DNA of 64,000 bases from an uncultured archaeon (GTDB lineage: Archaea > Thermoproteota > Nitrososphaeria > Nitrososphaerales > Gagatemarchaeaceae): the NCBI GenBank assembly GCA_963799775.1, contig CAWCYD010000003.1, positions 416,001-480,000 of the forward strand. The letters run 5' to 3'. The notes beneath the pieces are model-generated. The model was not told the origin of the DNA and ran no database searches. It saw only the letters and a list, made by a program, of their open reading frames with translations. Shown here one piece after another: positions 1 to 64,000 of the stretch. The translations under genes were made by a program, and so were the position numbers. Numbering within the stretch: position 1 is the first letter of the stretch; every line of letters begins with the position of its first letter.

Positions 1-756
1 GGAGAGGCAATCGAGACTGTCGAGACGGTCGTCGCGCTTGTCATCGACCGTGTGAAGATGGCGTCCGTCGGGGTTCTCGGCGAGACCAGGGCTGCGACCG
101 ACGACGGCGAGACGAGATACCTGAGACCCCGCCCAGGCGCCGCCAGGATGTACCCCGAGACGGACATACCTGAGATAGCCATCACGGAGGAGACGAAGCG
201 CCGCTTGGCCGCCAAGCTCCCCGTCCCCTGGCAAGAGAGGGTCGCGGAGTACTCGAAGAGATACCAGCTCAGCCAAGAGGCTGCGGTCCAGCTCTTCGAC
301 TCTGAGTATTCCGGGCTCTTCGAGGAGCTCGCCACGAAGCTGAAACTCGAGCCGTCGGTCATCGCCTCGGTACTCGTCGAGATCCCCGTTCGCCTCTCCC
401 GCGAAGGGATAGACGAATCCAAGATCACTCCCGAGCTGCTCGCCTCAGCGCTCTGGGCCTTGGACGGGGGAAGGTTCGCAAAGGAAGCCACCATCGAGAT
501 ACTTCGCACCATCGGCAAGGGCGAGGCCCGTGACGTGGACGAGGCGGCCTCGAAGCTGGGCCTTGCGGGAATGGGAGACGAGGAACTCGCGAAGATCATC
601 GAAGGCGTGGTTGAGCGGAACCGAGAGCTGATCCGCAACAAAGGAGACCGCGCCTTCAGCGTCCTGATGGGCGAGGTCATGAAGCTCGCGAGGGGGAGGG
701 TAGACGGACAGAAGGTAAGCAAACTGCTCCATCAAGCCATCGAGCGAGCCAGCTGA
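1..756 (+). CDS. gatE: Glu-tRNA(Gln) amidotransferase subunit E, 3' part
   Basis: ETR..DG.T.YLRPRPGAARMYPETDIP motif and a C-terminal Yqey-like domain (LMGEVMKLARGRVDG); 5' end lies outside the window. Confidence 0.93.
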   Translation, partial: GEAIETVETVVALVIDRVKMASVGVLGETRAATDDGETRYLRPRPGAARMYPETDIPEIAITEETKRRLAAKLPVPWQERVAEYSKRYQLSQEAAVQLFDSEYSGLFEELATKLKLEPSVIASVLVEIPVRLSREGIDESKITPELLASALWALDGGRFAKEATIEILRTIGKGEARDVDEAASKLGLAGMGDEELAKIIEGVVERNRELIRNKGDRAFSVLMGEVMKLARGRVDGQKVSKLLHQAIERAS

Positions 757-804
757 ATTCTCGTACGCCCGCGCTCCGAGCCCTCTCTGGACGTCGTCTG
801 AGAA

Positions 805-1010
805 ACTCTCGCGACGAAGGCTCCGTCAGCTCTTCGGTTCATGATGCCTCGGAGCCAACTTGCCTGGCATCTGCTCCTGGGATCACCGTAGTCGTCAGGT
901 TCCCATTCATCGCTTCACATGCAGGCCCTTCCGCCCCTTCCTTTACAGGAGGAGGCAGGGAACTGGCAAGCCTTGACAGCCCCCTATCCGCCAGATTGGC
1001 CACCGCGTTG
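805..1010 (-). ncRNA. putative omega-RNA (reRNA) overlapping the tnpB 3' end; guide from the flank GGAGCCTTCGTCGCGAGAG
   Basis: About 850-1000 is nearly identical between the two tnpB copies, unlike the rest of the gene; expected position for TnpB guide RNAs; boundaries approximate. Confidence 0.6.
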
Positions 1011-2129
1011 CCGTCGCGGTGGACCCACTCCTTGCACCTCGGACACCAGAGGTGTCTCCTGTGTCTGAGGTCTCCTCTCGCAGGCCTGCAGAGCTTCTCC
1101 CCGCATGCTGAATGGATGGATGAAGACCCTCTGGTCTCTCCCCTTGTCAGCTTAACGACGGCCACTCCCTTGTTCGCCGCCTTGTAGCCCAGCATCTCAT
1201 ACTCCCTTCTATGCGGCCAGGAGTTCATCCTGAACCTATAGGCTCGACCTTTCCCGTTCCCCTTTCGATAGATCTTGTTGATGCCGGTGATGTCCTCGAG
1301 CGCGATTGCAGCTCCGGTCGACCTTGCTCTCTCGACGATCTGGTTAGTCGCGCGATGGAGCATCTGGTTCGTCCTGTCGCTCGCCCTCTTCCAGTACTTT
1401 TGCGCGAGCCTCCTCGCTATTCTCACGTCGTCCCTCTTGAAGGAAGCAAGGATCTCCCTCGTCGTCTGCTTCACTTTCACCATCCTTGAGAGGTCAACAT
1501 GCTCGAACCCTTCTCGGTCACCGTAAGTGAGGTTCTTCTCGTTCCTATCCACGCCCAGTACCCGCCTTGGCTCGATGTCCGCTACCTGGGTCGAGTAGCA
1601 TATCGCGACTCTGCCCTCCGTGATCGTCAGGCTCCTCATCTTCATGCCTGGTGTCGAGACCTTCGAGAGAGCATACCTGTTGAGCTGGACCATCTCGAAT
1701 CTGTCGTGCCCGAGGGAGATGAACAGCTTGCCCGTCGCTGTCACGAAGAATCCCCTGATTATGCATGCGGCTAGCTTCAAGGGCTTGCGGTGACTGACTC
1801 GGACGCCTCTCCTTTCGCTCTTCTCCCTGCTCCTGAGCACTGCGCATGCACGAGTTATTACTGCGGCCTTGAAAGATGATGGGAGGTCCACATCGCGGAT
1901 CGATCGGTAGAATCCCTTCATCTCCGTCCTGTTCTTGATACGGTTGCTCTCGGCGTACCGAATCGCATTGTATGTCAAGGTCCTGCATTGAGAGAGGATC
2001 TCGCGAAGGCGAGCATTGTCGTGGGGCTGCCACACCGACAGCCTCCCGAGGGACATTATGTCAGCATGATTCTAGAGTAGATAAGCGCCCATGCCCCAGC
2101 CTCATCTCGTCATGAGCCGAAGAGTCAAC
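825..2129 (-). mobile_element. TnpB-only (IS1341-like) element, copy 1
   Basis: Homology to copy 2 (48956-50257) stops at GTCAGC (825) and GTCAAC (2129); imperfect 20-bp inverted ends; no tnpA. Confidence 0.8.
839..2056 (-). CDS. tnpB: TnpB RNA-guided endonuclease
   Basis: RuvC motifs LGVDRN, IALEDI, HRDGNA intact; HxxC/CxxC zinc finger; 405 aa. Confidence 0.9.
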   Translation of the reverse strand: MSLGRLSVWQPHDNARLREILSQCRTLTYNAIRYAESNRIKNRTEMKGFYRSIRDVDLPSSFKAAVITRACAVLRSREKSERRGVRVSHRKPLKLAACIIRGFFVTATGKLFISLGHDRFEMVQLNRYALSKVSTPGMKMRSLTITEGRVAICYSTQVADIEPRRVLGVDRNEKNLTYGDREGFEHVDLSRMVKVKQTTREILASFKRDDVRIARRLAQKYWKRASDRTNQMLHRATNQIVERARSTGAAIALEDITGINKIYRKGNGKGRAYRFRMNSWPHRREYEMLGYKAANKGVAVVKLTRGETRGSSSIHSACGEKLCRPARGDLRHRRHLWCPRCKEWVHRDGNAVANLADRGLSRLASSLPPPVKEGAEGPACEAMNGNLTTTVIPGADARQVGSEAS

Positions 2130-2205
2130 GGATAACAGAGCCGCGACGAAGATACTCTTGCGTTCGTTGCACGCCTTTAATTGACAGGCCTAGAAATCGG
2201 TCGCG

Positions 2206-2499
2206 TTGGAATCACTTCGGAAATTCAACCAGAGGTTACGCCTTTGGGAAATCTATCTCTCAGGCATTTTAGGCATTCCAATCTTGCTCTTTCTCTTGTG
2301 GAAATGGAACCAGATTTCCACGACTGAATTCGGCGATGCCATCGCCTTCGTTGCCGTATGGGTTTGGGCTTTCTGCGTCTATCGACTATTCACGCTGAAG
2401 TTCCAGCCAAAGAAAGAGAAAGACGAAGTGGCAACAGCAATTTTGGCTCTCGTTCAGGAAATGAAGAAAGACAGAGAAGAAAGAAACTCTAAGCCTTGA
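2206..2499 (+). CDS. small 2-TM membrane protein (passenger)
   Basis: 97-aa ORF with two hydrophobic segments, AT-rich, inside the TIRs. Confidence 0.6.
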   Translation: MESLRKFNQRLRLWEIYLSGILGIPILLFLLWKWNQISTTEFGDAIAFVAVWVWAFCVYRLFTLKFQPKKEKDEVATAILALVQEMKKDREERNSKP

Positions 2500-2608
2500 G
2501 ATTCTTCTTGATTTTCTGTTCCCATTCTTCTTGCGTGATGAGACCCTTCTCTTCAAGGACTTCCGCTAGGGAGGTAATCATGGCATCCAAGACCTCAGCG
2601 TTTTCCAC
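2489..2608 (-). CDS. small helical protein (passenger), not in the ORF track
   Basis: Manual translation VENAEVLDAMITSLAEVLEEKGLITQEEWEQKIKKNLKA*; start uncertain. Confidence 0.55.
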   Translation of the reverse strand: MENAEVLDAMITSLAEVLEEKGLITQEEWEQKIKKNLKA

Positions 2609-2609
2609 C

Positions 2610-2783
2610 TTACTTTTCTTTGGCGTTTCGCTTTCCTCCTTTGACTAGGTATCCGTTCTCCGAGAGCCAAGCTAAAACGATGCTCCTTATCGTGTCCGAG
2701 TATCCCTTCCCCATAGTGTCGCCTAGGTCTCGGTCGATAATGGCCCAGATTTCGTCCGGTAGTGCAACGAGTGCCTTTCTCAT
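2610..2783 (-). CDS. CopG/ribbon-helix-helix-like DNA-binding protein
   Basis: MRKALVALPDEIWAIID...YSDTIRSIVLAWL; ATGA overlap with the transposase stop. Confidence 0.65.
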   Translation of the reverse strand: MRKALVALPDEIWAIIDRDLGDTMGKGYSDTIRSIVLAWLSENGYLVKGGKRNAKEK

Positions 2784-3685
2784 CGTGAAGCCACCTGCAC
2801 AGGAGCGATTGCGATTCTCTCCTGACTTTCTGGTTGCAAGGCCTCCTTTCGTGTGGCGTTTTCTACCAACGCCTTCCATCCCTTCAGGGCGATCCCGGCC
2901 TGCTCCGCCGGAGTCTTCCCCTTCAAGGCCATGTGAGGCCTCGCGAAATTGTAATTCACGACATATCCCTCTAGGATTATCCTCGCGCTGTCTTCGTTCT
3001 TGAATCCCCGCATAGGTCGGGTTCGCTCCTTCACGGTCTCATGGAGTCTCTCGACAATGTTGTTTGTCTCCCTCGACCGAATGCCGACCCTCTTCACTAG
3101 CTCAGGCCTTGCGACCTTGTATCGAGACCAAAAGACCGTGTTGAAAGCTTGGTCATACTGGTTCGAGCCGTCCACATACAAGACGTTTGGCTTGCGCTTG
3201 GCCGACTCTAGCCCCTTCCGGAATTGGGCGATTGTGTCCTTGAGGCTTCGCGTCTCGGAAAGATGTGATGCTACCAAAAACCTCGTCTCCTCATCTATCA
3301 TCTCCCAGAACCACACGTTTTGACCCTCGCATCGGATAACGGTCTCGTCGTGATGCCACCTTCCAATCTGGGGCGAGAGGGTCTTCACATACTCGGAAAC
3401 GAGCTTCGAGTATTTCTGAACCCACCGCCAAACGGTCGTCTGGTTCACCTTCTCCCCGTAGATGCTCTCAAGCTGGCGAGAGACCTTCTGCGCGGAGAGG
3501 CCTTCGAAATACATGGAGAGCGCGGTCAGTATGGCGTGCTTGTTCACCCTCATCGCCGGAAGGCTATCGTTATCGATAGACCGCTTCCCGCATTCGTTGC
3601 ACCTAATCATCTTCTTGCCGCGCATGGAACCGGCTGGCTTCACGCATTCCGAGAGGCAGTTCTTGCAAGGCATGATTCGACGCAT
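2780..3685 (-). CDS. IS6-family-like DDE transposase with N-terminal Zn ribbon and HTH
   Basis: CxxC..CxxC, TTVWRWVQKY, WHHDET, VDG, NNIVERLHETVKER, YNFARPH. Confidence 0.88.
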   Translation of the reverse strand: MRRIMPCKNCLSECVKPAGSMRGKKMIRCNECGKRSIDNDSLPAMRVNKHAILTALSMYFEGLSAQKVSRQLESIYGEKVNQTTVWRWVQKYSKLVSEYVKTLSPQIGRWHHDETVIRCEGQNVWFWEMIDEETRFLVASHLSETRSLKDTIAQFRKGLESAKRKPNVLYVDGSNQYDQAFNTVFWSRYKVARPELVKRVGIRSRETNNIVERLHETVKERTRPMRGFKNEDSARIILEGYVVNYNFARPHMALKGKTPAEQAGIALKGWKALVENATRKEALQPESQERIAIAPVQVASR

Positions 3686-3731
3686 ATCCCTATGGATATG
3701 CCACTACTTAAGCATATATCCATATGGATAT
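3682..3731. promoter_or_regulatory. two palindromic operators flanking a TATA-like box
   Basis: ATATCCCTATGGATAT (3684-3699) and perfect ATATCCATATGGATAT (3716-3731) around CTTAAG. Confidence 0.65.
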
Positions 3732-4038
3732 TTCGGTCATGAAGGGTCGATTTGTCAGACTTAAGCTGTTGAAGTCTCCAAGATATGCGATGGACACAGA
3801 TTTGGACATGACCGACACTAGGGTTTGTCTCGCGTGCAAGACTACGATGGGTCGGCTTGTAGTCAAGGGCATTGGAAAAGCGACTGACCTCACCTTCGGA
3901 ATCTCCCAAATTCTCGACCAGAGGACCGGAGACAATCGGGCGATTGTAGAGACTCTTGGCGCTATGGCCTTCATGTGTCCGAAATGCGGCCACCTTCAGT
4001 TTTATGGGCGAACGATATCTGGTCGAGCCATTCCTTAG
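3724..4038 (+). CDS. small zinc-ribbon protein (passenger)
   Basis: CLAC...CPKCGHLQFY; true start probably downstream (about 3790-3808). Confidence 0.65.
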   Translation: MDISVMKGRFVRLKLLKSPRYAMDTDLDMTDTRVCLACKTTMGRLVVKGIGKATDLTFGISQILDQRTGDNRAIVETLGAMAFMCPKCGHLQFYGRTISGRAIP

Positions 4039-4110
4039 CTGTGCAACGAACGCAAGAGTATCCGCGACGAATGACGCTTAAATAACTACGCAGACTCCTC
4101 AGAAGAGTCC

Positions 4111-4728
4111 ATGCCTGAAGATATTGGGATTATCAAGATTAGAGTGAAGTCCGGAGAGAGCGAAGCCGAGATCGAGACGTCGATGTCGAACATGAGGCAG
4201 GCGATCGAGTTTATCCCGGAGGTCTTGGCAAAGCTGCCTCAACAGGCGCTGACAAGGAGGCAGATCCACTCGTCGATGGCCGTCGAGACCCCCGCCGCGA
4301 CCCACACGCACGCAGAGGGGCCTTCCGAGGCGCCAGCAGTCTCGGCTTCGTCTGCCATACCCGCCGTCACGGTCGACAAGGGTGACTCGCTCAGCGACGT
4401 GATCTCAAAGTTCTTCGCAGACACGTGGGGACGAAGCCCTAGGAAGCTGATGGACGTGAGGGAGGCCCTGCAATCATACGGGCTGAACTACCCGAAGCAG
4501 TCGGTCGCCGTCGCGCTGCTAAGGCTTGCAAAGGCCTCGAAGATTCGGCGCTTCAAGGCTGAGGGCGGAGAGTACGTCTACACGGCGACGACAGGTGCCA
4601 TCCGCGGACCAGCGCCGATGCAACCCTCCCCAAGTCCCTCCAGCGTCGAGACCCCGGAGCCCGCGCAACTTGAAGGCGATGCTCAGATGGAAGAGCAGCT
4701 CAACCTGGACGTGCCCTCTCGCAACTGA
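4111..4728 (+). CDS. hypothetical protein with C-terminal winged helix
   Basis: N-terminal KIRVKSGESEAEIE; PRKLMDVREAL..YPKQSVAVALLRL..KIRR wHTH pattern. Confidence 0.7.
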   Translation: MPEDIGIIKIRVKSGESEAEIETSMSNMRQAIEFIPEVLAKLPQQALTRRQIHSSMAVETPAATHTHAEGPSEAPAVSASSAIPAVTVDKGDSLSDVISKFFADTWGRSPRKLMDVREALQSYGLNYPKQSVAVALLRLAKASKIRRFKAEGGEYVYTATTGAIRGPAPMQPSPSPSSVETPEPAQLEGDAQMEEQLNLDVPSRN

Positions 4729-4788
4729 TGGCTCCAGTAACTGTGTGAAACGTTTAATCGGGGATGGATTTCTACGGCCTCGCACCTC

Positions 4789-5322
4789 TTGTCATCTCCC
4801 GCGGAAAGGCAGCTTGCGGTCGCCGTCAGCTACGGCGATGTCAAAGTAGAGTTCTCTGGTTCTCCCGACGTCGTCTTCCGATCACTTCACGAGTTCATCT
4901 CGAAGGAGATCCCCAACATAGACCTGGCGAAGAGCATCTCCCTGAACTACTCTCTCAACGACCTGATACAGATGTTCAAGGACTACATCCGCTTCACCGA
5001 GGAGGGCCCAAGGGTCTGGTTCCAGGACAAGAAGCTGAGCGACAAGGACGTGATCGCGCTTCAACTGGTCGCAACCAAGGCCGCCAAGTCGTCGGGCAAG
5101 GCCAAGAGCGACGACCTGAACGTGGCGGAGCTGCAGGCCTCGACGAGCCTGCTCGCGAAGACGATAGGCTCTAGGCTCTCTGAGCTGAACAAGGCAGGCG
5201 CGGTAGACAGGATCGAGGTGGAAGGTACGGGCAGATACAGGATAACGACGACAGGCATCCACTGGCTCCACTCCCAGCTCTCGAAGAAGTTCCCGAAGGC
5301 TGGTCAGGCCCCGCCGGTCTGA
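4789..5322 (+). CDS. winged-helix DNA-binding protein
   Basis: LNVAELQASTSLLAKTIGSRLSEL...GRYRITTTG. Confidence 0.75.
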   Translation: MSSPAERQLAVAVSYGDVKVEFSGSPDVVFRSLHEFISKEIPNIDLAKSISLNYSLNDLIQMFKDYIRFTEEGPRVWFQDKKLSDKDVIALQLVATKAAKSSGKAKSDDLNVAELQASTSLLAKTIGSRLSELNKAGAVDRIEVEGTGRYRITTTGIHWLHSQLSKKFPKAGQAPPV

Positions 5323-5745
5323 GGCTCGAGAGGCCTCTTCTGCACGTAGCGGTAGTTTCGCATCGTCCCGTCCCTGAACAGGTGCCCCTTCCCGGACAAG
5401 GTCGACAAGGGCGTGGGACACTGCTGTGCGGTCGTAGTGATATCCTCGCCTCGCTAGCTCTTCGTGGACGTCCCCGAGCGTCCTCTCGGATGCGAACCAG
5501 CCCTCCTTCCACATCCTTTCCAGCAATCCGCGGCACGTCTCGAACCTCTTGCCCTCCTCGCCTGGTATTGGGGAGTCCAGCGAGGCCTCGATCGAGACCT
5601 GCTCCTTGGAGACCATCCCGGCTAGGACGCTCTCCACCGCCTGCTGCACCCTGTCTGGCGCGCATGTGATCTCTATCTCCCACGTTCCTCGCTTGAGCTT
5701 GACGGTCACGCTGGCTGGCGCCTGCGGCTGTTGCTCACCCGACAA
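5304..5745 (-). CDS. winged-helix protein (frameshift near 5390)
   Basis: EGWF..ERTLGDVHEELARRGYHYDRTAVSHALVDLVREG; continues HLFRDGTMRNYRYVQKRP if one G is removed. Confidence 0.7.
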
Positions 5746-5863
5746 TGTAACACCCCAGCCAGACCACGCCCCTAGGCAACAGGTGAATCGGGCGTCGATG
5801 TAAGATTTCAGAGCCGGTGCGCATGAGCAGCCCGGCGAATCGTCGACTACTCTGGCTCACGGT

Positions 5864-5931
5864 ATGTTGCGCAGTAGCATGTTGCGCAATACTTATTAAT
5901 TAAGTTGCGGATACTCATGTTGCGCAACATG
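5864..5931. promoter_or_regulatory. array of four GTTGCG(CA) boxes around a TATA box
   Basis: ATGTTGCGCAGT (5864), ATGTTGCGCAAT (5879), AAGTTGCGGAT (5902), perfect palindrome CATGTTGCGCAACATG (5916-5931); TTATTAATTAA between them. Confidence 0.7.
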
Positions 5932-6924
5932 AACAATCAATTGAGCGTAGCAACGGTCGTCAACATGGACACACTGCAGTCGCTTGCAATGGAGTTCAAG
6001 GAAAGGTTCGACCTGTCCTCGGGGCAGATCCATGAGAGGTTGGCCGGGAAGGAATTCATATTCAACCACGACGGCAAAGATGCGTATCCCTACGCCGGAT
6101 GGAGCGAGGCATGCGACGGGGAGCTCCGCTCGATAGCCCCGTTGAAACAGGAAGCGACCATCGCGTCGACTGACTCCTCGTGCATACTGCTCGGCGAGTC
6201 CTTCGAGGGGGCGGTTTACGCGGTGAGGGCCGCGGTCACGTTCAGCTGCGCCGGACTCGTGAGGGGCTACTTTCGGGTCGGGCCGACCGTCGTCTACCTC
6301 TCCGCGAAAGGGGCCTATGGCCTGCCGTCTGAGCTCGAGCCGATAGAGCTCAGGATAGCGGTCTCTGACCACCAGATCGCAGAGAGGATAATTCGGAACA
6401 CCGTGGAGCGCAAGATAGTCTCTACCCTCGTCTCCTGCGACCAGATCTCCGTCGTCATGGCCGACGGCTCCCTGAAGCATCCGTTCGACCTGTATGACAC
6501 CTCGCCCGCGGCCCAGTCCGACGCGAACGCCTGCCTGGTCGGGTTCTCAAAGTCGAGCTCGCTCGTCGCGTCTAGCCGCCTCACCGGCACGGTCACAAGG
6601 GCCGACGGGCCTGCTTACTGCGCCTCGCAGGAGGGCCTGGTCCAGACGATAGTGGCGAAGTTCGCAAAGGACGGCCTGGTCTTCAGGCTCGACGTCGCAA
6701 GGCCCGTCTCCCAGCTCCAGAACATCCTCGGTCTGATCCTACACAACGACGGCTTCTCCGTCGGATACCCCGAGTCGCTCAGGGTCTCTCACCACCTCTC
6801 GGTCTTCTCGAGGTCGGAGGACACGGCGCTCAAGGCCTACCTCTCGAAACGCTACCTCCTGAAGCACCTTCCGGCCTTTGGGCTCCGCAGGATCACGCTG
6901 GGCGGCCTGAGCAACTCCGGGTGA
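5929..6924 (+). CDS. nurA: NurA-family nuclease
   Basis: ASTDSS, VMADGSL, GYPESLRVSHHLS motifs; immediately upstream of a HerA; start uncertain. Confidence 0.8.
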   Translation: MNNQLSVATVVNMDTLQSLAMEFKERFDLSSGQIHERLAGKEFIFNHDGKDAYPYAGWSEACDGELRSIAPLKQEATIASTDSSCILLGESFEGAVYAVRAAVTFSCAGLVRGYFRVGPTVVYLSAKGAYGLPSELEPIELRIAVSDHQIAERIIRNTVERKIVSTLVSCDQISVVMADGSLKHPFDLYDTSPAAQSDANACLVGFSKSSSLVASSRLTGTVTRADGPAYCASQEGLVQTIVAKFAKDGLVFRLDVARPVSQLQNILGLILHNDGFSVGYPESLRVSHHLSVFSRSEDTALKAYLSKRYLLKHLPAFGLRRITLGGLSNSG

Positions 6925-6933
6925 TATAGCGAC

Positions 6934-8452
6934 ATGAGAATCCTGAGGAAGGAGTCCTCCAACATCCTGGTGGTAGCCTCTCCCAACGAGAACGTGAGGA
7001 TGGGGGACTATCTCCTTGTCTCTGACAAGGACGAGCGTAGCCTGATCCTCCAGATATACGACGAGAACTACCTCGACGTTGGCGGGATAGAGGAAGAGGT
7101 GGCCAGAGAGGAGGTGCCTCTTCGCCTCGACACAGGGGTTGACCGAGGACCCGGCTGACGTCGCTACCATCTCGAAGGAGATACGAGACATGAGGCTCTT
7201 GCAATGCAAAGCCAGGGGCAGCATAGAGCACGGCCGCTACAGCCCGAGGAACGACTGGATACCTTCTCGCACGGTCTCCAAGGTGACGAAGCTCAGCGTC
7301 AACGAGCTCCTTGACCTCGTCGGAAGGCCCGGGGAGAGGTTCATCAAGATCGGCAGGACGGGGAGCAGGTCTCACCAGTTCTCCATCCCGGCGGAGGCCT
7401 TGGACGGCCGGGTCACGATCATCACAGGTCGGAAGGAGTCGGGCAAGTCCCACCTCGCCAAGATGATGGTCAGGGGGCTTGTCTCCCAGGGCGCGTACTG
7501 CATAGTCTTCGACCTCAACGACGAATACGGCAGTATCGGGCTCAGGGCGGACGGCAGCGCCACGGACATCGCCACGAAGATAGAGGTCCGAAGACCTGGG
7601 CGGAACCTGAAGTTCTCCCTGGCGGGGGCGGGGCTTAGGGCGATCACATCGCTCCTCCAGCACTCCCTCGACATGACAGGAACCTCGGTCAGAGAATTCA
7701 TCAGGATATGGGATGCCATGGAGGCGAAGCACGAGATAGGACTAACCTCCTTGGGCAACTACATCCAGTCGTGGCGATGCAACGAGTTCGTCCGTGACGC
7801 GCTCTACACCAGGTTCCACACCCTCGCCAACTCCGGGATCTTCTACGAGGGGAAGACGGGCGACCCCGACACGAGAGAGGACGACGCTCTTGAGACCTTC
7901 TTCGAGACCCATCCCGAAGGCGGGGCGCTCGTCATCTCCCTGACCCGCACGTCGCCCCTCAACAGGCGGATGACAGTGGAGCTCATCCTCTCGAAGCTGG
8001 TCGAGCTCCTGGAGCACAGGAAGGTCCCGCCTGTCTTCCTCCTCTCGGAGGAGGCGCACCTCTACCTCCGCGACACGTACTGGGAGGATCTCATCACAAG
8101 GATGAGGCACTTCGGCGTCTTCGCGACCTTCGTGACCAACCAGCCCGACGCCATAAAGCACGAGATATACAGGCAGGCAGACAACATCTTCCTCTACAAC
8201 TTCTCGAACGACTCGGACCTCTCGTTGGTCTCGCAGGCCTCCATGGTCGACACCGACACTGTGAAGTCGATCGTCCGGACACTCCCGCCAAGGATGTGCC
8301 TGGCTCTCGGGCACGCCGTCAGCAACCTGCCGATTCTCGTGACCGTGGACCCGTTCGACTCGCCGCCAACAGGCCTCACTCGGCTCTTCTTCCAGAAGGA
8401 GGCGGACGCCATGAACGTTGCAGTCCGGAGGAACAGGAGCGGGGAACAATGA
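6934..8452 (+). CDS. herA: HerA/DUF87 helicase-ATPase (frameshift near 7130)
   Basis: N-terminal HAS-barrel-like part, Walker A GRKESGKS, FDLNDEY, Walker B LLSEEAH, RMRHFG, TNQP. Confidence 0.85.
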
Positions 8453-8733
8453 CGGAGACAGGACAAGCCTCCGTCTCCATCCGGGAAAGTGAGGCGTCAG
8501 CAGCGAATCCTGCTCCCAAGCAGGCCTCATGCGCCCACTGTCTGCGGAGGCTTGGAGCGGAGTACTACTTCACATGTCGCAGATGCGACTCGTCCTACTG
8601 CTACATCCACATGTCGCGGCACGAGCGAACGCCTTGCGGGCGAAGGTTCACGAAGGTCCGGCTGCGAGAGCAGCAGCGAATTCCCATGCTGGTTGGCTCC
8701 GGACAGGCTTCCTCCTCTTCGGCAAATGTTTAA
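8449..8733 (+). CDS. AN1-like zinc-finger protein
   Basis: CAHC-x11-CRRC-x4-CYIH-x3-H-x4-C; ATGA overlap with the herA stop. Confidence 0.65.
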   Translation: MTETGQASVSIRESEASAANPAPKQASCAHCLRRLGAEYYFTCRRCDSSYCYIHMSRHERTPCGRRFTKVRLREQQRIPMLVGSGQASSSSANV

Positions 8734-8759
8734 TACTTATTCACACTCTTTTGCTCGAC

Positions 8760-9467
8760 ATGGAGTCGTCTCGGCAAGAGTCGATAGCGAAGATCGGCGG
8801 GGAGGTAATCGCGAGCGAGGAGCCGGGCAAGGCTCTAAAGTCCTGGAGAGAGAAGCTCGGGATAAGGCAGATCAACCTTGCTAGGCAGCTGAAGCTCTCG
8901 CCTTCGGTCCTCAGCGACTATGAGAGCGGAAGGAGGCCGTCTCCGGGAGTGCTCTTCGTGAGGAAATACGTGGAGGCGATGGTGACCCTCGACGAGTCGC
9001 AAGGCAGGGTGGCGTCGAGGTTGCTCTCTAGGGAGGACAGCAGCGCGATCCTGGCGATAAAAGAGTTCGTCGAGCCCATCAACGCGGTCGACCTGCTTCA
9101 CAGGGTGAAGGGCAAGGTGCTCTCCGGGCACCCGAGCAAGCTCCACCTCTACGGATACACGGTGGTGGACAGCATAAAGACGATCTACGCCCTCTCGGGC
9201 TACGACTTTTACCGCATCTTCGGGGCGACCACTGAGCGAGCGATCATCTTCACCAAGGTGGGCATGGGCAGGAGCCCGCTCGTCGCGATCCGGGTCTCGC
9301 AGCTCAAACCGCGCGTGGTGGTGGTGCACGGTCCGGAGCACCTCGACCCCCTGGCGGTCGACCTCGCGAAGAAGGAGGGTCTAGTCCTTGCGCTCTCTCA
9401 TAGCGCCGACGAGGCCGACATTATCTCCTCTCTCTCCACGCTGGGTCGTGAGCGCGGCAAGCCCTAG
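8760..9467 (+). CDS. XRE-HTH transcriptional regulator (COG1709-like)
   Basis: PGKALKSWRE..SPSVLSDYESGRR.SPG; YGYTVVDSIK; TERAIIFTKVGMGRSPLVAIRV. Confidence 0.85.
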   Translation: MESSRQESIAKIGGEVIASEEPGKALKSWREKLGIRQINLARQLKLSPSVLSDYESGRRPSPGVLFVRKYVEAMVTLDESQGRVASRLLSREDSSAILAIKEFVEPINAVDLLHRVKGKVLSGHPSKLHLYGYTVVDSIKTIYALSGYDFYRIFGATTERAIIFTKVGMGRSPLVAIRVSQLKPRVVVVHGPEHLDPLAVDLAKKEGLVLALSHSADEADIISSLSTLGRERGKP

Positions 9468-9540
9468 CGCTCTCGTTCAACAGGGGCCCAAGGAACCTTT
9501 TTAGCACGTCCCGGGTCGTGTTCGGAAAGCCGGCTTTCTC

Positions 9541-10361
9541 TTGGAGCAGCTCACCCTACTCTCCTCTCTAGTCGACCTTGTCATCGTGGTGGCGTTCGCC
9601 CTCGTCGCCATCCGCTTGAGGGCTATAGACAGGCGCGGGTTCCTGGCAAGCGTCGCCGTCGGCTATCCCATCCTTCTTGGAGGGGGTGCGCTGCCTGGTT
9701 CGTTATCGTCGCCACGTTCTTCGTCCTGGGGGTGGCGTTCACGTGGTATCGATACGAGTACAAGAAGAGCCTCGGCAGTGCGCAGGAGAAGGGCGGGACC
9801 AGGAACTGGCCGAACATACTCGCGAACGGAGGCGTCGCCTCTCTGCTGGGGCTGGGGGAACTCCTTGGAGGCGGGCTTCTCTTCTCGGTGCTCTATCTCG
9901 GGGCCGTCGCTGCGGCTACCAGCGACACGGTCGCGACCGAACTGGGGCTCCTCAACAAGTCTCCGCCCCGGCTCATCATCGCCCCGAACAGGACTGTCTC
10001 TCCAGGGACTTCGGGAGGGGTGAGTGCGATGGGGTTCGCAGGGACCTTGCTCGCAGGCGGGCTAATAGGGGTCGTGGCCGCGATACTCGGCGTCGCGCAC
10101 GGCCTCTCCCCGGCCTACGTGCTGGGGGTCTCGGTCGCCGGCGGGCTCGTCGGCTCGGTCGCAGACAGCGTTGCCGGCGCCACCATCCAGAGGAAGAGCT
10201 TCTGCGTGGTCTGCGGGAAGCCTTCGGAGAACCTTGTCCATTGCGGCGAGCCTACAAGGTACTCGTCAGGACTGCGCTTCGTGGACAACCATGTCGTAAA
10301 CGTCCTCGCGACCATCTTCGGATCGCTGGGCTCGCTGGCGCTCTTCCTTCTTATCAGATGA
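9541..10361 (+). CDS. DUF92/TMEM19 membrane protein (frameshift near 9690)
   Basis: RNWPNILANGG, ATSDTVATELG, PGTSGGVS, DS..GATIQ, DNHVVN. Confidence 0.85.
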
Positions 10362-10370
10362 GCGTGCGGC

Positions 10371-11835
10371 TCACCGGAGATGGCTGCGGAGCCAGTCTCC
10401 GAGCTCGTCCTTCTTGACCTTGTCCTGCGACCTGTCGTCCCTGTGCCTCACGGTCACCAGGCCTTCGGTGATGGTCTCGCGGTCGACCGTGATGCAAAAG
10501 GGGACGCCCGCCTCGTCCGCTCTGGCGTACCTCCTCCCAATCGAGCCGGACTCGTCGTAGAAGAGGTCGTACTCGCCACGCAGGGCGTCATAGAGGCGTC
10601 TCGCTTCCACATCCAGCCCGTCCTTGGAGACCAACGGGAAGACGCCCGCCTGAACTGGAGAGATCCCGGGCCTGAGCGAGAGGTATAGCCTCTGGCCTCC
10701 CTTCCCGTCGTCCTCGGACCTGTAGGCCTTCTCGAGGATGACGTACAGGCTCCTGTCCACGCCCATCGAGAGCTCGAAGATGTGCGGCAGGACCTTCTTG
10801 CCCCTGTCCTCGACGGTGTAGTCGGTCCCGCTCACCTCCGCGTGCCTCTTGAGGTCGTAGTCAGACCTGTAGTTGCAGGCGACGAGTTCCAGCCAGCCGA
10901 CGGACGTCCTGACCTCGAGGTCGAAGGCCACCTTCGAGTAGAATGCCTTCTCGACGTCGGTCAAGGTTCCTCAGCCTGATGTCGCCCTTTGGGAGGCCGA
11001 CTGCCTCCTCGTAAAAGGACTGGATCAGGTAGAGGTAGTAGCCGATGAGCTTGTTCGGGACCGCCCCTGCCGTGATCGCGTCTTCCACTTTCGTCGCCAC
11101 AGGCTCCTCGTCTCCCTTTGAGATCGAGAGCTCGAATCCCGTTGCCACGTCGAACTTCGGGAGCGAGACGTTCTCGGGGTCGAAGCACACCTCGACCTCC
11201 GCCTGGTATATCTCCCGCACGCGCAGGATCCCCTGCCTCGGCGCTATCTCGTTCCTGAAACTCTTGCCCACCTGAGCGAAGCCCTGCGGCAGCTTCGCGC
11301 GTTGCGTCTTGAACAGGTATGGGATGTCGGCGAATATGCCCTGGCACGTCTCAGGCCTGAGGTACGCCTCCTCTCCCTGCGGGCCTATCCCGAGCTTGAA
11401 CATCATGTTGAACCTCTTGGTCCCTGTCAGTTCCGCCTTGCACTTTGCGCAGCGTATCCCCTCCTCCTTCAGCATCTCGTCGTACCTCTCGTCGGGCAGG
11501 TTCTCGGGCGTCGGGTGACCGACCTTCTCCTCGATCAGCTTGTCGGGCCTGTAGAGGGAGTGGCAGTTGGCGCAGACGACGATGGGGTCTGTGAAGTTGG
11601 ACAGGTGGCCCGAGGCGACGAAGACCGCGGCCGGCATGATCTGGGCGGCGTCTATCTCTATCATCTCGTCTCTCTTCACGAGGTGCTTCCTCCACAGCTC
11701 GACATACCTGTTCTTCAGGCCCACTCCCAGGGGGCCGTAGTCCCAGAATCCTGCGGGGGTGTTGGGATAGGCCTCGGCAGACCTGATCAGGTAGCCCCTC
11801 CTCTGGGCGACGTTCATGACGTCCTCGTACTTCAT
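10371..11835 (-). CDS. glyS: glycyl-tRNA synthetase (frameshift near 10960)
   Basis: DYGPLG, YLRPETCQG, GKSFRNEIAPRQG..RVRE, SIGRRYARADEAG. Confidence 0.95.
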
Positions 11836-11910
11836 CTGGACGAGGCCCAGTTCTCGGACAGACCGTATTTTAGGAGTTGCTGGAAAGACGGGTTGAGCAC
11901 CCGAGGGCCC

Positions 11911-12135
11911 CTAGATTGCCTTGATCTGCTTGACGACGCTGGGCCTGACTTTCCTGAAGACCCTGTACCCGCAGATGCACTTCACCTCGGGAAGGGAGGA
12001 GAGCTCCTCTTGGGTGGTCCTCGTCCCGCATCTGACGCATTCGTACACTGCACCCGGGAATACCTTGACCGGCGGTTCACCGGCGGGTGGAGTTGTTAGC
12101 TTCTCGCCCGAATCTGGCGATTGTGATTCAGACAT
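11911..12135 (-). CDS. rpoP: RNA polymerase subunit P (Rpo12)
   Basis: VYECVRCG...CICGYRVFRKVR. Confidence 0.85.
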   Translation of the reverse strand: MSESQSPDSGEKLTTPPAGEPPVKVFPGAVYECVRCGTRTTQEELSSLPEVKCICGYRVFRKVRPSVVKQIKAI

Positions 12136-12239
12136 CTCTCTTTTGACGCGAAGAGCGGGCGTATTTCTACGTTGCCCCTCGAAACGCCGCCCAAACCCAT
12201 GAGAACGGTTAAATTTCGCTCATTCGACCCTGCTATTGC

Positions 12240-12521
12240 ATGACAAACGACAGGGCCTTGGGAGGCGCGATCTTGATTGGCAGCATCCTGGGGATAATCG
12301 TCTATGGTGTGCTCCTTTACTTCTGGGCAACCATCATTCTTGAGATCACCGCTTTCCTAGGCGTGGTAGTCCTCCTGGGCATCCTGGGCTGGATAGGCTG
12401 GACCATGGCGACGACACCGCCTCCTGAGCCGATGCCAGAGATGACCGGAGCGACCGGCCAGACTCCGGCTGCACCTACGGCCCCGACGACGGGAACGTCC
12501 GAGAAAAAGCCTCCGAGCTAG
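12240..12521 (+). CDS. small 2-TM conserved archaeal protein
   Basis: Hydrophobic helices, WIGWTMATTPPP, TATA-like TTAAAT upstream. Confidence 0.75.
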   Translation: MTNDRALGGAILIGSILGIIVYGVLLYFWATIILEITAFLGVVVLLGILGWIGWTMATTPPPEPMPEMTGATGQTPAAPTAPTTGTSEKKPPS

Positions 12522-12540
12522 GGAACAGGGCTTTCGGTGC

Positions 12541-13285
12541 CTAGTACTTCCTGAACCGGATGCTAAGCACCCCTACGAAGAATCCCCACATCTCACCGGC
12601 GCCCATCTTCGAGGCGCCCTTCGCCCTCTCCTCGAACGTGAAGGGGAACCTCCGTCATCTTGAAGCCGTGCTTCTTCAACACATACAAGGACTCAACCTG
12701 GAAGATGAAGCCGCTCGACCTTGGTGGGTGAGCAAGGAGGCACTCGACGGCGGCCTTGTCCAGGGCCTTGAACCCGGTCGTCGTGTCCTTCACCTGCAGA
12801 CCGAGGATGGTCCGCGAGATCCAGCTGGCGCCCCTGCTTATGGCCCTCCTCCTCCAGTTGAGCCCCTTGAAGCTCCCGCCCCTGACGTGTCTGGATGCTA
12901 TCGCGACGTCGACCGCGCCCGAAGCAACATTCTCGACGAGGGAAGGAAGTATCTCGGGTGGGTGCTGCAAGTCGGCGTCCATCTGGACGACGATGTCGGG
13001 GTCCTGAGCGTCGATGACCATCCGGAAACCGTCCAAGTAGGCCGTCCCAAGGCCCTTCTTGCCCTCCCTCTCGAGGAGACGGAAAGCCGGGTCGGCCTCG
13101 GCGATAGCGCGGATCTCGCTCCCCGTCCCGTCCGGGCTGTTGTCGTCGACGAAGAGCACCGCCAGGCGCCCTGCCATGCTCTCGAGGATGGGGTCCAGCC
13201 TCCTCTTGAACTCCCGTATGTTCTCCCTCTCGTTGAAAGTGGGGACCACCAAGGCGACGCGAGGCATGGTCGTCGTGGACGCCAT
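12541..13285 (-). CDS. polyprenol-phosphate glycosyltransferase (GT2, DPM1-like; 3' frameshift)
   Basis: VPTFNERENI, VDDNSPDGT, GLGTAY, QMDADLQHPP, DTTTGFK. Confidence 0.9.
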
Positions 13286-13315
13286 GCGGCTATCACTCTC
13301 AGCGCTCGCTTCCGC

Positions 13316-14423
13316 TCAACTCTTGACGGCCTTCTCGAACTCTTCAGCTATGTAGCTGATCTCGGACTCTTTCACTCCCGGGTGGACGGGCAAGGAGAGC
13401 ACGTGCGCGGCAGCGGAGACCGCCATGGGCACCTTCAGGCCGGCGTACCCCAGCCTACTATACAGCGGCATCCTGTTGACCGGCGTCTCCCAGTAGGCCG
13501 CGGCTCCGATGCCCCTGGCCCTGAGCTGCTGCAAGACTACGTCTCGCCGCCTCGAGAGGAATACCGTGTAGAGATACCAGACGTGCTTCCTATCGTTCGA
13601 CCGCTGCCGCAGCTCGACCCCCTTGATCTTCGACACCGTCTCTGAGAGGGCCTTCGCGTTCTTGCGCCGAGCGCGGATGTACCCCTCGAGCCTGTCCATC
13701 TGGACCGAGGCGATGGCTGCCGCGATCTCTGGTAACCGGTAGTTGAACCCGATGGGCCCTCGTGTCATACCCCTCTTGCATCCCGTGGTTTCTGACGAGC
13801 CTCACCTTCTCGGCGAACTCGTCGTCGTCGGTGGTGATGGCCCCTCCTTCGCCTGACGTGATCACCTTCGTCGCGTACAGGCTGAAACAGCCTGCCTGGT
13901 CGGTCTTTCCGGCTGGCTTCCCGTGGTACTCGGCCCCAAGCGACTCTGCGGCGTCCTCGACGACCTTGACCGACGCCTTGTCGGCAACCTCCCTTATCTC
14001 GTCTCTATCTGCCGGATATCCGTAGACGTCGACAGGTATCACCACCTTGGTCTTCCTTGTGATCTTCTTTCGGACGTCGTCAGGGTCGATGTTGTAGTCC
14101 GCCTTGATGTCTGCGAAGACGGGCTTCGCCCCGCACGCCAGGACCACGTTGGCCGTGGCCTCGAAAGTGAAGGCGGGAACTATCACCTCGTCTCCGGGGC
14201 CCACGCCATAGGCGACCAGCGACGTGTGAAGGGCAGCCGTCCCCGAGTTGACCGCGACCGCGTGCTTGGTCCCTACCTTCTTTCTGAGCTTCGACTCGAA
14301 CTCTCTGACGTACTTTCCGCCCTCGAAGCTCGCGTTCGTGAGTATCCCGCTGTCCAGAACGGCCATGACGGCCTCCTTCTCCTCCCTTCCGAGGAGAGGA
14401 ATGTTGATCGGGATGAACTTCAA
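13316..14423 (-). CDS. DegT/DnrJ/EryC1/StrS aminotransferase (frameshift near 13760)
   Basis: NSGTAALH, EDAAESLGA, FSLYATKVITSGEGG, LSLPVHP. Confidence 0.92.
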
Positions 14424-14430
14424 TCGCTGC

Positions 14431-15525
14431 TCACCTGGCCGGCACCGGCTTGCCCTCCTCACGGAGGATCGCGGTCACCTCTCCGAACATCTTCGTCCCC
14501 TCGAAACTCTCCCTGAAAGGAGCGACCATCTTCTCGAGGCTCGTGGCGACCCCCTTCTTGAGGTCGGTCGGATGCAGCTTGCCGGAGACGTACGAGCCCT
14601 CCAGCTCTTGGTAGCTTCGGAACGATACGTTGCCTCCATATTTCTCGGGCCTCTCCACGTCGAGGTGGTCCGTCTCGTGGAAGACGAGGTACCGCGCGTA
14701 CTCGAGCACGGGGTTGCCGTCCACCTGCCTCTCAGGACACCAAGCCTTGCTCAACTTCCTCGAGATCTCCTCCTGGCTGTCGTGGAGGAATATCCCCGAG
14801 TCAGGCTTTGACTTGCTCATCTTGCTCGAGACCATCTTGTCGGACTCTTCGTCCTCGTCGATTCCCTTGGCCACCGGCTTTTCGAGCCCGCCGAGAAGAT
14901 GGTGATGCACTGCGACGGGCAGCTTCCATTTCAGCGAAGGAAAGACCTCCCTGACAAGGACGTGTATCTTCCTCTGGTCCATCCCGCTGTGCACGATGTC
15001 CAGGTCCATGGCCTTGATGTCTGTCGCCTGCATGGGCGGATAGATGTACTGGGCCACGTCGAGGCTATCCTTCGTGCTCCTGCCCATTATGGTGAGGCAC
15101 CTGGTGTCTCGGGCCAGGCTGATCTGCTTGGAGAAGCGAAGCATGTCCTTCCAGTACTGGTCGTTCTTCTCGTACAGCTTGCTCCCGAGCTCGAACTCGA
15201 CCCCGGGGGCAAGGAACTCGAACGCCTTCTCGAAGTATCGCGACACCTTCTCTATCTTCTCGAGGTCGCCGCCCATCTTGTTGTTGATGTAGCTGTGCCA
15301 GTCAGCGAGGAAGACCTCGCACCGGATGCCAGCTTTCATGAAATCCTTGAGCTTGAAGCCGATCAGGAAGTATCCGAGGTGAAGCAGTCCGGAGATCTCC
15401 AGACCGATGTAATGCTTCGGATGGGGTTCTCTGCCGAGAAGAGAGACGAGCTCGGGTTCGGTCAGGATCTCTTCGGTCGGTGGTCTCTTGATAAGTGCCA
15501 TCCTCTCTTCAAGTTCCAAGACCAC
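14431..15525 (-). CDS. tyrS: tyrosyl-tRNA synthetase
   Basis: YIGLEISG..HLG, YPPMQATD, GMDQRKIH, KMSKS. Confidence 0.95.
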   Translation of the reverse strand: MVLELEERMALIKRPPTEEILTEPELVSLLGREPHPKHYIGLEISGLLHLGYFLIGFKLKDFMKAGIRCEVFLADWHSYINNKMGGDLEKIEKVSRYFEKAFEFLAPGVEFELGSKLYEKNDQYWKDMLRFSKQISLARDTRCLTIMGRSTKDSLDVAQYIYPPMQATDIKAMDLDIVHSGMDQRKIHVLVREVFPSLKWKLPVAVHHHLLGGLEKPVAKGIDEDEESDKMVSSKMSKSKPDSGIFLHDSQEEISRKLSKAWCPERQVDGNPVLEYARYLVFHETDHLDVERPEKYGGNVSFRSYQELEGSYVSGKLHPTDLKKGVATSLEKMVAPFRESFEGTKMFGEVTAILREEGKPVPAR

Positions 15526-15705
15526 TCACCGGTGTCTCGTTCCCCTCGCCAGTCTCCATTTAAGCGATTCAAGGCTGATCCGGGGAATCAAGGACATTCC
15601 GGGTCGATTCGGACCTTGAGGATGCGGGTCGTCCTTGGTTCGCTGCCTTGTGCCGCTCGACTAAACCTTAAAGGAAAGTTTCTGGCGCGCGGCCGTTGAA
15701 TACTC

Positions 15706-16272
15706 ATGGAGCAGATGGACCAGCTCCGCCGTCCAGAGGAGAAGACCCGCCTCATGTACAGGATCGTCTGCTGGGCTTCTGGTATCACGATACTCGCGAC
15801 CATAATCTACGGGGTCGCGACCTCAGCCATCTACGCCAGCGGAAGCATCCCGGACATCGGGCAGAGCCTGGTCAACATCGACTTCCCCCTTCCCTACTTC
15901 GCAAAGCCTGCCACCTACCTGAGCATCGCGTGCGTCACTTTCTTCTATTCGGGCCTGAGGTTGTGGCAGAACAAGGTCGCCCAATGGTCCCAGGTCCGCT
16001 TGGCCGCGCTTCAGCTGTTCGCCATCGTGATCGCGTTCGCCTCCGCCTATGAAGTGCTCTACAACTTCATGCTCTGGGGGTCGTTCTTCAGCGTCCAGGT
16101 CCTTTACAATAACCTCGCGGCCAACCCGAACTTCCTTTCGAGCCCTGGGCCCACGCCCTGGAACCTTGTCTTCGCGACCAAGATGTTCGCGGCGCTGTTC
16201 GCGATAAGCGGGTACAGCGTCTACTTTCTCAGGAAAGTGCACAGAATCCGCGGTCTGCCGGACGCGCTCTAG
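15706..16272 (+). CDS. conserved membrane protein
   Basis: Four TM segments, YEVLYNFMLW, WNLVFATK. Confidence 0.7.
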   Translation: MEQMDQLRRPEEKTRLMYRIVCWASGITILATIIYGVATSAIYASGSIPDIGQSLVNIDFPLPYFAKPATYLSIACVTFFYSGLRLWQNKVAQWSQVRLAALQLFAIVIAFASAYEVLYNFMLWGSFFSVQVLYNNLAANPNFLSSPGPTPWNLVFATKMFAALFAISGYSVYFLRKVHRIRGLPDAL

Positions 16273-16643
16273 AGCTTCTTGGCCGCCATGGGCTTTACCT
16301 TGCCCATCGACAGCACAGACAATTCCAGATAGACCGACAATATCGCGAAGACACCGAAGACCACGCCGCTGGTCAACCCCAGAGTGCCAAGAGTCGTACC
16401 TGAGAGTGTCGCCGCCTCATACACCTGATAGAGTGTGAGCGTCAGTCCGAAGAGGGCGCTCGCCCCCGCAAGAGGCCGGGTTATCCAGTTCGTCTCTGCG
16501 GCCAGAAGAAGGACGGCGCTGACTACGAACGCCAAGACGGCGAGGAGCAGCAGAGTAGCTCCCCCGGTGGCGACTATGACCAGCCAGAACGCGCCCTCCA
16601 CAAGGAAGAGGATGGGCACCAACCAGCCGCTGGGAGACCTCAC
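16269..16643 (-). CDS. membrane protein
   Basis: Four hydrophobic segments; fills the gap between neighbours. Confidence 0.65.
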   Translation of the reverse strand: MRSPSGWLVPILFLVEGAFWLVIVATGGATLLLLAVLAFVVSAVLLLAAETNWITRPLAGASALFGLTLTLYQVYEAATLSGTTLGTLGLTSGVVFGVFAILSVYLELSVLSMGKVKPMAAKKL

Positions 16644-16716
16644 AGAGGCTTCCGAAAAATGTTGAAGTTATAATCGTATCGTTGGGCGGCCAGCCACGGG
16701 AACATTCACCCTCGAC

Positions 16717-18273
16717 GTGGCTTCGACCAAGGGGTTTTTGAGCGCGGGTGATGCAGGACGCCCAGCCGTGCCAGACCTGGCCCAAAAGTCGGAGGCCGAC
16801 AGAGAGATCGCCTTCCAAGCAGGCGTCTCTTCTCGTTCGATACGAGGAATTGTGGATTATGTCAAGAAGCACTACCTCGATTCGAACGTCGAGTCTCTGG
16901 AGAACCGCTCCTACAGGGAGAAGTGGGCTCCAGACAATGGTCGGGCGGAACTCGAGTGGACGTTCTCCCCTTCATCGGCCCATACGGGATTTTCGGTCCA
17001 GCCTTTGCAGGGGAAGAGCGTCCGACTCACGATCAGCACGACCTCTGCCTCGATATCGTTCGGAGGGCTGGAGAAGGGTGACGCGCGGGGGCTGCAGGCC
17101 TGCACCCACGTGGCGGACGACGTCGAGGTCATGATCACGCTCTTCCTTTCCAAATCCAAGACCACCCAGCTCTACTTCATCTTCTCTTCAGAGGCCAAGG
17201 GGAGGGCCCGCGACTCTCCGACCGCCCCCTCCGTGGGCAGGGACGCTCTGAAGAGGCTCCTGAGCGGGAACATGACGAACGTGTACCTGCTCATCATGGC
17301 GCTCAGCTTCGTCTTGTTCTTCGTTCTAGGGGCCCTGGCGATCTTCGCGGTCCTTGCCATACAGCTCCTCGCCCTCTTCTATTCTGACAGGCTCTCGTTG
17401 ATGGTCGGGAAGGTCAAACCGAACTCCGACAGCCCATGGGTGACGATGGTGGGCGTTCCCGTCCCCAACGAGGCGAAGGACCATTTCGCCAAACTCCCGA
17501 GAGGCAAGGTGGAAGAGATCGCCGACCAGCTAGGGACGAGCATCTCGCAGGAGACGCTCGAAGGACCAGGCGCGAGCAAAGCGGTGCAAGAGATGCTCGC
17601 AGCGTCTGGCGTCCCCACCTCGACAGACGAGGTCAAGGTCGTCACCAGGAACGTCTTTGGCCTTGTGAAGGGGGTGGCCGACCGCTTCAGACTCCCGACT
17701 CCCAAGATAACGATAGTCAACAGCGTGGCGGACAACGCAGCTGCGACCGGCATCTCTCCCTCCAGGGCATCAATCACGATCACAGCCGGTTCCCTTGAAG
17801 ACCTGGGAGATCCAGAGCTGTCCGCCGTGATAGGGCACGAGCTCGGCCACATCAAGGGCCGCGACTCGTTGATACTCTTCTCTGCGACCTTCATCCTCTA
17901 TGTCGGAGGCCTCTACCTGTGGTTCCCCCTCCTCCTGGCGTTGGGCATATTCTACTACATCCTCATCTTCGCCATCATCTTCGCCGTGGGGAAGGTGCTC
18001 GAGACGAGGGCGGACACCGAGTCGGCTGTCACCCTTGGGACGCCGGCGGTCCTTGCCTCCGCGCTCTCGACCATAGGCTTTCGGCAGCTCTACGTCGAGA
18101 GATACTCCCATCGCGCTCGGGTCTTCGATTGGTTGAGCTTCGACCCGCATCCACCCATCTACTTCAGGGTCCAGCGGCTCTCCAGGATCGCGGCGAGCGG
18201 CAAGAGCGTGGGTAACACGCTGCTGATCGCGATAAAGGACTGCGCGACCGGCTTCCTCGAGACGCTAACCTGA
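16717..18273 (+). CDS. M48 (HtpX-like) membrane zinc metalloprotease with long N-terminal extension
   Basis: NAAATG, HELGH, ETRAD, HPPIYFR. Confidence 0.88.
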   Translation: MASTKGFLSAGDAGRPAVPDLAQKSEADREIAFQAGVSSRSIRGIVDYVKKHYLDSNVESLENRSYREKWAPDNGRAELEWTFSPSSAHTGFSVQPLQGKSVRLTISTTSASISFGGLEKGDARGLQACTHVADDVEVMITLFLSKSKTTQLYFIFSSEAKGRARDSPTAPSVGRDALKRLLSGNMTNVYLLIMALSFVLFFVLGALAIFAVLAIQLLALFYSDRLSLMVGKVKPNSDSPWVTMVGVPVPNEAKDHFAKLPRGKVEEIADQLGTSISQETLEGPGASKAVQEMLAASGVPTSTDEVKVVTRNVFGLVKGVADRFRLPTPKITIVNSVADNAAATGISPSRASITITAGSLEDLGDPELSAVIGHELGHIKGRDSLILFSATFILYVGGLYLWFPLLLALGIFYYILIFAIIFAVGKVLETRADTESAVTLGTPAVLASALSTIGFRQLYVERYSHRARVFDWLSFDPHPPIYFRVQRLSRIAASGKSVGNTLLIAIKDCATGFLETLT

Positions 18274-18338
18274 TTCGAGCGGACTCCGCTTCATTAACGC
18301 TAAATATCAGACTAGAACAAACCCTGGCTCGTCTCGAA

Positions 18339-18749
18339 TTGACGAGCGCCGTGCTCGGGTGGGGCCTGGTCGACGGTTTCATCATCGTCGTCGCTCTGAC
18401 CGTCTTCGTCGACAAGGCAGGGGACTACCTCTATCACAGGGGCATCGCGAAGCCGTTCTACATCCGGGGCTACAGGCTGCACCACCAGAAGGTCGTCCTC
18501 GCCCTGGTCCCTTCCGTCTACGCCGTCTTGGCCGCGCTGGTCTACTTCCACTACTTTCGCGTGCTCTGGGCCTCGTTCTGGCCCAGCATCGATGTCACGG
18601 TCGTCCTCGCAGCGGTATGCCTGACTTTGGACTTTAGTCTGGACGCCATCACCAAGGCAGAGAGGAGGATGAACATCCTCCTACACCACGAATGGGTCTA
18701 TCTCGTGGTCCCTGCCTACATATTCACGCATCTCGTAGCCCTGGTCTAG
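18339..18749 (+). CDS. membrane protein
   Basis: Hydrophobic ORF with LHH motifs; TAAATA upstream. Confidence 0.65.
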   Translation: MTSAVLGWGLVDGFIIVVALTVFVDKAGDYLYHRGIAKPFYIRGYRLHHQKVVLALVPSVYAVLAALVYFHYFRVLWASFWPSIDVTVVLAAVCLTLDFSLDAITKAERRMNILLHHEWVYLVVPAYIFTHLVALV

Positions 18750-18787
18750 GGTCGCCAGAGGCTCCGGGCGGTTGCCAGCCTGGCCCT

Positions 18788-20326
18788 CTAATTCGTCCGG
18801 ACCTGTGGATTTTGAGGAACCGCGGCGCCCACTGGCTCGACCGCGCTCGGCGACGCCATCTCTCTCGGCTGAAGATGCCTCGTAAGGTTCATCGACTTCA
18901 GCGTGAAGGCCCCGAAACCGAGCAAAGAGAGGGTCAGGAACCAGACGCCGTGGAGAAATACCAAGGCCGCGAGCACGATCCCCGAGACGGCCAGGACTCC
19001 CTCGACGATCGCGCTCTTGTCGTTCGTCAAGGCCCGAAAGTACCTCGTCTTCGCCGCTTCCCCGGAGCCCGACTTGGGCGTCCTGTAGAGGAAGAACCCC
19101 ATCCTGTCGAACACGCCGTAGAAGAAGCCCATCGACCCCAACGTCAGCATGCTCCCGGAAGCGTAACCTAGAACAGGTATCAGCAGCACGTTGCGGGCGG
19201 TCATCAGGCCCTGCACACGGAGGGCCCACGCCCCGGATGCCATCGAGAGCGCCATGGGGACCGCCGTCGCTGCGACGTAGATCGGGCTGTTGAAGATCGA
19301 GTCCGCAGGCGGAACGAGTCGCAGGAGGACTGCCATCGCAGAGATGAACGTCACCAGGATCCAGCTGAGGCTGCTGAAGGGCGCCATCAGCATCAGGACG
19401 AGCCCGAGCTTCTTCCTTAAACTTACGTCGCTCGCGGTGAGGATGTTCCTTCCGTATTTCGCGATGCACCGCCACCATCCCTGGGACGTCCTCGCGACCT
19501 GCTTCTTCCAGGCCTCCAGAGTCGACGGGTCTTCCGCCATTATCTTCACGTTGCTTAGGTAGATCCCCCTCTTGCCGGCGAGATACATCTTGATCGAGAT
19601 GTCCGCGTCGTCCGCTATCCTCTCGTTCGACCACTGCCCGATGTCCCTCAGGTCTTTGGCCCGGACGAGCGCGAACCCTCCCTGGAGCGAGAACGGGGCG
19701 TCTATGTGATAGGCGCCCATCTTGGAAAGGGTGTCGCCGATGTCCTGGCTTAGGGCGAAAAGCTGGGTCACCAGATTGTAGTTCCTGTTGTAATGGCCAT
19801 ATCTGTACGAGACGAAGGACGCTCGAGGGTGCTTCTCCATGGCGTCGATGCCCTTCTCGATGATGTCTGGCGGGATGATCGAGTCGGCATCCAAGAGGAG
19901 CACGTAGTCGCCCACCACCTTCTCCATCGCCTTGTTCAGAGCACCGCACTTGAAACTCTCCCTGCTGGGCCTCCGCGAGACGATCGCCCTTATCCCGGAT
20001 GCGTTGAGGTCGCGGACCTTGTCGTCGATCAGCTCCACCGTGTTGTCGCTCGAGTCGTCGGCGACCACCACCTGCAGCCTGTCTTTGGGGTAGTTGAGGC
20101 CCTTCATCGCCTCGAGGGACCTCTCGATGACGTACCTCTCGTTGAAGGTCGCTATCAGAATGGAGACCATCGGGTGCTCCTCTAGCTCGACCTCGGCCGC
20201 GCCGAGCCCCATGGGGTACGTGAGGGAGTTCCCAAGGAGGAAGACCCAGTAGTACTCGAGGGCGAAGACAGGGACGCTGAGGACGAGCGTTATTACCTCA
20301 ATCAGGAACCAGATTTGTATCGCCAT
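18788..20326 (-). CDS. processive-type GT2 glycosyltransferase (cellulose-synthase-like)
   Basis: ATFNE, DDSSD, KCGALN, DAD, IADD, QVART; C-terminal TM helices. Confidence 0.85.
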   Translation of the reverse strand: MAIQIWFLIEVITLVLSVPVFALEYYWVFLLGNSLTYPMGLGAAEVELEEHPMVSILIATFNERYVIERSLEAMKGLNYPKDRLQVVVADDSSDNTVELIDDKVRDLNASGIRAIVSRRPSRESFKCGALNKAMEKVVGDYVLLLDADSIIPPDIIEKGIDAMEKHPRASFVSYRYGHYNRNYNLVTQLFALSQDIGDTLSKMGAYHIDAPFSLQGGFALVRAKDLRDIGQWSNERIADDADISIKMYLAGKRGIYLSNVKIMAEDPSTLEAWKKQVARTSQGWWRCIAKYGRNILTASDVSLRKKLGLVLMLMAPFSSLSWILVTFISAMAVLLRLVPPADSIFNSPIYVAATAVPMALSMASGAWALRVQGLMTARNVLLIPVLGYASGSMLTLGSMGFFYGVFDRMGFFLYRTPKSGSGEAAKTRYFRALTNDKSAIVEGVLAVSGIVLAALVFLHGVWFLTLSLLGFGAFTLKSMNLTRHLQPREMASPSAVEPVGAAVPQNPQVRTN

Positions 20327-20494
20327 GCGCCGAGTCCCCGGAAAGGTCCAGCAAACTCACTTGACCGAGTATGTAAATCTTAGTATGTTTTTCGAACCCA
20401 CCTCCCCGACTATCATGCCGCAGAATTGAGGGCCAGGAAGTCGCCTCCGGATAAATAGCCGACTGCTTGAGCGTGCTCGAAAGACGAAGAAACC

Positions 20495-21670
20495 GTGCAG
20501 AAAACCTACTTTGCAGTCTTCGGTTCGGGGCTGGGCCACGCCACCCGCGTCTGCGACATCGCCGGAGTGCTCGAGGCAAAAGGCGGGACCATCCGCCTCT
20601 CCTCCTCCGGACAGGGTCTTCGATACATCCAAGCTCAGAGACCGAAGCTCGACGCGGTCGCGAGTCCCGAACTCGACGTCGAGTGGACCCAGGAAGGAAG
20701 CTTCTCCTCGCGGGACTTTTTGGTCCACTTTCCATTCATGCTACGCTCCTTCGTGAATCAGCTCGCCTTCGAGACCGAGAGCATCAAATCGTTCAATCCG
20801 GCGCTCGTCGTCTCCGACTCTAGGCTCTCCGCGGTCCTCGCGGCAAGACCTCTCTCCTATCCGGTCATCACCATGCTGAACCAGTTCAAGGTGACCTTGC
20901 CTCCTCGGTATGGGGGAGGCGCCGTCGGGCACCTCTTCGAGAGGATAGCAGGCGACGTCCTCGGGCTCTTGTGGTCCCTAAGCGAGCAAGTTCTCATGAC
21001 GGACCTGCCCCCTCCTTACACGATAGGAGAGGCGAACATAGCCGGCACCGATCTTTCCAGGATAGTGAAGTACGTCGGCTTCACCTCGCCCCCGGTCGAG
21101 GTGAGCGAGGAGAGGCTGCGCAAGGCCAAGACGTCGCTGGGGTTGGACGCGAGGCCCCTCGTCTTTGTCCAGATAAGCGGTCCAGATGCGACAAAGAAGC
21201 GCTTCATTGACGTGGTTCTCCAATCGGCGTCCGATCTCTCCAAGAGATACAACGTGGTCATCTCGATGGGGTACCTCTCCGGCAACGGCGAACCGCGGAG
21301 GCTTGCAGACGGGGCCATACTATACGACTGGTGTCCCATCAAGGACGAGCTCTTCGCCCTCTCAGAGGCGGTCGTCGCGCGCTCTGGCCACGGGACGATC
21401 GGCCAGTGCATCGACAGGCGAAAGCCCGCGGTGCTCGTCCCTATCCACAATCACTCGGAGCAGATCGGGAACGCTGAGAAATTCGAGAAGCTCGGCCTCG
21501 GGATCAGCCTCTCTCCCGGGGACCTGCGACCGGAGAGACTCACTGAAGCGGTCGATTCGTGCATCGACGAACCCCGGTTCAGAAAGAACCTCGACGCCGT
21601 TGGCGAGATCTCAGAGCGATACCGAGGGATCGAGGCCTGCGCGGATATCATCGGCTCCTACAGGAAATAG
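20495..21670 (+). CDS. GT-B glycosyltransferase (GT28 C-terminal/MJ1255-like)
   Basis: GSGLGHATR, RSGHGT, HSEQIGNA. Confidence 0.85.
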   Translation: MQKTYFAVFGSGLGHATRVCDIAGVLEAKGGTIRLSSSGQGLRYIQAQRPKLDAVASPELDVEWTQEGSFSSRDFLVHFPFMLRSFVNQLAFETESIKSFNPALVVSDSRLSAVLAARPLSYPVITMLNQFKVTLPPRYGGGAVGHLFERIAGDVLGLLWSLSEQVLMTDLPPPYTIGEANIAGTDLSRIVKYVGFTSPPVEVSEERLRKAKTSLGLDARPLVFVQISGPDATKKRFIDVVLQSASDLSKRYNVVISMGYLSGNGEPRRLADGAILYDWCPIKDELFALSEAVVARSGHGTIGQCIDRRKPAVLVPIHNHSEQIGNAEKFEKLGLGISLSPGDLRPERLTEAVDSCIDEPRFRKNLDAVGEISERYRGIEACADIIGSYRK

Positions 21671-21689
21671 CCTCCCGGCCCCGCTGGAG

Positions 21690-22394
21690 TCACGGTTGCT
21701 TCGAGATGAAAAGCTGAAACTCCTTGAGGGACTCGGCGGTCCCGATCTCGTAGAACCTCTCCTTCACTGAGAACGCGAGCAGCTCGTCCCTTTTGATCAG
21801 CTCTCCATAGAACTGCTCTTCATCGCATGGCTTGCCGGCGGGGATAAGCCCTAGGGCCTTCTTCCTGAGCGCAGACACGCCGAAGTTGATCCAGTCCAGA
21901 CCCTTCCCGCTTGCGCGCTTGTCGTATCTCACGACGCGAGCGTCCTTCACAACGAGGTCGCTCCTCCCGTGCTTGTTGTGGTTCTTGTAGACCGCCATCA
22001 CCGCGAGTCTACCAGAGTCTATGAGCCTGCGCATCAGGGCACCGTAGTCTGCCCTGAGGTAGGCGTCTCCATAGGTCACGAAGAAAGTCTCCTGCAGAAG
22101 CGGCTCCGCGCGCTTCAACGCTCCTGCCGCTCCTAACAGTCTGGGCCCATCGTAGCTGTACTCGATCTTGACGCCCCACCGGGAGCCGTCCCTGAAATGA
22201 GCCTCGACCATCTCTCCCAGGTGGCCGACGCACAAGACCAACTGGTCTACCCCACTCGCCTTCAACAGCCCGATCTCGAGCTCAAGGAACGGCCTGCCAT
22301 TCACCTCCACCATGCCCTTCGGGACGGCCTCCGTCATGGGCCTCAGCCTCGTGCCGAGCCCTCCGGCAAGGACAGCCGCCTGCATGCCTCTCAT
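21690..22394 (-). CDS. sugar-phosphate nucleotidyltransferase (HddC-like)
   Basis: LAGGLGTRL..T..VPK, YGDAY, FYEIGT; directly downstream of hddA. Confidence 0.85.
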   Translation of the reverse strand: MRGMQAAVLAGGLGTRLRPMTEAVPKGMVEVNGRPFLELEIGLLKASGVDQLVLCVGHLGEMVEAHFRDGSRWGVKIEYSYDGPRLLGAAGALKRAEPLLQETFFVTYGDAYLRADYGALMRRLIDSGRLAVMAVYKNHNKHGRSDLVVKDARVVRYDKRASGKGLDWINFGVSALRKKALGLIPAGKPCDEEQFYGELIKRDELLAFSVKERFYEIGTAESLKEFQLFISKQP

Positions 22395-22421
22395 GCCGCC
22401 TTGCTCTTGGGTGTCTCGAGA

Positions 22422-23404
22422 CTAGACGTTGTAGATGACCTTGCTCCCCTCAAAGTCGAACCTGAACCTCATCTCCGTCAGCCCGTGTTTGGAGAGGGCC
22501 GACCTCACTTTCTCCCTGCCTTCCTCGCAGAATACCATGAGGAATCCCCCTCCTCCGGCCCCAACCAGCTTGCCTCCCAGGGCGCCGTTCTTCCTCGCCG
22601 CAGAGTACCAGGAGTCCACCTTGTCCGTCGTCATCCCAGTAGTTATCCCTCGCTTCACCACCCAGTGCTCGTGCAGGAGCTCCCCAAACATCCGGAGATC
22701 CCCTGACTCGAGCGCTCTCATGCTCTTGAGGCCGATCTTCTTTATCGCGTGCATCCTCTCGACCGCGGAGTCGTCCCCCTTCGAGACCTTCGCTTGCTGC
22801 TTCCCGAGAATCTCCCCTGCCCTCCTCGTGATCCCTGTGTAAAACATCATTATCCCATATTCGAGGTCCGACAAAGTGTTCTCAGGAATCCTCAGCTCTC
22901 TCGCCTTCACCTTGCCCCGCGTGTCGATCTCGTAAGCGCGGATCCCGCCGAGGCTAGCCGTGTACTCGTCTTGCTTGCCCGAAGGCTCGCGCAGCCGGTT
23001 CATCGCGATGTCGCACGCGATCTCTGCGACCTCCTCCGGTGTCTTGACTATCCTTTGATGGGCGTAGAGCGCGTTGAGGAGCCCGACGGTGAAGCTCCCC
23101 GAGGAGCCCAACCCGGTCGCTGCTGGCACGTCCGCCAGTGAGACTATCTCGAGCTTGTCTCTGAGGTCGAGGAGTTTGAGCGCCTCCCTCACCAATGGAT
23201 GGCGTATCAGGTCTATCGAGTCGACGATCTCCGTCTGGCTGTAGCTGAGCCTGATCCCTGGTTCGAACCTGTTGTTCAGGACGATGTGCATGTACTTATC
23301 GACTGCGCCAGAGACGAAGAAGCCGCCATGCTTCGAGTAGTAGGCGGGAAGGTCAGTCCCACCGCCTCCGAGCGAGAGTCTAAAGGGGTCCTCGAGACGA
23401 TCAA
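22422..23404 (-). CDS. hddA: heptose-7-phosphate kinase, GHMP family (5' frameshift)
   Basis: RLSLGGGGTDLP, GLGSSGS, GKQDEY, GGKLVGAGGGGF. Confidence 0.85.
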
Positions 23405-23478
23405 GAAAAGCTGTGAGCTCTCCGACCCGAGCGTCTTTTTGGTCTATTTAACTAGTCTCGGGGAGTTGGTGACGAACC

Positions 23479-24090
23479 TCAGACGGATGGGCGCTTGACG
23501 AGCCTTCCGACGCTTGCCGCAATCGGTTCCCAATCGACCTTGTAGGTCACTATGCCTATGACGACGAAAGCAGCCGAGGCCACGATCGAGAGCTGGAGCC
23601 GAGAGAGCCCGAGCAGATTATGGGTGAGCTTCGATATCTCCAAGAGACCGCTCAGCTCTAAGAGTATCTCGAAAGCACTCTTCCCGAGCTTGGCGAGGAA
23701 AGTGACCCCCAGCATCGGCGCAAGGCGTCCACGGTTTGCCCCCGCACCGATGTAGACGTAGTCGTCGAAAGGCAGGGCCGGGAGCAGGGCAGTGATGAAC
23801 AGTCCCAGATAGAAACCGCTCTTCCCGATCCAAGTCCCGAGGAGCCTCACGTTCCTGTTCTTCACGAGCGTGCCTCGGAATCCTAGGGCTGTCGCGTAGA
23901 TCACTATCTTCCCGAGCGTGGCCCCCAGGGCGGTGACGAACACCACGATCGCGAAGTTCTCGATGGTCACGCCTGACGCTGAGAGCTCAGCCGTCCCAAT
24001 CAGCGTGTATGAGGCGCCGAAGAACGCCGTCGCGTTCGAGACGAACGAGAGCACGAAGAGCAGGAGCAACCTCAAGATTATTGATATCAA
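23479..24090 (-). CDS. DedA/VTT-like membrane protein
   Basis: GATLGK..IY, PFDDYVYIGAG. Confidence 0.7.
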   Translation of the reverse strand: MISIILRLLLLFVLSFVSNATAFFGASYTLIGTAELSASGVTIENFAIVVFVTALGATLGKIVIYATALGFRGTLVKNRNVRLLGTWIGKSGFYLGLFITALLPALPFDDYVYIGAGANRGRLAPMLGVTFLAKLGKSAFEILLELSGLLEISKLTHNLLGLSRLQLSIVASAAFVVIGIVTYKVDWEPIAASVGRLVKRPSV

Positions 24091-24226
24091 TCGAGATCTC
24101 TCTCGCTCTCAGGCCACCGGTCTGGCTGCCCCTTATAGAGTGGTGGGCTCTGCTGCCAACCTCGAGTGGGCAACAGGCTAAAATACGAACAATCTCGTCG
24201 ACCACATAGCGAACCCAGGCGGTCGA

Positions 24227-25738
24227 GTGCTTCTCTTGCAAGGTAAAGTCGTAGTCATAGGTCTCGATGCGGCAGACGCCAACCTCACGAGGCGCCTCAT
24301 GGGCGAAGGAAGGATGCCACGCCTTGCTTCAGTGAGGGATGAGGGACATCTCTCCAGCCTGAAATCCACCATCCCTCCGCAGACGGCACCTGCGTGGACC
24401 TCGATGACGACAGGGGTCAACCCGGGCAAGCACGGGATCTACTACTTCTACAACTTCTCGACCACTCCCATATCGATAGTCAACGCGTCGCACACGTCTA
24501 CCCCAAGAATCTGGGACTACGTCGGGGCGCTGGGGCAGAGGTCGGTGGTGGTGAACGTGCCGGTCACCTATCCCGCGCAGGAGATGGTAGGGTCGATGAT
24601 ATCCGGGATACCTCCGTGGTACTTTGACTCGAGGTCGGTCTATCCCTCGAAGCTTTTCGAGGACTTGAGGGCGCGTGACTACACGATAGAGACACCGATG
24701 AGCAGAGGTCTGGAGAGCAGACCCGACGAGCTGGTGGACCGGCTCGTCGCGACAGAGGAGAAGAGGGTCGATCTCTTCATCGATCTCCTCAAAAGAGACG
24801 AATGGTCTTTCGCGATGGTGGTCATCACGGCTCTCGACAGGGTCCAGCACAAGATAGTCGGGAAGGGAGAGGCAGCCGATTCTGCGCTCGCCCGCTGCTA
24901 TGGAGAGATCGACAGGCTAGCGGGGAATGTGATCGACTCCATCGGGAAGGACGTCAACTACCTCATAACCTCCGATCACGGGTTCAACGAGAGACCTCTC
25001 GCCTTCTACCCCAACTCCTGGCTGTACTCCCAAGGATTGTTGAGGCGCAAATCGTCGCTACGCTACCGCCTCACAAGGTTCGCGCACGATATCTTCGATG
25101 GCCACCTGCTCTGGCTGCCTCAGAGCATCACGAAACGCTTCCAGGGCGCGGCGACCTCTATCAACAGCATAGATGCGGTGGACCTTGGCTCCTCGAGGGC
25201 GTTCGTCCCCGGGACCGACGGGGTATTGATAACCAGATCAGAGCAAGACAGGAAGAGGATACTCTCCGGCCTCTCGGAGCTGAAGGACGAATCTGGAGTA
25301 CGGATATGCCAGGCATATCCAAGGGAAGAGGTCTACAGTGGAGACAAACTCTCTTCGGCGCCAGACGTCCTGATCGTGCCGAGGGACGACGTCAACATCT
25401 GCACCGACCCCTTCAGCCCGACCGTACTCTCGAGGTCTGGAGGCTCCAGCAAAGGCAACCATTCTTCGGAGGGAATCCTGATCGCCGCAGGTCCGGGAAT
25501 CAAAAAGTCCGGTGAGTTCGAGGCGTCGGTGGAGGACGTCGCCCCGACCTGCCTCGTCCTGTTGGGGATCCGTCCATCTTCGAACATGGATGGGCGACCC
25601 CTCCAAGAGATGCTGGTTGAGCCCGAGACCAAGTCCCTGACTTCGGCAGAGGTCGTGGGCGAGTCCCGAGCGTACGCCTTCTCTGAGAAAGAAGAAAAGC
25701 AAGTGATGGAGAACCTGAGGCGACTTGGCTACGCCTGA
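24227..25738 (+). CDS. alkaline-phosphatase-superfamily phosphodiesterase
   Basis: IGLDAA, STIPP.T.PAWTSMTTGVNPGKHG, DRVQH, SDHGF, RLGY. Confidence 0.9.
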   Translation: MLLLQGKVVVIGLDAADANLTRRLMGEGRMPRLASVRDEGHLSSLKSTIPPQTAPAWTSMTTGVNPGKHGIYYFYNFSTTPISIVNASHTSTPRIWDYVGALGQRSVVVNVPVTYPAQEMVGSMISGIPPWYFDSRSVYPSKLFEDLRARDYTIETPMSRGLESRPDELVDRLVATEEKRVDLFIDLLKRDEWSFAMVVITALDRVQHKIVGKGEAADSALARCYGEIDRLAGNVIDSIGKDVNYLITSDHGFNERPLAFYPNSWLYSQGLLRRKSSLRYRLTRFAHDIFDGHLLWLPQSITKRFQGAATSINSIDAVDLGSSRAFVPGTDGVLITRSEQDRKRILSGLSELKDESGVRICQAYPREEVYSGDKLSSAPDVLIVPRDDVNICTDPFSPTVLSRSGGSSKGNHSSEGILIAAGPGIKKSGEFEASVEDVAPTCLVLLGIRPSSNMDGRPLQEMLVEPETKSLTSAEVVGESRAYAFSEKEEKQVMENLRRLGYA

Positions 25739-27293
25739 CCGGGCTCCCACGGAGCTTCTTTCCCAGCCGGCGCAGGAGAGCCCGGTCGCCTCCGAGCGGG
25801 AGAGACACATAGCGACGGGTATCCGCTCCCTGACAATCCAGAACGGCGTCACAAGCGTCCTCGGCTTTGTCTTCTTGGCGCTGCTTCTCCGCCTTCTCTC
25901 GCCAACGGAGTACGGGCTCTATTCGGCTGCTCTCCTCGTGACGACGATCGGCTCCTCGATCGCCTCGTTCGGCCTACCCTTCGCAGCGACCAGGTTCGTC
26001 GCGTACCTCTCGCGAGATGCTCGCCAGCTGAGCGTCGCGTCGAGGTCGATAGTCGTCCTCTCGATCGCTTTCTCGACCATCGCAACGATGGTCTTCGTCG
26101 CCCTCTCGCCCTCTATCTCGATGTACTTCACAAAGGACACGGACTCCGCGTGGATCTTCGCTGCCTCGGGCGCGTGGCTCTTCTCTAACACCATCTCGAG
26201 CATATTCCAGGGGCTTGTCCAAGGGATGAGGAGGTACGAGTCTCTCGCAAAGATCCTAATCGTCTCCAACATCGCGATCGTCGCCGTCACCGTGCTCGGG
26301 CTGCTGGAGTTCGACAGTGTAATCGTCCCCATAGTCGCCTGGGTCGTCTATGGTGCCGCCATCACGGCCTGCTCGCTTGCGGTGACCCGAAGGCCGCTCC
26401 TCGCAGCCCGTCCCACCGAGGGCGCGGGCAAGGTGGTGAACCAGGTGCTCAGGTATTCGCTGCCCCTCGGCATCGCGGGGATAGTGACCGTCGCGACGGG
26501 TGCCGCCGACCCGATAGTGGTCGGAGGATTCCTCCCGGCAGCTCAGCTCGGAGCGTACTACGCTGCGATCGCAATCTCGGGTGGGCTTGGAGTGGTCTTG
26601 TTCACCCCTCTCAACACAGCCTTCTTCCCGGAGAGCTCCCGTTACGCAGACGACCCGACGAGGCTCTCCAAAGGCGTGAGGCTGGCGTTCAGGTACACAT
26701 CCCTGGCGCTGATCCCCGTCTCATTCGCCCTCGTGGGGCTCTCTACACAGATGATCAAGCTCTTCGCCGGGGAGAACCCGAGCTACCTAGTCGCGAACCC
26801 TTCGCTACAGGTGATGTCGGGCCTTTTCCTCTTCGTGGCCATGCAGGGCATCCTCACATCCCTCCTCCTCTCGCTGGGGAAGACAACCCAGGTGATGGTG
26901 ATAGGCATAGTGACGGTCTCCTTGGACCTCGCGCTCTCTCTTCTCTTGGTACCCAATTTCGGCCTTCTGGGCGCGGCGACGAGCAGGAGCCTGGTGGACA
27001 TCGCGGGCTTCTTGATGGCGCTAGGGTTGACGAAGAACTACCTCGCGGGAGTGGTCGACCTTGCGTTCCACGTGAAGATCTTCACCGCTTCGGGGATCAT
27101 GCTCGCCGTGCTCCAATCGCTCTCCAAGTTCGTCTCCCACCGTCCCTTGACGCTCCTGCCGTATGCCCTGATAGGGGTAGCAGTGCTCCTCGTCTCAGCC
27201 AAAGCTTTGCACATCTTGACGGAACAGGACAAGCGTTACCTCGAACACTTCATGCCTCCAGGCATGGGCAAGCTGATGCGCTGGCTTCTATGA
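25725..27293 (+). CDS. Wzx/MOP oligosaccharide flippase
   Basis: Many TM helices, LSPTEYGLY, GAYYAA, GLLGAA. Confidence 0.88.
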   Translation: MATPDRAPTELLSQPAQESPVASERERHIATGIRSLTIQNGVTSVLGFVFLALLLRLLSPTEYGLYSAALLVTTIGSSIASFGLPFAATRFVAYLSRDARQLSVASRSIVVLSIAFSTIATMVFVALSPSISMYFTKDTDSAWIFAASGAWLFSNTISSIFQGLVQGMRRYESLAKILIVSNIAIVAVTVLGLLEFDSVIVPIVAWVVYGAAITACSLAVTRRPLLAARPTEGAGKVVNQVLRYSLPLGIAGIVTVATGAADPIVVGGFLPAAQLGAYYAAIAISGGLGVVLFTPLNTAFFPESSRYADDPTRLSKGVRLAFRYTSLALIPVSFALVGLSTQMIKLFAGENPSYLVANPSLQVMSGLFLFVAMQGILTSLLLSLGKTTQVMVIGIVTVSLDLALSLLLVPNFGLLGAATSRSLVDIAGFLMALGLTKNYLAGVVDLAFHVKIFTASGIMLAVLQSLSKFVSHRPLTLLPYALIGVAVLLVSAKALHILTEQDKRYLEHFMPPGMGKLMRWLL

Positions 27294-27365
27294 TGGCGAG
27301 ACCGAACGCGGCCTGCAAACGCGACAGACAAACTTAAAGCGAATACAGAGCGAAAGTTCGACGAC

Positions 27366-27986
27366 TTGGCGCGAACGGACGAATATCTCAACGAGGTCTC
27401 CCAGATCGCCGACGACCTCGACCGCGAGGAGATCGACAAGGCGATAGGAATCCTCTACGAGGCGTGGAAGAGCGGTAGTCAGGTGTTCACCATGGGGAAT
27501 GGAGGGTCGGCCTCGACGTCGACGCATCTTGCCTGCGACCTAAACAAATGGGTCTCCGACGAGGCAGAAACAAAGTTCCGCGCGTTCGCATTGGTGGACA
27601 ACATCCCCCTTGTCAGCGCCCTGACGAACGACAACGGATGGGGCGACATCTACTACGAGCAGCTAAGGAACTTCTTCAGAAAGGGGGACGTCGTGGTCGC
27701 GATCAGCGTGCACGGAGGGTCCGGGAGCGACAAAGCGGGGCCCTGGTCACAGAACTTGCTGAAAGCGGTGAAGTATGCGAAGGACAACGGGGGGAGGGTC
27801 GTCGGACTGGCCGGCTTTGACGGAGGCATGCTCAAGAAGGTCTCGGACGCGTGCATCGTCGTCCCTGCCGAGTCGACGCCTCACGTGGAGGGGATGCATC
27901 TGGTCCTCACGCACCTGATGTGCGAGCAGCTACGCGGCATGATCTCGGCGAAGAACCAAAGGAAGAAGCGAGCCTCCAAATACTGA
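27366..27986 (+). CDS. gmhA: sedoheptulose-7-phosphate isomerase (SIS)
   Basis: GNGGSAS..THLACD, ALTND, GFDGG, VEGMH. Confidence 0.88.
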   Translation: MARTDEYLNEVSQIADDLDREEIDKAIGILYEAWKSGSQVFTMGNGGSASTSTHLACDLNKWVSDEAETKFRAFALVDNIPLVSALTNDNGWGDIYYEQLRNFFRKGDVVVAISVHGGSGSDKAGPWSQNLLKAVKYAKDNGGRVVGLAGFDGGMLKKVSDACIVVPAESTPHVEGMHLVLTHLMCEQLRGMISAKNQRKKRASKY

Positions 27987-28006
27987 CGGCGGCCTCGTAG
28001 AGGATC

Positions 28007-28642
28007 TCACGAAGATTTCGTTCTTCGCCTCGTTTTCGCCTCGCTCGCCTCGACCTGTCTCCGCAGAAGCTCGGGGCCATGCCTCAGCGAAGGCGCGATG
28101 AAATCGGGCTGGGCATCTTCGACGTCGATCATCCTTGTGAGAAACGTCGTCACGTGCCCGAGCAGTATCGTCTTGCAGCCTGCAGCTCTGCCTGCCTTGA
28201 CGTCGACGAGCGCATCTCCGACATAATATGATCGGCTCAATTCGATCGAATTCTCCCGAGCGGCACGAAGGATTAGCCCCGGCTTCGGCTTCCTGCAGTC
28301 GCAGTCCAACTTGTACTTCGCCACAAGCGCGTCAGGGTGGTGCAGGCAGTAGTATTCAGCGTCGAGGGCGCACCCTTGTTTCGCCAGGTCGTCCCGGATC
28401 AGCGAGTTCATCCTCTCGTACTCGGCGAAGCTCAGCTGGAGTTTCGCTACCCCGGGCTGATTAGAGACTAAAATGGCCTTGAATCCCAGCTTCTGGATGT
28501 TTCTTATCGCTTCGCCACAGTAAGGGAACACTCTGAGCTGTTTTGCCGAAAGGGGACTCGCTATGCGCTCTTCTTGCGAATCGTACTCCAGGTCGTTCAG
28601 AACCCCGTCCCTATCGAGGAACACCGCTCTATTCTGGCTCAT
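28007..28642 (-). CDS. gmhB: heptose-bisphosphate phosphatase (HAD IIIA)
   Basis: FLDRDGVLN, SNQPG, CLHHP, CDCRKPKPG, VGD. Confidence 0.9.
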   Translation of the reverse strand: MSQNRAVFLDRDGVLNDLEYDSQEERIASPLSAKQLRVFPYCGEAIRNIQKLGFKAILVSNQPGVAKLQLSFAEYERMNSLIRDDLAKQGCALDAEYYCLHHPDALVAKYKLDCDCRKPKPGLILRAARENSIELSRSYYVGDALVDVKAGRAAGCKTILLGHVTTFLTRMIDVEDAQPDFIAPSLRHGPELLRRQVEASEAKTRRRTKSS

Positions 28643-28707
28643 CTTGTTCTTGCCGCATACCCCGGTCCTAGCAGTCTGGGCCACTTTCGGCGGAGCGAGT
28701 TTATCAC

Positions 28708-28963
28708 ATGCGAGCGATGAAAAGCCACGTGCTTCAGCCGTGGGATGAAAGCGAGCCGTGGGCGCTTAAGTATTGCGACCACAATATGATCAATGTGCGA
28801 TCCGCACATGTAGGGCAGGACATGCCCGAACTAAAGCCTGTGGAGACTAGGGCCTCTGCCCGTCGCGACAACGCGAGGGGCAAGCCAGGTCGAGGAAGCA
28901 GGAACTATACGCGCTGCAACAGGCGCTGAAAGCCCACGGATTCCATTCGTGGGAGGATGTCAC
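28708..28963 (+). mobile_element. protein-less IS200/IS605 mini-element
   Basis: Left hairpin CCACG-N9-CGTGG, right hairpin CCCACG-N9-CGTGGG, ends GGATGTCAC; preceded by TCAC (28704-28707); no tnpA or tnpB. Confidence 0.8.
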
Positions 28964-28980
28964 GCCTTTCGCCCTCCTCA
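28790..28980 (+). ncRNA. putative stand-alone omega-RNA, guide GCCTTTCGCCCTCCTCA
   Basis: GTAGGGCAGGACATGCCCGAA..GCCTGTGGAG..GAAGCAGGAA resembles archaeal tnpB 3'/right-end sequence; TATA-like CTTAAGTA at about 28765; boundaries approximate. Confidence 0.65.
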
Positions 28981-29028
28981 GCAAGTCTTATACCTTGCCC
29001 TGCGAAGCCTCGCCAAGGCGAACGAGCT

Positions 29029-29814
29029 TTGGTTCAGTTCTTTCTCGACACTGCCTCACTTGACGAGATAGAGGAATTCGCACGCCAGGGGATTGCCGAC
29101 GGCGTCACGACCAACCAGAAGATACTCCTCTCCGAGGGGAAGGTCGACTTCAAGCGCCGTATACTGGACATCTGCGCACTGGTCGACGGCCCCATAAGCG
29201 TCGAGACGACGAAGAGGACCGTAACCGACCTTGTCGCGGAGGGTCGGGAATACGCCTCCTGGCACAAGAACATCGTGGTCAAGGTCGCGATGCACGGAGA
29301 CGGAAGGGGATTGCAGGTCGTCCATCAGCTGGCGAGGGAGCGGATCAAGACCAACATGACCGTGATGATGACTTTCAACCAGCTCGTTCTCGCTGCCAAG
29401 GCTGGAGCTAGCTACGTGTCACTCTTCTACAACAGGTCGATCGAAGCGAGGGAGAACCCTCTGCAGATCATCAGGGACTACGCTGCGCTCACCAAGGAGA
29501 ACGGGGCGTCTGCCAGGCTGATAGTCGGGAGCATCAGGAAGCCAGAAGACGTGGAGCTGGCGGTCGCCGCTGGTGCCCACATAGTCACGGTCCCCTCGAA
29601 GATACTGAAGCTGATGGCCTACAACAAGAGGACGGAGGAGACCATCGATGAGTTCGACAAGGCCTGGGACGAGTTCTTGGCGATAAGCAAGGGCGAGGTG
29701 GTCAAGGCAAAGGCCAACGGAGAGCGCCCCCAAAAGGGAAGGCTGCCTGACGCGCCATTTATCTCCAACCCGGCTCTCGCGGCGAGCCGACAATCGTCAA
29801 AAGATGGCGCATAG
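29029..29814 (+). CDS. tal: transaldolase / fructose-6-phosphate aldolase family
   Basis: FFLDTA, DGVTTNQ, GPISVE, NIVVKV, AKAGASYVS, GSIR. Confidence 0.9.
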   Translation: MVQFFLDTASLDEIEEFARQGIADGVTTNQKILLSEGKVDFKRRILDICALVDGPISVETTKRTVTDLVAEGREYASWHKNIVVKVAMHGDGRGLQVVHQLARERIKTNMTVMMTFNQLVLAAKAGASYVSLFYNRSIEARENPLQIIRDYAALTKENGASARLIVGSIRKPEDVELAVAAGAHIVTVPSKILKLMAYNKRTEETIDEFDKAWDEFLAISKGEVVKAKANGERPQKGRLPDAPFISNPALAASRQSSKDGA

Positions 29815-29903
29815 CTGCCGAACGAGCAGACGCGAAACGTGCACTGTGTTCGGCCGCCAGAAGCTTCCGGGGCGCTTGAGAACCTCGCTTGCGTGAGATG
29901 CAG

Positions 29904-30854
29904 ATGAGAAAGGCGCTTGTCACGGGAGGGCTGGGGTTCATCGGAAGTCATCTCGTGGACAGGCTGCTCGACGACGGCTGGAGCGTGGTGGTCCTCGACA
30001 GCCTGCTGACAGGACAGCGCTCCAACGTGGCTCAGCACAAGGGCAATCCCGAGCTCAGGATCGTGGAGGGAGACATCAGGAAGCTCGAGACGGTCCGGGA
30101 GGCCTCCCGGGGTTGCGACGCCGTCTTTCACCTAGCGGCCCACGCCCTGATGCGAGTGAGCCTCAAAGACCACCGCGCTGACCTTGACCACAACATCGTG
30201 GGAACGCTCAACGTGCTCGAGAGCATGCTCGCCAACAAGGTCCCTGACTTTGTCTTCGCTTCCACCTCCGCGCTCTATGGCGAGGCGGAGGTCACGCCGA
30301 CCCCGGAGACCTACTCGGGGGTCCAGACCTCGCTCTATGGGGCCGCGAAGCTCGCAGGCGAAGGCTATGCCTCCGCCTTCTCTGAGTTCAGCCCCATCAA
30401 GGTCTGGGCCTACCGGTTCGGGACCGTCCTGGGCGAGCGGTGCAGGAGGGGCGCGATATGGGACTTTACACGGAAACTGATGGAAGACCCGAAGAGGCTC
30501 GAGATCCTCGGGAACGGCAGGCAGAGCAAGGACTACCTCTACGTCAAAGACTGCGTGGGCGGCATCATGCTGGGCTACGCGAAGAGCAAGAACAAGGTCC
30601 ACATCTTCAACCTGGGGCTTCAAGAACAGACGACGGTGGACGAGCTGGCGACGATCGTGATAGAGGAGATGGGACTCAAGGGAGTGAAGAGAGCCTACAC
30701 TGGCGGAGTCCGGGGCTGGATCGGTGACAACCCGACCGTATTCCTTTCCACCAAGAGGATCAGGAACCTCGGATGGAAACCGAAGACCTCGCCCGCAGAT
30801 TCCATAAGGCTGACAGCCAAGTGGACGATCGGCGAACTAGGCGGACGCAAGTAA
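29904..30854 (+). CDS. NAD-dependent epimerase/dehydratase
   Basis: TGGLGFIGSH, YGAAK. Confidence 0.92.
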   Translation: MRKALVTGGLGFIGSHLVDRLLDDGWSVVVLDSLLTGQRSNVAQHKGNPELRIVEGDIRKLETVREASRGCDAVFHLAAHALMRVSLKDHRADLDHNIVGTLNVLESMLANKVPDFVFASTSALYGEAEVTPTPETYSGVQTSLYGAAKLAGEGYASAFSEFSPIKVWAYRFGTVLGERCRRGAIWDFTRKLMEDPKRLEILGNGRQSKDYLYVKDCVGGIMLGYAKSKNKVHIFNLGLQEQTTVDELATIVIEEMGLKGVKRAYTGGVRGWIGDNPTVFLSTKRIRNLGWKPKTSPADSIRLTAKWTIGELGGRK

Positions 30855-30868
30855 CCTCCCGGTGAGAT

Positions 30869-31852
30869 GTGCCGAAGTTGGAGAAGACCGCCGTCACGGG
30901 AGGGGCAGGGTTCATAGGCAGTCACATCGTCAGGAGGCTGGTCGACGAAGGCAGAGACGTGAGCGTCATCGACGACCTCTCGGCAGGGTCGTTGCGAAAC
31001 CTCTCGGACCTCAGAGTCAAGAGGAAGCCAAGGGTCGGCGATCTGCGCGACTATAGATTCGCGAAGGCGTCGTTGCGCGGCGTGGAGACGGTGTTCCATT
31101 TCGCAGCCGAGGTGGGGAGCGTCACCTATCTGCATGGGTCCAACGCCAGCGAGCTCGCCGCGCTCCAGTCGAACATCCTCATTGATGCCAACGTGTTCAA
31201 GGCCTGTCTCGAAAACGGAGTGAAGACGGTGATCTATGCGTCGAGCGTCTCTGTCTACCCCTTCGACGAGCAGATGGGGTCCAACGTCCAGTTCAAGGAG
31301 GAGGACGCCGAGCGCCGAGTGAATCCCGAGGGGGGATACGGGTGGTCGAAGTACATCGCAGAGAAGCAGCTCGCTCTCATGCCCGTCACATCGTATGGGA
31401 CGGCGAGGATATTTCACGCCTACGGCAAGAACATCTACTTGAAGCCAGACCGAAGCCAGGTGATAGCCTCCCTGATCAGGAAGGCCCTCAGGTATCCCAG
31501 GGAGGACTTCGTCGTCTGGGGGGATGGCACGCAGAGGCGCTGCTTCGTCTACATCGACGATGCTCTCGACGCACTGATGCTCCTCGAGAGGCACGTCAAG
31601 AGGCACGGGAGCCTCACGGTGAACATCGGCTCGACCGAGGAGGTGACAGTCCGAGACCTCGCCCAGAGGGTGGTCCGCCTCTCTAACAAGGACATCTCCA
31701 TCAAGTTCGACAAGTCGAAGCCAACTGGAGTGCTGAACCGGACGCCGAACCTTGAGAGGGCAAAGCAGACACTAGGGTGGTCGCCCACCACGTCCTTCTC
31801 GGAGGGACTCGGGACGACGTTCCGTTGGGCAGAGTCCAGGCTGAGGAACTGA
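30869..31852 (+). CDS. NAD-dependent epimerase (GDP-mannose-3,5-epimerase-like)
   Basis: TGGAGFIGSH, YGWSK, VWGDGTQRRCFVYIDD, PTGV. Confidence 0.9.
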   Translation: MPKLEKTAVTGGAGFIGSHIVRRLVDEGRDVSVIDDLSAGSLRNLSDLRVKRKPRVGDLRDYRFAKASLRGVETVFHFAAEVGSVTYLHGSNASELAALQSNILIDANVFKACLENGVKTVIYASSVSVYPFDEQMGSNVQFKEEDAERRVNPEGGYGWSKYIAEKQLALMPVTSYGTARIFHAYGKNIYLKPDRSQVIASLIRKALRYPREDFVVWGDGTQRRCFVYIDDALDALMLLERHVKRHGSLTVNIGSTEEVTVRDLAQRVVRLSNKDISIKFDKSKPTGVLNRTPNLERAKQTLGWSPTTSFSEGLGTTFRWAESRLRN

Positions 31853-31896
31853 CTCGGAGGCGCTGAGCACTCGAGGATGAGCGAGGTCTCGTCTGG

Positions 31897-33036
31897 TTGA
31901 GGGCGGGAACGAGCAGGGCGCAAGCCGCCGGCGCTGTCTTGGTAGCCGCGCTGGTCATCATAGGTGCGGCGTACGTCGCCTTGGTCCCATCGAGGGCCTC
32001 TACGACCGCCACGACACTCTCGGAGTCGACGCCCAGCTCGGGTTCCTCGACCCAGACACAGACTCTGCAGACCTCGAGCTCGACCATCCTCTCATCTTCT
32101 TCCTCATCGACGGCCTCGACCCCAAGCGGCTACTCGACATCGTCTTCCTCCAGCTCCGTCGCCTCGCTCTCTTCGTCCTCCTCTCTGAGCTCCTCCAACT
32201 CGCAGCCGATAACACACGTCGTCATCATCCTCATGGAGAACGAAGAGGAGAGCAGCGTCATCGGGAACCCGGAGGCCCCCTATCAGAACAGCCTCGCTTC
32301 TAGCTACGCGCTCGCGGGTAACTACTTCGGGGTCGCCCACCCCTCGCTTCCCAACTACCTTGCGCTGATATCGGGCAGCACCTTCGGGGTCAACAGCGAC
32401 TGCCTGCCCGCGCAGTGCACCCTCCCGGGCAGCGTGAGCACCATCGCGACCCTGCTCGACTCACACCACCTTTCGTGGAAGGAGTACGCAGAGTCGATGC
32501 CCGCGAACTGCTCTCAGACCAACAGCCCTGACGGCTACTACTACCCGAAGCACGACCCATTCGTCTACTTCGGCGCGATCACCGGGAACAACGGGACGGG
32601 GGCGACCTCGAGCTACTGCGAATCCCACGTCGTCTCCTTGAACCAGTTCTATATCGACCTCCAGGCGGGCAACCTTCCCAGCTACTCGTTCATCACCCCC
32701 AACATATACGACGACGCCCACAGCGCCCCACTCTCTACGGGCGACGAGTGGCTCTCGACCTTCGTCTCCAAGATAATCAACTCGAGCTCCTTCTCCTCGA
32801 CAGCCCTCTTCATCACCTACGACGAGGGGAACGACAACGACACGACCCTAGGAGGGGGGCAGGTGCCATGCATCCTTGTCTCGCCGTTTGCGAAGATGGG
32901 ATACGTCTCTCACGTCCAGTATTCGCACTACTCGCTGCTGGCAACGGTCGAGGCGATCTTCAACCTCGGCAGTCTGGGGAAGAACGACGCCAACGCGACC
33001 GTCATGTCCGACATGTTCGCGCGCGGCTTCCCCTGA
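31897..33036 (+). CDS. membrane-anchored phosphoesterase (acid phosphatase/PLC family) with Ser/Thr linker
   Basis: N-terminal TM, S/T-rich tract, HVVIILMEN, HPSLPNY, KHDPF, ITYDE, HYSLLATVE. Confidence 0.88.
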   Translation: MRAGTSRAQAAGAVLVAALVIIGAAYVALVPSRASTTATTLSESTPSSGSSTQTQTLQTSSSTILSSSSSSTASTPSGYSTSSSSSSVASLSSSSSLSSSNSQPITHVVIILMENEEESSVIGNPEAPYQNSLASSYALAGNYFGVAHPSLPNYLALISGSTFGVNSDCLPAQCTLPGSVSTIATLLDSHHLSWKEYAESMPANCSQTNSPDGYYYPKHDPFVYFGAITGNNGTGATSSYCESHVVSLNQFYIDLQAGNLPSYSFITPNIYDDAHSAPLSTGDEWLSTFVSKIINSSSFSSTALFITYDEGNDNDTTLGGGQVPCILVSPFAKMGYVSHVQYSHYSLLATVEAIFNLGSLGKNDANATVMSDMFARGFP

Positions 33037-33081
33037 CCGGACAATCCTAATACGGGGGAGCGCCGCGGCAGGTCGTCTCCT

Positions 33082-36000
33082 TTGCAAACGCCCGTCGCGA
33101 AGCAATTCGACCTAGCCGAGAGGCTGCGCTCCCTCACAGAACCCGCGAGCGACCTCGAAGAGGGGCTCCTGGTGTCGGCGACATACGACGGCCAGACCCG
33201 GAAGGCCGTGCTGAAATTCTACGACGCGAAGCGGGAGAGGGTCTGGCTTTGGGAGGACAAGACGGGGCACAAGCCGTACTGCTACACCAGGCTCTCCGAG
33301 TCGGAGATAGCCGCGGCGGGCGTCGAGGTGGGGAAGAACGGGGTCTTGGCCATCGAGCCTGCCCAGCGCCGAGACCTTCTGAGCGACTCCGAAGTGACGG
33401 TGAGGAGGATAACCGCGTCCGACCCGCTGGCGATAGGTGGCTCCCCGGGGAGTCTTCGGGAGAAGATGGAGTGCTGGGAGGCGGACATCAAGTACTTTGA
33501 GAACTACGTTTACGACAGGGGCCTGAGGGTCGGGGCATACTACAAAATCTCCCACGGGGAGCTCTCCCCGGTGGAGAAGGAGGTCGCCGGCGAGGTGAAG
33601 CGGTCCCTTGACTCGATTCTAGCCAGGGCCACTGGCGACGCCGCCCAATACATCAACGCCTGGGCAGAGCTGCTGGGCCAGCCGCTTTCGGGATTCAAGA
33701 GGATCGCGTGCGACATCGAGGTCGCCAACGAGGAAAACCGCATCCCCGACCCGGAGCTCGCGGATAGGAAGGTGATCGCGGTGTCGTTCTACAACGACAA
33801 GGAGTCGATTGTCTACCTGCTCGACGAGTCCGGGCAGGACAAGTCGCTCGACGTGGCGCTGACGGGGTACACGCCCACGGTCTTCGCCGACGAGGCCTCC
33901 CTGCTGAGGGCGACCTTCGCGAAGATGATGGAATACCCCTTCCTCATCACTTTCAACGGGGACGACTTCGACCTCCGGTACCTCAAGCACAGGGCTTTGA
34001 GAAAAGAGATAGGCGTCAAGGAGGAGGAGATCCCGATCGCGCTCCAGAGGCAGGAGGCCTCCCTCAAGCACGGAGTCCACATCGACCTCTACCGCTTCTT
34101 CAACAACCGATCGATCCAGGTCTATGTCTACAACAACAGGTACACGGAGCACACGCTCAACGGGATCGCGGAGGCGCTCCTCGGGAAGGAGAAGATACCC
34201 TTCGAGGGCAACATCGCCGAGCTCCCCCTCGTGACGCTCGCCGACTACTGCCTGAACGACTCTACGCTCACCTACGAACTCACTGCGGCCAACGACTCTC
34301 TTCTGATGAAGATGGTCCTGGTAATCGCGAGGATCGCCAAGATGCCCATGAACGATGTCGTCAGGCTCGGGGTGTCCAACTGGATCCGGAGCATGATATT
34401 CTACGACCACCGCCGCATCGGCGCGCTCATCCCTCGCTCGGACGAGCTCAAGGAGAAGGGCGGCGCCTCGTCGGAGGCGATAATCAAGGGCAAGAAGTAC
34501 AAGGGCGGGCTCGTCATCGAGCCGAAGCCAGGAATCTACTTCGGGGTGTCGGTTCTCGACTTCGCCTCCCTCTACCCGAGCATCATCAAGGTCCACAACC
34601 TCTCCTATGAAACCGTCAACTGCATCCATGAGGAGTGCAGGACCAACCGGGTACCGGACACCGACCACTGGGTGTGCACGAAGCGGAGCGGGATAGAGAG
34701 CCTCCTCATCGGCTCGCTCCGCGACCTTCGCGTCGGCCACTACAAGGCGCTCTCTAAGGACAAGACCCTCCCCAAAGAGACGAGGGACCTCTACACCACT
34801 GTCACTCAGGGCCTAAAAGTTTTCCTGAATGCGTGCTTCACTGGGGACACGCTGGTCGTCACTCCTACCGGGATCAAGAACATCAAGGAGTTTAGGGTGG
34901 GAGACCAAGTCGTCAACGTCAACCCGGAGACCCTCGAGGTAGAGGTGGACAAGGTCGTGGCGGTTCAGGCCTATCAGTACAACGGCGACATCTACCACTT
35001 TCAAGACAAGAGGTTCGTAGACCTCATGGTCACCCCTAACCACAGACTCTTGACCGTCGATAGGCGCAGATCCTCGAGAAGCGGGGCAATGTTCAGGTCG
35101 GCCGAGGAGGTCCGAGACCTTGCGAACGTTGCCATTCCAAAACTGCGAGCGGGCCTGAGACGGGACTCGGCCAACCGCAAGGTCTCGTTGCTCAAGGTGG
35201 CCCAAGAGTGCGGCGCGTTTGCGAGCTTCTATCCACCCTCAGGGGTCCGGCTGATAGACTGGTTCCGGACGCTTCAGCCCGAGCTGCAGATGAAGACCCG
35301 CGAGCACGGACGGGTCAGGAAACTCGGAACTCAACCCACCTGGGAGATTGCGGTGAAGAACCGGCAGTCGCGCTACGAGCTGCCCGCTTACGCGGTCGAA
35401 GAAGTCGACGTCGACGCCGTCGAGGCCGCCGGAGGCCGGGTCATGCTCGGCGAGTCGCACTCAAGGCAAGTCCCAGCTCGCTATGTCGCGGGGGACCTCG
35501 CTTCGCTCTGCGGCTGGTTCGTCTCCGAAGGCAACCCACACGCCACGCCGATGAAGGTGTACGCGAGCGGCCGGGTCCGTGGCAAGACCTCGGGTATCAC
35601 GATTTCGCAAGGGTTCGGGAAAGGGAACGCTATGGGAACCCACTACAGGGTTGAGATACAAGGTCTCCTCGGCAGGCTCGGCCTCAAGAGCATCCAAGAT
35701 TCGGGCCGAAACAAGTACTTCAAAGTCAGCAGCTCGATCCTGAACCGCTGGATGCTCTCGCAGTGCTACGTCGAGGGTCAGGACCATGACGCCGCCGCGA
35801 AGAGAATCCCCGATTTCGTCTTCGAATCGAGCGAGACGTTGAGGGAATTCCTCGCCTCGGCCTACAAAGGCGACGGCAACAAAAGGGGTGTCAGGTATTC
35901 GACGGTGAGCACGCGGCTTGCGCATGACATGGTCGTCTTGCTGAGCCTCCTTGGGTACAAGGCCAGGCTGACCTACGAGAGCGAGTCCCGCATCTACCGG

Positions 36001-38345
36001 ATAGTCTTCAAGAACGTCAGTTCGAAGCTAACCTACTCCGGCCAGGAGAAGCGCAAGAGACTGAAAATCCTGCCCTTCGAAGGGACCGTCTACTGCGTGA
36101 CGACCGAGAGGAACCACACAGTCATCGCCGGCAGGAACGGCAGGTTCGTCCCTGTCGGTCAGTCTTACGGTGTGATGGGATTTGAAACGTTCGCGCTCTA
36201 CTGCCTACCCGTCGCAGACGCGACGGCCGCCTTTGGTAGGGACGCCATAACCAGGACGATCGAGAAATGCAAGCAAGAGGACGTCTCTGTGATCTACTCT
36301 GACAGCGTCACAGGAGAGAGATGCGTGACGGTGATGGATCCAGCCGGTATGGTCAAGGTGATGCCGATAGCGGAGTTCTTTGACGCTTTCGGCGAAGTCA
36401 CCACACGCTCGGACGGAAAGGATGAGGTGCATCCCAAAGGATGGAAGACCCTGGGCACCAGCATCGAGACCGGAGATACGGAGTGGAAGGAAGTGAAGGC
36501 GGCCATCAGGCACCGGAACGCGAAGAAAATCTACAGAGTATGGGACAAGTTCGGCTCAACAAGGGTGACCGAAGACCATTCGCTCGTGGCTTATCGCGGC
36601 GGCGTCCGCGTACTGTCGAGGCCGCAGGGAACCTTCAGGGGAAGCACCTGGTGCGCATCAACAGGTTTCCAGAGGGAGGCAGTATCGATTTGATTGATAC
36701 CTATAAAGTGCTCGAGCCAGTGAAGTACCGCGTTCGCTACAAAGGAAAATGGAAGACGCTCCAAGCGCACTGCGACGAGAGCAGGGTTTGGTACTCCTGG
36801 ACTGAGAGAGCGAGACCAATCAAGCTGAAACGGTTTATCGGAATCGGGTCGCCCGAGTTTAGGGCCCTCGTGGAACTCTTGGGCGCTTACGTCCCAGAGG
36901 GAAGCTCAAGCACGCCAGAGACAACCAAGTCTCACATCGGCGCTTCGATTGCGTGCTCCGACGTCCAATGGCTCGAGCGCCAGCGGCAGAACTACTATTC
37001 CTTGTTCTCAGATGCAAAGGCGTCGATTACCGAATCAAGCCCAGGAACGCGTGAGCTCACGTATGTCTCGACGTCAGGCAAGACCATACAAATCCAGTAC
37101 CAAGATAAGACCCACAAGCTGCAGATGATGAACGAGATCTCAGCCGTTTTCTTCAAGGCGTTCTGCGGCCAGAAGAGCTTCGGAAAGCAGCTTCCAGACT
37201 TCATATTCAATGCGCCGGACGAGTTCAAGCGACTCATGCTCGAGAACCTGATTAAAGGAGATGGCTCGCGCAAGTTTGGGAGAGCATACTCTCAGGAATA
37301 CAAGCTGAAGAACTTCAAGTACGAGAGCAGGTCTCTTCGATTGACTAGCGGGTTGTCCACGCTTCTCATGCAGCTGGGAATAAACCACACTGTCGCATTT
37401 CGACCGAGCAAGAACACATATGCTATCGCGACTTCGACCAAGTACAACAATACAAGCCGATCGCCTCGGACAATCGAGGAGAGCTATGAGGGATACGTCT
37501 ATGACCTGTCCGTCGAAGGATATCACACTTTCAGCGACGCGTGCGGAAGCGTGGTGCTCAAGAACACGGACTCTTTGTTCATCGAGAACCCCGACAAGGA
37601 GAAGGTCTCCGGCGTGCTAAAGTGGGCCGAGAAGGAGCTCGGGGTGGAGCTCGAGGTCGACAAGGCGTACCGATACGTCGCGTTCAGCCAGCTCAAAAAG
37701 AACTACTTCGGCGTCCTGCAGGATGGCACTGCCGACATCAAAGGATTGACGGGCAAAAAATCGCAGACCCCCGAGTACCTCAAGAACCAGTTCTACGAGA
37801 TGCTAGGCATTCTCGGCGCCGTCTACAGCCAGTCAGACTTCGACCAGGCAAAGGCCCGGATCAAGAAGCTGCTGACTGACATGGTGACTAGCCTGAAAGA
37901 TAGGAAAGTCCCCATCGAGGCCATCTCGTTCAACGTCATGATGGGCAAGTCCATCGGCGGATACAAGTCCACGCGGACGCCAGAAGCCCCGAAGAAGGAG
38001 GCCCAGCGCAGCGGCGCTCAGGCATCTCTCCGCGAGGGCCCTCAAGAGCCGCCGCAGCAACCCGGCATCTCGGCGGCAGAGATGAGCGGCCTCCCCCAAC
38101 ACGTAAAGGCCGCGATCCTCATGAGAAACTCGAACAAGGAGATTAGGGCGGGCGAGCTCATCTCGTTCGTGAAGACAAAGGGCGGCCACGGGGTCAAGCC
38201 CACCGTCCAGGCCAAGCCCGACGACATCGACGTGGACAAGTACATCGAGTACGCCAGCTCCATGTTCGACCAGGTCCTCAGCGCCCTCGACCTGTCTTTC
38301 GAGCAGGTGGTCCCCAAGACCAGCCTTGATGCCTTCTGGAGCTAG
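33082..38345 (+). CDS. polB1: family B DNA polymerase (PolB1) with two inteins; frameshift in intein 2
   Basis: ExoI CDIEV, ExoII FNGDDFD, DFASLYPS, KVFLNA|SYG, YSD|TDS, KKNY.G, PQHVKAA. Confidence 0.93.
34834..36162 (+). other. intein 1 (443 aa, LAGLIDADG type) in polymerase motif B
   Basis: NA|CFTGDT...VTPNHR...GWFVSEG...AYKGDG...VYCVT..NH..RNGRFVPVGQ|SYG. Confidence 0.9.
36304..37565 (+). other. intein 2 (LAGLIDADG type) in polymerase motif C
   Basis: YSD|SVTGER...VTEDHSL...GAYVPEG...LIKGDG...YVYDLSVEG..VVLKN|TDS; 1262 nt, so one base is missing near 36630. Confidence 0.88.
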
Positions 38346-40053
38346 GCGAAAGCGCGGACCTTTTCCTTCAGCTCTGCGACGAGGTCGTCGACCTTGACCC
38401 CGTAGCGGACCTCGCCTCTGGCGGGTCTGACTGAAATCGTCCCCGCCTCCTTTTCTTTGCCTCCGAGAACAAGCATGAACGGGGACCTTCTGAAGCTGCG
38501 CGTCCCGGATCTTCCCTCCTATCGTCCCAGAGTCGAAGACCCTCTCCACGCGCAAACCCGCGCCTTCGACCTTGCTCGCCACCCCCTCCGCGTAGTCCCT
38601 CGCGTCGTCGGTGACTGTCATCACCCGCACCTGGACCGGGGCCAGCCAGAGCGGCAGGTGCCCCTGGGTCTGCTCCAGCAGATAGGCGACGAACCTCTCG
38701 TAGCTCCCCAGTATCGCCCGGTGGATGACGATGACGTGCCTCTTCTCCCCGCCTTCCTCGTAGGTCAACCCGAGCCTCTTGGGAACGACGATGTCGGCCT
38801 GCGATGTGGCGATCGTCTCCTCCTTCCCCATGGTGTTCTTGATCTGGACGTCTATCTTTGGGCCGTAGAAGGCGGCCTCGCCCTTCTCCTCCTCGTACCT
38901 TTGGCCGAACTCCTTCATCGCCGCCCTTATCTCCTCGCTCGCGAACATCCAGTCTGGGTCGCCGACGAACTTCTCAGGGTTCCCTTCAAAGTCGGGAAGC
39001 GAGAGCCTGAACCAGTACCCCGTCACGCCCATAACCTGGTAGACGTCTCGGAACATCGCGAGGAACCTTGAGGAACTCCTCCTTGAGCTGCTCCCTCTTC
39101 ACGTAGATGTGCGCGTCGTTCTGGGTGAAGCTCAGAACCCTGATCAGCCCGTAGGTCACTCCCGAGAGCTCCTTGCGGAAGTCCACGCCGGGCTCGGCGA
39201 GTCGGAGAGGGAGGTCCCTGTAGCTCTTGACCAACTGCTTGAATATCATGTGATGGTGCGGGCAGTTCATGGGTCTGAGGTAATACTGCTCGCCCTCCAG
39301 CTCGAGCGGTGGGTACATCGAGTCGGCGTAGTAGGGCAGATGGCCGGTCTTCTCGTATAGCTTCCCGTTTGTGATCACAGGAGTGCTGACGTACTTGTAT
39401 CCGTTCTTTTCTTCCACACCTCTCATGTACTCGACCAGGATGTGGCGCATGACCTCGCCCTTCGGCATCCAGAGCGGGAGCCCGTGTCCCACGTCGTCGG
39501 CGAAGGTGAAGATCTGCATGTCCTGGCCCAGGATCCTGTGGTCGTTCGGGGGAAGGTCATTCCTATCGAGGATGATCTTTCGAGATGTGACCTTGGGAGG
39601 CTGGGTGTGGGCGCTCACCTTCTCTGCCTTTACCTGGGCGCTAGCGCCGTAGACCCGCGACTGCTCGGCGAGGGGATGGCCCTTGACCTTGATCTGGAAC
39701 GCCTTGTTCCAACCGAACGGCGCCCGATAAGTCTCCACCCCGGACTCGCGCGAGTATCGCTCCATCGCCTTCAAGACCTCGAGCGCGTCCTTGGGGCGAG
39801 CCAGGTTCGAGCTCAGGTGGGCGTACGGGTAGATGATCACCCTGTTGACCTTTAGCTTCCCGAGGAACTCCCTTGTCCCCTCGTTCGCCTGTCTCGCGAC
39901 CGCGTCGTCGTCGCCGTTCTCGACGCTCACGAAGAGGGCGACGATCTCCTCGTACCTCTGTTTCTTCTTGTCCGCGATCTCCTCCGCTGATTGGATCTCC
40001 TTGCCGATGGGCTCGTACTCGATGAAGTCGAGATGCTGTTGAAGTATCCTCAT
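38342..40053 (-). CDS. thrS: threonyl-tRNA synthetase (two frameshifts)
   Basis: Archaeal editing domain YPYAHLS/APFGW/KGHPLAE; RPMNCPHH, FTQNDAH, AFYGPKID, IHRAILGS.ERF. Confidence 0.93.
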
Positions 40054-40074
40054 CTGGAATCCCCGGCGTCTAAC

Positions 40075-40281
40075 CTAGCCCCAGCGGGCCCTTTGCATGT
40101 CCCTTTCCTTCTTGGTGGCCTTCTTCCAGGTCTTGTAGTGGTCATGGCACAGGTAGACGCGCCTCCCGTCTCCGGAGGCCGAGAGGCCGCTCCCGGCGAG
40201 CTGGTCCTTTCCGATGGACCTCTCGCCAGCGTTCTTGCAGCCCGAGATGGAGCATCCAACGCCCTTGTCGACCTTGCCCAT
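40075..40281 (-). CDS. small conserved Zn-binding protein
   Basis: CSISGC...YLCHDHYK. Confidence 0.7.
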   Translation of the reverse strand: MGKVDKGVGCSISGCKNAGERSIGKDQLAGSGLSASGDGRRVYLCHDHYKTWKKATKKERDMQRARWG

Positions 40282-40315
40282 CGTGGAATCGGGCTCCTCA
40301 GTCCATATTTATAGG

Positions 40316-40948
40316 ATGTTCTCGCTTCGGCCACCACCACACTTGCTCGACAGGCTTAGAGGCTCTCTCGCATCATCCCTTGCCTCTCTGGGAAAGGGCG
40401 CCGCTCGGGTCGTCCCCAATCCCACCGGCTGGACTCTGATGGGTCTCCTCTTCGCCATCGTCGCGTTCCTCTTTTACGCGGCGAGCCACGCGCTAATAGG
40501 CGGCCTGCTCCTCGCCGTCTCGGGCTTCTTCGACGTAGTGGACGGGGCCGTCGCAAGGGCCACGGGGCGGACCAGCCAAAGAGGTGCCTTCCTCGATTCG
40601 ACGCTAGACAGGGTGACCGAGGTGCTCGTTTTCGTGGGGATCCTCATAGGGAAATTGGCCTCGCCCCTCCTCGTCCTTCTCGCCCTATCCTTCAGCCTGC
40701 TTGTGAGCTACGCGCGCGCCAAGGGAGACGCCCTCGGTGTGAGCCTCGCAGGAAAAGGGATCGGCGAGAGGAGCGAGCGACTGGTCGTGCTCATCATAGC
40801 CTCGGTCCTCGGGATCCTGTGGGTCGGGGTCGCGATCGTGGTCGTCCTTGCCCTGGTCACGTTCGTCCAGAGGACCGTTTCGCTGAGCAATTCGTTAGGG
40901 CGGCGGTCCTCGGCCCGGCTGGACCAGCCACCTCCTCGCTCCCCGTAA
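40316..40948 (+). CDS. CDP-alcohol phosphatidyltransferase (archaeal lipid head-group synthase)
   Basis: DVVDGAVAR...GAFLDSTLDR, SYARAK, GERSER; start may be at 40343. Confidence 0.9.
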   Translation: MFSLRPPPHLLDRLRGSLASSLASLGKGAARVVPNPTGWTLMGLLFAIVAFLFYAASHALIGGLLLAVSGFFDVVDGAVARATGRTSQRGAFLDSTLDRVTEVLVFVGILIGKLASPLLVLLALSFSLLVSYARAKGDALGVSLAGKGIGERSERLVVLIIASVLGILWVGVAIVVVLALVTFVQRTVSLSNSLGRRSSARLDQPPPRSP

Positions 40949-40978
40949 GGGACAGCGTGAGCTGTCCTATCGGGCCTT

Positions 40979-41254
40979 CTAGCCCATGCGTCTTTCCGAC
41001 TTGGCTCTTACGTTCACTATCCCGTAGTGTACGGAACAGCTGATGCAGTAATAGCGAACGGTCGTGGGAGACGCGATGTACGCGCCGGCCGCCCTGAGCT
41101 CTCTTGCTAGGATAGGCTCGACCATGCTCAATCGCGTGGTGACCTTCTTCGCCTTGTCCCTCGGGACGTGCGCACCGCAGTTGCTGCACGAAATGAAGCC
41201 GGAGCTGCCCTTTCCGCCCTTCGATCTGCCCCGACTCTTTCTCTTCTTTGTCAA
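40979..41254 (-). CDS. rps26e: 30S ribosomal protein S26e
   Basis: KKRKSRGRSKG..CSNCG..VPRDKAKK..YCISCSVH..VRAK. Confidence 0.95.
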   Translation of the reverse strand: MTKKRKSRGRSKGGKGSSGFISCSNCGAHVPRDKAKKVTTRLSMVEPILARELRAAGAYIASPTTVRYYCISCSVHYGIVNVRAKSERRMG

Positions 41255-41329
41255 GCTGAATACCGAGAAAGGCGCCCCCGGGGCCTGCTTAAAAGCTTGG
41301 GGCGTGGCGAGGGTGGTTCTCCCATGTCG

Positions 41330-41474
41330 TCGTGTTCTGCATATTTATGCTGGACGGAAGGGCATTCTCCCATTCGCTCTCTTTGGAGCATTGTGGCTTT
41401 CGCGGTAGCCTGTGGCCCAACCTGTTCCACGCGCTCTGAGGCGCAAGAACCTAACGGGCTCTAGCTCTTTTTGC
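41330..41474 (-). ncRNA. putative bridge/seek RNA region
   Basis: Stem-loops with segments matching both flanks and one junction (see findings). Confidence 0.6.
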
Positions 41475-42449
41475 TCAGCCGTCCAGCCTGAAGGTCTGTT
41501 CCTCCTTCAGCATGATGTACATGGCCCGCATGAGCTTCCTCGCTGCGGCCACGATCGCCACCTTCTCGCCCCTCCTCTTCGCGAGCTCCACGTAGAATTT
41601 CGTTATCGAGGAGTCGCACCACCTCACGTGGACGCGCGTGCACTGGACCATTATCCAGTTCAGCATCACGCTCCTCGTCCTGTTGGGTGTCGAGTGGCTC
41701 TTGTCCGCCGACTGTCTCAACCCTGGCACGAGGCCTGCGTACGAGCAGAGGTGCTCGTGGTCGGCGAATCTGTTCACGTCTGCGATCTCGCTCGATATCA
41801 GGAGGGCCGAGTAGTGGGAGACGCCGGGTATCGTGACGAGGAGCTTCGCATACTTGTCCTGCAGGGCGACCCCCTTCACCTTCAGGTCGAGCTCCCCGAT
41901 CTTCCCGTCCAGGAACTCGATGGTGTCCATGTAGTCGTCCACCGCGTCGATGTGGAGGGACCTCAGGAACTTCCTCCCTTCCCGCGTGAAGACGTCGCCC
42001 TCGTGCTTCACCCATCGCTTCGCGAGCTCCGCCTTCACCTTGCTCTTGAACCCGGTGCGCGTCTCGACGAGGTGATGCCTCCTCCTGACGAGGTCCCTGA
42101 CCTCCCTGGTCTTCTCGTCCGGCACGTAGGACTCGGGTATCATGTCCGCCCTCAGCAGGTCCGCCAGCGTCCTCGCGTCGACCTTGTCCGTCTTCACCTT
42201 TGCGTAGGCGATGGCCTTCACCATCAGCGGATGCGCGACCTTCACGTCGTATCCCTTCTCCTTCAGCACGTCGCGGATGTGCTGATGGTTGTACCCGGAC
42301 TCCATGACGACGCTCGCATTTGTGCCGTCGAGGAATTCCAGTATCTTTTCTTCGTCCTTCGCCACCTTCGACTCCCTCATCACCTTTCCAGCGTCGTCCT
42401 TGAGGACGCACTGTATCGATTTCTCGTGCAGGTCTAGCGCGGCATACAT
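41475..42449 (-). CDS. IS110 DEDD recombinase
   Basis: ALDLH, VMES, KTDKVDA, IPGV, YAGLVP..RQSA, A.VAAARKL. Confidence 0.95.
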   Translation of the reverse strand: MYAALDLHEKSIQCVLKDDAGKVMRESKVAKDEEKILEFLDGTNASVVMESGYNHQHIRDVLKEKGYDVKVAHPLMVKAIAYAKVKTDKVDARTLADLLRADMIPESYVPDEKTREVRDLVRRRHHLVETRTGFKSKVKAELAKRWVKHEGDVFTREGRKFLRSLHIDAVDDYMDTIEFLDGKIGELDLKVKGVALQDKYAKLLVTIPGVSHYSALLISSEIADVNRFADHEHLCSYAGLVPGLRQSADKSHSTPNRTRSVMLNWIMVQCTRVHVRWCDSSITKFYVELAKRRGEKVAIVAAARKLMRAMYIMLKEEQTFRLDG

Positions 42450-42518
42450 GCTAGTGGCTGTGGCTTTCCTTCGCCTTATCTTCTGCGAGCATCCCACCTG
42501 TTCCGTCTCTGAGATGGC

Positions 42519-42748
42519 TCAACTCGACGGTCCACTTTGGATGGTTCTTGGCTTGAGAAATGAGAACGCCAATCCGATCGCAGAAACGACGGTGATCAAG
42601 GCTGGAACTTCAACATCCATGACAACACTAGAAAGTAAGGACAGCCCGAAGCCGGACAACTGTAGCCCGTCGTCAATCCGAGATAAAGTGTGCCGACACC
42701 AAGAAGTAGCCCCATCAGAGAAAAGACCCTGATCTCCCGGCGGGTCAA
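42519..42748 (-). CDS. small 2-TM protein with CPxxGC motif (frameshifted)
   Basis: Manual translation MTRREIRVFSLMGLLLGVGTLYLGLTTGYSCPASGCP / ..VPALITVVSAIGLAFSFLKPR. Confidence 0.45.
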
Positions 42749-42864
42749 CTCGGTGCCCTCTCTTTCCTTTGAGATGGCCCTCCTATAGGAATTCCACCCA
42801 CTGGAAGCGCGTCCGGCCCCAGCAAGTCTTAAGGCGCTTCCAAAGTGGACAGACGCGAGCAGGG

Positions 42865-43766
42865 TTGAACGTCCTCGTCGCGGGTTTCATCACCATCGAC
42901 AAGATCGAGCTCAACCTCCGACAGATCACTTCCATTGGAGGCCCTCCCTGCTATGCCGGCCTCCTTTGCGCGAGGTTCGGTTTTGACGTCACACCCCTGA
43001 CGAAGGTGGGACCTGACTTTCCCGACGAGCAGATCGTGTGGCTCTCAAGGAACGGCCTCCAACTGCGCGCCGTCGACAGGAGCAGCACGAAGAAGACCAC
43101 CCGGTTCAAGCTGCTGAACAAGGGTGAAGAGAGGTCGCTCTATCTGGTCGAGAGGTGCGAAGACCTGACCATCGACCAGGTGCCCGAGAAGCAGTTCAAC
43201 GCCTCCCTCATCAGCCCCTTGGCGCATGAGATCTCAGTCCCGCTCTTCGAGGAGGTGAGGAGGCACTCGGACTTTTGTTTCCTCGACCCTCAGGGCTTCG
43301 TCAGGATGTTCGACGGCTCTGGAAAGGTCTACATCGACGGATGGAACGACGAGAAGGTCCCTCGGGAACGTCGACGCGCTGAAGATGGACCTCGAGGAGG
43401 CCAACGCCCTCACAGGGATGAAGGACGGCAAGGCAGCGCTGGTGAAACTCTCGAAGAAGGTCCGCAAGGCGGTCGTGACGAGGGGAAGCGAGCCGGCGCT
43501 CGTGCTCGACGGCAACAAGATAACCCAGGTAGAGGTGCCCGAAGGTGAAGGTGGTGGACAGCACCGGCGCGGGGGACATCTTCGCAGGAGCCCTCATCAG
43601 CTGTTTCCTTCGCTCAAGGGACTTCCTCTGGTCCTGCTGCTTCGGCATCGCGGCGTCGTCTCTCTCGCTCACGTCAATCGCGCTGGGCAAGATAGAGCTC
43701 CCCCGGAGCGTCGACCAGCAGGCTAGGAAGCTCTACGCCTCAGCGACGACAGTCGAGACGGTCTGA
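42865..43766 (+). CDS. PfkB-family carbohydrate kinase (two frameshifts)
   Basis: GFITID, GGPP.Y, LDPQGFVR, VVTRG, VDSTGAGDIF. Confidence 0.88.
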
Positions 43767-43768
43767 AC

Positions 43769-45205
43769 TCAGTAGGCTTTCGCGAGGTAGGCCAGCTCGA
43801 CGCCCCTCTCGCCGCACCACGTGCACGTCTCGGCGTGGCTCTCCCGGATGTCGGCGCGGCGCCCGCGCACCTCGTAGCCCACGGTCTCCGCCTTGATCTC
43901 CGCCGCGCATTCCTCTCTCCCGCAGAAGGTGAACTTGATGAACCCACCCGTCTCCCTCGTCTGCCTCAAGAGGTCGTCCTTGGTCGAGGCCTCGTGGATG
44001 TTGGAGTTCAACCACTCCCACGCCTTGGTCGAGAGGGCGGCGAGGATCTCCTTCTCCAGGGACGCCAGCCTTGCGACCACCTGGTCTTCGGGGACGCTCT
44101 CCCGCTTCCTGGTGTCCCGCCGCGTGAGCGTCAGGCACCTTCGCTTCGGCCTCCTTGGGGCCTATCTCAACCCTGACCGGAGCCCCGAGCATCTCCCACC
44201 TGTAGAACTTCTCCCCGGCAGTCTCAGAGCCGTCGTCGATCTTCACCCTGAAGCCCGCGTCGCCGATCCTCTTCGCAAGCGTACGAGCGTATTCCAGAAG
44301 GGCTGGTTCGTTCCTGATGGGGATGACCACGACCTGGACGCTGGCCGCCTTGAACGGGAGCACCAACCCGTACTCGTCGCCATGGACGGAGACCACCAAG
44401 GCTGCGATCCTCGAGACGCCCGGTCCGAAGCAGGTCGACTCGGGGACGGCTCTCTCGCCCTGGGGAGAGAGGAAGGAGACCTGGAACGGCTTTGTGAAAC
44501 GCTGGCCTAGCAGATGGGTGGTCGCGGACTGGAGCACCTGCTTGTCGGGGAGCGGGACGTCATAGGCGAGACTCCTCTCCGCGCCCGGGAACCTGTCGAA
44601 AGGCTCCCTTTCGATGGTGAGGAAAGGCAACCCGAACTCCTCGAAGGTCTTCTTCGTTATCTCGAGGCTGCCTCGAGGAGCTGGGACTCCGCCTCTTTCC
44701 TCGACGAGAACACGTCGTGCGACTCGATCCAAAGGAACTCCCTCCCCCTGAAGAGAGGGCGGGTCGCCTTCGTCTCGTGCCGGTAAACGGCGCACGACTG
44801 GAACGCCTTGAAAGGCAGGTCGCGATAGCTCCTGATCCACAGGGCGTACATGGGGTAGATGGCCGTCTCCGACGTCGGCCTGATGAACAGCCTGTCTTCT
44901 TCGGACGACCCGTCTTCTGTCTCGACGAAGAACACCTCCTTCTCGAAACCCTTCACGTGGTCCTTCTCGACGAGGAGGTTCTTGTAGGAGATGAGGAGGG
45001 GGAAGAGCATCACCTTGTGCCCCGTCGCGAGAAGGTTCCTCTCGAGCGTCTCGTAGATCTCTCGGACGATGTGCATCAGGTTTGGCCTGTAGACGACGAA
45101 TCCTTTGACGCCGTATCTCACATCGGCGAGTTCCGCTTTCTCGGACACCTGGTCGTACCACTCGCCGAACCTCTGAAACTTGTCCGGCAGGGGGGCCTTC
45201 GCCAA
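43769..45205 (-). CDS. proS: prolyl-tRNA synthetase (two frameshifts)
   Basis: FGEWY, IRPTSET, YRHETKATRPLFRGREF, HGDEYGLVLP, R.EIGP, LAKAY. Confidence 0.93.
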
Positions 45206-45265
45206 TTGGTTACTTGCGCCCGCGCCTGAATACGAGATTTAAGGCTTCGGCGGCGGATCGACGCG

Positions 45266-45886
45266 TCACATGCCCAGAAGGGTGGTCGCTATCACGGTCG
45301 CGCCGATGACGATGAAGACTATGATTGACAGGTACTTTATCCTCTTCGGAGAGAGGATCCGACCCAGCCTGTTGCCGAGGGCGGTCTCCACGGCGACCGC
45401 ACCGACGAGGCCGATGACAGCTCCCGCGAAGACGACGAGTGCGTCCTGGAACCGCGCTAGGAAGACCACGGTGACGAGCTCGGTCGCGTCTCCTGCCAGG
45501 TCGAGGGCGATCAGGGTGATCACGGCCGGGACGAAGATCGACCAGGCGCTCCTCCCACCGTGCCCCAGGATCTTCTTCTCCCTCTTCTCGACGTCTTGTT
45601 CCTCTTGAGAGGAACGGAAGTACTCGAACCCCGCGTAGCCCAGCATGATCGCTCCGCCGACCAACTTTATCGCGTAGACGGGAACCAGCTCTATGAGCAC
45701 CGATCCGACGCCCACGATTATGGCGGTCGATATCGCGAAAGCGACAGTCCCTGCCGCAAAGACCAGTGTCGGCTTTGTGCGCGTCGCGAGCGCGAGGAGG
45801 AACAGGGCGTCCTTGTCGGTAAGTTCGGTGACGAACAGGGTGGCTATCGTGGTGAAGAGCGCTGCGAGGATCATTCCCTGGTCCAT
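45266..45886 (-). CDS. TMEM165/GDT1 (UPF0016) cation transporter
   Basis: ELTDKD and LAGDAT half-repeats, six TM segments. Confidence 0.8.
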   Translation of the reverse strand: MDQGMILAALFTTIATLFVTELTDKDALFLLALATRTKPTLVFAAGTVAFAISTAIIVGVGSVLIELVPVYAIKLVGGAIMLGYAGFEYFRSSQEEQDVEKREKKILGHGGRSAWSIFVPAVITLIALDLAGDATELVTVVFLARFQDALVVFAGAVIGLVGAVAVETALGNRLGRILSPKRIKYLSIIVFIVIGATVIATTLLGM

Positions 45887-46023
45887 CAGCCCGTCGCTCC
45901 AATTGGTCTAGGAAGGACGACTCTCTTCAAAGGAGGGTGCTTCGAGGCGGACCTCGAGCCGCCACCGCGTAAAGGCTTTCGCGCCCGCCTAAGGAAAGGT
46001 GATATCTGGCACAGAAAGCTGCC

Positions 46024-46912
46024 ATGACGAGATACCGCGTGTCGCAGCTCCTCATCGGGTTCCAGGGTGAGCACGGCGCCTACAGCGAGGAGGCGATCTT
46101 CAAGCAGTTCGGAAGAGACGTGAAGACCCTGCCGACCGTGAGCATCCACGAGGTGTTCAACCTCACCGAGGCCGGGGCTGTCGACCTCGGGGTCGTGCCT
46201 ATCGAGAACTCCGTGGAGGGGAGCATCAACGAGACCTACGACATGCTCCTCTCGTCCAACCTCACCGTGGTGGGAGAGGTCGTCCTGCGCGTCGTGCACT
46301 GCCTCATCGCCCTCCCCGCGGCGAAGCTCGCCTCGCTGAAGGTGGTGTACTCCCACCCTCAGGCGCTCGCCCAGTGCAGGAACTTCGTGACTTCGCTAGG
46401 CATCGAGCCGATAGTGACCTACGACACAGCGGGCAGCGTCAAGATGATAAAGGAAAAGCGAATGCAGGGGGCCGCTGCTATCGCTGGCGAGAGGGCCGCC
46501 GAGATCTATGGCCTCAAGGTCCATCAAGAAGGGCATCGAGGACTACGCTACCAACTCCACGAGATTCCTGATAATCTCAAGGCAGCCGAAGGGACCCCGA
46601 CGTCCGAACAAGCCTGCAGACCCGAAGGGCGGGGTCAGCCGCGGCAGCAAGACCTCTCTGATCTTCTCTCTCGCACACACCCCGGGCTCCCTTTACAACG
46701 CGCTGGAGGTATTCGCCAGGGAGGGGATCAACCTCACGAAGATCGAGTCGAGGCCCACGAAAGAGCGCCCCTGGGAATACTACTTCTTCGTGGACTTTGA
46801 GGGCCACAGGCAGGACCCCAAGGTCCTCAACGTCCTCTCCGAGCTTGCGAAGAAGACGGTGTTCCTGAAGGTGCTCGGTTCCTATCCTAGGAACAGGGCT
46901 GACAAGCTCTGA
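46024..46912 (+). CDS. pheA: prephenate dehydratase (frameshift near 46520)
   Basis: FQGEHGAYSE, PIENS.EG, SHPQALAQC, NSTRF, NLTKIESRP, LGSYP. Confidence 0.93.
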
Positions 46913-46959
46913 CGTACTCTCCGTCGAACGGTGACTCGCTCTCCGCCCTCGCTGAGGAG

Positions 46960-47490
46960 GTGAGGGCGTGCACGTTGTGCCCGCTTTCTCAAAGCCGGAC
47001 CCACGCCGTGCCTGGCGAAGGCGACCCACGTCCCAGTGTCGTGATAATCGGGGAAGGACCTGGCAGGAACGAGGACATTCAGGGCAGGCCGTTCGTCGGA
47101 GCCGCCGGCAAACGACTAGAGTCGCTGCTCGCCGATGCCGGGCTGGTTCGCGAAAATGTCTTCATAACCAACATCGTGAAGTGCCGCCCCCCAGGAAACA
47201 GGCGACCCACAGCGGCCGAGGTCGAGGCTTGCCGACCATATCTGGACAGACAGCTCGCCCTCTTGAGCCCGAGAGTGGTGGTTCTCCTCGGCGACAGCGC
47301 GCTGAAGACCTTCCTTCCGAGCGAGACCCTCTCAAAAGCGCACGGCAAGCTGTTCGAGAGAGGGCGCTTCGCTGTCTTTCCGACCTATCATCCGGCCGCG
47401 ATGATCTACAACAGGTCGCTCGAGAAGACTACCAGCGACGACTTCAAGGCACTAGGGAAGCTTCTGGCTTCCTTCGAAGAGACACGTTGA
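46960..47490 (+). CDS. udg: family 4 uracil-DNA glycosylase
   Basis: CTLCPL, GEGPG..ED..GRPFVG, TNIVKCRPP.NR, YHPAA; start may be further upstream. Confidence 0.92.
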   Translation: MRACTLCPLSQSRTHAVPGEGDPRPSVVIIGEGPGRNEDIQGRPFVGAAGKRLESLLADAGLVRENVFITNIVKCRPPGNRRPTAAEVEACRPYLDRQLALLSPRVVVLLGDSALKTFLPSETLSKAHGKLFERGRFAVFPTYHPAAMIYNRSLEKTTSDDFKALGKLLASFEETR

Positions 47491-47501
47491 CCTGACTGTC
47501 G

Positions 47502-48098
47502 CTATTTCTTTGGCCGGACGAGCAGGAACGCGGCGAGGAGCAGGAGGACCAATCCGATCCCGAGCCCGGCGATCGTGTTGCGCTTGCCCACCTCGTAAAG
47601 AGCGGCGGGGGACGCGACGAGGAGGACGACCACGATGACGTTCATCTTGTCAAGCTCCTGCAGCTTGACCGAGGGGAGTATCGCGAAGCTGAAGAAGATG
47701 AGCAGAGCTGGGAATATGAGCGGAAACCTGCCGTCAAGGACGTTGACGACCATGTTCACCGGGTTGCCTCCGGCCGCGTAGAGACCGCATATCAGCGCCA
47801 GCACGAACGATATGCCAGCGATCCACTGCAATCGCTCGCTGAGTGCTACCGCCGACGCCCGCCTGGTTTCCGGCGAGGAAGCGTCGAAATCGAGCACGGC
47901 GGCGAAGGCTACCGCCGCAAAGCCAAGGAGGAACACGTAGGGGTTCTGAGTGACCTCCAGGTACACCGACTGGGGCAGCACGGCCGAGAAGCCGGTGCCG
48001 AACCAGAGGTATAGCGCGTAGAAGAAGTTGAGAGCGAAAGGGGCGACGTAGAGCAGAAACGCCACGTCTCCGTACTTCTGCTGCTGCCCGGCGCTCAA
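47502..48098 (-). CDS. membrane protein
   Basis: About six TM segments, host-like codon usage. Confidence 0.65.
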   Translation of the reverse strand: MSAGQQQKYGDVAFLLYVAPFALNFFYALYLWFGTGFSAVLPQSVYLEVTQNPYVFLLGFAAVAFAAVLDFDASSPETRRASAVALSERLQWIAGISFVLALICGLYAAGGNPVNMVVNVLDGRFPLIFPALLIFFSFAILPSVKLQELDKMNVIVVVLLVASPAALYEVGKRNTIAGLGIGLVLLLLAAFLLVRPKK

Positions 48099-48144
48099 GG
48101 ATGTCTCCCCGCGCGCCTAAAGCCGGGTTAAAACTCTTCTCAAT

Positions 48145-48930
48145 CTAGGGGACGGAATCGGCCAGCTTCCTTCCGAACACGAGATACGCCGTGTGGCCGA
48201 CCATGAACGAAGAGGGCCGCGTCATGCCGACCCTGGCCTCTATGTTTCGCATGATGAGCTCGAGCGTCTCGGTGGCCGTGAAACCTTCGTCGTGGAGCGT
48301 CTGGACGAGCCTCTCGGCCTGGTTCATCGTCGGACAGATCGCCGCGAGCATCGCCGAAGGCGCGAGCGCCTCCTTGACAGGCTTGACGAGCTCCCACGGG
48401 TCGCCCATGTCGAGAAGGGCGGCGTCAAGGTCCCTCTCCTCGACGCCGAGCTTTGCGTCCTGGCTCTTCAGCGTGACGTGCTTGTCGAGTCCGAAGCGTT
48501 CAAGGTTTCGCTTCGCACCTCCTTGAAACTCTGGATTGACGTCATAGCTGTAGACATGCCCCTCGGGGGCCACCGAGAAGGCCATGGCGGCGGTCGCGGC
48601 CCCGCTACCTGTGCCAGCCTCGAAGACCCTGCTCCCAGAGTGGATCCCACACTTGACAATGATCATCGCGATGTCCTTGGGGTAGATGACCTGCGTCGTC
48701 CTGGTGAACTTCATGACGATGTCCTCGAGGGTGGGCTTGAGTATGGTCAGCTCGTCGTTGAGCGTGGTTAGGCCACGTATCCCATAGTCCTTCCCCACCA
48801 GCGAGGTCAGGTCCAGGATGCCCAGGTGGGTGTGCAGCTTCGGAGTCTCTGAGGGGCGGACCAGCCACTTCCTCCTCTTGTCCCGGTAGACGAGAATGAA
48901 GGAATCCTCTCTGATCTTCTCGGCAGGCAT
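48145..48930 (-). CDS. trmI: tRNA (adenine-N1)-methyltransferase
   Basis: HTHLG, TQVIYPKD, EAGTGSG, LDMGDPW, VGHTAYL. Confidence 0.93.
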   Translation of the reverse strand: MPAEKIREDSFILVYRDKRRKWLVRPSETPKLHTHLGILDLTSLVGKDYGIRGLTTLNDELTILKPTLEDIVMKFTRTTQVIYPKDIAMIIVKCGIHSGSRVFEAGTGSGAATAAMAFSVAPEGHVYSYDVNPEFQGGAKRNLERFGLDKHVTLKSQDAKLGVEERDLDAALLDMGDPWELVKPVKEALAPSAMLAAICPTMNQAERLVQTLHDEGFTATETLELIMRNIEARVGMTRPSSFMVGHTAYLVFGRKLADSVP

Positions 48931-48955
48931 CTTCTCGGCCGCCTCCCGTGGCTTT

Positions 48956-50257
48956 GTTAACTCTTTGGTCCATGCGCGATGGAGCCAACTTGCCTGGCAT
49001 CTGCTCCTGGGATCACCGTAGTCGTGGGTTTCCCGTTCACCGCTTCACATGCAGGCCCTTCCGCCCCTTCCTTTACAGGAGGAGGCAGGGAACTGGCAAG
49101 CCTTGACAGCCCCCTATCCGCCAGATTGTCCACCGCGTTGCCGTCGCGGTGGACCCATGCCTCGCATCTCGAGCACCAGAGGTGTCTCCTGTGCCTGAGG
49201 TCTTTTCTTTCCGGTCTGCGGAGCTTCTCCCCACATGTTGAATGGATAGATGAAGACCCTCTGGTCTCTCCCCTTGTCAGCTTAACGACGGCCACTCCCT
49301 TGGTCGCCGCCTTGTAGCCCAGCATCTCGTAGGATTTTCTGTGAGGCCACGTGTTCATCCTGAACCTATAGTCTCTACCTTTTCCGTTCCCCTTCCGGTA
49401 CATCTTGTTGATGCCTGTGATGTCCTCGAGCGCGATCGCAGCTCCGGTCGACCTCGCCTCCTCGACGATCTGGTTCGTCGCGCGGTGGAGCATCTGATTG
49501 GTCCTGTCGTTCGCCTTCTTCCAGTACTTTTGCGCGAGCCTTCTCCGTATCCGCACGTCGTCTCTCTTGAAGGAGCCCAGAATCTCTCGTGTCGTCTGCT
49601 TCACTTTCACTATTCTTGAAAGGTCGATTTGCTCGAACCCTTCCCGGTTGCCGTACGTTAGGTTCTTCTCGTTCCTGTCCACGCCGAGGACTCGCCTCGT
49701 CTCGATCGGTTCGACCTCGGTCGAGTAGCATATTGCGATCCTGTCCTCCGTGATCGTCATGCTCCTCATCTTGATGCCGGGCAGGGAGACTTTGGAGAAG
49801 GCATACCTGTTGAGCTGCACCATCTCAAATCTCTCATGACCCAGGGAGACGAAGAGCTTGCCTGTTACCGTTACGAAGAATCCTCTGACTATGCATGCGG
49901 CGAGCTTCAGCGGCTTCCGATATCTGACTCGGATGCCTCTCTTCTCGCTCTTCCTTCTGCTCCTGAGGACGGCGCATGCGCGAGTGATCACTGCGACCTT
50001 GAAAGACGACGGGAGGTCTACGTCGCGGATCGATCGGTAGAACCCTTTCATCTGCCTCCTGTTATTGATACGGTTACTCTCAGCGTACTGGATCGCGCTG
50101 TATGTCAGTGTCCTGCATTGAGAGAGGATGTTGCGAAGGCGATAGCTATCGTGGGGCTGCCATACAGATAGCGTCCCGATGGGCACGAGTTACCATGATT
50201 CTGGACTAGATAAGCGCCCATGCCCAGCCTCCTCTGGCGATGAGCCGAGGAGTTGAC
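48956..50257 (-). mobile_element. TnpB-only element, copy 2
   Basis: Homologous to 825-2129 including the non-coding ends; bounded by GTTAAC and GTTGAC. Confidence 0.8.
48957..50186 (-). CDS. tnpB: TnpB RNA-guided endonuclease
   Basis: Same intact RuvC D/E/D motifs; close paralog of 839-2056. Confidence 0.9.
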   Translation of the reverse strand: MPIGTLSVWQPHDSYRLRNILSQCRTLTYSAIQYAESNRINNRRQMKGFYRSIRDVDLPSSFKVAVITRACAVLRSRRKSEKRGIRVRYRKPLKLAACIVRGFFVTVTGKLFVSLGHERFEMVQLNRYAFSKVSLPGIKMRSMTITEDRIAICYSTEVEPIETRRVLGVDRNEKNLTYGNREGFEQIDLSRIVKVKQTTREILGSFKRDDVRIRRRLAQKYWKKANDRTNQMLHRATNQIVEEARSTGAAIALEDITGINKMYRKGNGKGRDYRFRMNTWPHRKSYEMLGYKAATKGVAVVKLTRGETRGSSSIHSTCGEKLRRPERKDLRHRRHLWCSRCEAWVHRDGNAVDNLADRGLSRLASSLPPPVKEGAEGPACEAVNGKPTTTVIPGADARQVGSIAHGPKS

Positions 50258-50375
50258 AAACTTCCTCCCATTAACGTTTATATGAGTTGCAGGTATATTA
50301 GCGAATAATAGGCGAATCAGAACCGATTCTTCCTAGAACCTTTCCCTAGTCTCTATTCCCTCTTTTATCTCTCGA

Positions 50376-50594
50376 ATGTCTATCAATGAACGGCTCCTAA
50401 GAATCAGCCAAGTTGCTGTCCTTCTGAACGTAGGAAAGTCCACCGTCTGGAAATGGACGAAGGAGGGCAGGATCATGTCGGTCAGGCTCCCTGCTGCTCA
50501 GGGCTCGAAGAGGGCTGGGGCCATCCGGATACCTTCGACCGAGGTCTTCAGGCTGCTCGAGGGGAAGGACCCGAAGGCAATGCAGGGGTTCTAG
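50376..50594 (+). CDS. excisionase/MerR-like HTH protein
   Basis: LLRISQVAVLLNVGKSTVWKWTKEGRI..RIPSTEV. Confidence 0.85.
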   Translation: MSINERLLRISQVAVLLNVGKSTVWKWTKEGRIMSVRLPAAQGSKRAGAIRIPSTEVFRLLEGKDPKAMQGF

Positions 50595-50606
50595 GGGGTG
50601 TCTTCG

Positions 50607-50897
50607 ATGGAGCCCACTTCACCCGAGGGCGAAGTCCTTGATATCGTGACCCTGTCCAGCAAAGGCCAGCTCGCTCTCCCTGTCGAGGTCAGGGAGCGGA
50701 TGGGCCTGTCCAAGGGAGCCAGGCTCATGGTGATCCTCGCAAAGGATGGCAAGTCGGTCATTCTGAGGACCGTCAGCATCGAAGAGGTGGCCAAGTCTCA
50801 CATGTGGTACCTTTCCAATGCCCGCCGTCGTCCTGGCCCTGCCAAGAAGCAAGAGCCTATCCTTGACTCAAGGCCACAGGTAGAGAGCAATGGCTGA
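50607..50897 (+). CDS. AbrB/MazE/SpoVT DNA-binding protein
   Basis: VTLSSKGQLALPVEVRERMGLSKG. Confidence 0.88.
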   Translation: MEPTSPEGEVLDIVTLSSKGQLALPVEVRERMGLSKGARLMVILAKDGKSVILRTVSIEEVAKSHMWYLSNARRRPGPAKKQEPILDSRPQVESNG

Positions 50898-51097
50898 ATC
50901 GAAATAATTTCAGATTACGTATAGCCGCGCTTCGCGCTTACGTAGATAAAGAGAGATTATAGGAAAGCGAAAAAGAGAGAAGCTGTCGCCTATATTACCG
51001 GAGTCCATCAACCAAGTCACCGGGCTGCCAAGATCAGGGCGAAAGAGGCCCGGGGGGTCCAGGCTCAGAAGCCCAAGCTGCAGGCTCGGTCGACGGA

Positions 51098-51121
51098 GGC
51101 ATAGGGCCTAATTCGCCCATT
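51098..51121 (+). repeat. 24-bp direct repeat, copy 1
   Basis: GGCATAGGGCCTAATTCGCCCATT, identical to 52304-52327. Confidence 0.9.
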
Positions 51122-51145
51122 AGGTTATCCCCGGTTGGATAACCT
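51122..51145. promoter_or_regulatory. inverted repeat, probable operator
   Basis: AGGTTATCC-N6-GGATAACCT directly upstream of the wHTH-TM gene. Confidence 0.55.
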
Positions 51146-51174
51146 CATAATGCGGACTCCCCTCAGACAGGACG

Positions 51175-51693
51175 TTGGCAGAATCCGCCGAGGTGCCTAA
51201 GCCCCCAAATCCGAAGAAGAGGAGGCTCCCCCTATCCAAACTCCTCATTCTCTACTTCCTCTCGAACCGGGGCTACGACGGAAGCATCCTTCAGCTGAGC
51301 CGAGACATGGGTTACTCGACCGATAGCAGCGTCAACAAGAACCTCAACGATCTCATTCGAGATGGCTACGTAACTGACGGCCCGGTCTACAAGCTCACCC
51401 CGGCTGGCGTGAGGGAAATCCAGTTCAGTAGGCTCCCGGAAGTCTTGTGCTACTTGATCCTTGGCCTCGGCATATCGGTGCTACTCATCTCGGGTGAAGG
51501 CGTTGCCGGTTTCGTTGCGGAGAGGACCGCTTCGCTCTCGACCTTCGGGCTAGGGGTGGCCATCGTAACCATCGGTGTCTTGTTTCTCGGAGCAAAGAAA
51601 CGGGTCTACGATGATTTCCTAGGCCTTAGGAAGCCTCTCTCACATGCAGAGAGCGCCCCTCGCGAGGACAGAGAGCCCGACTCCGCCGGGTAG
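51175..51693 (+). CDS. winged-helix protein with two C-terminal TM helices
   Basis: SILQLSRDMGY..SVNKNLNDLIRDGYV..YKLTPAG followed by two hydrophobic segments. Confidence 0.75.
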   Translation: MAESAEVPKPPNPKKRRLPLSKLLILYFLSNRGYDGSILQLSRDMGYSTDSSVNKNLNDLIRDGYVTDGPVYKLTPAGVREIQFSRLPEVLCYLILGLGISVLLISGEGVAGFVAERTASLSTFGLGVAIVTIGVLFLGAKKRVYDDFLGLRKPLSHAESAPREDREPDSAG

Positions 51694-52055
51694 AGGTAGA
51701 ACGGCCCCCCTCGCTATAGGTGGCGAGGGGGTGAAAAAATCGACCTGCCAATACCGATATGGGCTCTCTTGATCGGCATAGTCCTTCTCGTTCTCGCGGC
51801 AGTGGCTGCCCCGGTGCTGTCGTTCGGGGTGATCGCTGTCCTCGTAGTGCTTGGAATACTGTGCCTGATCGTCGGAGTGCTCACAGCTCTTAGCTAGCCT
51901 GAGGAGAGGATGCCCTCTCCTCCTTAGGCATGGAAGGTCGGGGCAAAAACAGTTCTCCAGGCTATAGGGAAAGCACGCGTTGGGCCAAAAACGGAGCCCT
52001 TTGTCCATGATTCCAGACTCGTTGCATTATCTCTGAACTCAATACTTGGAAGGCC

Positions 52056-52310
52056 GTGAAGTTGAACAGAAGGCTAGTCCTGATCGTGGTTAGTGTCGCA
52101 GTAGCTTCCGCTCTAGCCACTAGTCTCTGGTACTCGCACGGCGGACCCTCAGACTTGACGACGAGTGTTACGGTACACGCATCGGGCTCTCCGGGGTGCA
52201 TTACGGAGGCTGCAGGAAACTACGGATCGGTCGAGTCATGTACTTTCTCCGACGGGCGTACTATCGATTGCGTGACCGCAGGGCAAGCCTTGAGCTGTTT
52301 TGGGGCATAG
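52056..52310 (+). CDS. small secreted or anchored Cys-containing protein
   Basis: Signal-like N terminus, four Cys; stop codon lies inside the 24-bp repeat. Confidence 0.6.
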   Translation: MKLNRRLVLIVVSVAVASALATSLWYSHGGPSDLTTSVTVHASGSPGCITEAAGNYGSVESCTFSDGRTIDCVTAGQALSCFGA

Positions 52311-52327
52311 GGCCTAATTCGCCCATT
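52304..52327 (+). repeat. 24-bp direct repeat, copy 2
   Basis: Identical to 51098-51121. Confidence 0.9.
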
Positions 52328-52343
52328 TCCTCCATCCCGCGGC

Positions 52344-52556
52344 TCAATCTTCGTCATCGTCGGTGTCAGGATCCATGCCTCGCTCGACCGCGCAGGCATG
52401 GCAGTAGGCCCGCTCGTCGACTCCGCTCACCAAGTCCCTGCGGCCTTGATGATAGGCACCCACTTTTGGAATCGTCTTTCCGCAGCCCGCGCACGAGGTG
52501 TAGGCGCTCATAGGCGGGTCGGGCATCGAGCTACTGTAAGTCTCTTTCCCGGTCAT
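52344..52556 (-). CDS. small zinc-finger protein
   Basis: CAGC...YCHAC with an acidic tail. Confidence 0.6.
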   Translation of the reverse strand: MTGKETYSSSMPDPPMSAYTSCAGCGKTIPKVGAYHQGRRDLVSGVDERAYCHACAVERGMDPDTDDDED

Positions 52557-53003
52557 CTGGCCCGGCGTCTCGAGCTTCGGCCAGGCTCGAGGCTGCTCAC
52601 CCCTCAGGCTTCAACGCGAGCCAGAAGAGTCAGCGCGACTTTGACCTGCGACGGGACTTTGCTCGAGTCGAACGTCGGGCCTCGAATCCAAGGAGCTCCT
52701 CATGCGACTTGGCCCTCAGGGTGTGGTGCCGGAGGATCCCGTGCTCCTCCAGGCCTAGCAGCTGATCGTTGCTGGCCATCTCCGGCAGGGCGCCTGATAG
52801 AAAGCTCGACTCGCCATGAGATGAGGACTTGGACGGAGGCCTGGCGTGAGGGGATACATCGTCGAAGGCGTCCGGCGGCCCGTCGTCGAATGGAGAGGGC
52901 CTATGTCGTTTGTACTGAATCGGCTGGGAGTCGAAGAAGCTGAAGCTCATCAATGTTCAAAAGAAGGTCAGGTGCAAAAACGGTATCTTCTTTTTGAACG
53001 CTC

Positions 53004-54041
53004 AGGTGTGTCGAATAACTTCACGATCGGCTACTTTCGCGCATCGCTACTCCGCCCGCCTCTCGTCTAGGGGTTCGAGATCCCGACGAACAGGTTGTAG
53101 ACCTGTGCCTTCAGCAGGAGCTCGTTCACCATGTTCTCCCACTTCACCGAGGTTATGTGCTCCCCGAACGTACGCTTGAACGAGGATATCGCCGACTCGA
53201 CCCTCGCCCGCTGACCGTACCCGTGCCTCCTCTTCCACCGCTCCCTGTCCCTCAGCTGCTCCATCACGACGAGCTTCCTGGGCATGCACCCGAGAGAGTG
53301 CACAGAGGCGTCCTTTCGCACCTTGACCACGGGCTCTATCCCTTTCGAGTCCAGGTAGCTGAATATCTCCCTCGAGTCATACGCCCCGTCCGCTATCGCC
53401 CTCGTGACGCTCGCCTTCGACGACGCTCCCTCCACCAGAGGGACGAGCATCCTCCTGTCGTGCACGTCGTCCTTCGTCACCTCCATCGAGAGTATCTTCC
53501 CGGTCTTGACGTCCACGGCCAGGTGGACCTTGATGAAGCCTCGCTTCACCGCCCACATCTGCCTTATCCACTCCCCTCGGTTGGAGACCTTGATCCCGGT
53601 CGAGTCAACCGCTATGGTGACGTCTTCGTCTGGGTCTACGTTCGGGTCCAGCTCTATCTTTACTCGCGATATCCGCCACCACATCGTGGTGTAGTCTGGG
53701 ACCTTGAGCCCTTCCACGTGTCCCGCGAACATCCTGAGGAACCCCTCCAGCTCCCGGTACGGGAGCAGGTAGACGTGGATGGCTGCGAGCATACTCATTA
53801 ACGAGTCTGGATAGCGATATCTCGCTCCTTCCTTCTCCTCGTTGAGCTTCCCTAGTTCTGCGCTCCATCCAGATAAAAAATCGGTATCGAAGAGGAGCTC
53901 TCCCCTCCTCACCAGCGACTCGTTGTACTCCTTCCAGTTGCGCTTCTTCTTCGTGACCACGCCATCATGAGAGGATTCCCTCTCCTCTCATCCACCTGAG
54001 CGAGGGAACCTTGACCAAACGATTAGTTATTCGACACACCT
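53004..54041 (-). mobile_element. IS5-family insertion sequence
   Basis: Perfect TIR AGGTGTGTCGAATAACT (53004-53020 / 54025-54041); TSD GAACGCTC (52996-53003 / 54042-54049). Confidence 0.93.
53067..53960 (-). CDS. IS5-family transposase
   Basis: NWKEYNESLVRRG, PDYTT, VDSTGIK, KVHLAVD, ADGAYD, YGQRARVE..SSFKRTFG. Confidence 0.95.
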   Translation of the reverse strand: MVTKKKRNWKEYNESLVRRGELLFDTDFLSGWSAELGKLNEEKEGARYRYPDSLMSMLAAIHVYLLPYRELEGFLRMFAGHVEGLKVPDYTTMWWRISRVKIELDPNVDPDEDVTIAVDSTGIKVSNRGEWIRQMWAVKRGFIKVHLAVDVKTGKILSMEVTKDDVHDRRMLVPLVEGASSKASVTRAIADGAYDSREIFSYLDSKGIEPVVKVRKDASVHSLGCMPRKLVVMEQLRDRERWKRRHGYGQRARVESAISSFKRTFGEHITSVKWENMVNELLLKAQVYNLFVGISNP

Positions 54042-54087
54042 GAACGCTCGAAAAACTTAACTCTCAGAACGTTGGTTTCTGCCCAGG

Positions 54088-54465
54088 ATGGAAAGAGGAA
54101 CCAAGGCGGCCATTTCGGTGTTCGCCGTTCTGACGGTCGTAGGGTACCTCATCGACAGCAACCTCGTGCTGGATTTCTACTTCGCGACCATCTCAGGCTT
54201 CATCGCCTTCGGGGTAAAGCGAGCCACGGGTTGGAGTTTCACAAAGGCGTCGGCGGTGTGCCTCTTTGGGTCGATGCTCGTCCCATTCTTCGCGCTGCTG
54301 CTTTACTTCCAGTATGTGGCTGGTTTCCCTCCCGCCCAAACGGGCAGTCTTCTATCCGCCTACATGACTTTATTCGTGGTCGAGCGCTTCCCGTCGGTGC
54401 TTGTGGGTATCTTGGGGGGAGTTGTCTCCGACTCGACGCTCGCTGTCTTGGGTCTGTCGCCCTAG
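54088..54465 (+). CDS. orphan membrane protein
   Basis: Four hydrophobic segments. Confidence 0.6.
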   Translation: MERGTKAAISVFAVLTVVGYLIDSNLVLDFYFATISGFIAFGVKRATGWSFTKASAVCLFGSMLVPFFALLLYFQYVAGFPPAQTGSLLSAYMTLFVVERFPSVLVGILGGVVSDSTLAVLGLSP

Positions 54466-54633
54466 GTTTTTCGCGGCCTGAGATATCAGGATGTCTGGCA
54501 GTTGTTGTCCATGCTTGACGGAGGCCTATTTGATTAAAAGTCCGACCGACCCTCGCTCGCCGGCGAAACGCTGACCAAAATCAAGCGCCCGAGCAATGAG
54601 ACGATCCTGTTCGTCGTCTTAGAGTTCGCTGCC

Positions 54634-55329
54634 ATGTTGGCTTTCATAGAGGCAATCGTCTGGATCGCGCAGCAAGGTTCCTACGGAATCTTCCTCGGAG
54701 ACCTCAACGCGAGCCTCACCATTCCCCCTTTCCAGGCAGTCAACGCATCCGTTGCTCAGCAAACATACCTCTTGAAAGTGGCGGGGAACTTCGCCTCTCC
54801 TCCCACAATCCCGTCTCTGGTAGAAGTTGGACTCTTCACCGTCCTTTCGGCAATCATCGGAATCGGGTTCTCTTTTGAGAAAGACCAGATCGTGGACAGC
54901 CCCCATATCGCCGGAGGCCTGACGTTTCTCGGAAAGCAACTTCGGCCACTCTTCATATCGCTCGCGACGGCGACTTTTGCGGCCTCTCTCTTCTTCGCGA
55001 CTAGCGTCGCACGCGACCGGCAGGCAATTTTCTCCGGCATTCCGCTACTTCCTGCTTCCGTACCGACCGGCCAAAGTCTTGCAGAATCCGCGGTGATCAA
55101 CGCCATGTTGCAATATCGTGACGACAAGTTCTATCAGCTCGTCCTGCTGTTGGCCTTCGGGCTCATGGTCCTTTTCTTGTTCTGCTCGCTTGCCGCCGAC
55201 CGGCAAAGCGGTACCGCGCACCCGAAGGCCCCGTACTTCACGGCCACGTTGTTCCTGCTCTCCATGGCTGTCCTGGGGCTTATCCTTGTCGTCGTCCTGA
55301 TTCTCGCCCTCTTTCCTTTCACCGGCTAA
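54634..55329 (+). CDS. orphan multi-TM protein
   Basis: Several TM segments; start probably further upstream. Confidence 0.6.
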   Translation: MLAFIEAIVWIAQQGSYGIFLGDLNASLTIPPFQAVNASVAQQTYLLKVAGNFASPPTIPSLVEVGLFTVLSAIIGIGFSFEKDQIVDSPHIAGGLTFLGKQLRPLFISLATATFAASLFFATSVARDRQAIFSGIPLLPASVPTGQSLAESAVINAMLQYRDDKFYQLVLLLAFGLMVLFLFCSLAADRQSGTAHPKAPYFTATLFLLSMAVLGLILVVVLILALFPFTG

Positions 55330-55509
55330 AGCCGGTTTGATGGACAACCCGATACTTCATTCTCAATGTCCTTGGATCCATGACAGGATATTTCGAGACT
55401 AAAGCAGGGGGATGCTTTCGAGGTTGTCCGCGAAATTTTGGATTGAAGCCAATTTCCATTGAGCGTGGGGAGCGTGAGAATTGGGGGCAAGCATGGACAA
55501 ATATGAGGA

Positions 55510-56172
55510 ATGGACAACAAGGCTATGGACCTCAGCACGGAGAAAGAAATCGATTGGATCGTAGCTGATATGAAGACGAATTTGACTTTCGCGAAAGAGA
55601 ACCACGCCGCGAGAGAATGCTTCACACAAATTACGGAACTCATGAACGACCTGATTGACCATCTTGGGGAGATTCCCAAGGAGCCATCCGAGGTCGTCAA
55701 ATCTTGCAAGTCGATTTACCTCATGAACGTCCTGATGCCGGCCAGCTTCGGCATATACATGGACTTTCTTGCCGGAAACGTTCCCGTCTGCTTCATGCAG
55801 CTACGCATGATCATCGAGTCGATGGCTGAATATTTCGAAGCGGACCGCGTCGCAAGAGCGGATATCTTCTTCTATGAAAAATTGCAGTTCTCAGCCGAAA
55901 TGCAGAAGCGGAAAAGAGAGTCGCTTTCCAAGCTGATTGACGAAGTCGATGGCGAGGCAGCCAAGGTTTGGCACAAATGTTCTGATTGGATGCACTCCCA
56001 AGCTCTCGCAAAGAAATTCGTTGAACAGGTGGCCGAACGCGGCGTTCCAGCGTGGGGGCTCGTGATTCCAATGGAGTACACGGAAGTCGACGAGCAATCT
56101 TTGGTGGAACTGACACGCAATCTGAATCTGTTTAGGACTTCGTTCTCTCGAGTCCTAAAAGGCTGGAAATGA
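55510..56172 (+). CDS. helical protein, possibly HEPN-like
   Basis: QLRMIIE and KCSDWMH motifs; lower GC. Confidence 0.55.
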   Translation: MDNKAMDLSTEKEIDWIVADMKTNLTFAKENHAARECFTQITELMNDLIDHLGEIPKEPSEVVKSCKSIYLMNVLMPASFGIYMDFLAGNVPVCFMQLRMIIESMAEYFEADRVARADIFFYEKLQFSAEMQKRKRESLSKLIDEVDGEAAKVWHKCSDWMHSQALAKKFVEQVAERGVPAWGLVIPMEYTEVDEQSLVELTRNLNLFRTSFSRVLKGWK

Positions 56173-56272
56173 GTCATCAGGGTCGGTGGATTGAGCGTGC
56201 ACCGTGAAGAGGCCGATTCAAATCACGGACAACTGAGGAAATCTCATATATGAAAGGGCGACTGATTGAACC

Positions 56273-57364
56273 GTGCCGTTAGACCTCAACACGATGGGAG
56301 GGCACGAGTTCGAGGATCTCGTGGAGAACCTTCTGGTAAAGATGGGGTTCGCCACGGAAGGCAGAAAGCCATCAGCGGATGGAGGGATCGACATAGTCGC
56401 AGTATCCTCCCTTCCCTTGGTCTCAGGTCGGTACATCATTCAGTGCAAGAGGTATGGCCACTCGGTCTCCTCTCCGATAATCCGAGACCTCTACGGGGTT
56501 GTCAGCGCGGAACGTGCCAACAAGGGCATCCTGATAACGACTTCAGCGTTCACCTCAGACGCCATCGACTTCGCCCGAGACAAGCCGATCGAGCTCATAG
56601 ACGGCAATGGGCTCATCGGGCTGCTGGGTAAGTACGGTTTGCTTGGAGACGCTGGACCTAGTCAGCCTGGCGCCCCTATTGCTGCGGGAGTCCTGCGGGT
56701 CGAGATCGCGGGCCTTTCCGACAAGTTTCGGAAGGAACTCGTCGACCTAGAGGCGCAGTTGACTCTCAAACGAAGTACGTTCGGCGATCCGAATAGGACT
56801 CAGGCATACAAGAACTACGGTGAATGGACTCAGAAGATGCAGGTCAGGATCGACGACATGGTTCGCGCCATGAACATCGTCGTGAAGAGCGTAAACGAGT
56901 TCCAGGCCTCCCAATCCCCCGAACTTTCCGACGCCAAACGGATTCGAGGTCAGGCAATCGAGCTCTTCAGCGAAATGTGCTCGACCTACTCTGAGGTCCG
57001 AAAGATCATGCCGCCCCCCGCTTTCTCGCATCATCAGCAAGTCGTGGCCAAGATTGTTCGCGACTTCATGTCGGACTTCACGGATTTTATCGCGAGAACT
57101 GAGGAGTCTCTAGAAAAGGGGGGCGGAGCGGTGGAATTCAAGCTCGAATTTCGGGAACGGGACGAGATGGCCCAGGCCATCAAGGAAGGGCAACAGGGGT
57201 TTCATGAAGTCGGGATGAGGACCGCCAAGCACCATCGTATCCGTCACACTGGAGGCCTCTTCTCAGACAATCGTCAGTGGGTGTGCAGCTGCGGATTTCG
57301 GAGCCCCGACAGGGGTGCAGCGATGGACCACCTGAAGACCTACACCGGAAGAAGGCCGTTATAG
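56273..57364 (+). CDS. Mrr-like restriction endonuclease with helical C-terminal region and C2H-type Zn motif
   Basis: EFEDLVENLL..MGF, DGGIDI, IQCKRY, GILITTSAFT..A, IELIDG. Confidence 0.88.
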   Translation: MPLDLNTMGGHEFEDLVENLLVKMGFATEGRKPSADGGIDIVAVSSLPLVSGRYIIQCKRYGHSVSSPIIRDLYGVVSAERANKGILITTSAFTSDAIDFARDKPIELIDGNGLIGLLGKYGLLGDAGPSQPGAPIAAGVLRVEIAGLSDKFRKELVDLEAQLTLKRSTFGDPNRTQAYKNYGEWTQKMQVRIDDMVRAMNIVVKSVNEFQASQSPELSDAKRIRGQAIELFSEMCSTYSEVRKIMPPPAFSHHQQVVAKIVRDFMSDFTDFIARTEESLEKGGGAVEFKLEFRERDEMAQAIKEGQQGFHEVGMRTAKHHRIRHTGGLFSDNRQWVCSCGFRSPDRGAAMDHLKTYTGRRPL

Positions 57365-57396
57365 CAACGCACAGTCGACTAATTGTTTGCACGCGC

Positions 57397-58077
57397 CTAC
57401 TGCTTCTTGTAGACGTACTCCGGGACCCCAACCAGGAGCGTCATCAGGGCCGCGATTCCTCCGGTGCGGGTCCACCAGTCCGTTGAGAGCTCCATCGCGG
57501 AGGCGACATGAACAGGGTTAATCCCAGTCACGACCTTCGTGGTTCCGTTCGCGTATTGTGCGGTCATTACCGGAGCAGAGTCGCCTGAATTGGACCACTG
57601 GATCACTGTGGTGGTGGAGTTGAGAAATGTCATTGGAGAGATGTATGGGTTGCAGTAGATCGCCCCGTCCAAGCTGGGAGTCAGATTGACACCCCACCCG
57701 CCTCCTCCATTGATGAGATATTGGTCGGTGGGTGCCTGTCCTTGAGCACCGGGAAAGACTACGGAAACGGAATCAAGGCCCTTGGCAAGGCCAGGCGACA
57801 CGCAGCCATAAGAGACCATGTTCACAGGATCGTTCTGCTCGATGGTTGAGTTCGGAGTAAGCAAGATCTCCACTGTGATGTACTCTCGGCTGCTGGCGTT
57901 TCCCAGGTATTGGCCCGCTCCGCTTACCTGAGGGTAGTGGAGCGTTATCCAGATCGGTTGAGTCGGCTGAGGCGCGTGACTAAGGTACGGAATGGGGAAC
58001 ATCGCGATGTTCGCGAAGCCTACGACGAAGACCGCAACGTACCAGGCCACAAGCACAACGCGCGTCTTTGAGGGCAA
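57397..58077 (-). CDS. membrane-anchored surface protein
   Basis: TM segments at both ends, several NxS/T sequons. Confidence 0.6.
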   Translation of the reverse strand: MPSKTRVVLVAWYVAVFVVGFANIAMFPIPYLSHAPQPTQPIWITLHYPQVSGAGQYLGNASSREYITVEILLTPNSTIEQNDPVNMVSYGCVSPGLAKGLDSVSVVFPGAQGQAPTDQYLINGGGGWGVNLTPSLDGAIYCNPYISPMTFLNSTTTVIQWSNSGDSAPVMTAQYANGTTKVVTGINPVHVASAMELSTDWWTRTGGIAALMTLLVGVPEYVYKKQ

Positions 58078-58085
58078 CCTGGTGC

Positions 58086-58733
58086 CTAGGCTCTTCGAGG
58101 CCCGCGAACCACATGGACTAGCTGAGAGAAGATGCTCGTCGAGTAGTTGTAGGGTATCTCTTCGGGCGGGCCTGACACCGTAGTAGAAGAGTTGAGACCT
58201 AGCTTGATCTTGGCCAGCTTCATCCCGATCACCCAGAACGTGATGAGGAATAGCCCTTCGCCGATTGCGCCTCCTCCCACGGTTACGTCAAACCAGCTCC
58301 TCACCAAGGGCGACGCCGAGGAAAACGGAATCGAGTGGAAGGAGGGGACGAAGAGGTTCAGCATCATCAGCGGAGTGGCAACGAGAAAGCCTCCCTTCCA
58401 TGGCCTCAAGCGCTGGACACGGCTGCTCAGCACCAGCGACAGAAAGGCGGCGAACAGCCACACCATGAAGGGAGCCGGGCTGCCTGTTGCGAGCGCCACG
58501 TCGTCCGAGTAGATCCCTGGCAGATACCAGCCGAAGAGGAGGATGACGACCCCGAGCCAACTTCCAATGGCGACCAGGACAATCCGCCGCCTCGTCGTTA
58601 GGGAGATACGCGAAGCGAGCGACGACCCCTGCTTGTAGAGCCAGACGAGCACGTTCCAGAGGGCTATCGCTATCACTCCGTCCACGACTCCCTGCAGAAG
58701 CCCGGACATCCAGGTCTGCTTGATGCGCGCCAT
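58086..58733 (-). CDS. orphan multi-TM protein
   Basis: Five hydrophobic segments. Confidence 0.6.
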   Translation of the reverse strand: MARIKQTWMSGLLQGVVDGVIAIALWNVLVWLYKQGSSLASRISLTTRRRIVLVAIGSWLGVVILLFGWYLPGIYSDDVALATGSPAPFMVWLFAAFLSLVLSSRVQRLRPWKGGFLVATPLMMLNLFVPSFHSIPFSSASPLVRSWFDVTVGGGAIGEGLFLITFWVIGMKLAKIKLGLNSSTTVSGPPEEIPYNYSTSIFSQLVHVVRGPRRA

Positions 58734-58775
58734 TTTCGCAAAAATCAGAGGTGCCGTCCTATATTTAATCGATTT

Positions 58776-59345
58776 CTAGCGCGAATATCCGACGGTGAAA
58801 TGATGGCCGAGCCGATAGAGCAGATAGGCCTCGCCACCCGCGAAGCCAAGACAGACAGGCCCCAGAAATGTGAATACAGTGTAGATGAAGTTGGTCCAAA
58901 GGTTGAGGGCCTGAGTGTACGAGGCAGAAGTCGAATAGGGAACAGTGAACGTCGCGAACGTAGCGCTGAAGAGGAATAGGAAGAGGAATCCCCCGGTGAT
59001 CAAGAGACCAAGTGTCATGAGGACCCGCGTCTTCCAGATACTTTCGACACCATAGCGCCCGCTGCTGAGCGCGTAGTTCCAGACCCGGTAGCCCACGAGA
59101 GCGCCCAGGTAGAGGCTCAGCAACAGCGGAACGACCCAGACAAACTCCGGAATTGGGTATGATGCACCCGCGATGAATACCGCCGCGAAAGCCAGCGCCC
59201 ACAGCCCCGCAATAGCTCGAGCTCCCTTCAACCTGAACCTCCTGCGATAAGGCCCGGACCGAGGACGATTGCGGTCTCTGTCTCTCGACCAGTCTCTCGG
59301 ATCGTTCCTCCTCGGTTGCTCGACGGAAGGCCGCCTGCCGGCCAT
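58776..59345 (-). CDS. orphan 4-TM protein with basic N terminus
   Basis: Arg-rich leader followed by four TM segments. Confidence 0.6.
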   Translation of the reverse strand: MAGRRPSVEQPRRNDPRDWSRDRDRNRPRSGPYRRRFRLKGARAIAGLWALAFAAVFIAGASYPIPEFVWVVPLLLSLYLGALVGYRVWNYALSSGRYGVESIWKTRVLMTLGLLITGGFLFLFLFSATFATFTVPYSTSASYTQALNLWTNFIYTVFTFLGPVCLGFAGGEAYLLYRLGHHFTVGYSR

Positions 59346-59848
59346 GTAGTAAGATATCCCGAGACAAGCTCCGGCTAGGAGGCCCGAGAAGCGGTCCTCC
59401 CGACAGCGATAATCTTTGTTGAGTCTCGTAGTAGGCCCAGATCAACGAAGGGGGGAGAAGAAGGGCCTGCCATGGAGTCTGATTTCGCTTCCAAACGGCG
59501 GCGATTCCCACTATGAGGCCAATAGGATAGAGAATCAGGGTCAGAGTCAGGAACGAGTTTGTTGAGTTGAGGAATGACGAGACATTGACCGTGCCGTTGG
59601 TGTAATATCCCGAAATCAGATTCGTCCCACTTGCGAACCATCCGAGGAAGACAGCCAGGAACCCTAGAAGTACGCCCAGGATGGCAAGGTTCCGGGGAGC
59701 GTCCAAGGGGCATTCCTGGCGGTCCAAAATTATTAAACGTGACCGCCCCAATCCCGAACGAGTGTCGGGCGGCATTTTGGTTTCTGATGCGAGCGCGCTG
59801 GTCGGGACGCCTCCTCCTTGGTCGCGCGACGTCTCGCTCAAGCGCCGC

Positions 59849-60417
59849 GATGATCATAGGGCTAGCCGGATTTGCCCTGGTCGTCTCGATGCTGATGGGC
59901 ATTTTCGGGACTGCCCCTCCGGGACCAGGAGTCGTAATCTGGCCCGTGGTCTTCTATCTCGCCCTCTTCCGCTTCTCGACAGCTGGCGGCAGAAACTCCA
60001 TCCCGGGGGCGATGTTCGTGATCTCCTACGCCGTAACCATCTTCACCCTTGGTTCATGGACTCTGTTTCTGGCGAGTGACGCAAATCCGGTCGTAGTGAT
60101 TCCGGCCCTTGCCTTGAACGGAACCTTAGGCATCCTTTACGCCTTCGGCTCGTCGCCATTCATCCAAGAGTTCCTTCGTGCCTCCCACGCACCGAACCTC
60201 CTAGCTTTGCACGGACCTGGTCGTGGTTCCTCTGCTAGCCGCCTCGTTCCTCTCAGCGTGCATGAGGTTCTCCTCAGTCGTGAAAGCTGCCCTGCTCATG
60301 TCGCTCCCGATGATTGCGCTGCCCCTTGCGGTCTACGTCTTCGACCCCCAGGAGTTCAACGTACAGGCCGCCCAAATGCTAATCGGCCTGCAGCTGGGCT
60401 GGTTCACGAACAGGTGA
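59849..60417 (+). CDS. orphan multi-TM protein (probable frameshift near 60200)
   Basis: Hydrophobic ORF from MIIGLAGF continuing in the 60223-60417 frame. Confidence 0.45.
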
Positions 60418-60555
60418 CCTTCTCATCGGCTCGCTCCTCGTCTTTGGAGTCAGCAGCCTTGCCCTCCTGCTAAGGAGGAGAGCGCGATAAGGCACGAGCT
60501 CTGGCCTGAATCGAACCTGTGGCATTTTGCCCGTTCGACTAGTTTTACTCATTGC

Positions 60556-60954
60556 ATGCAAACCTTACTTCAAACAACAACAACCCAGCAACTCACCTCA
60601 GCAATCCAAGCTCGCACATTCGCCGCAATCCTGACAGCTCTCGCCCTGGCTGACGCAGTCCTGGGCACGAAGTTCGTCGACCTCTTCACCCACTCCCGAC
60701 CCGGAATTCAACTCGTAACGGGCGTGATAATTCTCGGCGTCATCGGGATAGTCGTCGTCATCGTCTACGTCGTCGTGGCATCCTTCGGGAACAACATCCC
60801 TGCCGGGACTCTTTCGGCCGGGCAGCAGAGCACCATGACAACCTTGGTCAACGCAGCTGGGAACTCACTATCCCTAGTTTCAGTACTCGAGATAGTAGTC
60901 GCTGCTGGCTTGATCATAGGAGGCATCTTTGCTTTCCTATCCTTCGCGCGCTAG
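60556..60954 (+). CDS. putative spindle-shaped virus major capsid protein
   Basis: About 50-aa leader ending SRPG, then two long hydrophobic helices joined by an N/S/T/G/Q-rich linker, basic C terminus. Confidence 0.65.
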   Translation: MQTLLQTTTTQQLTSAIQARTFAAILTALALADAVLGTKFVDLFTHSRPGIQLVTGVIILGVIGIVVVIVYVVVASFGNNIPAGTLSAGQQSTMTTLVNAAGNSLSLVSVLEIVVAAGLIIGGIFAFLSFAR

Positions 60955-61308
60955 TTCCGGACGCGAATCCCACACCCCTTGCACAGTCGGAGGCCGCTGG
61001 AGAGCGACCTCCTTCCCTTCGTTATCTGACAGATGGGCGCCCGAATCCCTATTCGCTCTTTTCCGTGGTGAAGCCTTGCGGAGTTAGGACGAGGGATCTC
61101 TACGTGGGGATGGAGCATGTTTGCGGAATCCTCTCAGTCACACCCTGCTCGGTTCACACATGCAAGAAGAGAGAGGCGTGGGGAGAATGTGGATTTGGGT
61201 GGATCGACAGCCTTGAGCGGAGCGAACACCTTGATTTCATGACGCTCGACTGGAAGCTAAGGATTGCCGAGAGGCTTGAGGCGAGGCGCCGTCCACTGTT
61301 TCCCTGAG

Positions 61309-61698
61309 TCACTCTTCCATGGCGGCCAGAAAGCGGGGAATGGCCTGGGCCTCGATGGAGTCCGCTTCGACTAGACGAAGGGTTCCTTCTTGGCGCTGAT
61401 AGACCACTTTGACCTCAGGCTGGTAGGCGTCGAACCTCGCGAACCAGAGAAAGGTGATGTGAAGTCGACCTTTCAAACACTCCTTAGCAGAGATCTCCGA
61501 GCCGTCCAACAAGTTCCGGAGCCAAACATACCCGTGACCGTTGAAAGAACCCCAGAACACATCAGGCAACGCCGTCGGGCCTTCATGACCTATCGCGGTT
61601 CGAAGTATGGTCTGAAAGAAAGCATCCGGCTCGAGTTGACTGAAGTCATGGACAATTACTTCCCGCCAAGTTTCGAATCTGACTGTTGTCGGCATCAA
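61309..61698 (-). CDS. hypothetical protein
   Basis: Last gene of a tightly packed minus-strand run. Confidence 0.6.
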   Translation of the reverse strand: MMPTTVRFETWREVIVHDFSQLEPDAFFQTILRTAIGHEGPTALPDVFWGSFNGHGYVWLRNLLDGSEISAKECLKGRLHITFLWFARFDAYQPEVKVVYQRQEGTLRLVEADSIEAQAIPRFLAAMEE

Positions 61699-61710
61699 CA
61701 GGAAAAAGGG

Positions 61711-61947
61711 CTATCGCTTCTCGGATTTGGAGGTGAGCCACCATTCGAGATAGTCTTGATTTCTGCGGTACCTAGCCTTGGACTCGTCCTCCGCGGAGCT
61801 CACCTCCGACGTCTTCTTTCTTCGCAGCGCTGAGACCTCCTCACCGGAAAGAAAGAGCGCGCAGCCATGGCAGGAGAACCTGCGTTGGATTTTGTCGAAG
61901 ACGAGCTCTCCGCCGCATTCGGGGCAGACTCCCGCCATTCGGCTCAC
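61711..61947 (-). CDS. small Zn-ribbon protein
   Basis: CPECGG...CHGC..., DYLEWWLTSK. Confidence 0.75.
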   Translation of the reverse strand: MSRMAGVCPECGGELVFDKIQRRFSCHGCALFLSGEEVSALRRKKTSEVSSAEDESKARYRRNQDYLEWWLTSKSEKR

Positions 61948-62157
61948 TCAAAATGCGGGGAGCGATATCGCTGGAGGTGCCGAGGCTGGACCTTTCTTTG
62001 GGAATGACCCTATCCTCTCGTCCTCTGCTTGATGGGCTCCCTTCGCGTCTTCAGCTACGTGTGGGCTCCGCCCTTCAGCCACCTGGGGCGAGTGAGCTCC
62101 TTCGAGGAAGCTAGCTAGGAAGTCTCTTTCCTTCTTGGTCTTGGCCACGAGTCTCAC
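61948..62157 (-). CDS. small protein with SP(Q/H)VAE tandem repeat
   Basis: Abuts its neighbours with 0-3 bp gaps. Confidence 0.5.
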   Translation of the reverse strand: MRLVAKTKKERDFLASFLEGAHSPQVAEGRSPHVAEDAKGAHQAEDERIGSFPKKGPASAPPAISLPAF

Positions 62158-62160
62158 TGA

Positions 62161-62658
62161 CTAAAACCACGAAGGAAGCTCGAGCGGGTTCTCCTTCTTC
62201 TTGGCTGAACCGTTCCCTGGAGGCATTCCGAAATCGAAAAGGGGGCCGCCTAGCTCTGCGAAGTTCCAAGCATCCGCAGCCTTCGGACTCTTGTCGGGGG
62301 TGGTGCCCGGAAGATCCCACATCGACGGCGCTGATTCCTGCCTCTCTATTCGAAGGTTTCTTGCAGCGTTCGAAGCTGCACGCGAGACCTTCGCCGCTCC
62401 CCTCCCTCTGACGTCTCGCGCCTCCTCCCTGGCGCCACTGAGTCGGCCCGTGGGTCTGGCGATCTCTCTTCTGGCTGCCCGTCTCTCCCTCTGCAGGGCA
62501 ATCTCCCTAGTCGCCTGCTTTCTGGCGCTTTCGTGGGCCTGCTCGAGCTGCTGCCGTCGCTTCTCCTTCTCCTTGGCCGCAATCTCATTCTTAAGCGCCC
62601 GTTCCTTAAGAGCGCGGTCGACGGTGCCACGGAGACCGTGTTTTCGGGGGGTTCCCAT
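62161..62658 (-). CDS. basic coiled-coil protein
   Basis: K/R/E-rich helical N-terminal half; operon position. Confidence 0.6.
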   Translation of the reverse strand: MGTPRKHGLRGTVDRALKERALKNEIAAKEKEKRRQQLEQAHESARKQATREIALQRERRAARREIARPTGRLSGAREEARDVRGRGAAKVSRAASNAARNLRIERQESAPSMWDLPGTTPDKSPKAADAWNFAELGGPLFDFGMPPGNGSAKKKENPLELPSWF

Positions 62659-62698
62659 TTCGACTCTCTGACCACTCCAACACGCAAAAAGGGTCTGC

Positions 62699-63169
62699 TC
62701 AGCGCCGGCGACGTTTGGGCTTCACATCGAAGATATTGACGCTGCTTCCGAGCACCCCGACGTCTGGGCCCTTTGAAGGACGACTCTTCGATAGGGCCTT
62801 CGTGTCGAAGAGGCTCTTCGACCCCTTCAAGGTCGGCATCTCAACGATCAACGGCCGAGCCTTTGTCGGCTTGCCCTCTGTGAAGACGTTCCGAGAGCTC
62901 CCCAGGATCCCTGCATCTATCTTCGGCGACGTGGACGCCTTGGTGCTTCCTGAGCTCTTTGATGGTCCCTCGGCGCCGGTGCTGAGATAGCCCTTGCCGC
63001 CGACCAAAGCAAATTCCTCGATGCGTCCGGTGAGCAAGTTTCTGAAGGGATGGCGTTGCTCCGAGAACCAGGCGCCCTCCTTGCCCTTGGGAGCGCGGGG
63101 TCCGAGCGGCACGTTGAGGTTCAGGAGGATCGGAGGGAGCTCGTCGCCTTTGGGCTGTTTGAGCGTCAA
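62699..63169 (-). CDS. basic low-complexity protein with internal duplication
   Basis: DAGILGSSRNVF / DVGVLGSSVNIF; KRRRR tail. Confidence 0.55.
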   Translation of the reverse strand: MTLKQPKGDELPPILLNLNVPLGPRAPKGKEGAWFSEQRHPFRNLLTGRIEEFALVGGKGYLSTGAEGPSKSSGSTKASTSPKIDAGILGSSRNVFTEGKPTKARPLIVEMPTLKGSKSLFDTKALSKSRPSKGPDVGVLGSSVNIFDVKPKRRRR

Positions 63170-63452
63170 GACTCAGGGTCCTCGATGGACATCAAGAAGC
63201 GTCCCAAAATATGCTTCAGCCTCCCAGCTGAAGGCCTCCATCTGGACCCGGTCTCTAGAAAAAGTTCTCAGCCCCACGACCAAACGGGTCGCCGTGAGCA
63301 AGGGCATGAGCTCAGCCCTCATCGCCGGTCCCGGTTCCCAGTTCACGATGTCAGAGTCACCAAGACTCTCCATCGTAGCGAAGAACTTCTCGCTGCGGTA
63401 GGCCCTGAGAAGCTTGAGGTAGCCGAACCGAAGTGCGCTCCACATCTGCGGT

Positions 63453-63914
63453 CTACTCGACAAAACGCGATTCGGGTTCCTGAGCTCTGACGAGGATTCG
63501 GGTGAGGGGGCCTCGAGCGAAGGTCGCCCATTCGCTGTCCTCTCTGGCCTTGATCTTCCTCTCCTCCACCTTCCAATAGGCCTCTGCGTACTTGTCGTGT
63601 TTGCCTGGAACGACCCTGGTCAGCCTTCCCAAGATGTCGTACTCCAGGTTGTCGATGTTTTCTTCGGCCTCATATCCGCCCCAAGACAGATGCCCGGTAG
63701 CATCTCCAGCGGCCAACTCGACGGTCAGCGAGCGGTGCCATACCTCAGTCGCTATGCCTAGACTGCCGTCAGGATCGCGCCACCAGCTGCTACCGGTGAA
63801 CCAACAGGTAAGTCCTGGGTCGAGCTTCAGCCCCTCGCCCATCGTCCTTTCGAAGGCGGCCGAGTGATAACGGTGGAGATAGAGCCGAATCGCGAGACGT
63901 TCAAGGGTGAGCAT
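63453..63914 (-). CDS. hypothetical protein
   Basis: 153-aa ORF in the minus-strand run, overlapping 63173-63463. Confidence 0.5.
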   Translation of the reverse strand: MLTLERLAIRLYLHRYHSAAFERTMGEGLKLDPGLTCWFTGSSWWRDPDGSLGIATEVWHRSLTVELAAGDATGHLSWGGYEAEENIDNLEYDILGRLTRVVPGKHDKYAEAYWKVEERKIKAREDSEWATFARGPLTRILVRAQEPESRFVE

Positions 63915-64000
63915 CAGGCTCTCAGCTGAGGCTTCGCAGGAAGGGCGAAGATTGCCCTCCTATCCCAGTCAACAACCATCTGCGTCCCACATCCGGCGGG

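What the first reader, a model, noticed from the sequence alone, without database searches (positions are those of the whole stretch)
822..2132. TnpB-only elements with inverted ends that sit in 12-bp near-palindromic sites
Seen: both copies (825-2129, 48956-50257) encode TnpB with intact RuvC residues and no TnpA. Copy 1 ends match 16/20 as inverted repeats (GTCAGCTCTTCGGTTCATGA versus the reverse complement of TCATGAGCCGAAGAGTCAAC), and copy 2 is similar. The three bases outside the ends differ between copies but are mutually complementary in each (TCC..GGA; TTT..AAA), so the empty sites reconstruct as TCCGTCAACGGA and TTTGTTGACAAA. Established: canonical IS200/IS605 ends are not terminal inverted repeats, and their targets are short non-palindromic motifs. 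Inference: this TnpB group may be mobilised by a symmetric mechanism or may target hairpins, using a trans-acting enzyme not in the window.
Basis: partly seen in the sequence, partly recalled or inferred. Interest (0 to 1): 0.72.

Follow-up and report, generated by a model that had tools for sequence, protein, structure and literature searches.

The report
TnpB riding an IS6-like transposon
The two TnpB genes sit in small hitch-hiking transposons that have the inverted ends and 8-bp target duplications of IS6-type jumping genes, not the anatomy of IS200/IS605, and they land exactly 6 bp from a promoter TATA box.

Summary
Both copies are real, encode intact TnpB and lack TnpA.

True limits:
- Copy 1 is window 819-2142, flanked by GCGACGAA on both sides (8/8).
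- Copy 2 is 48950-50263, flanked by CCTCCCGT/CCTCCCAT (7/8).
- The "complementary flank triplets" are positions 4-6 of a ~24-bp terminal inverted repeat that starts GGYTCTGT.

Related genomes carry uninterrupted empty sites with one copy of the 8-mer: 5 genomes for copy 1, 7 for copy 2.

Across 57 relatives from Nitrososphaerota, 30 keep a 7-8/8 duplication, against about 1% in the control. Transposase-bearing IS6-like elements (PF13610) of the same genus share these ends, up to 22/24, and make 8-9-bp duplications.

The right end also forms the last hairpin of a conserved guide RNA; 16 of its 36 predicted pairs show compensatory changes.

Insertions lie 6 bp from a TATA-like box (25-26 of 29), always with the left end nearest the box.

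Best reading: non-autonomous IS6-like elements carrying TnpB and its guide RNA, moved in trans by a DDE transposase. DDE-linked TnpBs with inverted ends are in print. I found neither the IS6 link nor the TATA rule in print, but this scan noted both earlier in other genomes.

The parts
811..818 (.). Target-site duplication of copy 1, right-end side (GCGACGAA)
   Evidence: Identical 8-mer at 2143-2150. Present once in the empty sites of 5 related genomes.
819..2142 (-). Copy 1: complete non-autonomous TnpB element, 1324 bp
   Evidence: Bounded by the inverted repeat and an 8/8 duplication. Absent from the orthologous site in 5 relatives.
819..842 (-). Right-end inverted repeat of copy 1; it also forms the 3' arm of the last guide-RNA hairpin plus a 6-nt tail
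   Evidence: 17/24 match to the left end, 0 of 200 shuffles reach it. The last helix, columns 275-281 with 327-333, shows compensatory changes.
819..984 (-). omegaRNA-like scaffold overlapping the 3' end of tnpB
   Evidence: nhmmer hit with E 4.7e-29 using the family profile. 36 predicted pairs, 16 of them with compensatory changes, in 50 sequences. Synonymous divergence falls from 0.5-0.7 to 0.16-0.30 in this part. No Rfam match.
839..2056 (-). tnpB of copy 1, 405 aa
   Evidence: PF07282. D170/E254/D348 invariant. Fold matches Cas12f and TnpB. dN/dS 0.10-0.16.
2077..2084 (-). TATA-like box inside the left end, about 20 nt upstream of the tnpB ATG: the inferred own promoter
   Evidence: Read. 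The same G-rich + TTATAT/TTAAAT box is seen in relatives' left ends. This is an inference; no transcript data were available.
2110..2142 (-). Left-end inverted repeat of copy 1, with an extra partial copy of repeat positions 4-12 (about 7 nt longer)
   Evidence: The same kind of duplication appears in L126, L146, L128 and the derivative at C3:1156640-1156986.
2143..2150 (.). Target-site duplication of copy 1, left-end side
2151..4062 (-). Separate IS6-like element, 1912 bp, with a perfect 22-bp inverted repeat, inserted in the same target. It is flanked by CGCGACGAA at 2142-2150 and 4063-4071.
   Evidence: Absent from the orthologous site in 5 relatives.
2780..3685 (-). IS6-family DDE transposase, 301 aa
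   Evidence: PF13610, E 4e-20. NF033587, 144.9 bits against a cut-off of 125.
4078..4085 (+). Host TATA box (TTAAATAA), 6 bp from the shared target 8-mer. It is the promoter of the gene whose ATG is at 4112.
   Evidence: Conserved in 5 of 5 aligned relatives, with the ATG about 25 nt downstream.
48942..48949 (.). Target-site duplication of copy 2, right-end side (CCTCCCGT)
   Evidence: 7/8 match to 50264-50271. Present once in relatives.
48950..50263 (-). Copy 2: complete non-autonomous TnpB element, 1314 bp. The outermost 3 nt of its left end have diverged.
   Evidence: Empty site in relatives.
48950..49114 (-). omegaRNA-like scaffold of copy 2
   Evidence: nhmmer E 3e-28.
48957..50186 (-). 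tnpB of copy 2, 409 aa
   Evidence: 85% identical to copy 1.
50264..50271 (.). Target-site duplication of copy 2, left-end side (CCTCCCAT)
50277..50283 (-). Host TATA box, 6 bp from the target 8-mer. In relatives it lies 23-27 nt upstream of the ATG of the gene that now starts at 48930(-), so copy 2 sits between this box and its gene.
   Evidence: 7 relatives aligned; ORF 48145-48930.

Best explanation
Each copy is a non-autonomous transposon of an archaeal IS6-like (DDE_Tnp_IS240) lineage.

ANATOMY
- Two terminal inverted repeats of about 24 bp, beginning GGYTCTGT.
- Between them, only tnpB, its own promoter and the omegaRNA.

MOBILISATION (inferred)
- An IS6-like DDE transposase made elsewhere binds both ends.
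- It joins them to staggered cuts 8 bp apart in the target. Repair of the gaps gives the 8-bp duplication.

DOUBLE DUTY OF THE RIGHT END
- The right repeat is both a transposase site and the 3' arm of the last omegaRNA hairpin.
- The guide therefore begins 6 nt after that hairpin, in the duplicated 8-mer and the host DNA beyond it.

TARGET CHOICE
- It is not random. The 8-bp target lies 6 bp from a TATA-like box, with the left end always next to the box.
- The box can belong to a gene pointing away (copy 1) or to a gene pointing the same way (copy 2).
- So the TATA box itself, or what is bound to it, is read, not the direction of the promoter.

SHOWN HERE
- Boundaries, duplications and empty alleles.
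- Ends shared with transposase-bearing elements.
- The RNA structure.
- Purifying selection on tnpB and on the ends.

INFERRED
- That the IS6-like enzyme is the mobiliser.
- That transposition follows the IS6 chemistry.
- That TnpB with its omegaRNA acts as a homing or retention nuclease on empty alleles, as in IS605.

In this genome the four copies are old (dS 0.5 or more) and no transposase with matching ends was found. They are probably not moving now.
For: BOUNDARIES
- 8/8 and 7/8 direct repeats flank the window copies.
- Genome copies 3 and 4 have 8/8 and 7/8.
- Empty alleles with a single 8-mer were found in 5 relatives for copy 1 and in 7 for copy 2.

FAMILY-WIDE DUPLICATIONS
- 71 elements were examined. 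8 lacked a usable end, 3 failed the length filter and 3 were duplicates, which leaves 57.
- At the boundary set by the inverted repeat alone: 16 have 8/8 and 8 have 7/8.
- Within +-12 nt of that boundary: 20 have 8/8 and 10 have 7/8. Controls with swapped flanks give 0.1% and 1.1%.

INVERTED REPEAT
- 15 of 27 elements score above all, or all but one, of 200 shuffles.
- L044 is perfect at 24/24.
- Two copies in G005 are only 90.7% identical overall, yet all four of their 24-nt ends are identical.

LINK TO IS6
- PF13610 occurs in 19 of 23 genomes of the genus.
- 8 of 30 such loci gave clear end pairs. All 8 have 8- or 9-bp duplications (L098 after moving the boundary by one base).
- 12 of their 16 arms match TnpB-element right ends at 16-22 of 24, above every one of 500 shuffles (maxima 14-17). 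The best is L109 against L052, 22/24.
- The first 8 nt equal the published IS6/IS26 end consensus, GGTTCTGTTGCAAA, and that family makes 8-bp duplications (PMC6807381 and PMC7986276; passages read).

omegaRNA
- 36 predicted pairs, 16 with compensatory changes, in 50 sequences.
- 17 profile hits in the genome, all at TnpB 3' ends or their deletion derivatives.
- Synonymous divergence drops over the overlap with the RNA.

TARGET
- In 29 reconstructed sites, T at -9 in 26, A at -8 in 25, A at -7 in 25, and only A or T at -12 and -10.
- The 8-mer itself and the mirror position show nothing.

PRECEDENT
- DDE-linked TnpBs with inverted ends, and solo TnpBs with the same ends, are described in PMC10691335 (section 9 read).
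Against: - No genome examined gave a transposase-bearing element and a TnpB element with identical ends. The best match, 22/24, is between two different organisms.
- The window's own IS6-like element matches at only 13/24.
- No IS6-like transposase lies within about 3 kb (or to the contig end) of tnpB in any of 104 loci, 449 kb in all. No autonomous composite is known.
- 27 of the 57 elements show 6/8 or less. I attribute this to age, indels in the left end or misplaced boundaries, but did not prove it.
- Only 2 of 8 transposase-bearing elements have the TATA-like box at exactly the same distance. 3 more are 1-5 nt off and 3 are unclear. That the transposase sets the target is therefore weakly supported.
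- Other TnpB lineages of this genome have the same kind of ends and duplications but no TATA box at that place.
- No clear TAM appears in the 5 nt upstream of the target, so the homing role of TnpB is not supported by sequence.
Confidence: 0.77

Rival explanations
1. Ordinary IS200/IS605 (IS1341-group) elements, moved as single strands by a Y1 TnpA supplied in trans. On this reading the 'inverted repeat' is only two similar subterminal hairpins.
For: TnpB-only elements are usually filed this way. The right end does fold into a hairpin.
Against: That family makes no target duplication and has no terminal inverted repeats (PMC13565253, passage read). Here 8-bp duplications and empty alleles are shown. 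PF01797 is absent from the genome. It was found in 1 of 23 genomes of the genus, and there it is not beside a tnpB.
Confidence: 0.02
2. One reading: insertion into 12-bp near-palindromic or hairpin sites.
Against: Those triplets are followed by conserved element sequence. The empty alleles of relatives contain no such palindrome. The target 8-mers show no conservation.
Confidence: 0.01
3. A different enzyme that also makes 8-bp duplications moves them (IS1595, ISL3, IS256 or an unknown one). On this reading the likeness to IS6-like ends comes from shared ancestry of the ends or from convergence.
For: No same-genome pair with identical ends was found. No IS6-like transposase lies next to any of 104 tnpB loci. 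[quoted passage not shown]
Against: 12 of 16 end arms of PF13610-bearing elements match over the whole 24 nt. Those elements make duplications of the same length. I did not search the genus for the other transposase families.
Confidence: 0.1
4. TnpB, not the transposase, chooses the site: the TATA-like box is its TAM or a TnpB-bound landmark.
For: The motif is very sharp for TnpB elements (25-26 of 29) and looser for transposase-bearing elements (2 of 8 exact). TTTAA-type target motifs are known for IS605-family members (PMC13565253, passage read). A second TnpB lineage in this genome lacks the box.
Against: The box lies 6 bp from the sequence that the guide would match, whereas a TAM abuts its target. 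New insertion sites cannot match the old guide. The IS6-like element in the window chose the very same position without carrying TnpB, and so did L088.
Confidence: 0.08

Closest known systems
DDE-transposase-associated TnpB branches with inverted terminal repeats (Altae-Tran et al. 2023, PMC10691335; section 9 read)
   Same: TnpB and its omegaRNA lie within about 250 bp of a symmetric transposon end. Solo TnpBs carry the same ends as transposase-bearing relatives, which implies mobilisation in trans.
   Different: The partners named in the texts I read are IS630 (that paper) and ISL2, IS630 and IS1031 (review PMC13565253). None of these makes 8-bp duplications to my recollection, and an IS6-like partner is not named. 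The supplements that list the six branches could not be opened.
IS6/IS26 family and its MITEs (PMC6807381 and PMC7986276; passages read)
   Same: The ends begin GG, have G at position 7, and share their first 8 nt with the family consensus. Duplications are 8 bp. Transposase-bearing relatives carry PF13610/NF033587 proteins.
   Different: No transposase in cis. The cargo is tnpB plus a guide RNA. The review mentions no TnpB, and names one family member, ISDsp3, as carrying a passenger gene. The repeat is longer (about 24 bp) and doubles as an RNA hairpin. Insertion is anchored to a TATA box. Archaeal 'IS6' may not belong to the family proper (PMC6807381).
IS200/IS605 family, IS1341 group (TnpB only)
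   Same: One gene, tnpB, with the omegaRNA overlapping its 3' end and the guide taken from the DNA beyond the right end.
   Different: That family has no inverted ends and no duplication, uses a Y1 TnpA, and inserts 3' of a fixed 4-5-nt motif. Here all of these tested features fail.
Fanzor-carrying eukaryotic DNA transposons (PMC3627910; abstract only)
   Same: A TnpB homologue rides as cargo in inverted-repeat, duplication-making DDE transposons, often in non-autonomous copies.
   Different: Those are eukaryotic or viral hosts and other transposon superfamilies. No direct relationship was tested here.

Membership tests
TnpB (OMEGA RNA-guided nuclease) | RuvC-like split nuclease with a D-E-D triad | tested here: met
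   D170, E254 and D348 are invariant in 30 of 30 aligned relatives. The assignment of these residues as the triad is recalled from known TnpB motifs.
TnpB (OMEGA RNA-guided nuclease) | Family profile and fold | tested here: met
   PF07282, 34.5 bits, above the 26.3 cut-off. TIGR01766, 36.4 bits, above 32. NF040570, 67.5 bits, is below its cut-off of 100. A sequence search of the PDB found nothing. The model matches Cas12f and TnpB structures at E 1e-15 to 1e-9.
TnpB (OMEGA RNA-guided nuclease) | Structured omegaRNA overlapping the 3' end of the gene and ending at the transposon end | tested here: met
   36 predicted pairs, 16 with compensatory changes, in 50 sequences. Synonymous divergence drops over the overlap.
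TnpB (OMEGA RNA-guided nuclease) | RNA-guided, TAM-dependent DNA cleavage | not testable with these tools
   No clear TAM in the 5 nt upstream of the target. No RNA runs were available.
IS200/IS605 (IS1341 group) | No terminal inverted repeats and no target-site duplication | tested here: not met
   Inverted repeats and 8-bp duplications are present. Empty alleles confirm them.
IS200/IS605 (IS1341 group) | Y1 (HUH) TnpA in autonomous relatives | tested here: not met
   PF01797 is found in 0 of 1 (own genome) and in 1 of 23 genomes of the genus, where it is not beside a tnpB.
IS607 | Serine-recombinase TnpA; no inverted repeats or duplication | tested here: not met
   PF00239 is absent from the genome. 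The one IS607-like element of the genus (G007) carries a TnpB only 31% identical over 131 aa.
IS6/IS26-like (non-autonomous derivative) | Inverted ends starting GG with G at position 7, related to the consensus GGTTCTGTTGCAAA | tested here: met
   The right ends read GGTTCTGT or GGCTCTGT in most of 50 sequences. The consensus is taken from PMC6807381. Beyond position 8 the ends differ from the bacterial consensus.
IS6/IS26-like (non-autonomous derivative) | 8-bp target-site duplication | tested here: met
IS6/IS26-like (non-autonomous derivative) | Ends shared with elements that encode a DDE_Tnp_IS240 transposase | tested here: met
   12 of 16 arms score 16-22 of 24, above all 500 shuffles. However, no identical pair was found within one genome.
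IS6/IS26-like (non-autonomous derivative) | Replicative transposition through cointegrates | not testable with these tools
Archaeal members are untested according to PMC6807381.

The most novel reading that the evidence does not exclude
An archaeal DDE transposon lineage uses the TATA box, or TBP bound to it, as a ruler. It inserts exactly 6 bp away, in one orientation, on either side of a promoter.

Its right tip carries TTRAC 7 nt from the duplication. That nearly re-creates the TATA-to-start spacing for a gene it has cut off from its promoter, as in copy 2: 22 nt instead of 23.

The same tip is the last hairpin of a TnpB guide RNA. Every insertion therefore arms TnpB against the empty allele of a promoter. 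This would be an RNA-guided homing system serving a DDE transposon rather than a TnpA one.
Probability: 0.3. Interest if true: 0.85.

Novelty: new variant of a known kind. Interest (0 to 1): 0.62.

Why it matters
- TnpB-only genes in archaea are routinely annotated as IS200/IS605 elements. Here a large Nitrososphaerota lineage has instead the anatomy of an IS6-type DDE transposon.
- This changes how such elements should be delimited. The guide starts 6 nt after the last hairpin and begins with the duplicated 8-mer.
- It also shows a transposon end doing double duty as a guide-RNA hairpin.
- The fixed 6-bp distance to a TATA box, with fixed orientation, would be a rare case of promoter-anchored integration in archaea.
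- It offers a testable question: is the anchor the transposase, TBP, or TnpB?

Tried and rejected
- Rfam scan of window 600-2400: no match.
- Sequence search of the PDB: no match.
- First scan of genome contigs with an alignment of only the four genome copies: nothing found. It was repeated with a broader alignment.
- A global aligner with free end gaps failed because of a renamed option and gave nonsense boundaries. It was replaced by ungapped and by home-made semi-global scoring.
- Search for a partner transposase among repeats of the own genome that begin GGYTCTGT: none found.
- Search for a partner in G005 using the exact 24-nt end of its TnpB elements. Of 8 matches, at least 7 lie at or beside TnpB-type sequence. 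One (C72) had no TnpB or transposase hit.
- tblastn of five IS6-like transposases against 104 TnpB loci: nothing.
- Sequencing runs: no RNA holder listed. One DNA run holds 0.24 of the sampled words.
Whether one of that paper's six DDE branches is this lineage stays open.
- A 'pseudo-end' idea, that the target TTTAA-N6 imitates the right tip TTAAC-N7, was compared by eye. It fits only with a 1-nt shift, so it is kept as speculation.
- Which side of the TATA box the host gene lies on could not be settled from ORF starts alone. It was settled only for the two window copies.
Full report
WHAT IS THERE

The window is part of a 2.47-Mb archaeal assembly. Relatives of the protein carry source names such as Nitrososphaerales or Thaumarchaeota archaeon.

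- tnpB at window 839-2056(-), 405 aa
- tnpB at 48957-50186(-), 409 aa

The proteins are 85% identical. Support for TnpB:
- PF07282 is above its cut-off.
- D170, E254 and D348 are invariant in 30 of 30 relatives.
- A model with pLDDT 79.4 matches Cas12f and TnpB structures at E 2.8e-15 to 9e-9.
- A sequence search of the PDB found nothing.

The genome holds two more full copies (82% and 69% identical), two short deletion derivatives and about ten more distant tnpB paralogues.

The 16/20 inverted match is real and beyond chance: 17/24 and 16/24 in an ungapped test, with 0 and 1 of 200 shuffles reaching these scores. The complementary triplets are also there. The boundaries are not.
- The terminal CC is invariant in 50 of 50 relatives.

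Directly outside the true tips lie direct repeats of 8 bp:
- Copy 1: GCGACGAA at 811-818 and 2143-2150.
- Copy 2: CCTCCCGT at 48942-48949 and CCTCCCAT at 50264-50271.
- Copies 3 and 4: 8/8 and 7/8.

Copy 1 is therefore 819-2142 and copy 2 is 48950-50263.

EMPTY ALLELES

I removed the elements in a script, kept one 8-mer, and compared the result with related genomes.
- Copy 1: 5 of 8 loci align in one piece across the junction. They show gatE, a single ...CGACGAA, a conserved TTAAATAA box and the next gene's ATG about 25 nt further on.
- Copy 2: all 7 loci that I aligned by eye (picked from the 11 compared) run through the junction into a conserved TATA box. One stays colinear for 320 nt beyond it.

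This settles that the 8-mers are target-site duplications.

THE FAMILY

- 237 proteins match at E 1e-10 or better.
- I fetched 26 loci from species genomes and 56 from metagenomes.
- 71 elements were examined. 8 lacked a usable end, 3 failed a length filter and 3 were duplicates, which leaves 57.
- With the left boundary set from the inverted repeat alone, the flanking 8-mers agree 8/8 in 16 and 7/8 in 8.
- Allowing +-12 nt for indels, 20 reach 8/8 and 10 reach 7/8. With flanks swapped between elements the figures are 0.1% and 1.1%.
- The other 27 show 6/8 or less. Old age, indels and misplaced boundaries are my explanation, and I did not test it.
- The repeat reaches 24/24 in L044. It exceeds all, or all but one, of 200 shuffles in 15 of 27 elements.
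- In G005 two copies are only 90.7% identical overall, yet all four of their 24-nt ends are identical. The ends are therefore under selection.

WHO MOVES THEM

- No Y1 TnpA and no serine recombinase is in the genome.
- In the genus, PF01797 occurs in 1 of 23 genomes and not beside a tnpB.
- PF00239 occurs in 3 of 23. One of these is an IS607-like element whose TnpB is only 31% identical over 131 aa.
- By contrast, PF13610 (IS6-type DDE) occurs in 19 of 23 genomes.
- In 8 of 30 such loci my scan found clear end pairs. All 8 have 8- or 9-bp duplications.
- 12 of their 16 arms match TnpB-element right ends at 16-22 of 24, above every one of 500 shuffles. The best is L109 against L052 at 22/24.
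- The first eight bases equal the published IS6/IS26 consensus, and that family makes 8-bp duplications (PMC6807381 and PMC7986276; passages read).
- No IS6-like transposase lies within about 3 kb (or to the contig end) of tnpB in 104 loci. The TnpB elements are therefore non-autonomous.
- I did not find an identical end pair within one genome.

THE WINDOW'S OWN IS6-LIKE ELEMENT

It occupies 2151-4062. Its transposase at 2780-3685 scores NF033587 at 144.9 bits against a cut-off of 125. It sits in the very same target as copy 1: the site (C)GCGACGAA now occurs three times. Its ends match TnpB ends at only 13/24, so it is probably not the cognate enzyme. It does show that an element without TnpB chose the same position.

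THE GUIDE RNA

- The last 165 nt or so of each element are far more conserved than the rest.
- In 50 sequences RNAalifold predicts 36 pairs, and 16 of them show compensatory changes.
- The last helix uses the AGTTRAC of the right inverted repeat and is followed by 6 nt (AGAACC) and then host DNA.
- A profile of this region finds 17 places in the genome, all at TnpB 3' ends or their derivatives, and none in 30 IS6-like loci.
- dN/dS of tnpB is 0.10-0.16. Synonymous divergence falls from 0.5-0.7 to 0.16-0.30 where the RNA overlaps the gene.
- Rfam has no match.

TARGET CHOICE

- In 29 reconstructed sites the 8-mer is unconserved.
- Positions -13 to -7 read TWTWTAA: T at -9 in 26, A at -8 in 25, A at -7 in 25.
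- The mirror position downstream shows nothing. The left end is thus always the one next to the box.
- All four genome copies and both derivatives follow the rule.
- For copy 1 the box is the conserved promoter of a gene pointing away from the element.
- For copy 2 the box is the promoter of the gene that the element now separates from it.
- The direction of the promoter therefore does not matter.
- Among transposase-bearing elements 2 of 8 have the box at the same distance, 3 are 1-5 nt off and 3 are unclear.
- A more distant TnpB lineage in this genome has similar ends and duplications (8/8 in 2 and 7/8 in 1 of 10) but no box at that place.
- What reads the box is open.

COMPARISON WITH WHAT IS KNOWN

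- IS200/IS605 and IS607 have neither inverted ends nor duplications (PMC13565253 and the abstract of PMC6188088). Membership fails on the tested features.
- DDE-linked TnpBs with inverted ends, and solo TnpBs with the same ends, are in print (PMC10691335, section 9 read). The partners named in the texts I read are IS630, ISL2 and IS1031. The supplements could not be opened.
- The IS6 review does not mention TnpB (PMC7986276; term search, 0 occurrences).
- Four library searches gave no paper linking TnpB to IS6-type ends or to TATA-anchored insertion.
- Earlier reports of this scan describe the same anatomy and promoter-side parking in other genomes. I reached the reading before seeing them and tested it here on this genome.

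VERDICT

These are non-autonomous IS6-like transposons carrying TnpB and its guide RNA: a new variant of a known kind, with an unexplained and sharp TATA-box rule.

Noticed in passing
window 2151-4062: The IS6-like element is 1.9 kb, more than twice the usual IS6 size. Besides the transposase it holds three small ORFs: 2206-2499(+) 97 aa, 2610-2879(-) 89 aa, and 3724-4038(+) 104 aa with a weak Zn-ribbon hint. None has a family match above its cut-off. It is single-copy in the genome.
   Followed up: partly
G000:C3 about 503550-503575 (locus L003), upstream of genome copy 3: A solitary left-end-like stretch, close to the left end of L069, lies about 100 nt upstream of copy 3. Its own TATA-like box is the one that copy 3 used as its landmark. 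This looks like an insertion into the stump of an older element.
   Followed up: partly
G000:C3:688067-688300 and C3:1156640-1156986: Two deletion derivatives (234 and 347 bp) keep both ends and the guide-RNA part but have lost tnpB. One has an 8/8 duplication and the other 5/8.
   Followed up: partly
window 2110-2142; also L126, L146, L128 and C3:1156640: One subfamily of left ends carries an extra partial copy of repeat positions 4-12, which makes the end about 7 nt longer.
   Followed up: no
window 48928-48975: Copy 2 separates a conserved host gene (ATG at 48930, minus strand) from its TATA box. The right tip of the element places TTAAC 22 nt from that ATG, against 23 nt for the native box in the reconstructed site. 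The tip may act as a replacement promoter. Not tested.
   Followed up: no
G000:C3:538899, 645346, 865073, 1747049 (own genome, outside the window): More distant TnpB paralogues (about 30-40% identity) also end in GGYTCTG-type tips with 8-bp duplications (8/8, 8/8, 7/8, 6/8) but have no TATA-like box at -13 to -7. Two share CTGGRATG just upstream instead.
   Followed up: partly
L101 = G000:C3:270938-274351: The genome's second PF13610 locus is an 867-bp structure with inverted arms of about 160 bp (143/163) and only a partial transposase frame. It is probably defective.
   Followed up: no
L041 = G007:C1:684376-687762: A classic IS607-like pair, a 177-aa serine recombinase followed by a 392-aa TnpB, exists in one genome of the genus. 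Several TnpB mobilisation systems therefore coexist in this group.
   Followed up: partly

Follow-up and report, generated by a model that had tools for sequence, protein, structure and literature searches.

The window, by which we mean the whole 64-kb stretch of DNA that was analysed, originates from an archaeon of the Nitrososphaerota that shares its GTDB genus with a MAG titled Candidatus Gagatemarchaeum stordalenia (host habitat, soil or peat). It carries on the minus strand a transposase gene, in which the first-pass annotation had correctly recognized an IS110 recombinase of 324 aa (ORF, 41478-42449). The domains DEDD_Tnp_IS110 (Pfam PF01548; E-value 5.9e-21, 75.3 bits) and, C-terminal to it, Transposase_20 (PF02371; 3.8e-16, 59.7 bits) were both detected above their curated cut-offs, and the NCBIfam model NF033542 ('IS110 family RNA-guided transposase') scored 208.6 bits against a cut-off of 140. 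The protein also matches the IS621 recombinase (PDB 8wt6; E-value 1.7e-9), with E50, D88, D91 and S247 aligned to E60, D102, D105 and S241 of IS621 (numbering of the latter according to PMC11208158 and PMC11208160). The first aspartate, D6 (in MYAALDLH), is located outside the IS621-aligned stretch and is invariant in five homologues of our alignment A1. These features point to a DEDD/serine recombinase with a predicted catalytic set of D-E-D-D and serine. Its C-terminal motif reads GLVPGLRQSA in the window and ends with SG in the A1 consensus. Overall, the locus very probably represents an active-looking, RNA-guided IS110-family insertion sequence of the IS1111-type layout, the likeness to the IS1111 group being set by layout and published descriptions.

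The bounds of the element (Table 1) are supported by the comparison of copies in the same genome, whose identity ends at the common target bases. Upstream of the ATG the element extends for 48 nt, and from the stop codon to the right end for 154 nt; the predicted guide RNA and the long non-coding region are both placed downstream of the transposase gene, an arrangement that matches the IS1111-group layout. Subterminal inverted repeats were compared in 23 distinct loci, in which ATG(N)TCG begins 6-7 nt inside the left end and ATGTCG begins 4 nt inside the right end when the latter is reverse-complemented. Their arms are only 6-7 bp long and one indel apart, as compared to the range of 7-17 bp quoted for the IS1111 group (Durrant et al. 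2024, PMC11208160). The elements of the left end are kept in all listed homologue left ends and would constitute a putative promoter. The A/T-rich box directly 3′ of the RNA may be an archaeal TATA box at ~20 nt from the element end, providing an outward or circle-junction promoter. A scan of the element for promoters and terminators of the bacterial type, a method unsuited to archaea, returned nothing.

Table 1. Features of the insertion sequence and of its predicted guide RNA (window coordinates).
Feature	Position	Strand	Details
Core CT (AG on transposase strand), right-end junction	41319..41320	.	chromosomal flank …GGTT stops at 41318
Insertion-sequence body (element-specific)	41321..42497	-	1177 bp; 1179 bp counting one core copy
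Right end, transposase strand …GACGACATGGG	41321..41331	-	holds CGACAT arm of subterminal inverted repeat
A/T-rich box CATAAATATG	41340..41349	-	directly 3′ of RNA; A/T-rich here in all homologues listed
Guide (bridge/seek) RNA, predicted	41349..41487	-	~139 nt; bounded by closing stem P1
Stem P1	41479-41487 with 41349-41357	-	5′ strand = last transposase codons
Putative donor guide AAUGGG-AG-AA	41365..41374	-	last 5 nt of right end + core + 2-nt handshake equal to right flank
Hairpin P5 (UGCUC…GAGCG)	41375..41390	-	covarying
Hairpin P4 (GGCU…AGCC)	41395..41410	-	conserved sequence GCGAAAGCCACA; near-invariant; 96.9% of cells paired, zero covariation
Stem P2	41415-41419 (3′ strand) with 41455-41459	-	closes target-binding loop; 4/5 pairs compensatory
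Putative 3′ target guide GGAACAG, then GU	41420..41428	-	left flank GGAAC + core AG, transposase-strand sense; GU = 2-nt handshake
Hairpin P3 (GCGC/GCGC)	41431..41444	-	separates the two target guides; 100% of cells paired, 2/4 pairs compensatory
Putative 5′ target guide GGUUCU	41446..41451	-	complementary to core AG + right flank AACC, transposase strand
Transposase gene	41475..42449	-	324 aa + stop (41475-41477)
Internal pseudo-target GGT-CT-GTTCC	41493..41502	.	in 3′ end of transposase gene; real target GGTT-CT-GTTCC minus one base
Left end GTGGGATGCTCGCAG…	42450..42497	-	repeat arm ATGCTCG + A/T-rich box GATAAGG + motif AAAGCCACAG upstream of ATG
Core CT, left-end junction	42498..42499	.	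flank GTTCC = 42500-42504

The non-coding end is predicted to encode a conserved structured RNA with five helices, in which P1 would enclose a target loop closed by P2 and split by P3, followed by P4, P5 and a single-stranded donor guide. In the covariance-model alignment of 33 distinct sequences, which is model-fitted and biased towards structure, 97.0% of the stem cells are paired, with compensatory changes in 13 of 27 pairs. The MAFFT alignment (31 sequences) gave 95.3% and 10 of 27, respectively, and the slid controls 26-41% with three compensatory pairs at most. Among distant loci P2 takes the forms GCUC/GAGC, GUCC/GGAC and GGCCU/AGGCC, and one pair of P5 (187/202 in alignment A3) occurs in four (UA 19, GC 7, AU 3, CG 2). 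The 10-mer TGTGGCTTTC of P4 is found again in the left end of the element (42460-42469). Folded as a single sequence, the RNA is weakly better than its shuffles (z -1.94). The Rfam search yielded two chance-level matches (E-values 1.7 and 3.4) and no family. Four metatranscriptome runs with 4-11% of the sampled words provided 15 contig records, all from relatives, which as assembled contigs cannot show transcription, strand or ends; one of these contigs (211 nt) covers the equivalent of 41360-41568 with a different 3′ guide. By analogy with IS621 and IS1111 elements the RNA would be produced, probably by being cut out of the 3′ end of the transposase transcript.

Three matches between this region and the element junctions had been reported in the first-pass annotation, and all of them are exact. 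The 9-mer ACCTGTTCC at 41420-41428 recurs at 42496-42504 and nowhere else in the window (mean of 0.46 in shuffles), the hexamer AGAACC (41446-41451) reads as the reverse complement of GGTTCT (41315-41320), and TTCTCCCAT is present only at 41365-41373 and 41317-41325. The placement of both target-matching segments in one stem-loop also holds, the loop being closed by the covarying stem P2, while the concern that these segments could pair with each other is answered by the covarying hairpin P3 that stands between them. The two segments match the target on opposite strands and share its core, AG being contained in both. On the transposase strand the target would read 5′-GGAAC-AG-AACC-3′, with GGUUCU pairing to its AG-AACC part and GGAACAG pairing to the opposite strand of GGAAC-AG, so that the AG core would be covered by both guides, as in IS621. 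The GU that follows GGAACAG is identical to the dinucleotide with which the left end of the element begins. Within the RNA, GGUUCU (complementary to the transposase strand) is located 5′ of GGAACAG (of the same sense), and the rule published for IS1111 elements likewise puts the top-strand-complementary guide 5′ of the bottom-strand-complementary one (PMC11187229).

A comparison across related loci provided the main evidence for the guide function. In 29 loci, which carry 18 distinct guides, the 3′ guide and the left flank are identical at 162 of 174 positions (permutation mean of 102 and maximum of 123, none of 10,000 reaching the observed value), and for the 5′ guide, of which 10 distinct versions were found, the agreement with the right flank is 186 of 261 positions (permutation mean 160, maximum 181), albeit the permutation figures overstate independence, as some of the loci represent related insertions. 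Examples of the 5′ guide/right flank pairs are AAUUUACU/AGTAAATT (L077), CCGUUCU/AGAACGG (L054), GAUUCU/AGAATC (L055) and GGUUUCU/AGAAACC (L064). These data support the covariation of predicted loop segments with the flanking target in ~30 related loci, as expected for a bridge/seek RNA. The central proposal of the earlier annotation, an archaeal IS110 element with such an RNA downstream of its recombinase, is thereby borne out by both the structured RNA and the co-change of loop and flank that it had suggested looking for.

The third match corresponds to a putative donor guide, whose AAUGGG-AG part would recognize the right end and the core, the next AA matching the right flank. Its G/A position carries the same base as the right end does in all of 30 loci (15 G/G and 15 A/A). 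Both 2-nt extensions, GU and AA, would act as handshake guides pairing after strand exchange; circle excision, a tetrameric synapse and serine-mediated strand exchange may be envisaged by analogy with the work on IS621 and IS1111 elements. The donor loop, originally described as only partly resolved, can now be read as a candidate right-end guide with the core and a handshake. For the left end no convincing guide was found, a comparison by eye of the left-end variants (GGA, ACA, ATA, AAA, GAA and AGA) with the RNA having given no consistent complement. Two loci, L054 and L056, offer a hint of a possible left-end guide in the 5′ strand of P2.

Guides that pair with opposite strands leave, taken alone, the strand of the RNA ambiguous, and a transcript of the plus strand, antisense to the transposase, could be imagined to start at the A/T-rich box (41340-41349) and end at the T5 run (41467-41471), a TATA-like sequence being indeed followed by TTTTT some 120 nt on. 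We nevertheless place the predicted RNA on the transposase (minus) strand because of the G·U counts and of the wobble pattern between guide and flank. The stems contain 62 G·U cells when read on the transposase strand versus 5 on the plus strand (with 97.0% versus 90.4% of cells paired). Nine of the 12 mismatches between the 5′ guide and its flank would be rU·dG or rG·dT wobbles only with a transposase-strand RNA, as compared to one with an RNA of the opposite strand; when the pseudo-site row and one register-shifted row are left out, these values become 7/7 and 0/7. Folding of the plus strand gives no improvement over shuffled sequences (z -0.55), and the guide order published for IS1111 elements (PMC11187229) agrees with the transposase strand, which makes the antisense transcript highly unlikely. 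A further alternative would see the matches as passive relics, such as leftovers of earlier junctions, with the protein alone picking the site. Such an origin is hardly conceivable for 18 different guide hexamers each matching its own flank and for guides held in a loop framed by covarying stems, and the same logic has been demonstrated experimentally in IS621, ISEc11 and other elements (PMC11208160, PMC11187229).

The assignment of the crossover core could be approached through copy 2 of the element, which splits a tnpB gene. All six intact homologues (6/6) read …GRQ(R/K)N-R-[IV][KR]D.LHK, a reading reproduced only by the empty site with an AG core. Combined with the comparison of junctions across loci, this makes AG on the transposase strand (CT on the plus strand, as in IS621) the most likely core, a placement that rests on one split gene and junction logic. 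Because the AG core alone restores tnpB to the homologue reading, the empty site is likely to be the 11-nt GGTT-CT-GTTCC, and the circle junction would consist of the right end …CATGGG, one AG and the left end GTGGGATG…. Overall, the junctions are consistent with a common core of just 2 nt and no long target duplication. The first-pass annotation had instead considered TCCCA as a 5-bp sequence duplicated on insertion, giving the 18-mer GGTTCTCCCACCTGTTCC as the empty site. The pentamer is indeed present at both ends (41320-41324 and 42492-42496), as it is in all three copies of the genome, but its interpretation as a duplication is very improbable. The right junction is TAGGA in 15 of the 30 related loci where it is readable, with all listed left junctions of these loci being TGGGA, and in distant relatives, whose left end is GTGACATG, no pentamer is common to both ends. 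Moreover, this model would add 7 nt to the tnpB of copy 2 and break its frame, and would leave the target guides without a common core, unlike those of IS621 and IS1111 elements (PMC11208160, PMC11187229). The apparent duplication is an illusion, which arises because the bases that open the left end of the element are also those of the right flank. A GG core located 2 nt upstream of AG on the transposase strand, with the 14-mer GGAACA-GG-AGAACC as target, fits every left and right junction and keeps the frame of tnpB. It was dropped as unlikely, since the tnpB restored in this way has one arginine more than any of the intact homologues (6/6); the 5′ guide would also miss the core, and the handshakes would be 1 and 3-4 nt instead of 2 and 2. 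A search of the own genome with this 14-mer, allowing up to two mismatches, gave 30 sites versus 65 for the reversed control, and the respective 16-mer ACTTGACAGGAGAACC had no matches in 97 genomes of the family.

The element can be compared with known systems. Elements of the IS1111 group (ISEc11, ISKpn4, ISPa11 and ISPst6; Siddiquee et al. 2024, PMC11187229) share with it the RNA and the non-coding region downstream of the transposase, the top-strand-complementary RNA segment coming first, the two matches overlapping in the target and, apparently, also the subterminal inverted repeats and the C-terminal motif GL-P----S(G/A). Unlike them, the window element is archaeal, its transposase of 324 aa is slightly shorter than the 330-350 aa given for the group, its inverted repeat has only 6-7 bp, the last codons of the gene form part of the closing stem of its RNA, and its putative donor-end guide with the handshake is readable. 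The features in common with IS621 (Durrant et al. 2024, PMC11208160; Hiraizumi et al. 2024, PMC11208158; 8wt6) are the DEDD + serine recombinase, the CT core (on the plus strand of the window), the presence of the core in both guides, the 2-nt handshake after the 3′ guide of each loop and, as seen on the plus strand, the same guide order, with the 5′ guide in the top-strand sense and the 3′ guide complementary to the top strand. On the other hand, the RNA is at the opposite end of the element as compared to IS621, so that the DNA would be read in a flipped orientation relative to the gene. In addition, a hairpin divides the target loop into a three-way junction instead of the plain internal loop of IS621, and the donor guide lies in a multiloop, a second donor-half guide not being found.

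The closest named element that we found, ISHvo10 from Haloferax volcanii pHV4 (NC_013966.1), is also archaeal and shows 37.7% identity over all 324 residues; Siddiquee et al. (PMC11187229) regard it as related to the IS1111 cluster but diverged from it. Our RNA model, when applied to six loci with 37-40% protein identity and to ISHvo10, produced only a weak match in the latter (17.5 bits, E-value 0.0015), which is located upstream of the gene and not downstream. Another IS110-family case, ISPpu9 with ssr9 in Pseudomonas putida (PMC12288879), is similar in that a downstream small-RNA gene forms a separate module able to be copied independently, and different in that here the guide RNA itself is repeated, its copies standing in tandem.

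The novelty of the system is smaller than the first-pass annotation implied, because the IS1111-type layout was published in 2024 (Siddiquee et al. 2024, PMC11187229; Durrant et al. 2024, PMC11208160). A total of 662 archaeal IS110-family recombinases have already been catalogued (Vaysset et al., bioRxiv 10.1101/2024.06.21.599552), and the present RNA family may be contained in the published IS1111 covariance models (PMC11208160; bioRxiv 10.64898/2026.10.21.760802). In the IS110/IS1111 literature cited here the characterized systems are all bacterial, none being archaeal. The NCBI family name of the protein already includes the words 'RNA-guided transposase'.

RNA-guided recombinases of the IS110/IS1111 type are under development as programmable tools for DNA insertion. 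The family described here provides a compact archaeal pair (a 324-aa enzyme with a predicted RNA of ~139 nt) along with a natural reprogramming series of 18 left and 10 right guides, each adjoining its matching target. Since both handshakes and one donor guide are readable from the sequence, the IS1111-type guide rules become explicit and testable. The gain for biology is modest. The co-change of guide and target is unusually clear among related copies. For annotation, it matters that the apparent 5-bp "duplication" is illusory.

The three copies in the genome, each with 2 differences from the window copy, are all located at G[GA]TT-CT-GT[TC]C[CA]. In two of the three (copies 2 and 3) the transposase frame is broken by a single-base insertion. 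Copy 3, on contig 2, contains three head-to-tail units of 177 bp, each comprising a complete predicted guide RNA and the right end. Their breakpoint is the internal GGT-CT-GTTCC sequence, and each tandem joint consists of the right end, AG and the sequence 3′ of this near-target. The three modules of copy 3 were apparently made by self-targeting. That the guide-RNA module multiplies on its own by self-targeting at this internal site is a tentative possibility, to which we give somewhat less than even chances. If the recombinase made the tandem joints under the guidance of its own RNA, they would document, in an archaeon, naturally occurring RNA-guided recombination at an off-target, half-matched site, and self-targeting, if true, would offer a route for guide-RNA genes to form tandem arrays or solo selfish modules.

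To look for an orthologous empty site, 23 genomes of the genus were searched with the right flank of the window copy, and no clean site was found. Five of the 11 fetched loci (L122-L126) lack the element together with ~310 nt beside it: their left and right flank matches are no more than ~20 nt apart, and the ~1500 nt in between (element + ~310 nt) are absent. For the flank of another locus, L037, no match was obtained in any other genome of the genus. The ~310-nt segment is unique in its genome; its matches among the other fetched loci were one of 47 nt at the nucleotide level (E-value 3e-4) and a weak translated one, both of them in L106.

On sequence evidence, the element is genuine and its place among the RNA-guided IS110/IS1111 elements, as an archaeal member, is well supported, with the layout and logic already described for these systems in the extracts used for comparison (PMC11208160, PMC11187229, PMC11208158, PMC13604230, bioRxiv 10.1101/2024.06.21.599552, bioRxiv 10.64898/2026.10.21.760802, PMC12288879). 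The first-pass annotation, which had proposed an archaeal bridge RNA with a 324-aa recombinase, was right in substance but erred on both core and empty site. The ORF has the proposed length, and its product carries the DEDD_Tnp_IS110 and Transposase_20 domains, scores 208.6 bits against NCBIfam NF033542 'IS110 family RNA-guided transposase' (cut-off 140) and has PDB matches to the recombinases of IS621 and ISCro4 (E about 1e-9). In the alignment, E50, D88, D91 and S247 line up with the IS621 catalytic residues, as named by Hiraizumi et al. (extract of PMC11208158).

Features of the element and flanks of its full copies (coordinates in the window)
Feature	Coordinates	Strand	Sequence or remark
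Transposase ORF, 324 aa	41478-42449, stop 41475-41477	minus	ORF listing of region 41000-42900
Closing stem P1	41479-41487 with 41349-41357	minus	5' strand = last codons of the transposase gene
Donor guide AAUGGG-AG-AA	41365-41374	minus	last five right-end bases, core and two right-flank bases
Element-specific part	41321-42497
Core copies	41319-41320 and 42498-42499
Flanks, window copy		plus	GGTT-CT[element]CT-GTTCC
Flanks, second listed full copy		plus	GATT-CT[…]CT-GTTCA
Flanks, third listed full copy		plus	GGTT-CT[…]CT-GTCCC

Of 97 genomes from the window's GTDB family, 25 encode the transposase (E ≤ 1e-20), and scans returned 15 homologous loci in the genome_contigs set and 70 in the metagenome_contigs set; by record title the genomic matches belong to Nitrososphaerota, including a Candidatus Gagatemarchaeum stordalenia MAG (the genus of the window). 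All loci were turned to the transposase strand, and the region behind the gene and the left junctions were compared. The closest named element found was the haloarchaeal ISHvo10 (37.7% identity, full length). One related genome of the family contains 15 transposase matches, most at 33-39% identity, so several other IS110-family lineages coexist in this archaeal family. On a metatranscriptome contig of a relative, 41578 is joined to 42020 with 441 nt of the transposase gene skipped; this is a deletion derivative keeping the RNA end.

All strings named by the first-pass annotation were located as described when region 41000-42900 was read: TCCCA (41320-41324 and 42492-42496), ACCTGTTCC (41420-41428 and 42496-42504; two occurrences in the 64-kb window vs a shuffle mean of 0.46), AGAACC (41446-41451, the reverse complement of GGTTCT at 41315-41320) and TTCTCCCAT (41365-41373 and 41317-41325; two occurrences vs a shuffle mean of 0.61). 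Written in the sense of the transposase gene, the RNA is 5'…GCCCG-UUA-GGUUCU-U-[P3 hairpin]-GU-GGAACAGGU-UGGGC…3'. The loop-flank covariation suggested as a check was borne out across homologues. For the 3' guide, the hexamer preceding GGU was compared with the left-flank hexamer preceding GG: across 29 loci, 162 of 174 positions are identical (random re-pairing with flanks: mean 102, maximum 123 in 10,000 trials). The reverse complement of the 5' guide, likewise scored over 29 loci, agrees with its right flank at 186 of 261 (mean 160 and maximum 181 on random re-pairing). Some loci share flanks, perhaps as inherited insertions, and independence is overstated to that extent. From the 31 rows, L062 and L075 (contig ends in or before the flank) were dropped for the 3' guide and L063 and L072 (right end missing or cut) for the 5' guide, where L051, L011 and L043 (one-base register shift) and L031 (pseudo-site) were kept and scored as mismatches. 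The 29 loci hold 18 distinct 3' guide hexamers (e.g. TCAGTA, TTACTA, TCTTGA, TCGAAA, GCACCA, ATTATA), and the 5' guide changes together with its flank in L077 (AAUUUACU with AGTAAATT), L054 (CCGUUCU with AGAACGG), L055 (GAUUCU with AGAATC) and L064, L075 and L076 (GGUUUCU with AGAAACC).

The third match, between the RNA and the junction, reads as a donor guide for the right end: at the variable G/A position, guide and right end carry the same base in 30 of 30 loci, with 15 of each. A segment tracking the variable left-end bases, which would be the other half of donor recognition, was looked for in the RNA and none was found. In two metagenome loci the left end GTGGGATG is changed to GTGGAATG (L054) or GTGAGATG (L056), and the 5' strand of P2, the helix closing the target loop, goes from GAGCCCC to GAGUCCC or GAGCUCC, at the complementary position in antiparallel sense and leaving a G·U in P2. 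P2 could therefore double as the missing left-end guide, although these are two cases only and the pattern does not extend to the distant loci. Directly behind the 3' guide stands GU, with which the left end also begins, and the donor guide runs on for two right-flank bases; in IS621, two-base extensions pairing with partner DNA after strand exchange are termed 'handshake guides' (extract of PMC11208158).

The structure of the RNA was derived from 31 distinct downstream regions aligned with MAFFT; the alignment omits L010, L032 and L040 (region replaced by another element), L038 (truncated at a contig end) and the own-genome copy on contig 2 (L031), which is 1 nt from the window row. RNAalifold found four of the helices unaided. 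With five helices, 95.3% of 828 cells are paired and 10 of 27 pairs are changed on both sides, a number of two-sided changes reached by 0 of 500 shuffles, while sliding the partners by 1-3 columns left 26-41% of cells paired and at most two such pairs. A covariance model built from this alignment was run on 62 sources and gave 34 matches, all of them in loci whose protein is at least 58% identical, and had no match in the six distant loci tested (other genomes and metagenome contigs). In the model alignment (33 distinct rows), which is fitted to the structure and biased towards it, 97.0% of cells are paired and 13 of 27 pairs are compensatory (at most three in slid controls). The central pair of P1 is U-A in 20 rows, C-G in nine and U·G in two, and in L075 CUGGAUG/CAUCCAG becomes CCGGAUG/CAUCCGG.

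Stem G·U cells number 62 with transposase-strand sense vs 5 with the other (14 vs 5 once an invariant U·G pair and a doubtful pair are set aside), with 97.0% vs 90.4% of cells paired. Among the 12 mismatches of the 5' guide with the first six flank positions, nine would be wobbles (rU·dG or rG·dT) for a transposase-strand RNA and one for the opposite strand (7/7 vs 0/7 without L031 and L011); 3' guide mismatches are uninformative (1 vs 2 of 12). Folding the single sequence gives weak support to the minus strand (z -1.94 vs -0.55 on the plus strand). A minus-strand RNA also fits the IS1111 rule that, in the RNA, the top-strand-complementary segment comes first and the bottom-strand-complementary one lies 3' of it, as given in section 9 of PMC11187229.

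The 10-mer TGTGGCTTTC (GAAAGCCACA on the transposase strand) occurs at 41392-41401, on the 3' side of P4, and at 42460-42469, in the left end upstream of the ATG, each time preceded by a GGC…GCC hairpin-like context; AAAGCC[AG]C is kept at both places in all homologues listed, and the 10-mer may serve for recombinase binding or autoregulation. An A/T-rich box, CATAAATATG (41340-41349), lies some 20 nt inside the right end, with an A/T-rich stretch there in all homologues. If this were an archaeal TATA box, transcription would start at about the element end and run into the flank, or into the transposase gene if the element were circular.

The TCCCA repeat had been taken for a target duplication. 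However, the right junction reads …CATAGGAG… in 15 of the 30 loci where it is readable, vs …AGGTGGGATG… at every left junction listed for these loci, and the repeat thus fails in relatives; distant loci have GTGACATG, GTGATATG or GTGAAATG as their left end. Two 2-nt cores fit all junctions, GG and, two bases further on, AG (CT on the plus strand). The two are told apart by copy 2 (L002 959-3548; contig 3 of the genome, around 1668512-1669702), which interrupts a tnpB gene (Cas12f1-like TNB domain) whose upstream part ends …GRQMNR and whose downstream part starts RIKDTLHK…, while six of six intact homologues from other genomes of the family (432-471 aa, 58-62% identity) read …GRQ(R/K)N-R-[IV][KR]D.LHK…, with one arginine. 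Only AG, with the empty site …AAC-AGA-ATC…, restores this reading; GG gives one codon more than any of the six, and the proposed 18-mer empty site adds 7 nt and breaks the frame. For the window copy we infer the empty site GGTT-CT-GTTCC. With AG, both target guides contain the core, as reported for IS621 (Durrant et al., extract of PMC11208160); the CT core and the guide order on the plus strand are likewise IS621-like, the downstream RNA reading the DNA in flipped orientation. The left end carries ATG(N)TCG from 6-7 nt in and the reverse-complemented right end ATGTCG from 4 nt in (23 distinct loci), which would amount to a short subterminal inverted repeat such as IS1111 elements have (extract of PMC11208160).

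A DNA search of the own assembly (three contigs, 2.47 Mb) recovered three full and two extra partial copies. The other two full copies differ from the window copy at two positions each and carry one single-base insertion each, which breaks the transposase frame. Outside the G[GA]TT-CT and CT-GT[TC]C[CA] bases the three flanks are unrelated; insertion is therefore site-specific. The 11-mer target has two perfect unoccupied copies in this genome and 27 with one mismatch; the 29 occurrences of GGAACAGAACC (at most one mismatch) compare with 104 for the reversed control, a difference that may reflect under-representation or composition. Related genomes join the S26e-side flank to the sugar-kinase-side flank within about 20 nt, five of them being without both the element and 42500 to about 42810. 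This 310-nt segment is unique in its own genome, and its sole ORFs are two short ones that overlap and have hydrophobic products.

The RNA model finds five copies in the own genome, three of them head-to-tail within one element copy on contig 2 (227502-228010; L003, L172-L174). The 177-bp unit corresponds to window 41321-41497, the right end plus the complete RNA up to …AAGGT-CT, and its breakpoint falls within the transposase gene at GGT-CT-GTTCC (41493-41502), which lacks one base of the real target; the joints run right end, AG, following sequence. A circle might have inserted into this pseudo-target, the duplicated gene part being lost afterwards, or unequal exchange might have joined the right junction to it. 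The units may also stem from an assembly artefact or replication slippage. In ISPpu9, small-RNA modules circularise separately (extract of PMC12288879).

Archaeal IS110-family recombinases are already catalogued (662 in the extract of bioRxiv 10.1101/2024.06.21.599552), and ISHvo9 and ISHvo10 belong to the ISfinder set analysed by Siddiquee et al. (extract of PMC11187229). In the literature library searched, no paper pairs 'bridge RNA' with 'Thaumarchaeo…'; supplements of large surveys may already list this RNA family. In ISHvo10 on Haloferax volcanii pHV4 (L188 502-684) the RNA model matches weakly over its full length (17.5 bits; E 0.0015 for 18 kb, with rough calibration), directly upstream of the transposase gene, whereas the RNA described here lies downstream; this match has a AUAGGUGA motif in the position that the donor guide takes up in the model.

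Follow-up and report, generated by a model that had tools for sequence, protein, structure and literature searches.

A 25-kb integrated element in a soil archaeon carries a conserved two-helix hairpin membrane protein

In a soil archaeon, a mobile element of ~25.3 kb is precisely integrated in the chromosome, with a tRNA methyltransferase gene on one side and a TRAM-domain gene on the other; its left 14 kb correspond to the region that an earlier note had flagged as a candidate provirus at the end of the window (the whole 64,000-nt stretch of DNA analysed here). The host is GC-rich, as that note had described it (genome GC 0.59), and archaeal markers, a tRNA-intron endonuclease and an ATP-dependent DNA ligase, flank the element. 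The attL core, TAACGTTTATAT (50272..50283), contains the 10-bp repeat ACGTTTATAT (50274-50283) in the interval 50260-50370, where an att repeat had been anticipated, and the second copy forms attR at L004:11577-11586 (C3 491577-491586, window-equivalent 75577-75586). Size and precision of integration follow from two observations, namely that this 10-mer has exactly 2 occurrences in the 2.47-Mb genome on both strands (4.94 million positions), and that empty sites exist within the genus. In three genomes (G006, G022 and G019) the empty site reads ...TAACGTTTATAT..., to which attL is identical at 12/12 bases and attR at 10/12. The genes flanking the element stand adjacent in same-genus genomes, with a gap of 58-380 bp in these three and in G007 vs 27 kb in the element-bearing genome (G000), and methyltransferase and endonuclease are each present in 20 of the 22 other genus members. 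BLASTN homology breaks at C3 464944-464949 and 491577 in 7/7 fetched empty or occupied sites. The left break, at window 48944-48949, is the edge of a minus-strand IS200/IS605-type insertion (48945..50271) with a TnpB-like gene (48957-50186; PF07282 Cas12f1-like_TNB, 2.8e-8), which sits between host flank and attL and thus neighbours the element outside its backbone. The composition of the region is foreign to the host: GC is 0.52-0.58 vs ~0.60 in the flanks, and the codon-usage score drops from ~0.25-0.30 to ~0.1.

The first gene, ~90 bp inside the left junction, encodes an excisionase-like HTH protein (72 aa; 50376-50594, plus strand) matching PF12728 HTH_17 (1.1e-9) and phrog_66 'excisionase and transcriptional regulator' (8.7e-8). 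On the same strand follow an AbrB/MazE-fold DNA-binding protein (99 aa; 50598-50897; PF04014, 1.6e-5) and a backbone winged-helix protein with two C-terminal membrane helices (172 aa; 51175-51693; weak HTH matches), whose hydrophobic segments span residues 86-115 and 118-142 and whose orthologue on a related contig, L006, is 63% identical. The minus strand then encodes a small acidic Zn-finger/Zn-ribbon protein (70 aa; 52344-52556), with two CxxC pairs in its translation and no family match, and a conserved backbone orphan (107 aa; 52630-52953) that is 47% identical in L006 and 85% in genome G011. An IS5-family insertion sequence (52991..54054, minus strand; transposase 53067-53960, PF01609, 1.4e-28), bounded by 30-nt terminal inverted repeats that are 90% complementary, has entered the element. 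It is followed by a variable region with two plus-strand multi-pass membrane proteins (125 and 231 aa; 54088..55329; three and four hydrophobic segments), which lack Pfam, PHROG and NCBIfam matches and are absent from L006, and by defence cargo in the form of an Mrr-like (type IV) restriction endonuclease (56273-57364, plus strand; PF04471, 2.5e-32; PADLOC mREase_IV, 1.5e-18). By hydropathy, three minus-strand proteins of 226, 215 and 189 aa (57397..59345) are membrane proteins as well, again with no match in Pfam, PHROG or NCBIfam; the 226-aa one bears 5 N-x-S/T sequons and is anchored at its N-terminus.

Beyond the gene of a two-helix hairpin membrane protein (132 aa; 60556-60954, plus strand), a minus-strand run (61309..63914) encodes proteins of 129 aa, 78 aa (a Zn-ribbon protein, 61711-61947, with weak Zn-ribbon matches), 165 aa, 156 aa and 153 aa, the 165- and 156-aa proteins having net charges of +14 and +15. 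Syntenic orthologues of this run, 35-73% identical, occur in L006 and in L007. A minus-strand ParB-like gene region begins at 63914 and leaves the window at 64000; its two ORFs (63914-64564 and 64597-65451) match, at 84% and 78% identity, the two halves of an L006 protein encoded by a single 483-aa ORF (ParB_N, 7e-7, plus HTH_ParB). The picture drawn earlier of excisionase-like, AbrB and Zn-finger neighbours and a run of minus-strand orphans is borne out: the stretch 61309-65451 is tightly packed and has no Pfam, PHROG or NCBIfam match beyond the ParB-like gene and the weak Zn-ribbon ones.

The hairpin protein is built exactly as had been quoted, from a leader (residues 1-~50, with a hydrophobic stretch at 22-41), helix 1 (~52-77), an uncharged polar loop (~78-104) and helix 2 (~105-131). 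Its AlphaFold model (pLDDT 77) predicts helices at residues 10-45, 49-79 and 88-131. Against the L006 orthologue, dN/dS is 0.08 in the core and 0.29 in the leader; the gene is real and constrained, with the core under strong purifying selection. Searches gave 5 close homologues among 5.8 billion clusters, and 39 representatives at E<=1e-3 among 1.84 billion proteins. Within genomes the family is rare and patchy (4/61 related genomes and 2/401 in the class, both counts including G000). The inter-helix loop averages 27 residues and is uncharged, with Lys or Arg in only 2 of 33 members, while the N-flank is net positive in 26/33 and the C-tail in 25/33; many leaders hold a signal-peptide-like hydrophobic stretch, and in the member P0006 the core is duplicated in tandem. 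Both in L006 and in L007 it has remained next to the conserved block while the surrounding cargo is replaced, and we regard the gene as a conserved backbone gene of the element. Its product might be a coat protein, a surface or exclusion protein, or something else.

An integrase, a replication gene and an ATPase had been predicted beyond 64 kb, and all three are there. The tyrosine integrase (L004:10324-11565, window-equivalent 74324-75565; PF00589, 1.8e-9; phrog_1, 2.7e-21) is intact and lies 12 bp from the right junction. A 591-aa SF3-helicase-like protein (L004:7088-8863) was assigned by language-model clusters, the nearest named ones being SF3 helicase/DUF5906/D5 at 0.90-0.91 (unnamed clusters reach 0.98), and by Walker A, Walker B and motif C-like motifs read in its translation. 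The P-loop ATPase (255 aa; L004:2234-3001) has weak HerA_C/DUF87 matches and a weak match to phrog_2666 'terminase large subunit' (2.4e-6). Besides the Mrr-type nuclease, the defence cargo in the variable parts comprises a Pycsar cyclase with a 2-TM partner (PADLOC PycC, 3.1e-22) and a MazF toxin (PemK/MazF, 1.5e-19), in place of which L006 carries TdeIII R-M, AbiV, HEPN and Schlafen genes. In the element and L006, the only ORFs of >400 aa are those of the integrase, the SF3-helicase-like protein and the ParB-like gene. When the ORFs were submitted to Pfam, PHROGs and NCBIfam, none of these libraries returned a capsid, portal, VirB4 or VirD4 protein.

The gene content combines an integrase with replication and partition genes of plasmid type and includes no capsid, packaging or conjugation gene that can be recognised. 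On this basis, the best reading is a site-specifically integrated cryptic integrated element of ~25.3 kb whose hairpin protein does not build a virion, a reading to which we give roughly an even chance. Such elements were defined in Thaumarchaeota by Krupovic et al. 2019 (PMC6563490), with a median of 17 kb and a range of 2.6-98 kb. The present element resembles them in the following features: a tyrosine integrase (the one constant gene of the class), short direct repeats, integration outside tRNA genes, a size near the reported median, an SF3-helicase-type replication module, ParB, restriction and toxin-antitoxin cargo, and capsid or conjugation genes that are not recognisable. It differs in its backbone, common to L006 and L007, which consists of the winged-helix protein with two membrane segments, the hairpin protein, five small orphans and the 483-aa ParB-like protein, and for which ParB is the sole match in Pfam, PHROG or NCBIfam. 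The integrase would act on a core that the circular element and the chromosome have in common, recombining the two copies; this core probably overlaps a TATA-like box ~30 bp upstream of the ATG of the TRAM gene, and the box would be regenerated at attR on integration. Once excised, the circle would be replicated by the SF3-helicase-like protein and partitioned by the ParB-like proteins. The hairpin protein is predicted to be inserted in the membrane with both ends cytoplasmic and its uncharged, Asn/Gln/Ser/Thr/Gly-rich loop outside.

A tentative alternative, which we hold to be rather improbable, is that the element is a temperate provirus from a group not yet described, that its virions are spindle-shaped (or pleomorphic and membrane-based), and that their major capsid protein is the 132-aa protein. 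Its leader would be cut near Arg-Pro-Gly(50), the membrane hairpin of ~82 residues would pack into a shell around the excised 25-kb circle, and the basic 165- and 156-aa proteins would bind DNA; these two and the sequon-rich membrane protein nearby could be virion components. Read side by side with SSV1 VP1/VP3 (PF06281) and His1 VP21, the hairpin protein has a common architecture. It shares with SSV1 VP1 a similar precursor size (132 aa vs 144 aa for the SSV1 ORF), a variable leader, a basic residue and Gly/Ala before helix 1, two hydrophobic helices (a helix-loop-helix in the model), a Ser/Thr/Asn/Gly-rich uncharged loop and a short basic C-terminus; in fuselloviruses, too, conservation is much stronger in the core than in the leader. 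The core duplication of P0006 recalls the VP1/VP3 pair, the patchy distribution of the family suits a virus, and Fuselloviridae likewise place the gene on an integrating circular element of 15-25 kb; the integrase, the excisionase-like, small Zn-finger and winged-helix genes and the P-loop ATPase are consistent with this. The two-helix hydrophobic hairpin is also shared, along with His1 VP21 (PF25665), by Thaspiviridae (PMC8491892) and the NYMAG-47-like putative spindle viruses of ammonia oxidisers (PMC10866085). In the NYMAG-47 group, the hairpin turn is described as longer than in known spindle viruses, and the capsid protein was annotated by architecture alone (PMC10866085).

Of the direct comparisons, some lend the resemblance weak support and others speak against it. 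PF06281 VP1_VP3 and PF25665 His1_capsid do not match the hairpin protein at E<=10, although they find SSV1 VP1 (2.4e-19) and His1 VP21 (1.5e-37), and the 25 families with the most matches across the 33 family members include neither. In favour, BLASTP aligned SSV1 VP1 at 39% identity over 44 residues (E 0.046 for that single comparison). Aligned with hhalign, the hairpin family scored 20.4 against fusellovirus VP1/VP3, compared with 18.5 between the fusellovirus profile and His1 VP21, proteins generally held to be homologous; yet 42 of 100 within-segment column shuffles reached 20.4 (mean 19.9, sd 3.8) and the reversed alignment gave 25.4, and the score is explained by composition. Foldseek searches of the model against PDB and BFVD returned 0 matches at E<=0.001, and VIA-align found generic helical hairpins only (Z up to 9.9); these structure searches do not discriminate. 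The nearest named ESM Atlas clusters are PF06281 VP1_VP3 (0.84) and PF25665 His1_capsid (0.82), a proximity that favours a capsid role but that we treat as a weak lead only. Overall, the protein looks closer to a spindle-virus coat protein than to any plasmid protein compared, a likeness of architecture only.

The rest of the element also tells against a virus. Among 47 proteins of the element or L006, comparison with SSV1 and His1 gave two chance-level matches (E 0.019 and 0.037). The ATPase resembles SSV1 B251 in the P-loop alone (E 0.019) and has nothing in common with His1 ORF16, and no other SSV1 gene has a counterpart. No large tail or end-filament-like protein was found; the element bears heavy defence cargo and two ParB-like genes, and has distant hairpin relatives (G042 and G033) in settings that do not look mobile. 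Unlike SSV1, whose record places the integration site inside int, it leaves its integrase intact after integration; the hairpin loop (~27 residues) is longer than in VP1/VP3 and, in the window protein, free of N-x-S/T sequons. His1 (by its record) and Thaspiviridae (as described in PMC8491892) have linear genomes, whereas the element integrates, and it lacks their protein-primed DNA polymerase. Scans of IMG/VR with hairpin, ParB-like and 129-aa queries found 0 relatives; as that collection covers unknown archaeal viruses poorly, their absence carries little weight. Of the integrated spindle-shaped virus first proposed, the integrated mobile element stands, while the virus, and specifically its spindle shape, has so far not found support.

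Less probable still is a hairpin protein with no part in the element's propagation, either carried as cargo or one of the small membrane proteins of host type; it might then partner secreted surface proteins in the membrane, serve in exclusion or immunity, or be an effector that forms pores. The relatives in G042 and G033 would fit: next to them lie large secreted orphan proteins, several in a row, and ordinary host genes, and the DNA examined contains no integrase. So would the 129-aa 'backbone' family, which is widespread (29/301 genomes of the order, including G000) and travels unaccompanied by other element genes, such that co-location on the element is weak evidence of shared function. 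Against this, the hairpin gene stays beside the conserved block in L006 and L007 despite cargo turnover, and very few genomes contain a member of its family, as would not be expected of a housekeeping membrane protein. The decayed copy in G011 likewise retains a broken hairpin gene, though just two further genes of the element can be made out there, neither of them from the conserved block.

Quite unlikely, finally, is a remnant or minimal integrative-conjugative or DNA-transfer element in which the hairpin protein, a VirB2/TrbC- or CedA1/TedC-like pilin with a long signal-like leader, would polymerise through its two hydrophobic helices into a conjugative pilus. The long leader, often signal-peptide-like, the two helices and the mobile-element setting are shared with such pilins, and the small ATPase is HerA/FtsK-like. 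According to PMC6563490, thaumarchaeal integrative-conjugative elements carry ParB-like genes and can yield cryptic elements by losing their transfer module. Matches to the TrbC/VirB2 family PF04956, however, stay below threshold and concern 4/33 family members (best E 0.0046), and at E<=10 a search of 177,635 PDB sequences with the A2 profile brought up no pilin. The VirB4/TrbE and VirD4/TraG partners of VirB2/TrbC and Ced/Ted pilins, as well as VirB6 and prepilin peptidase, were not detected in the element or L006. A pilin or host membrane family, which together with a lack of viral hallmark genes would in the earlier note have spoken against a virus, was not matched at curated thresholds, and hallmarks of integration do follow. 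VirB2/TraA-type pilins have a short basic loop; the long uncharged loop and basic termini of the hairpin family show the reverse pattern.

The hairpin protein, a 132-aa two-helix membrane protein flagged in the earlier note as a candidate spindle-virus capsid protein, is encoded in a region of the source genome (2.47 Mb in three contigs, GC 0.59; the window is C3:416001-480000) where GC content drops together with a codon-usage score that was trained on long ORFs of that genome, at window ~49–76 kb; positions beyond 64 kb are window-equivalent and continue into the DNA directly after the window (L004, C3:480001-500000). The methyltransferase of the left flank and the endonuclease of the right flank are each present in 20 of the 22 other genomes of the genus, and the gap between the two genes measures 58–380 bp in G007, G006, G022 and G019 versus 27 kb in the source genome. 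When seven such sites were aligned to the source genome by BLASTN, all seven alignments broke at C3 464944-464949 and 491577. The empty-site sequence is TAACGTTTATAT, and the identical 12 bases occur at window 50272-50283. A first search for att repeats with words of at least 12 bases returned chance repeats only; the real 10-bp core, ACGTTTATAT, was obtained from the empty-site comparison, recurs at C3 491577-491586, and has only these two occurrences, attL and attR, on both strands of the whole genome. Given the repeat positions and the empty-site comparison, the element extends from window 50272 to window-equivalent 75586 (~25.3 kb). A tyrosine integrase of 413 aa lies at one end (L004 10324-11565, minus strand), direct repeats flank the element and relatives have the empty site: this is a site-specifically integrated element with a tyrosine recombinase, which confirms, down to base-pair borders, the integration that the earlier note inferred.

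The core includes TTTATAT and lies ~30 bp upstream of the ATG of a host TRAM gene, an ATG common to the empty sites. It may therefore overlap the TATA box of that gene, with attR restoring the box, in which case the element would show a recombination core laid over the TATA-like box of a host promoter. Integration into a tRNA gene was rejected, since neither the window nor the next 20 kb yielded a tRNA with ARAGORN; Rfam at gathering scores gave nothing in window 48000-64000 or L004. The intergenic spot between the methyltransferase and TRAM genes holds different insertions of 1.5–27 kb in five compared genomes (G000:C3:464931-491576 in the source genome; G011, G013, G017 and G018, at 1.5–5 kb, in the other genus members) and, because these other members carry different insertions there, is an insertion hotspot of the genus. 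Separate from the element, a 1.3-kb TnpB-only insertion of IS200/IS605 type (window 48945-50271; 409-aa protein, a Cas12f1-like TNB) occupies exactly the interval from the host flank to the attL core. In one soil sequencing run, part of the stretch was present in contigs of low depth whose sequence is identical to that of the window. One of them crosses attL as it stands in the integrated form, but reaches only 30 bases to its left. No circular or empty-site junction was seen in these contigs, which cannot reveal rare forms, and no RNA run was listed as holding the stretch.

The gene content inside these borders agrees with what the earlier note had described and predicted. It includes the HTH_17/excisionase-like gene (50376-50594), the AbrB/MazE-fold gene (50598-50897), two Zn-ribbon genes (52344-52556 and 61711-61947) and the close-packed minus-strand run (61309-65451), the last almost without family matches. 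The integrase, replication gene and ATPase expected beyond the window were all found there, as was the partner of an att repeat that falls inside the expected 50260-50370 interval. A P-loop ATPase of 255 aa with an RHH-like N-terminus (L004 2234-3001) is convergent with a gene pair (L004:2998-3912; window-equivalent 66998-67912) composed of a MazF/PemK toxin gene (L004 2998-3357, 1.5e-19) and a DarG-like fragment (L004 3376-3912), which is 178 aa long and weakly resembles the DarG antitoxin over one stretch. Next comes a Pycsar-like defence pair (L004:4511-6138; window-equivalent 68511-70138), in which a 213-aa protein with two membrane helices (L004 4511-5152) adjoins a Pycsar-type cyclase (L004 5158-6138; PADLOC PycC, 3.1e-22); in G011, a genome of the same genus, a decayed island preserves the membrane protein at 72% identity. 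The 591-aa SF3-helicase-like protein (L004 7088-8863) is closest by language-model features to SF3-helicase/D5-type families (named clusters 0.90–0.91, unnamed 0.98), and Walker A, Walker B and motif C-like motifs were read in it. A replication module of this type is known in plasmids and viruses alike. A Zn-ribbon protein (L004 9089-9454) and a ParB-like protein (L004 9612-10091) precede the integrase, past which lie the host genes for TRAM, a tRNA-intron endonuclease and DNA ligase. Near the left end, a perfect 24-nt direct repeat, GGCATAGGGCCTAATTCGCCCATT, at window 51098-51121 and 52304-52327 flanks a wHTH-2TM gene and two small ORFs. It may have arisen by duplication of a regulatory site, or may be a scar left by a nested insertion. 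An IS5-family insertion with 30-nt terminal inverted repeats also lies inside the element (window 52991-54054); an 86% identical copy is found at the same chromosomal hotspot in G017 (L035 5012-5960).

A search of 5.8 billion clusters gave five close homologues of the hairpin protein at 72–89% identity, and two soil-metagenome contigs (L006 and L007) share backbone genes with the element in the same order: wHTH-2TM protein, 107-aa orphan, hairpin gene, five small minus-strand genes and ParB-like gene. The last is a single 483-aa ORF in L006 (ParB_N 7e-7, HTH_ParB) and, as read from coordinates, two ORFs in different frames in the source genome (window 63914-64000; L013:5914-7451), which reflects either a frameshift, and hence decay, or a long-read assembly error. 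Cargo is interposed between the backbone genes, namely Mrr, membrane proteins and IS5 in the source genome, and a TdeIII restriction-modification pair, HEPN, Schlafen/AlbA_2 and AbiV in L006, so that defence systems appear swapped on a common backbone (Mrr, Pycsar and MazF versus restriction-modification, AbiV, HEPN and Schlafen). Upstream of the hairpin gene, a multi-pass membrane ORF at 59631-60473 shows no similarity to the ORF in the corresponding position of L006. G011 retains a broken copy of the hairpin gene within an IS-ridden stretch. In the element, the hairpin gene is adjoined by a 129-aa orphan (window 61309-61698), whose family occurs in 29 of 301 genomes of the order and has a second copy in the source genome (G000:C3:1520617-1520961); it was tried and rejected as a handle on related elements, being widespread, but with no other element gene travelling with it.

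Translation of the hairpin gene (60556-60954, plus strand) agrees with the two hydrophobic stretches and polar linker claimed for it: a leader of ~50 residues is followed by hydrophobic (~52-77), polar (~78-104) and again hydrophobic (~105-131) segments and a terminal Arg, which gives two hydrophobic helices and a polar loop in a putative mature protein of ~70–90 residues. A profile search of 1.84 billion representatives placed 39 proteins in the family at E ≤ 1e-3, 10 of them at ≤ 1e-10. From these 39 and three further close homologues we built an alignment of 33 sequences (A2), which leaves out P0004, whose C-terminus was aberrant in the preceding alignment A1, and P0015, P0016, P0018, P0020, P0022, P0024, P0028, P0039 and P0042, in which the matched stretch does not cover both helices. 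Every family member has Q90, and almost every one N79. The inter-helix loop averages 27 residues, contains any Lys or Arg in only 2 of the 33 members and is uncharged in 31; net charge is positive in the N-flank of 26 members and in the C-tail of 25. The uncharged loop and positive flanks suggest a topology in which both ends would be cytoplasmic and the loop outside. An AlphaFold model from A2 (pLDDT 77) has helices at 10-45, 49-79 and 88-131; a first model from six sequences (pLDDT 59.5) was set aside. The core is under strong purifying selection, with dN/dS of 0.08 versus 0.29 in the leader, and a variable leader ahead of a conserved core is compatible with a putative N-terminal processing. 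In spindle viruses, the major capsid protein is the main virion component and has its N-terminal propeptide removed. One member, P0006 (184 aa), carries a tandem duplication of the whole two-helix core, with two matched stretches, and recalls the paralogous VP1/VP3 pair of fuselloviruses.

We compared the family with SSV1 VP1/VP3, five further fusellovirus pairs and His1 VP21, taken from public records. The plan is common to all: a leader of variable length, a basic residue and Gly/Ala, helix 1, a loop rich in Ser/Thr/Asn/Gly, helix 2 and a short basic tail, and the leader diverges while the core is nearly frozen in the hairpin family as in fuselloviruses. The Pfam models PF06281 (VP1_VP3) and PF25665 (His1_capsid) gave no match to the hairpin protein at E ≤ 10 and are absent from the 25 Pfam families that the 33 aligned members hit most often; the same models recognised SSV1 VP1 at 2.4e-19 and His1 VP21 at 1.5e-37. 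BLASTP against SSV1 VP1 gave E 0.046 as a single comparison. With hhalign, A2 aligned to the 12-sequence VP1/VP3 alignment over the whole mature region (score 20.4, P 0.0095), but alignments with columns shuffled within segments scored 19.9 on average (sd 3.8), 42 of 100 reached the observed value, and the reversed A2 alignment scored 25.4; given these controls, nothing beyond composition and layout is reflected in the score. The capsid proteins of His1 and SSV are generally held to be homologous, and the fusellovirus–His1 pair itself scored only 18.5, slightly under A2 versus VP1/VP3, so that the profile–profile test has little power. Structure searches met a fold too simple to discriminate: Foldseek of the hairpin model against PDB and BFVD returned nothing at E ≤ 0.001, and VIA-align over 48,161 chains returned generic helical hairpins only (Z up to 9.9). 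The A2 profile found neither a capsid protein nor a pilin among PDB sequences, and neither the 591-aa protein nor the ATPase gave anything meaningful when searched against them. In the ESM Atlas the nearest clusters are unnamed (0.91–0.93), and the nearest two named ones are VP1_VP3 (0.84) and His1_capsid (0.82), which are leads only by the tool's own calibration. The hairpin protein has the architecture of a spindle-virus capsid protein; homology was not shown by these tests.

To our knowledge, nobody can say of most integrated elements of mesophilic archaea, called 'cryptic', whether they are viruses or plasmids. We give an even chance to the reading that the present one is a cryptic, plasmid-like integrated element with a hairpin membrane protein of unsettled role. 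According to Krupovic et al. 2019 (PMC6563490), integrated elements of thaumarchaea comprise proviruses, casposons, ICEs, IS-like transposons and cryptic integrated elements, the last being the majority and having the integrase as sole constant gene, short repeats and ICE-like replication modules; the element fits this class. Scans of the submitted ORFs with Pfam, PHROGs and NCBIfam found no recognisable capsid, packaging or conjugation genes, the backbone consisting mostly of orphans, with the weak exception of a match of the 255-aa ATPase to phrog_2666 'terminase large subunit' (2.4e-6).

It is possible, albeit doubtful, that the element is instead a provirus with a VP1-like coat protein, which would represent a new temperate virus family of soil archaea with a spindle-shaped or vesicle-like pleomorphic virion. 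Very similar architectural arguments underlie a published proposal of putative spindle viruses in ammonia oxidisers (PMC10866085), where the family-defining conserved genes include capsid protein and ATPase, a conserved AAA+ (DnaA-like) ATPase alongside the capsid gene being the genomic criterion (citing Krupovic 2014). The 255-aa ATPase aligned to SSV1 B251 in the P-loop only (E 0.019), did not align to His1 ORF16, and has weak family matches of HerA/AAA_22 type. No element protein among 47 queries resembled proteins of SSV1 or His1, apart from two chance-level matches, and scans of IMG/VR with the hairpin protein, the ParB-like protein and the 129-aa protein turned up no relatives. In its heavy defence load and its two ParB-like genes, the element resembles an integrative plasmid or island more closely than it does a small spindle virus. 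No mention of spindle-type integrated elements in the host class was found in the portions of recent surveys at hand (PMC13573593; bioRxiv 10.1101/2025.08.23.671958).

If the provirus reading were true, the spindle-capsid superfamily would extend to a lineage and habitat without any isolated virus of this kind, and part of the 'cryptic integrated elements' would become recognisable proviruses, with the ~40-cluster protein family as a search handle. The question of virus or plasmid is directly testable here, thanks to the base-pair borders, the empty site, two syntenic soil-metagenome relatives and a constrained coat-protein-like gene. Should the hairpin protein be a capsid protein, its family profile gives a marker for such viruses in soil data; should it not be, it is a warning against capsid calls from two-helix architecture alone, as made in published work.

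Unlikely, in our estimate, is that the hairpin protein is unrelated cargo or a membrane protein of host type. Two distant members, in G042 and G033, have large secreted orphans and ordinary host genes as neighbours, and the DNA examined around them contains no integrase; the family occurs in 4 of 61 related genomes and 2 of 401 in the class (source genome included in both), a rare and patchy distribution that fits a mobile gene. We found no published description of the family, an absence that is not proof, and tblastn with the hairpin protein against 50,697 phage and archaeal-virus records and 72,556 plasmids returned nothing at E ≤ 10, a search whose low-complexity filter may mask such proteins. 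A weak match in a genome-contig search to a gammaproteobacterial contig (42% over 53 residues) was judged spurious. Very improbable is an ICE remnant with a pilin: PF04956 (VirB2-TrbC pilin) matched 4 of the 33 family members below threshold only (best E 0.0046), and no ICE hallmark matched in the element or L006. Archaeal type IV pilin-like proteins (class III signal peptide) have a short basic leader with Gly/Ala at its end, a single hydrophobic helix near the N-terminus and a globular domain after it; a basic residue and Gly/Ala ahead of helix 1 are common in the hairpin family, in which only a second hydrophobic helix follows and no globular domain.

In G042 (L015:1770-9176, on G042:C17), a 32% identical family member is directly followed by signal-bearing orphans of 774, 1221 and 271 aa, none with a Pfam match; this run may represent a structural module, an adhesin module or an operon for host surface proteins.
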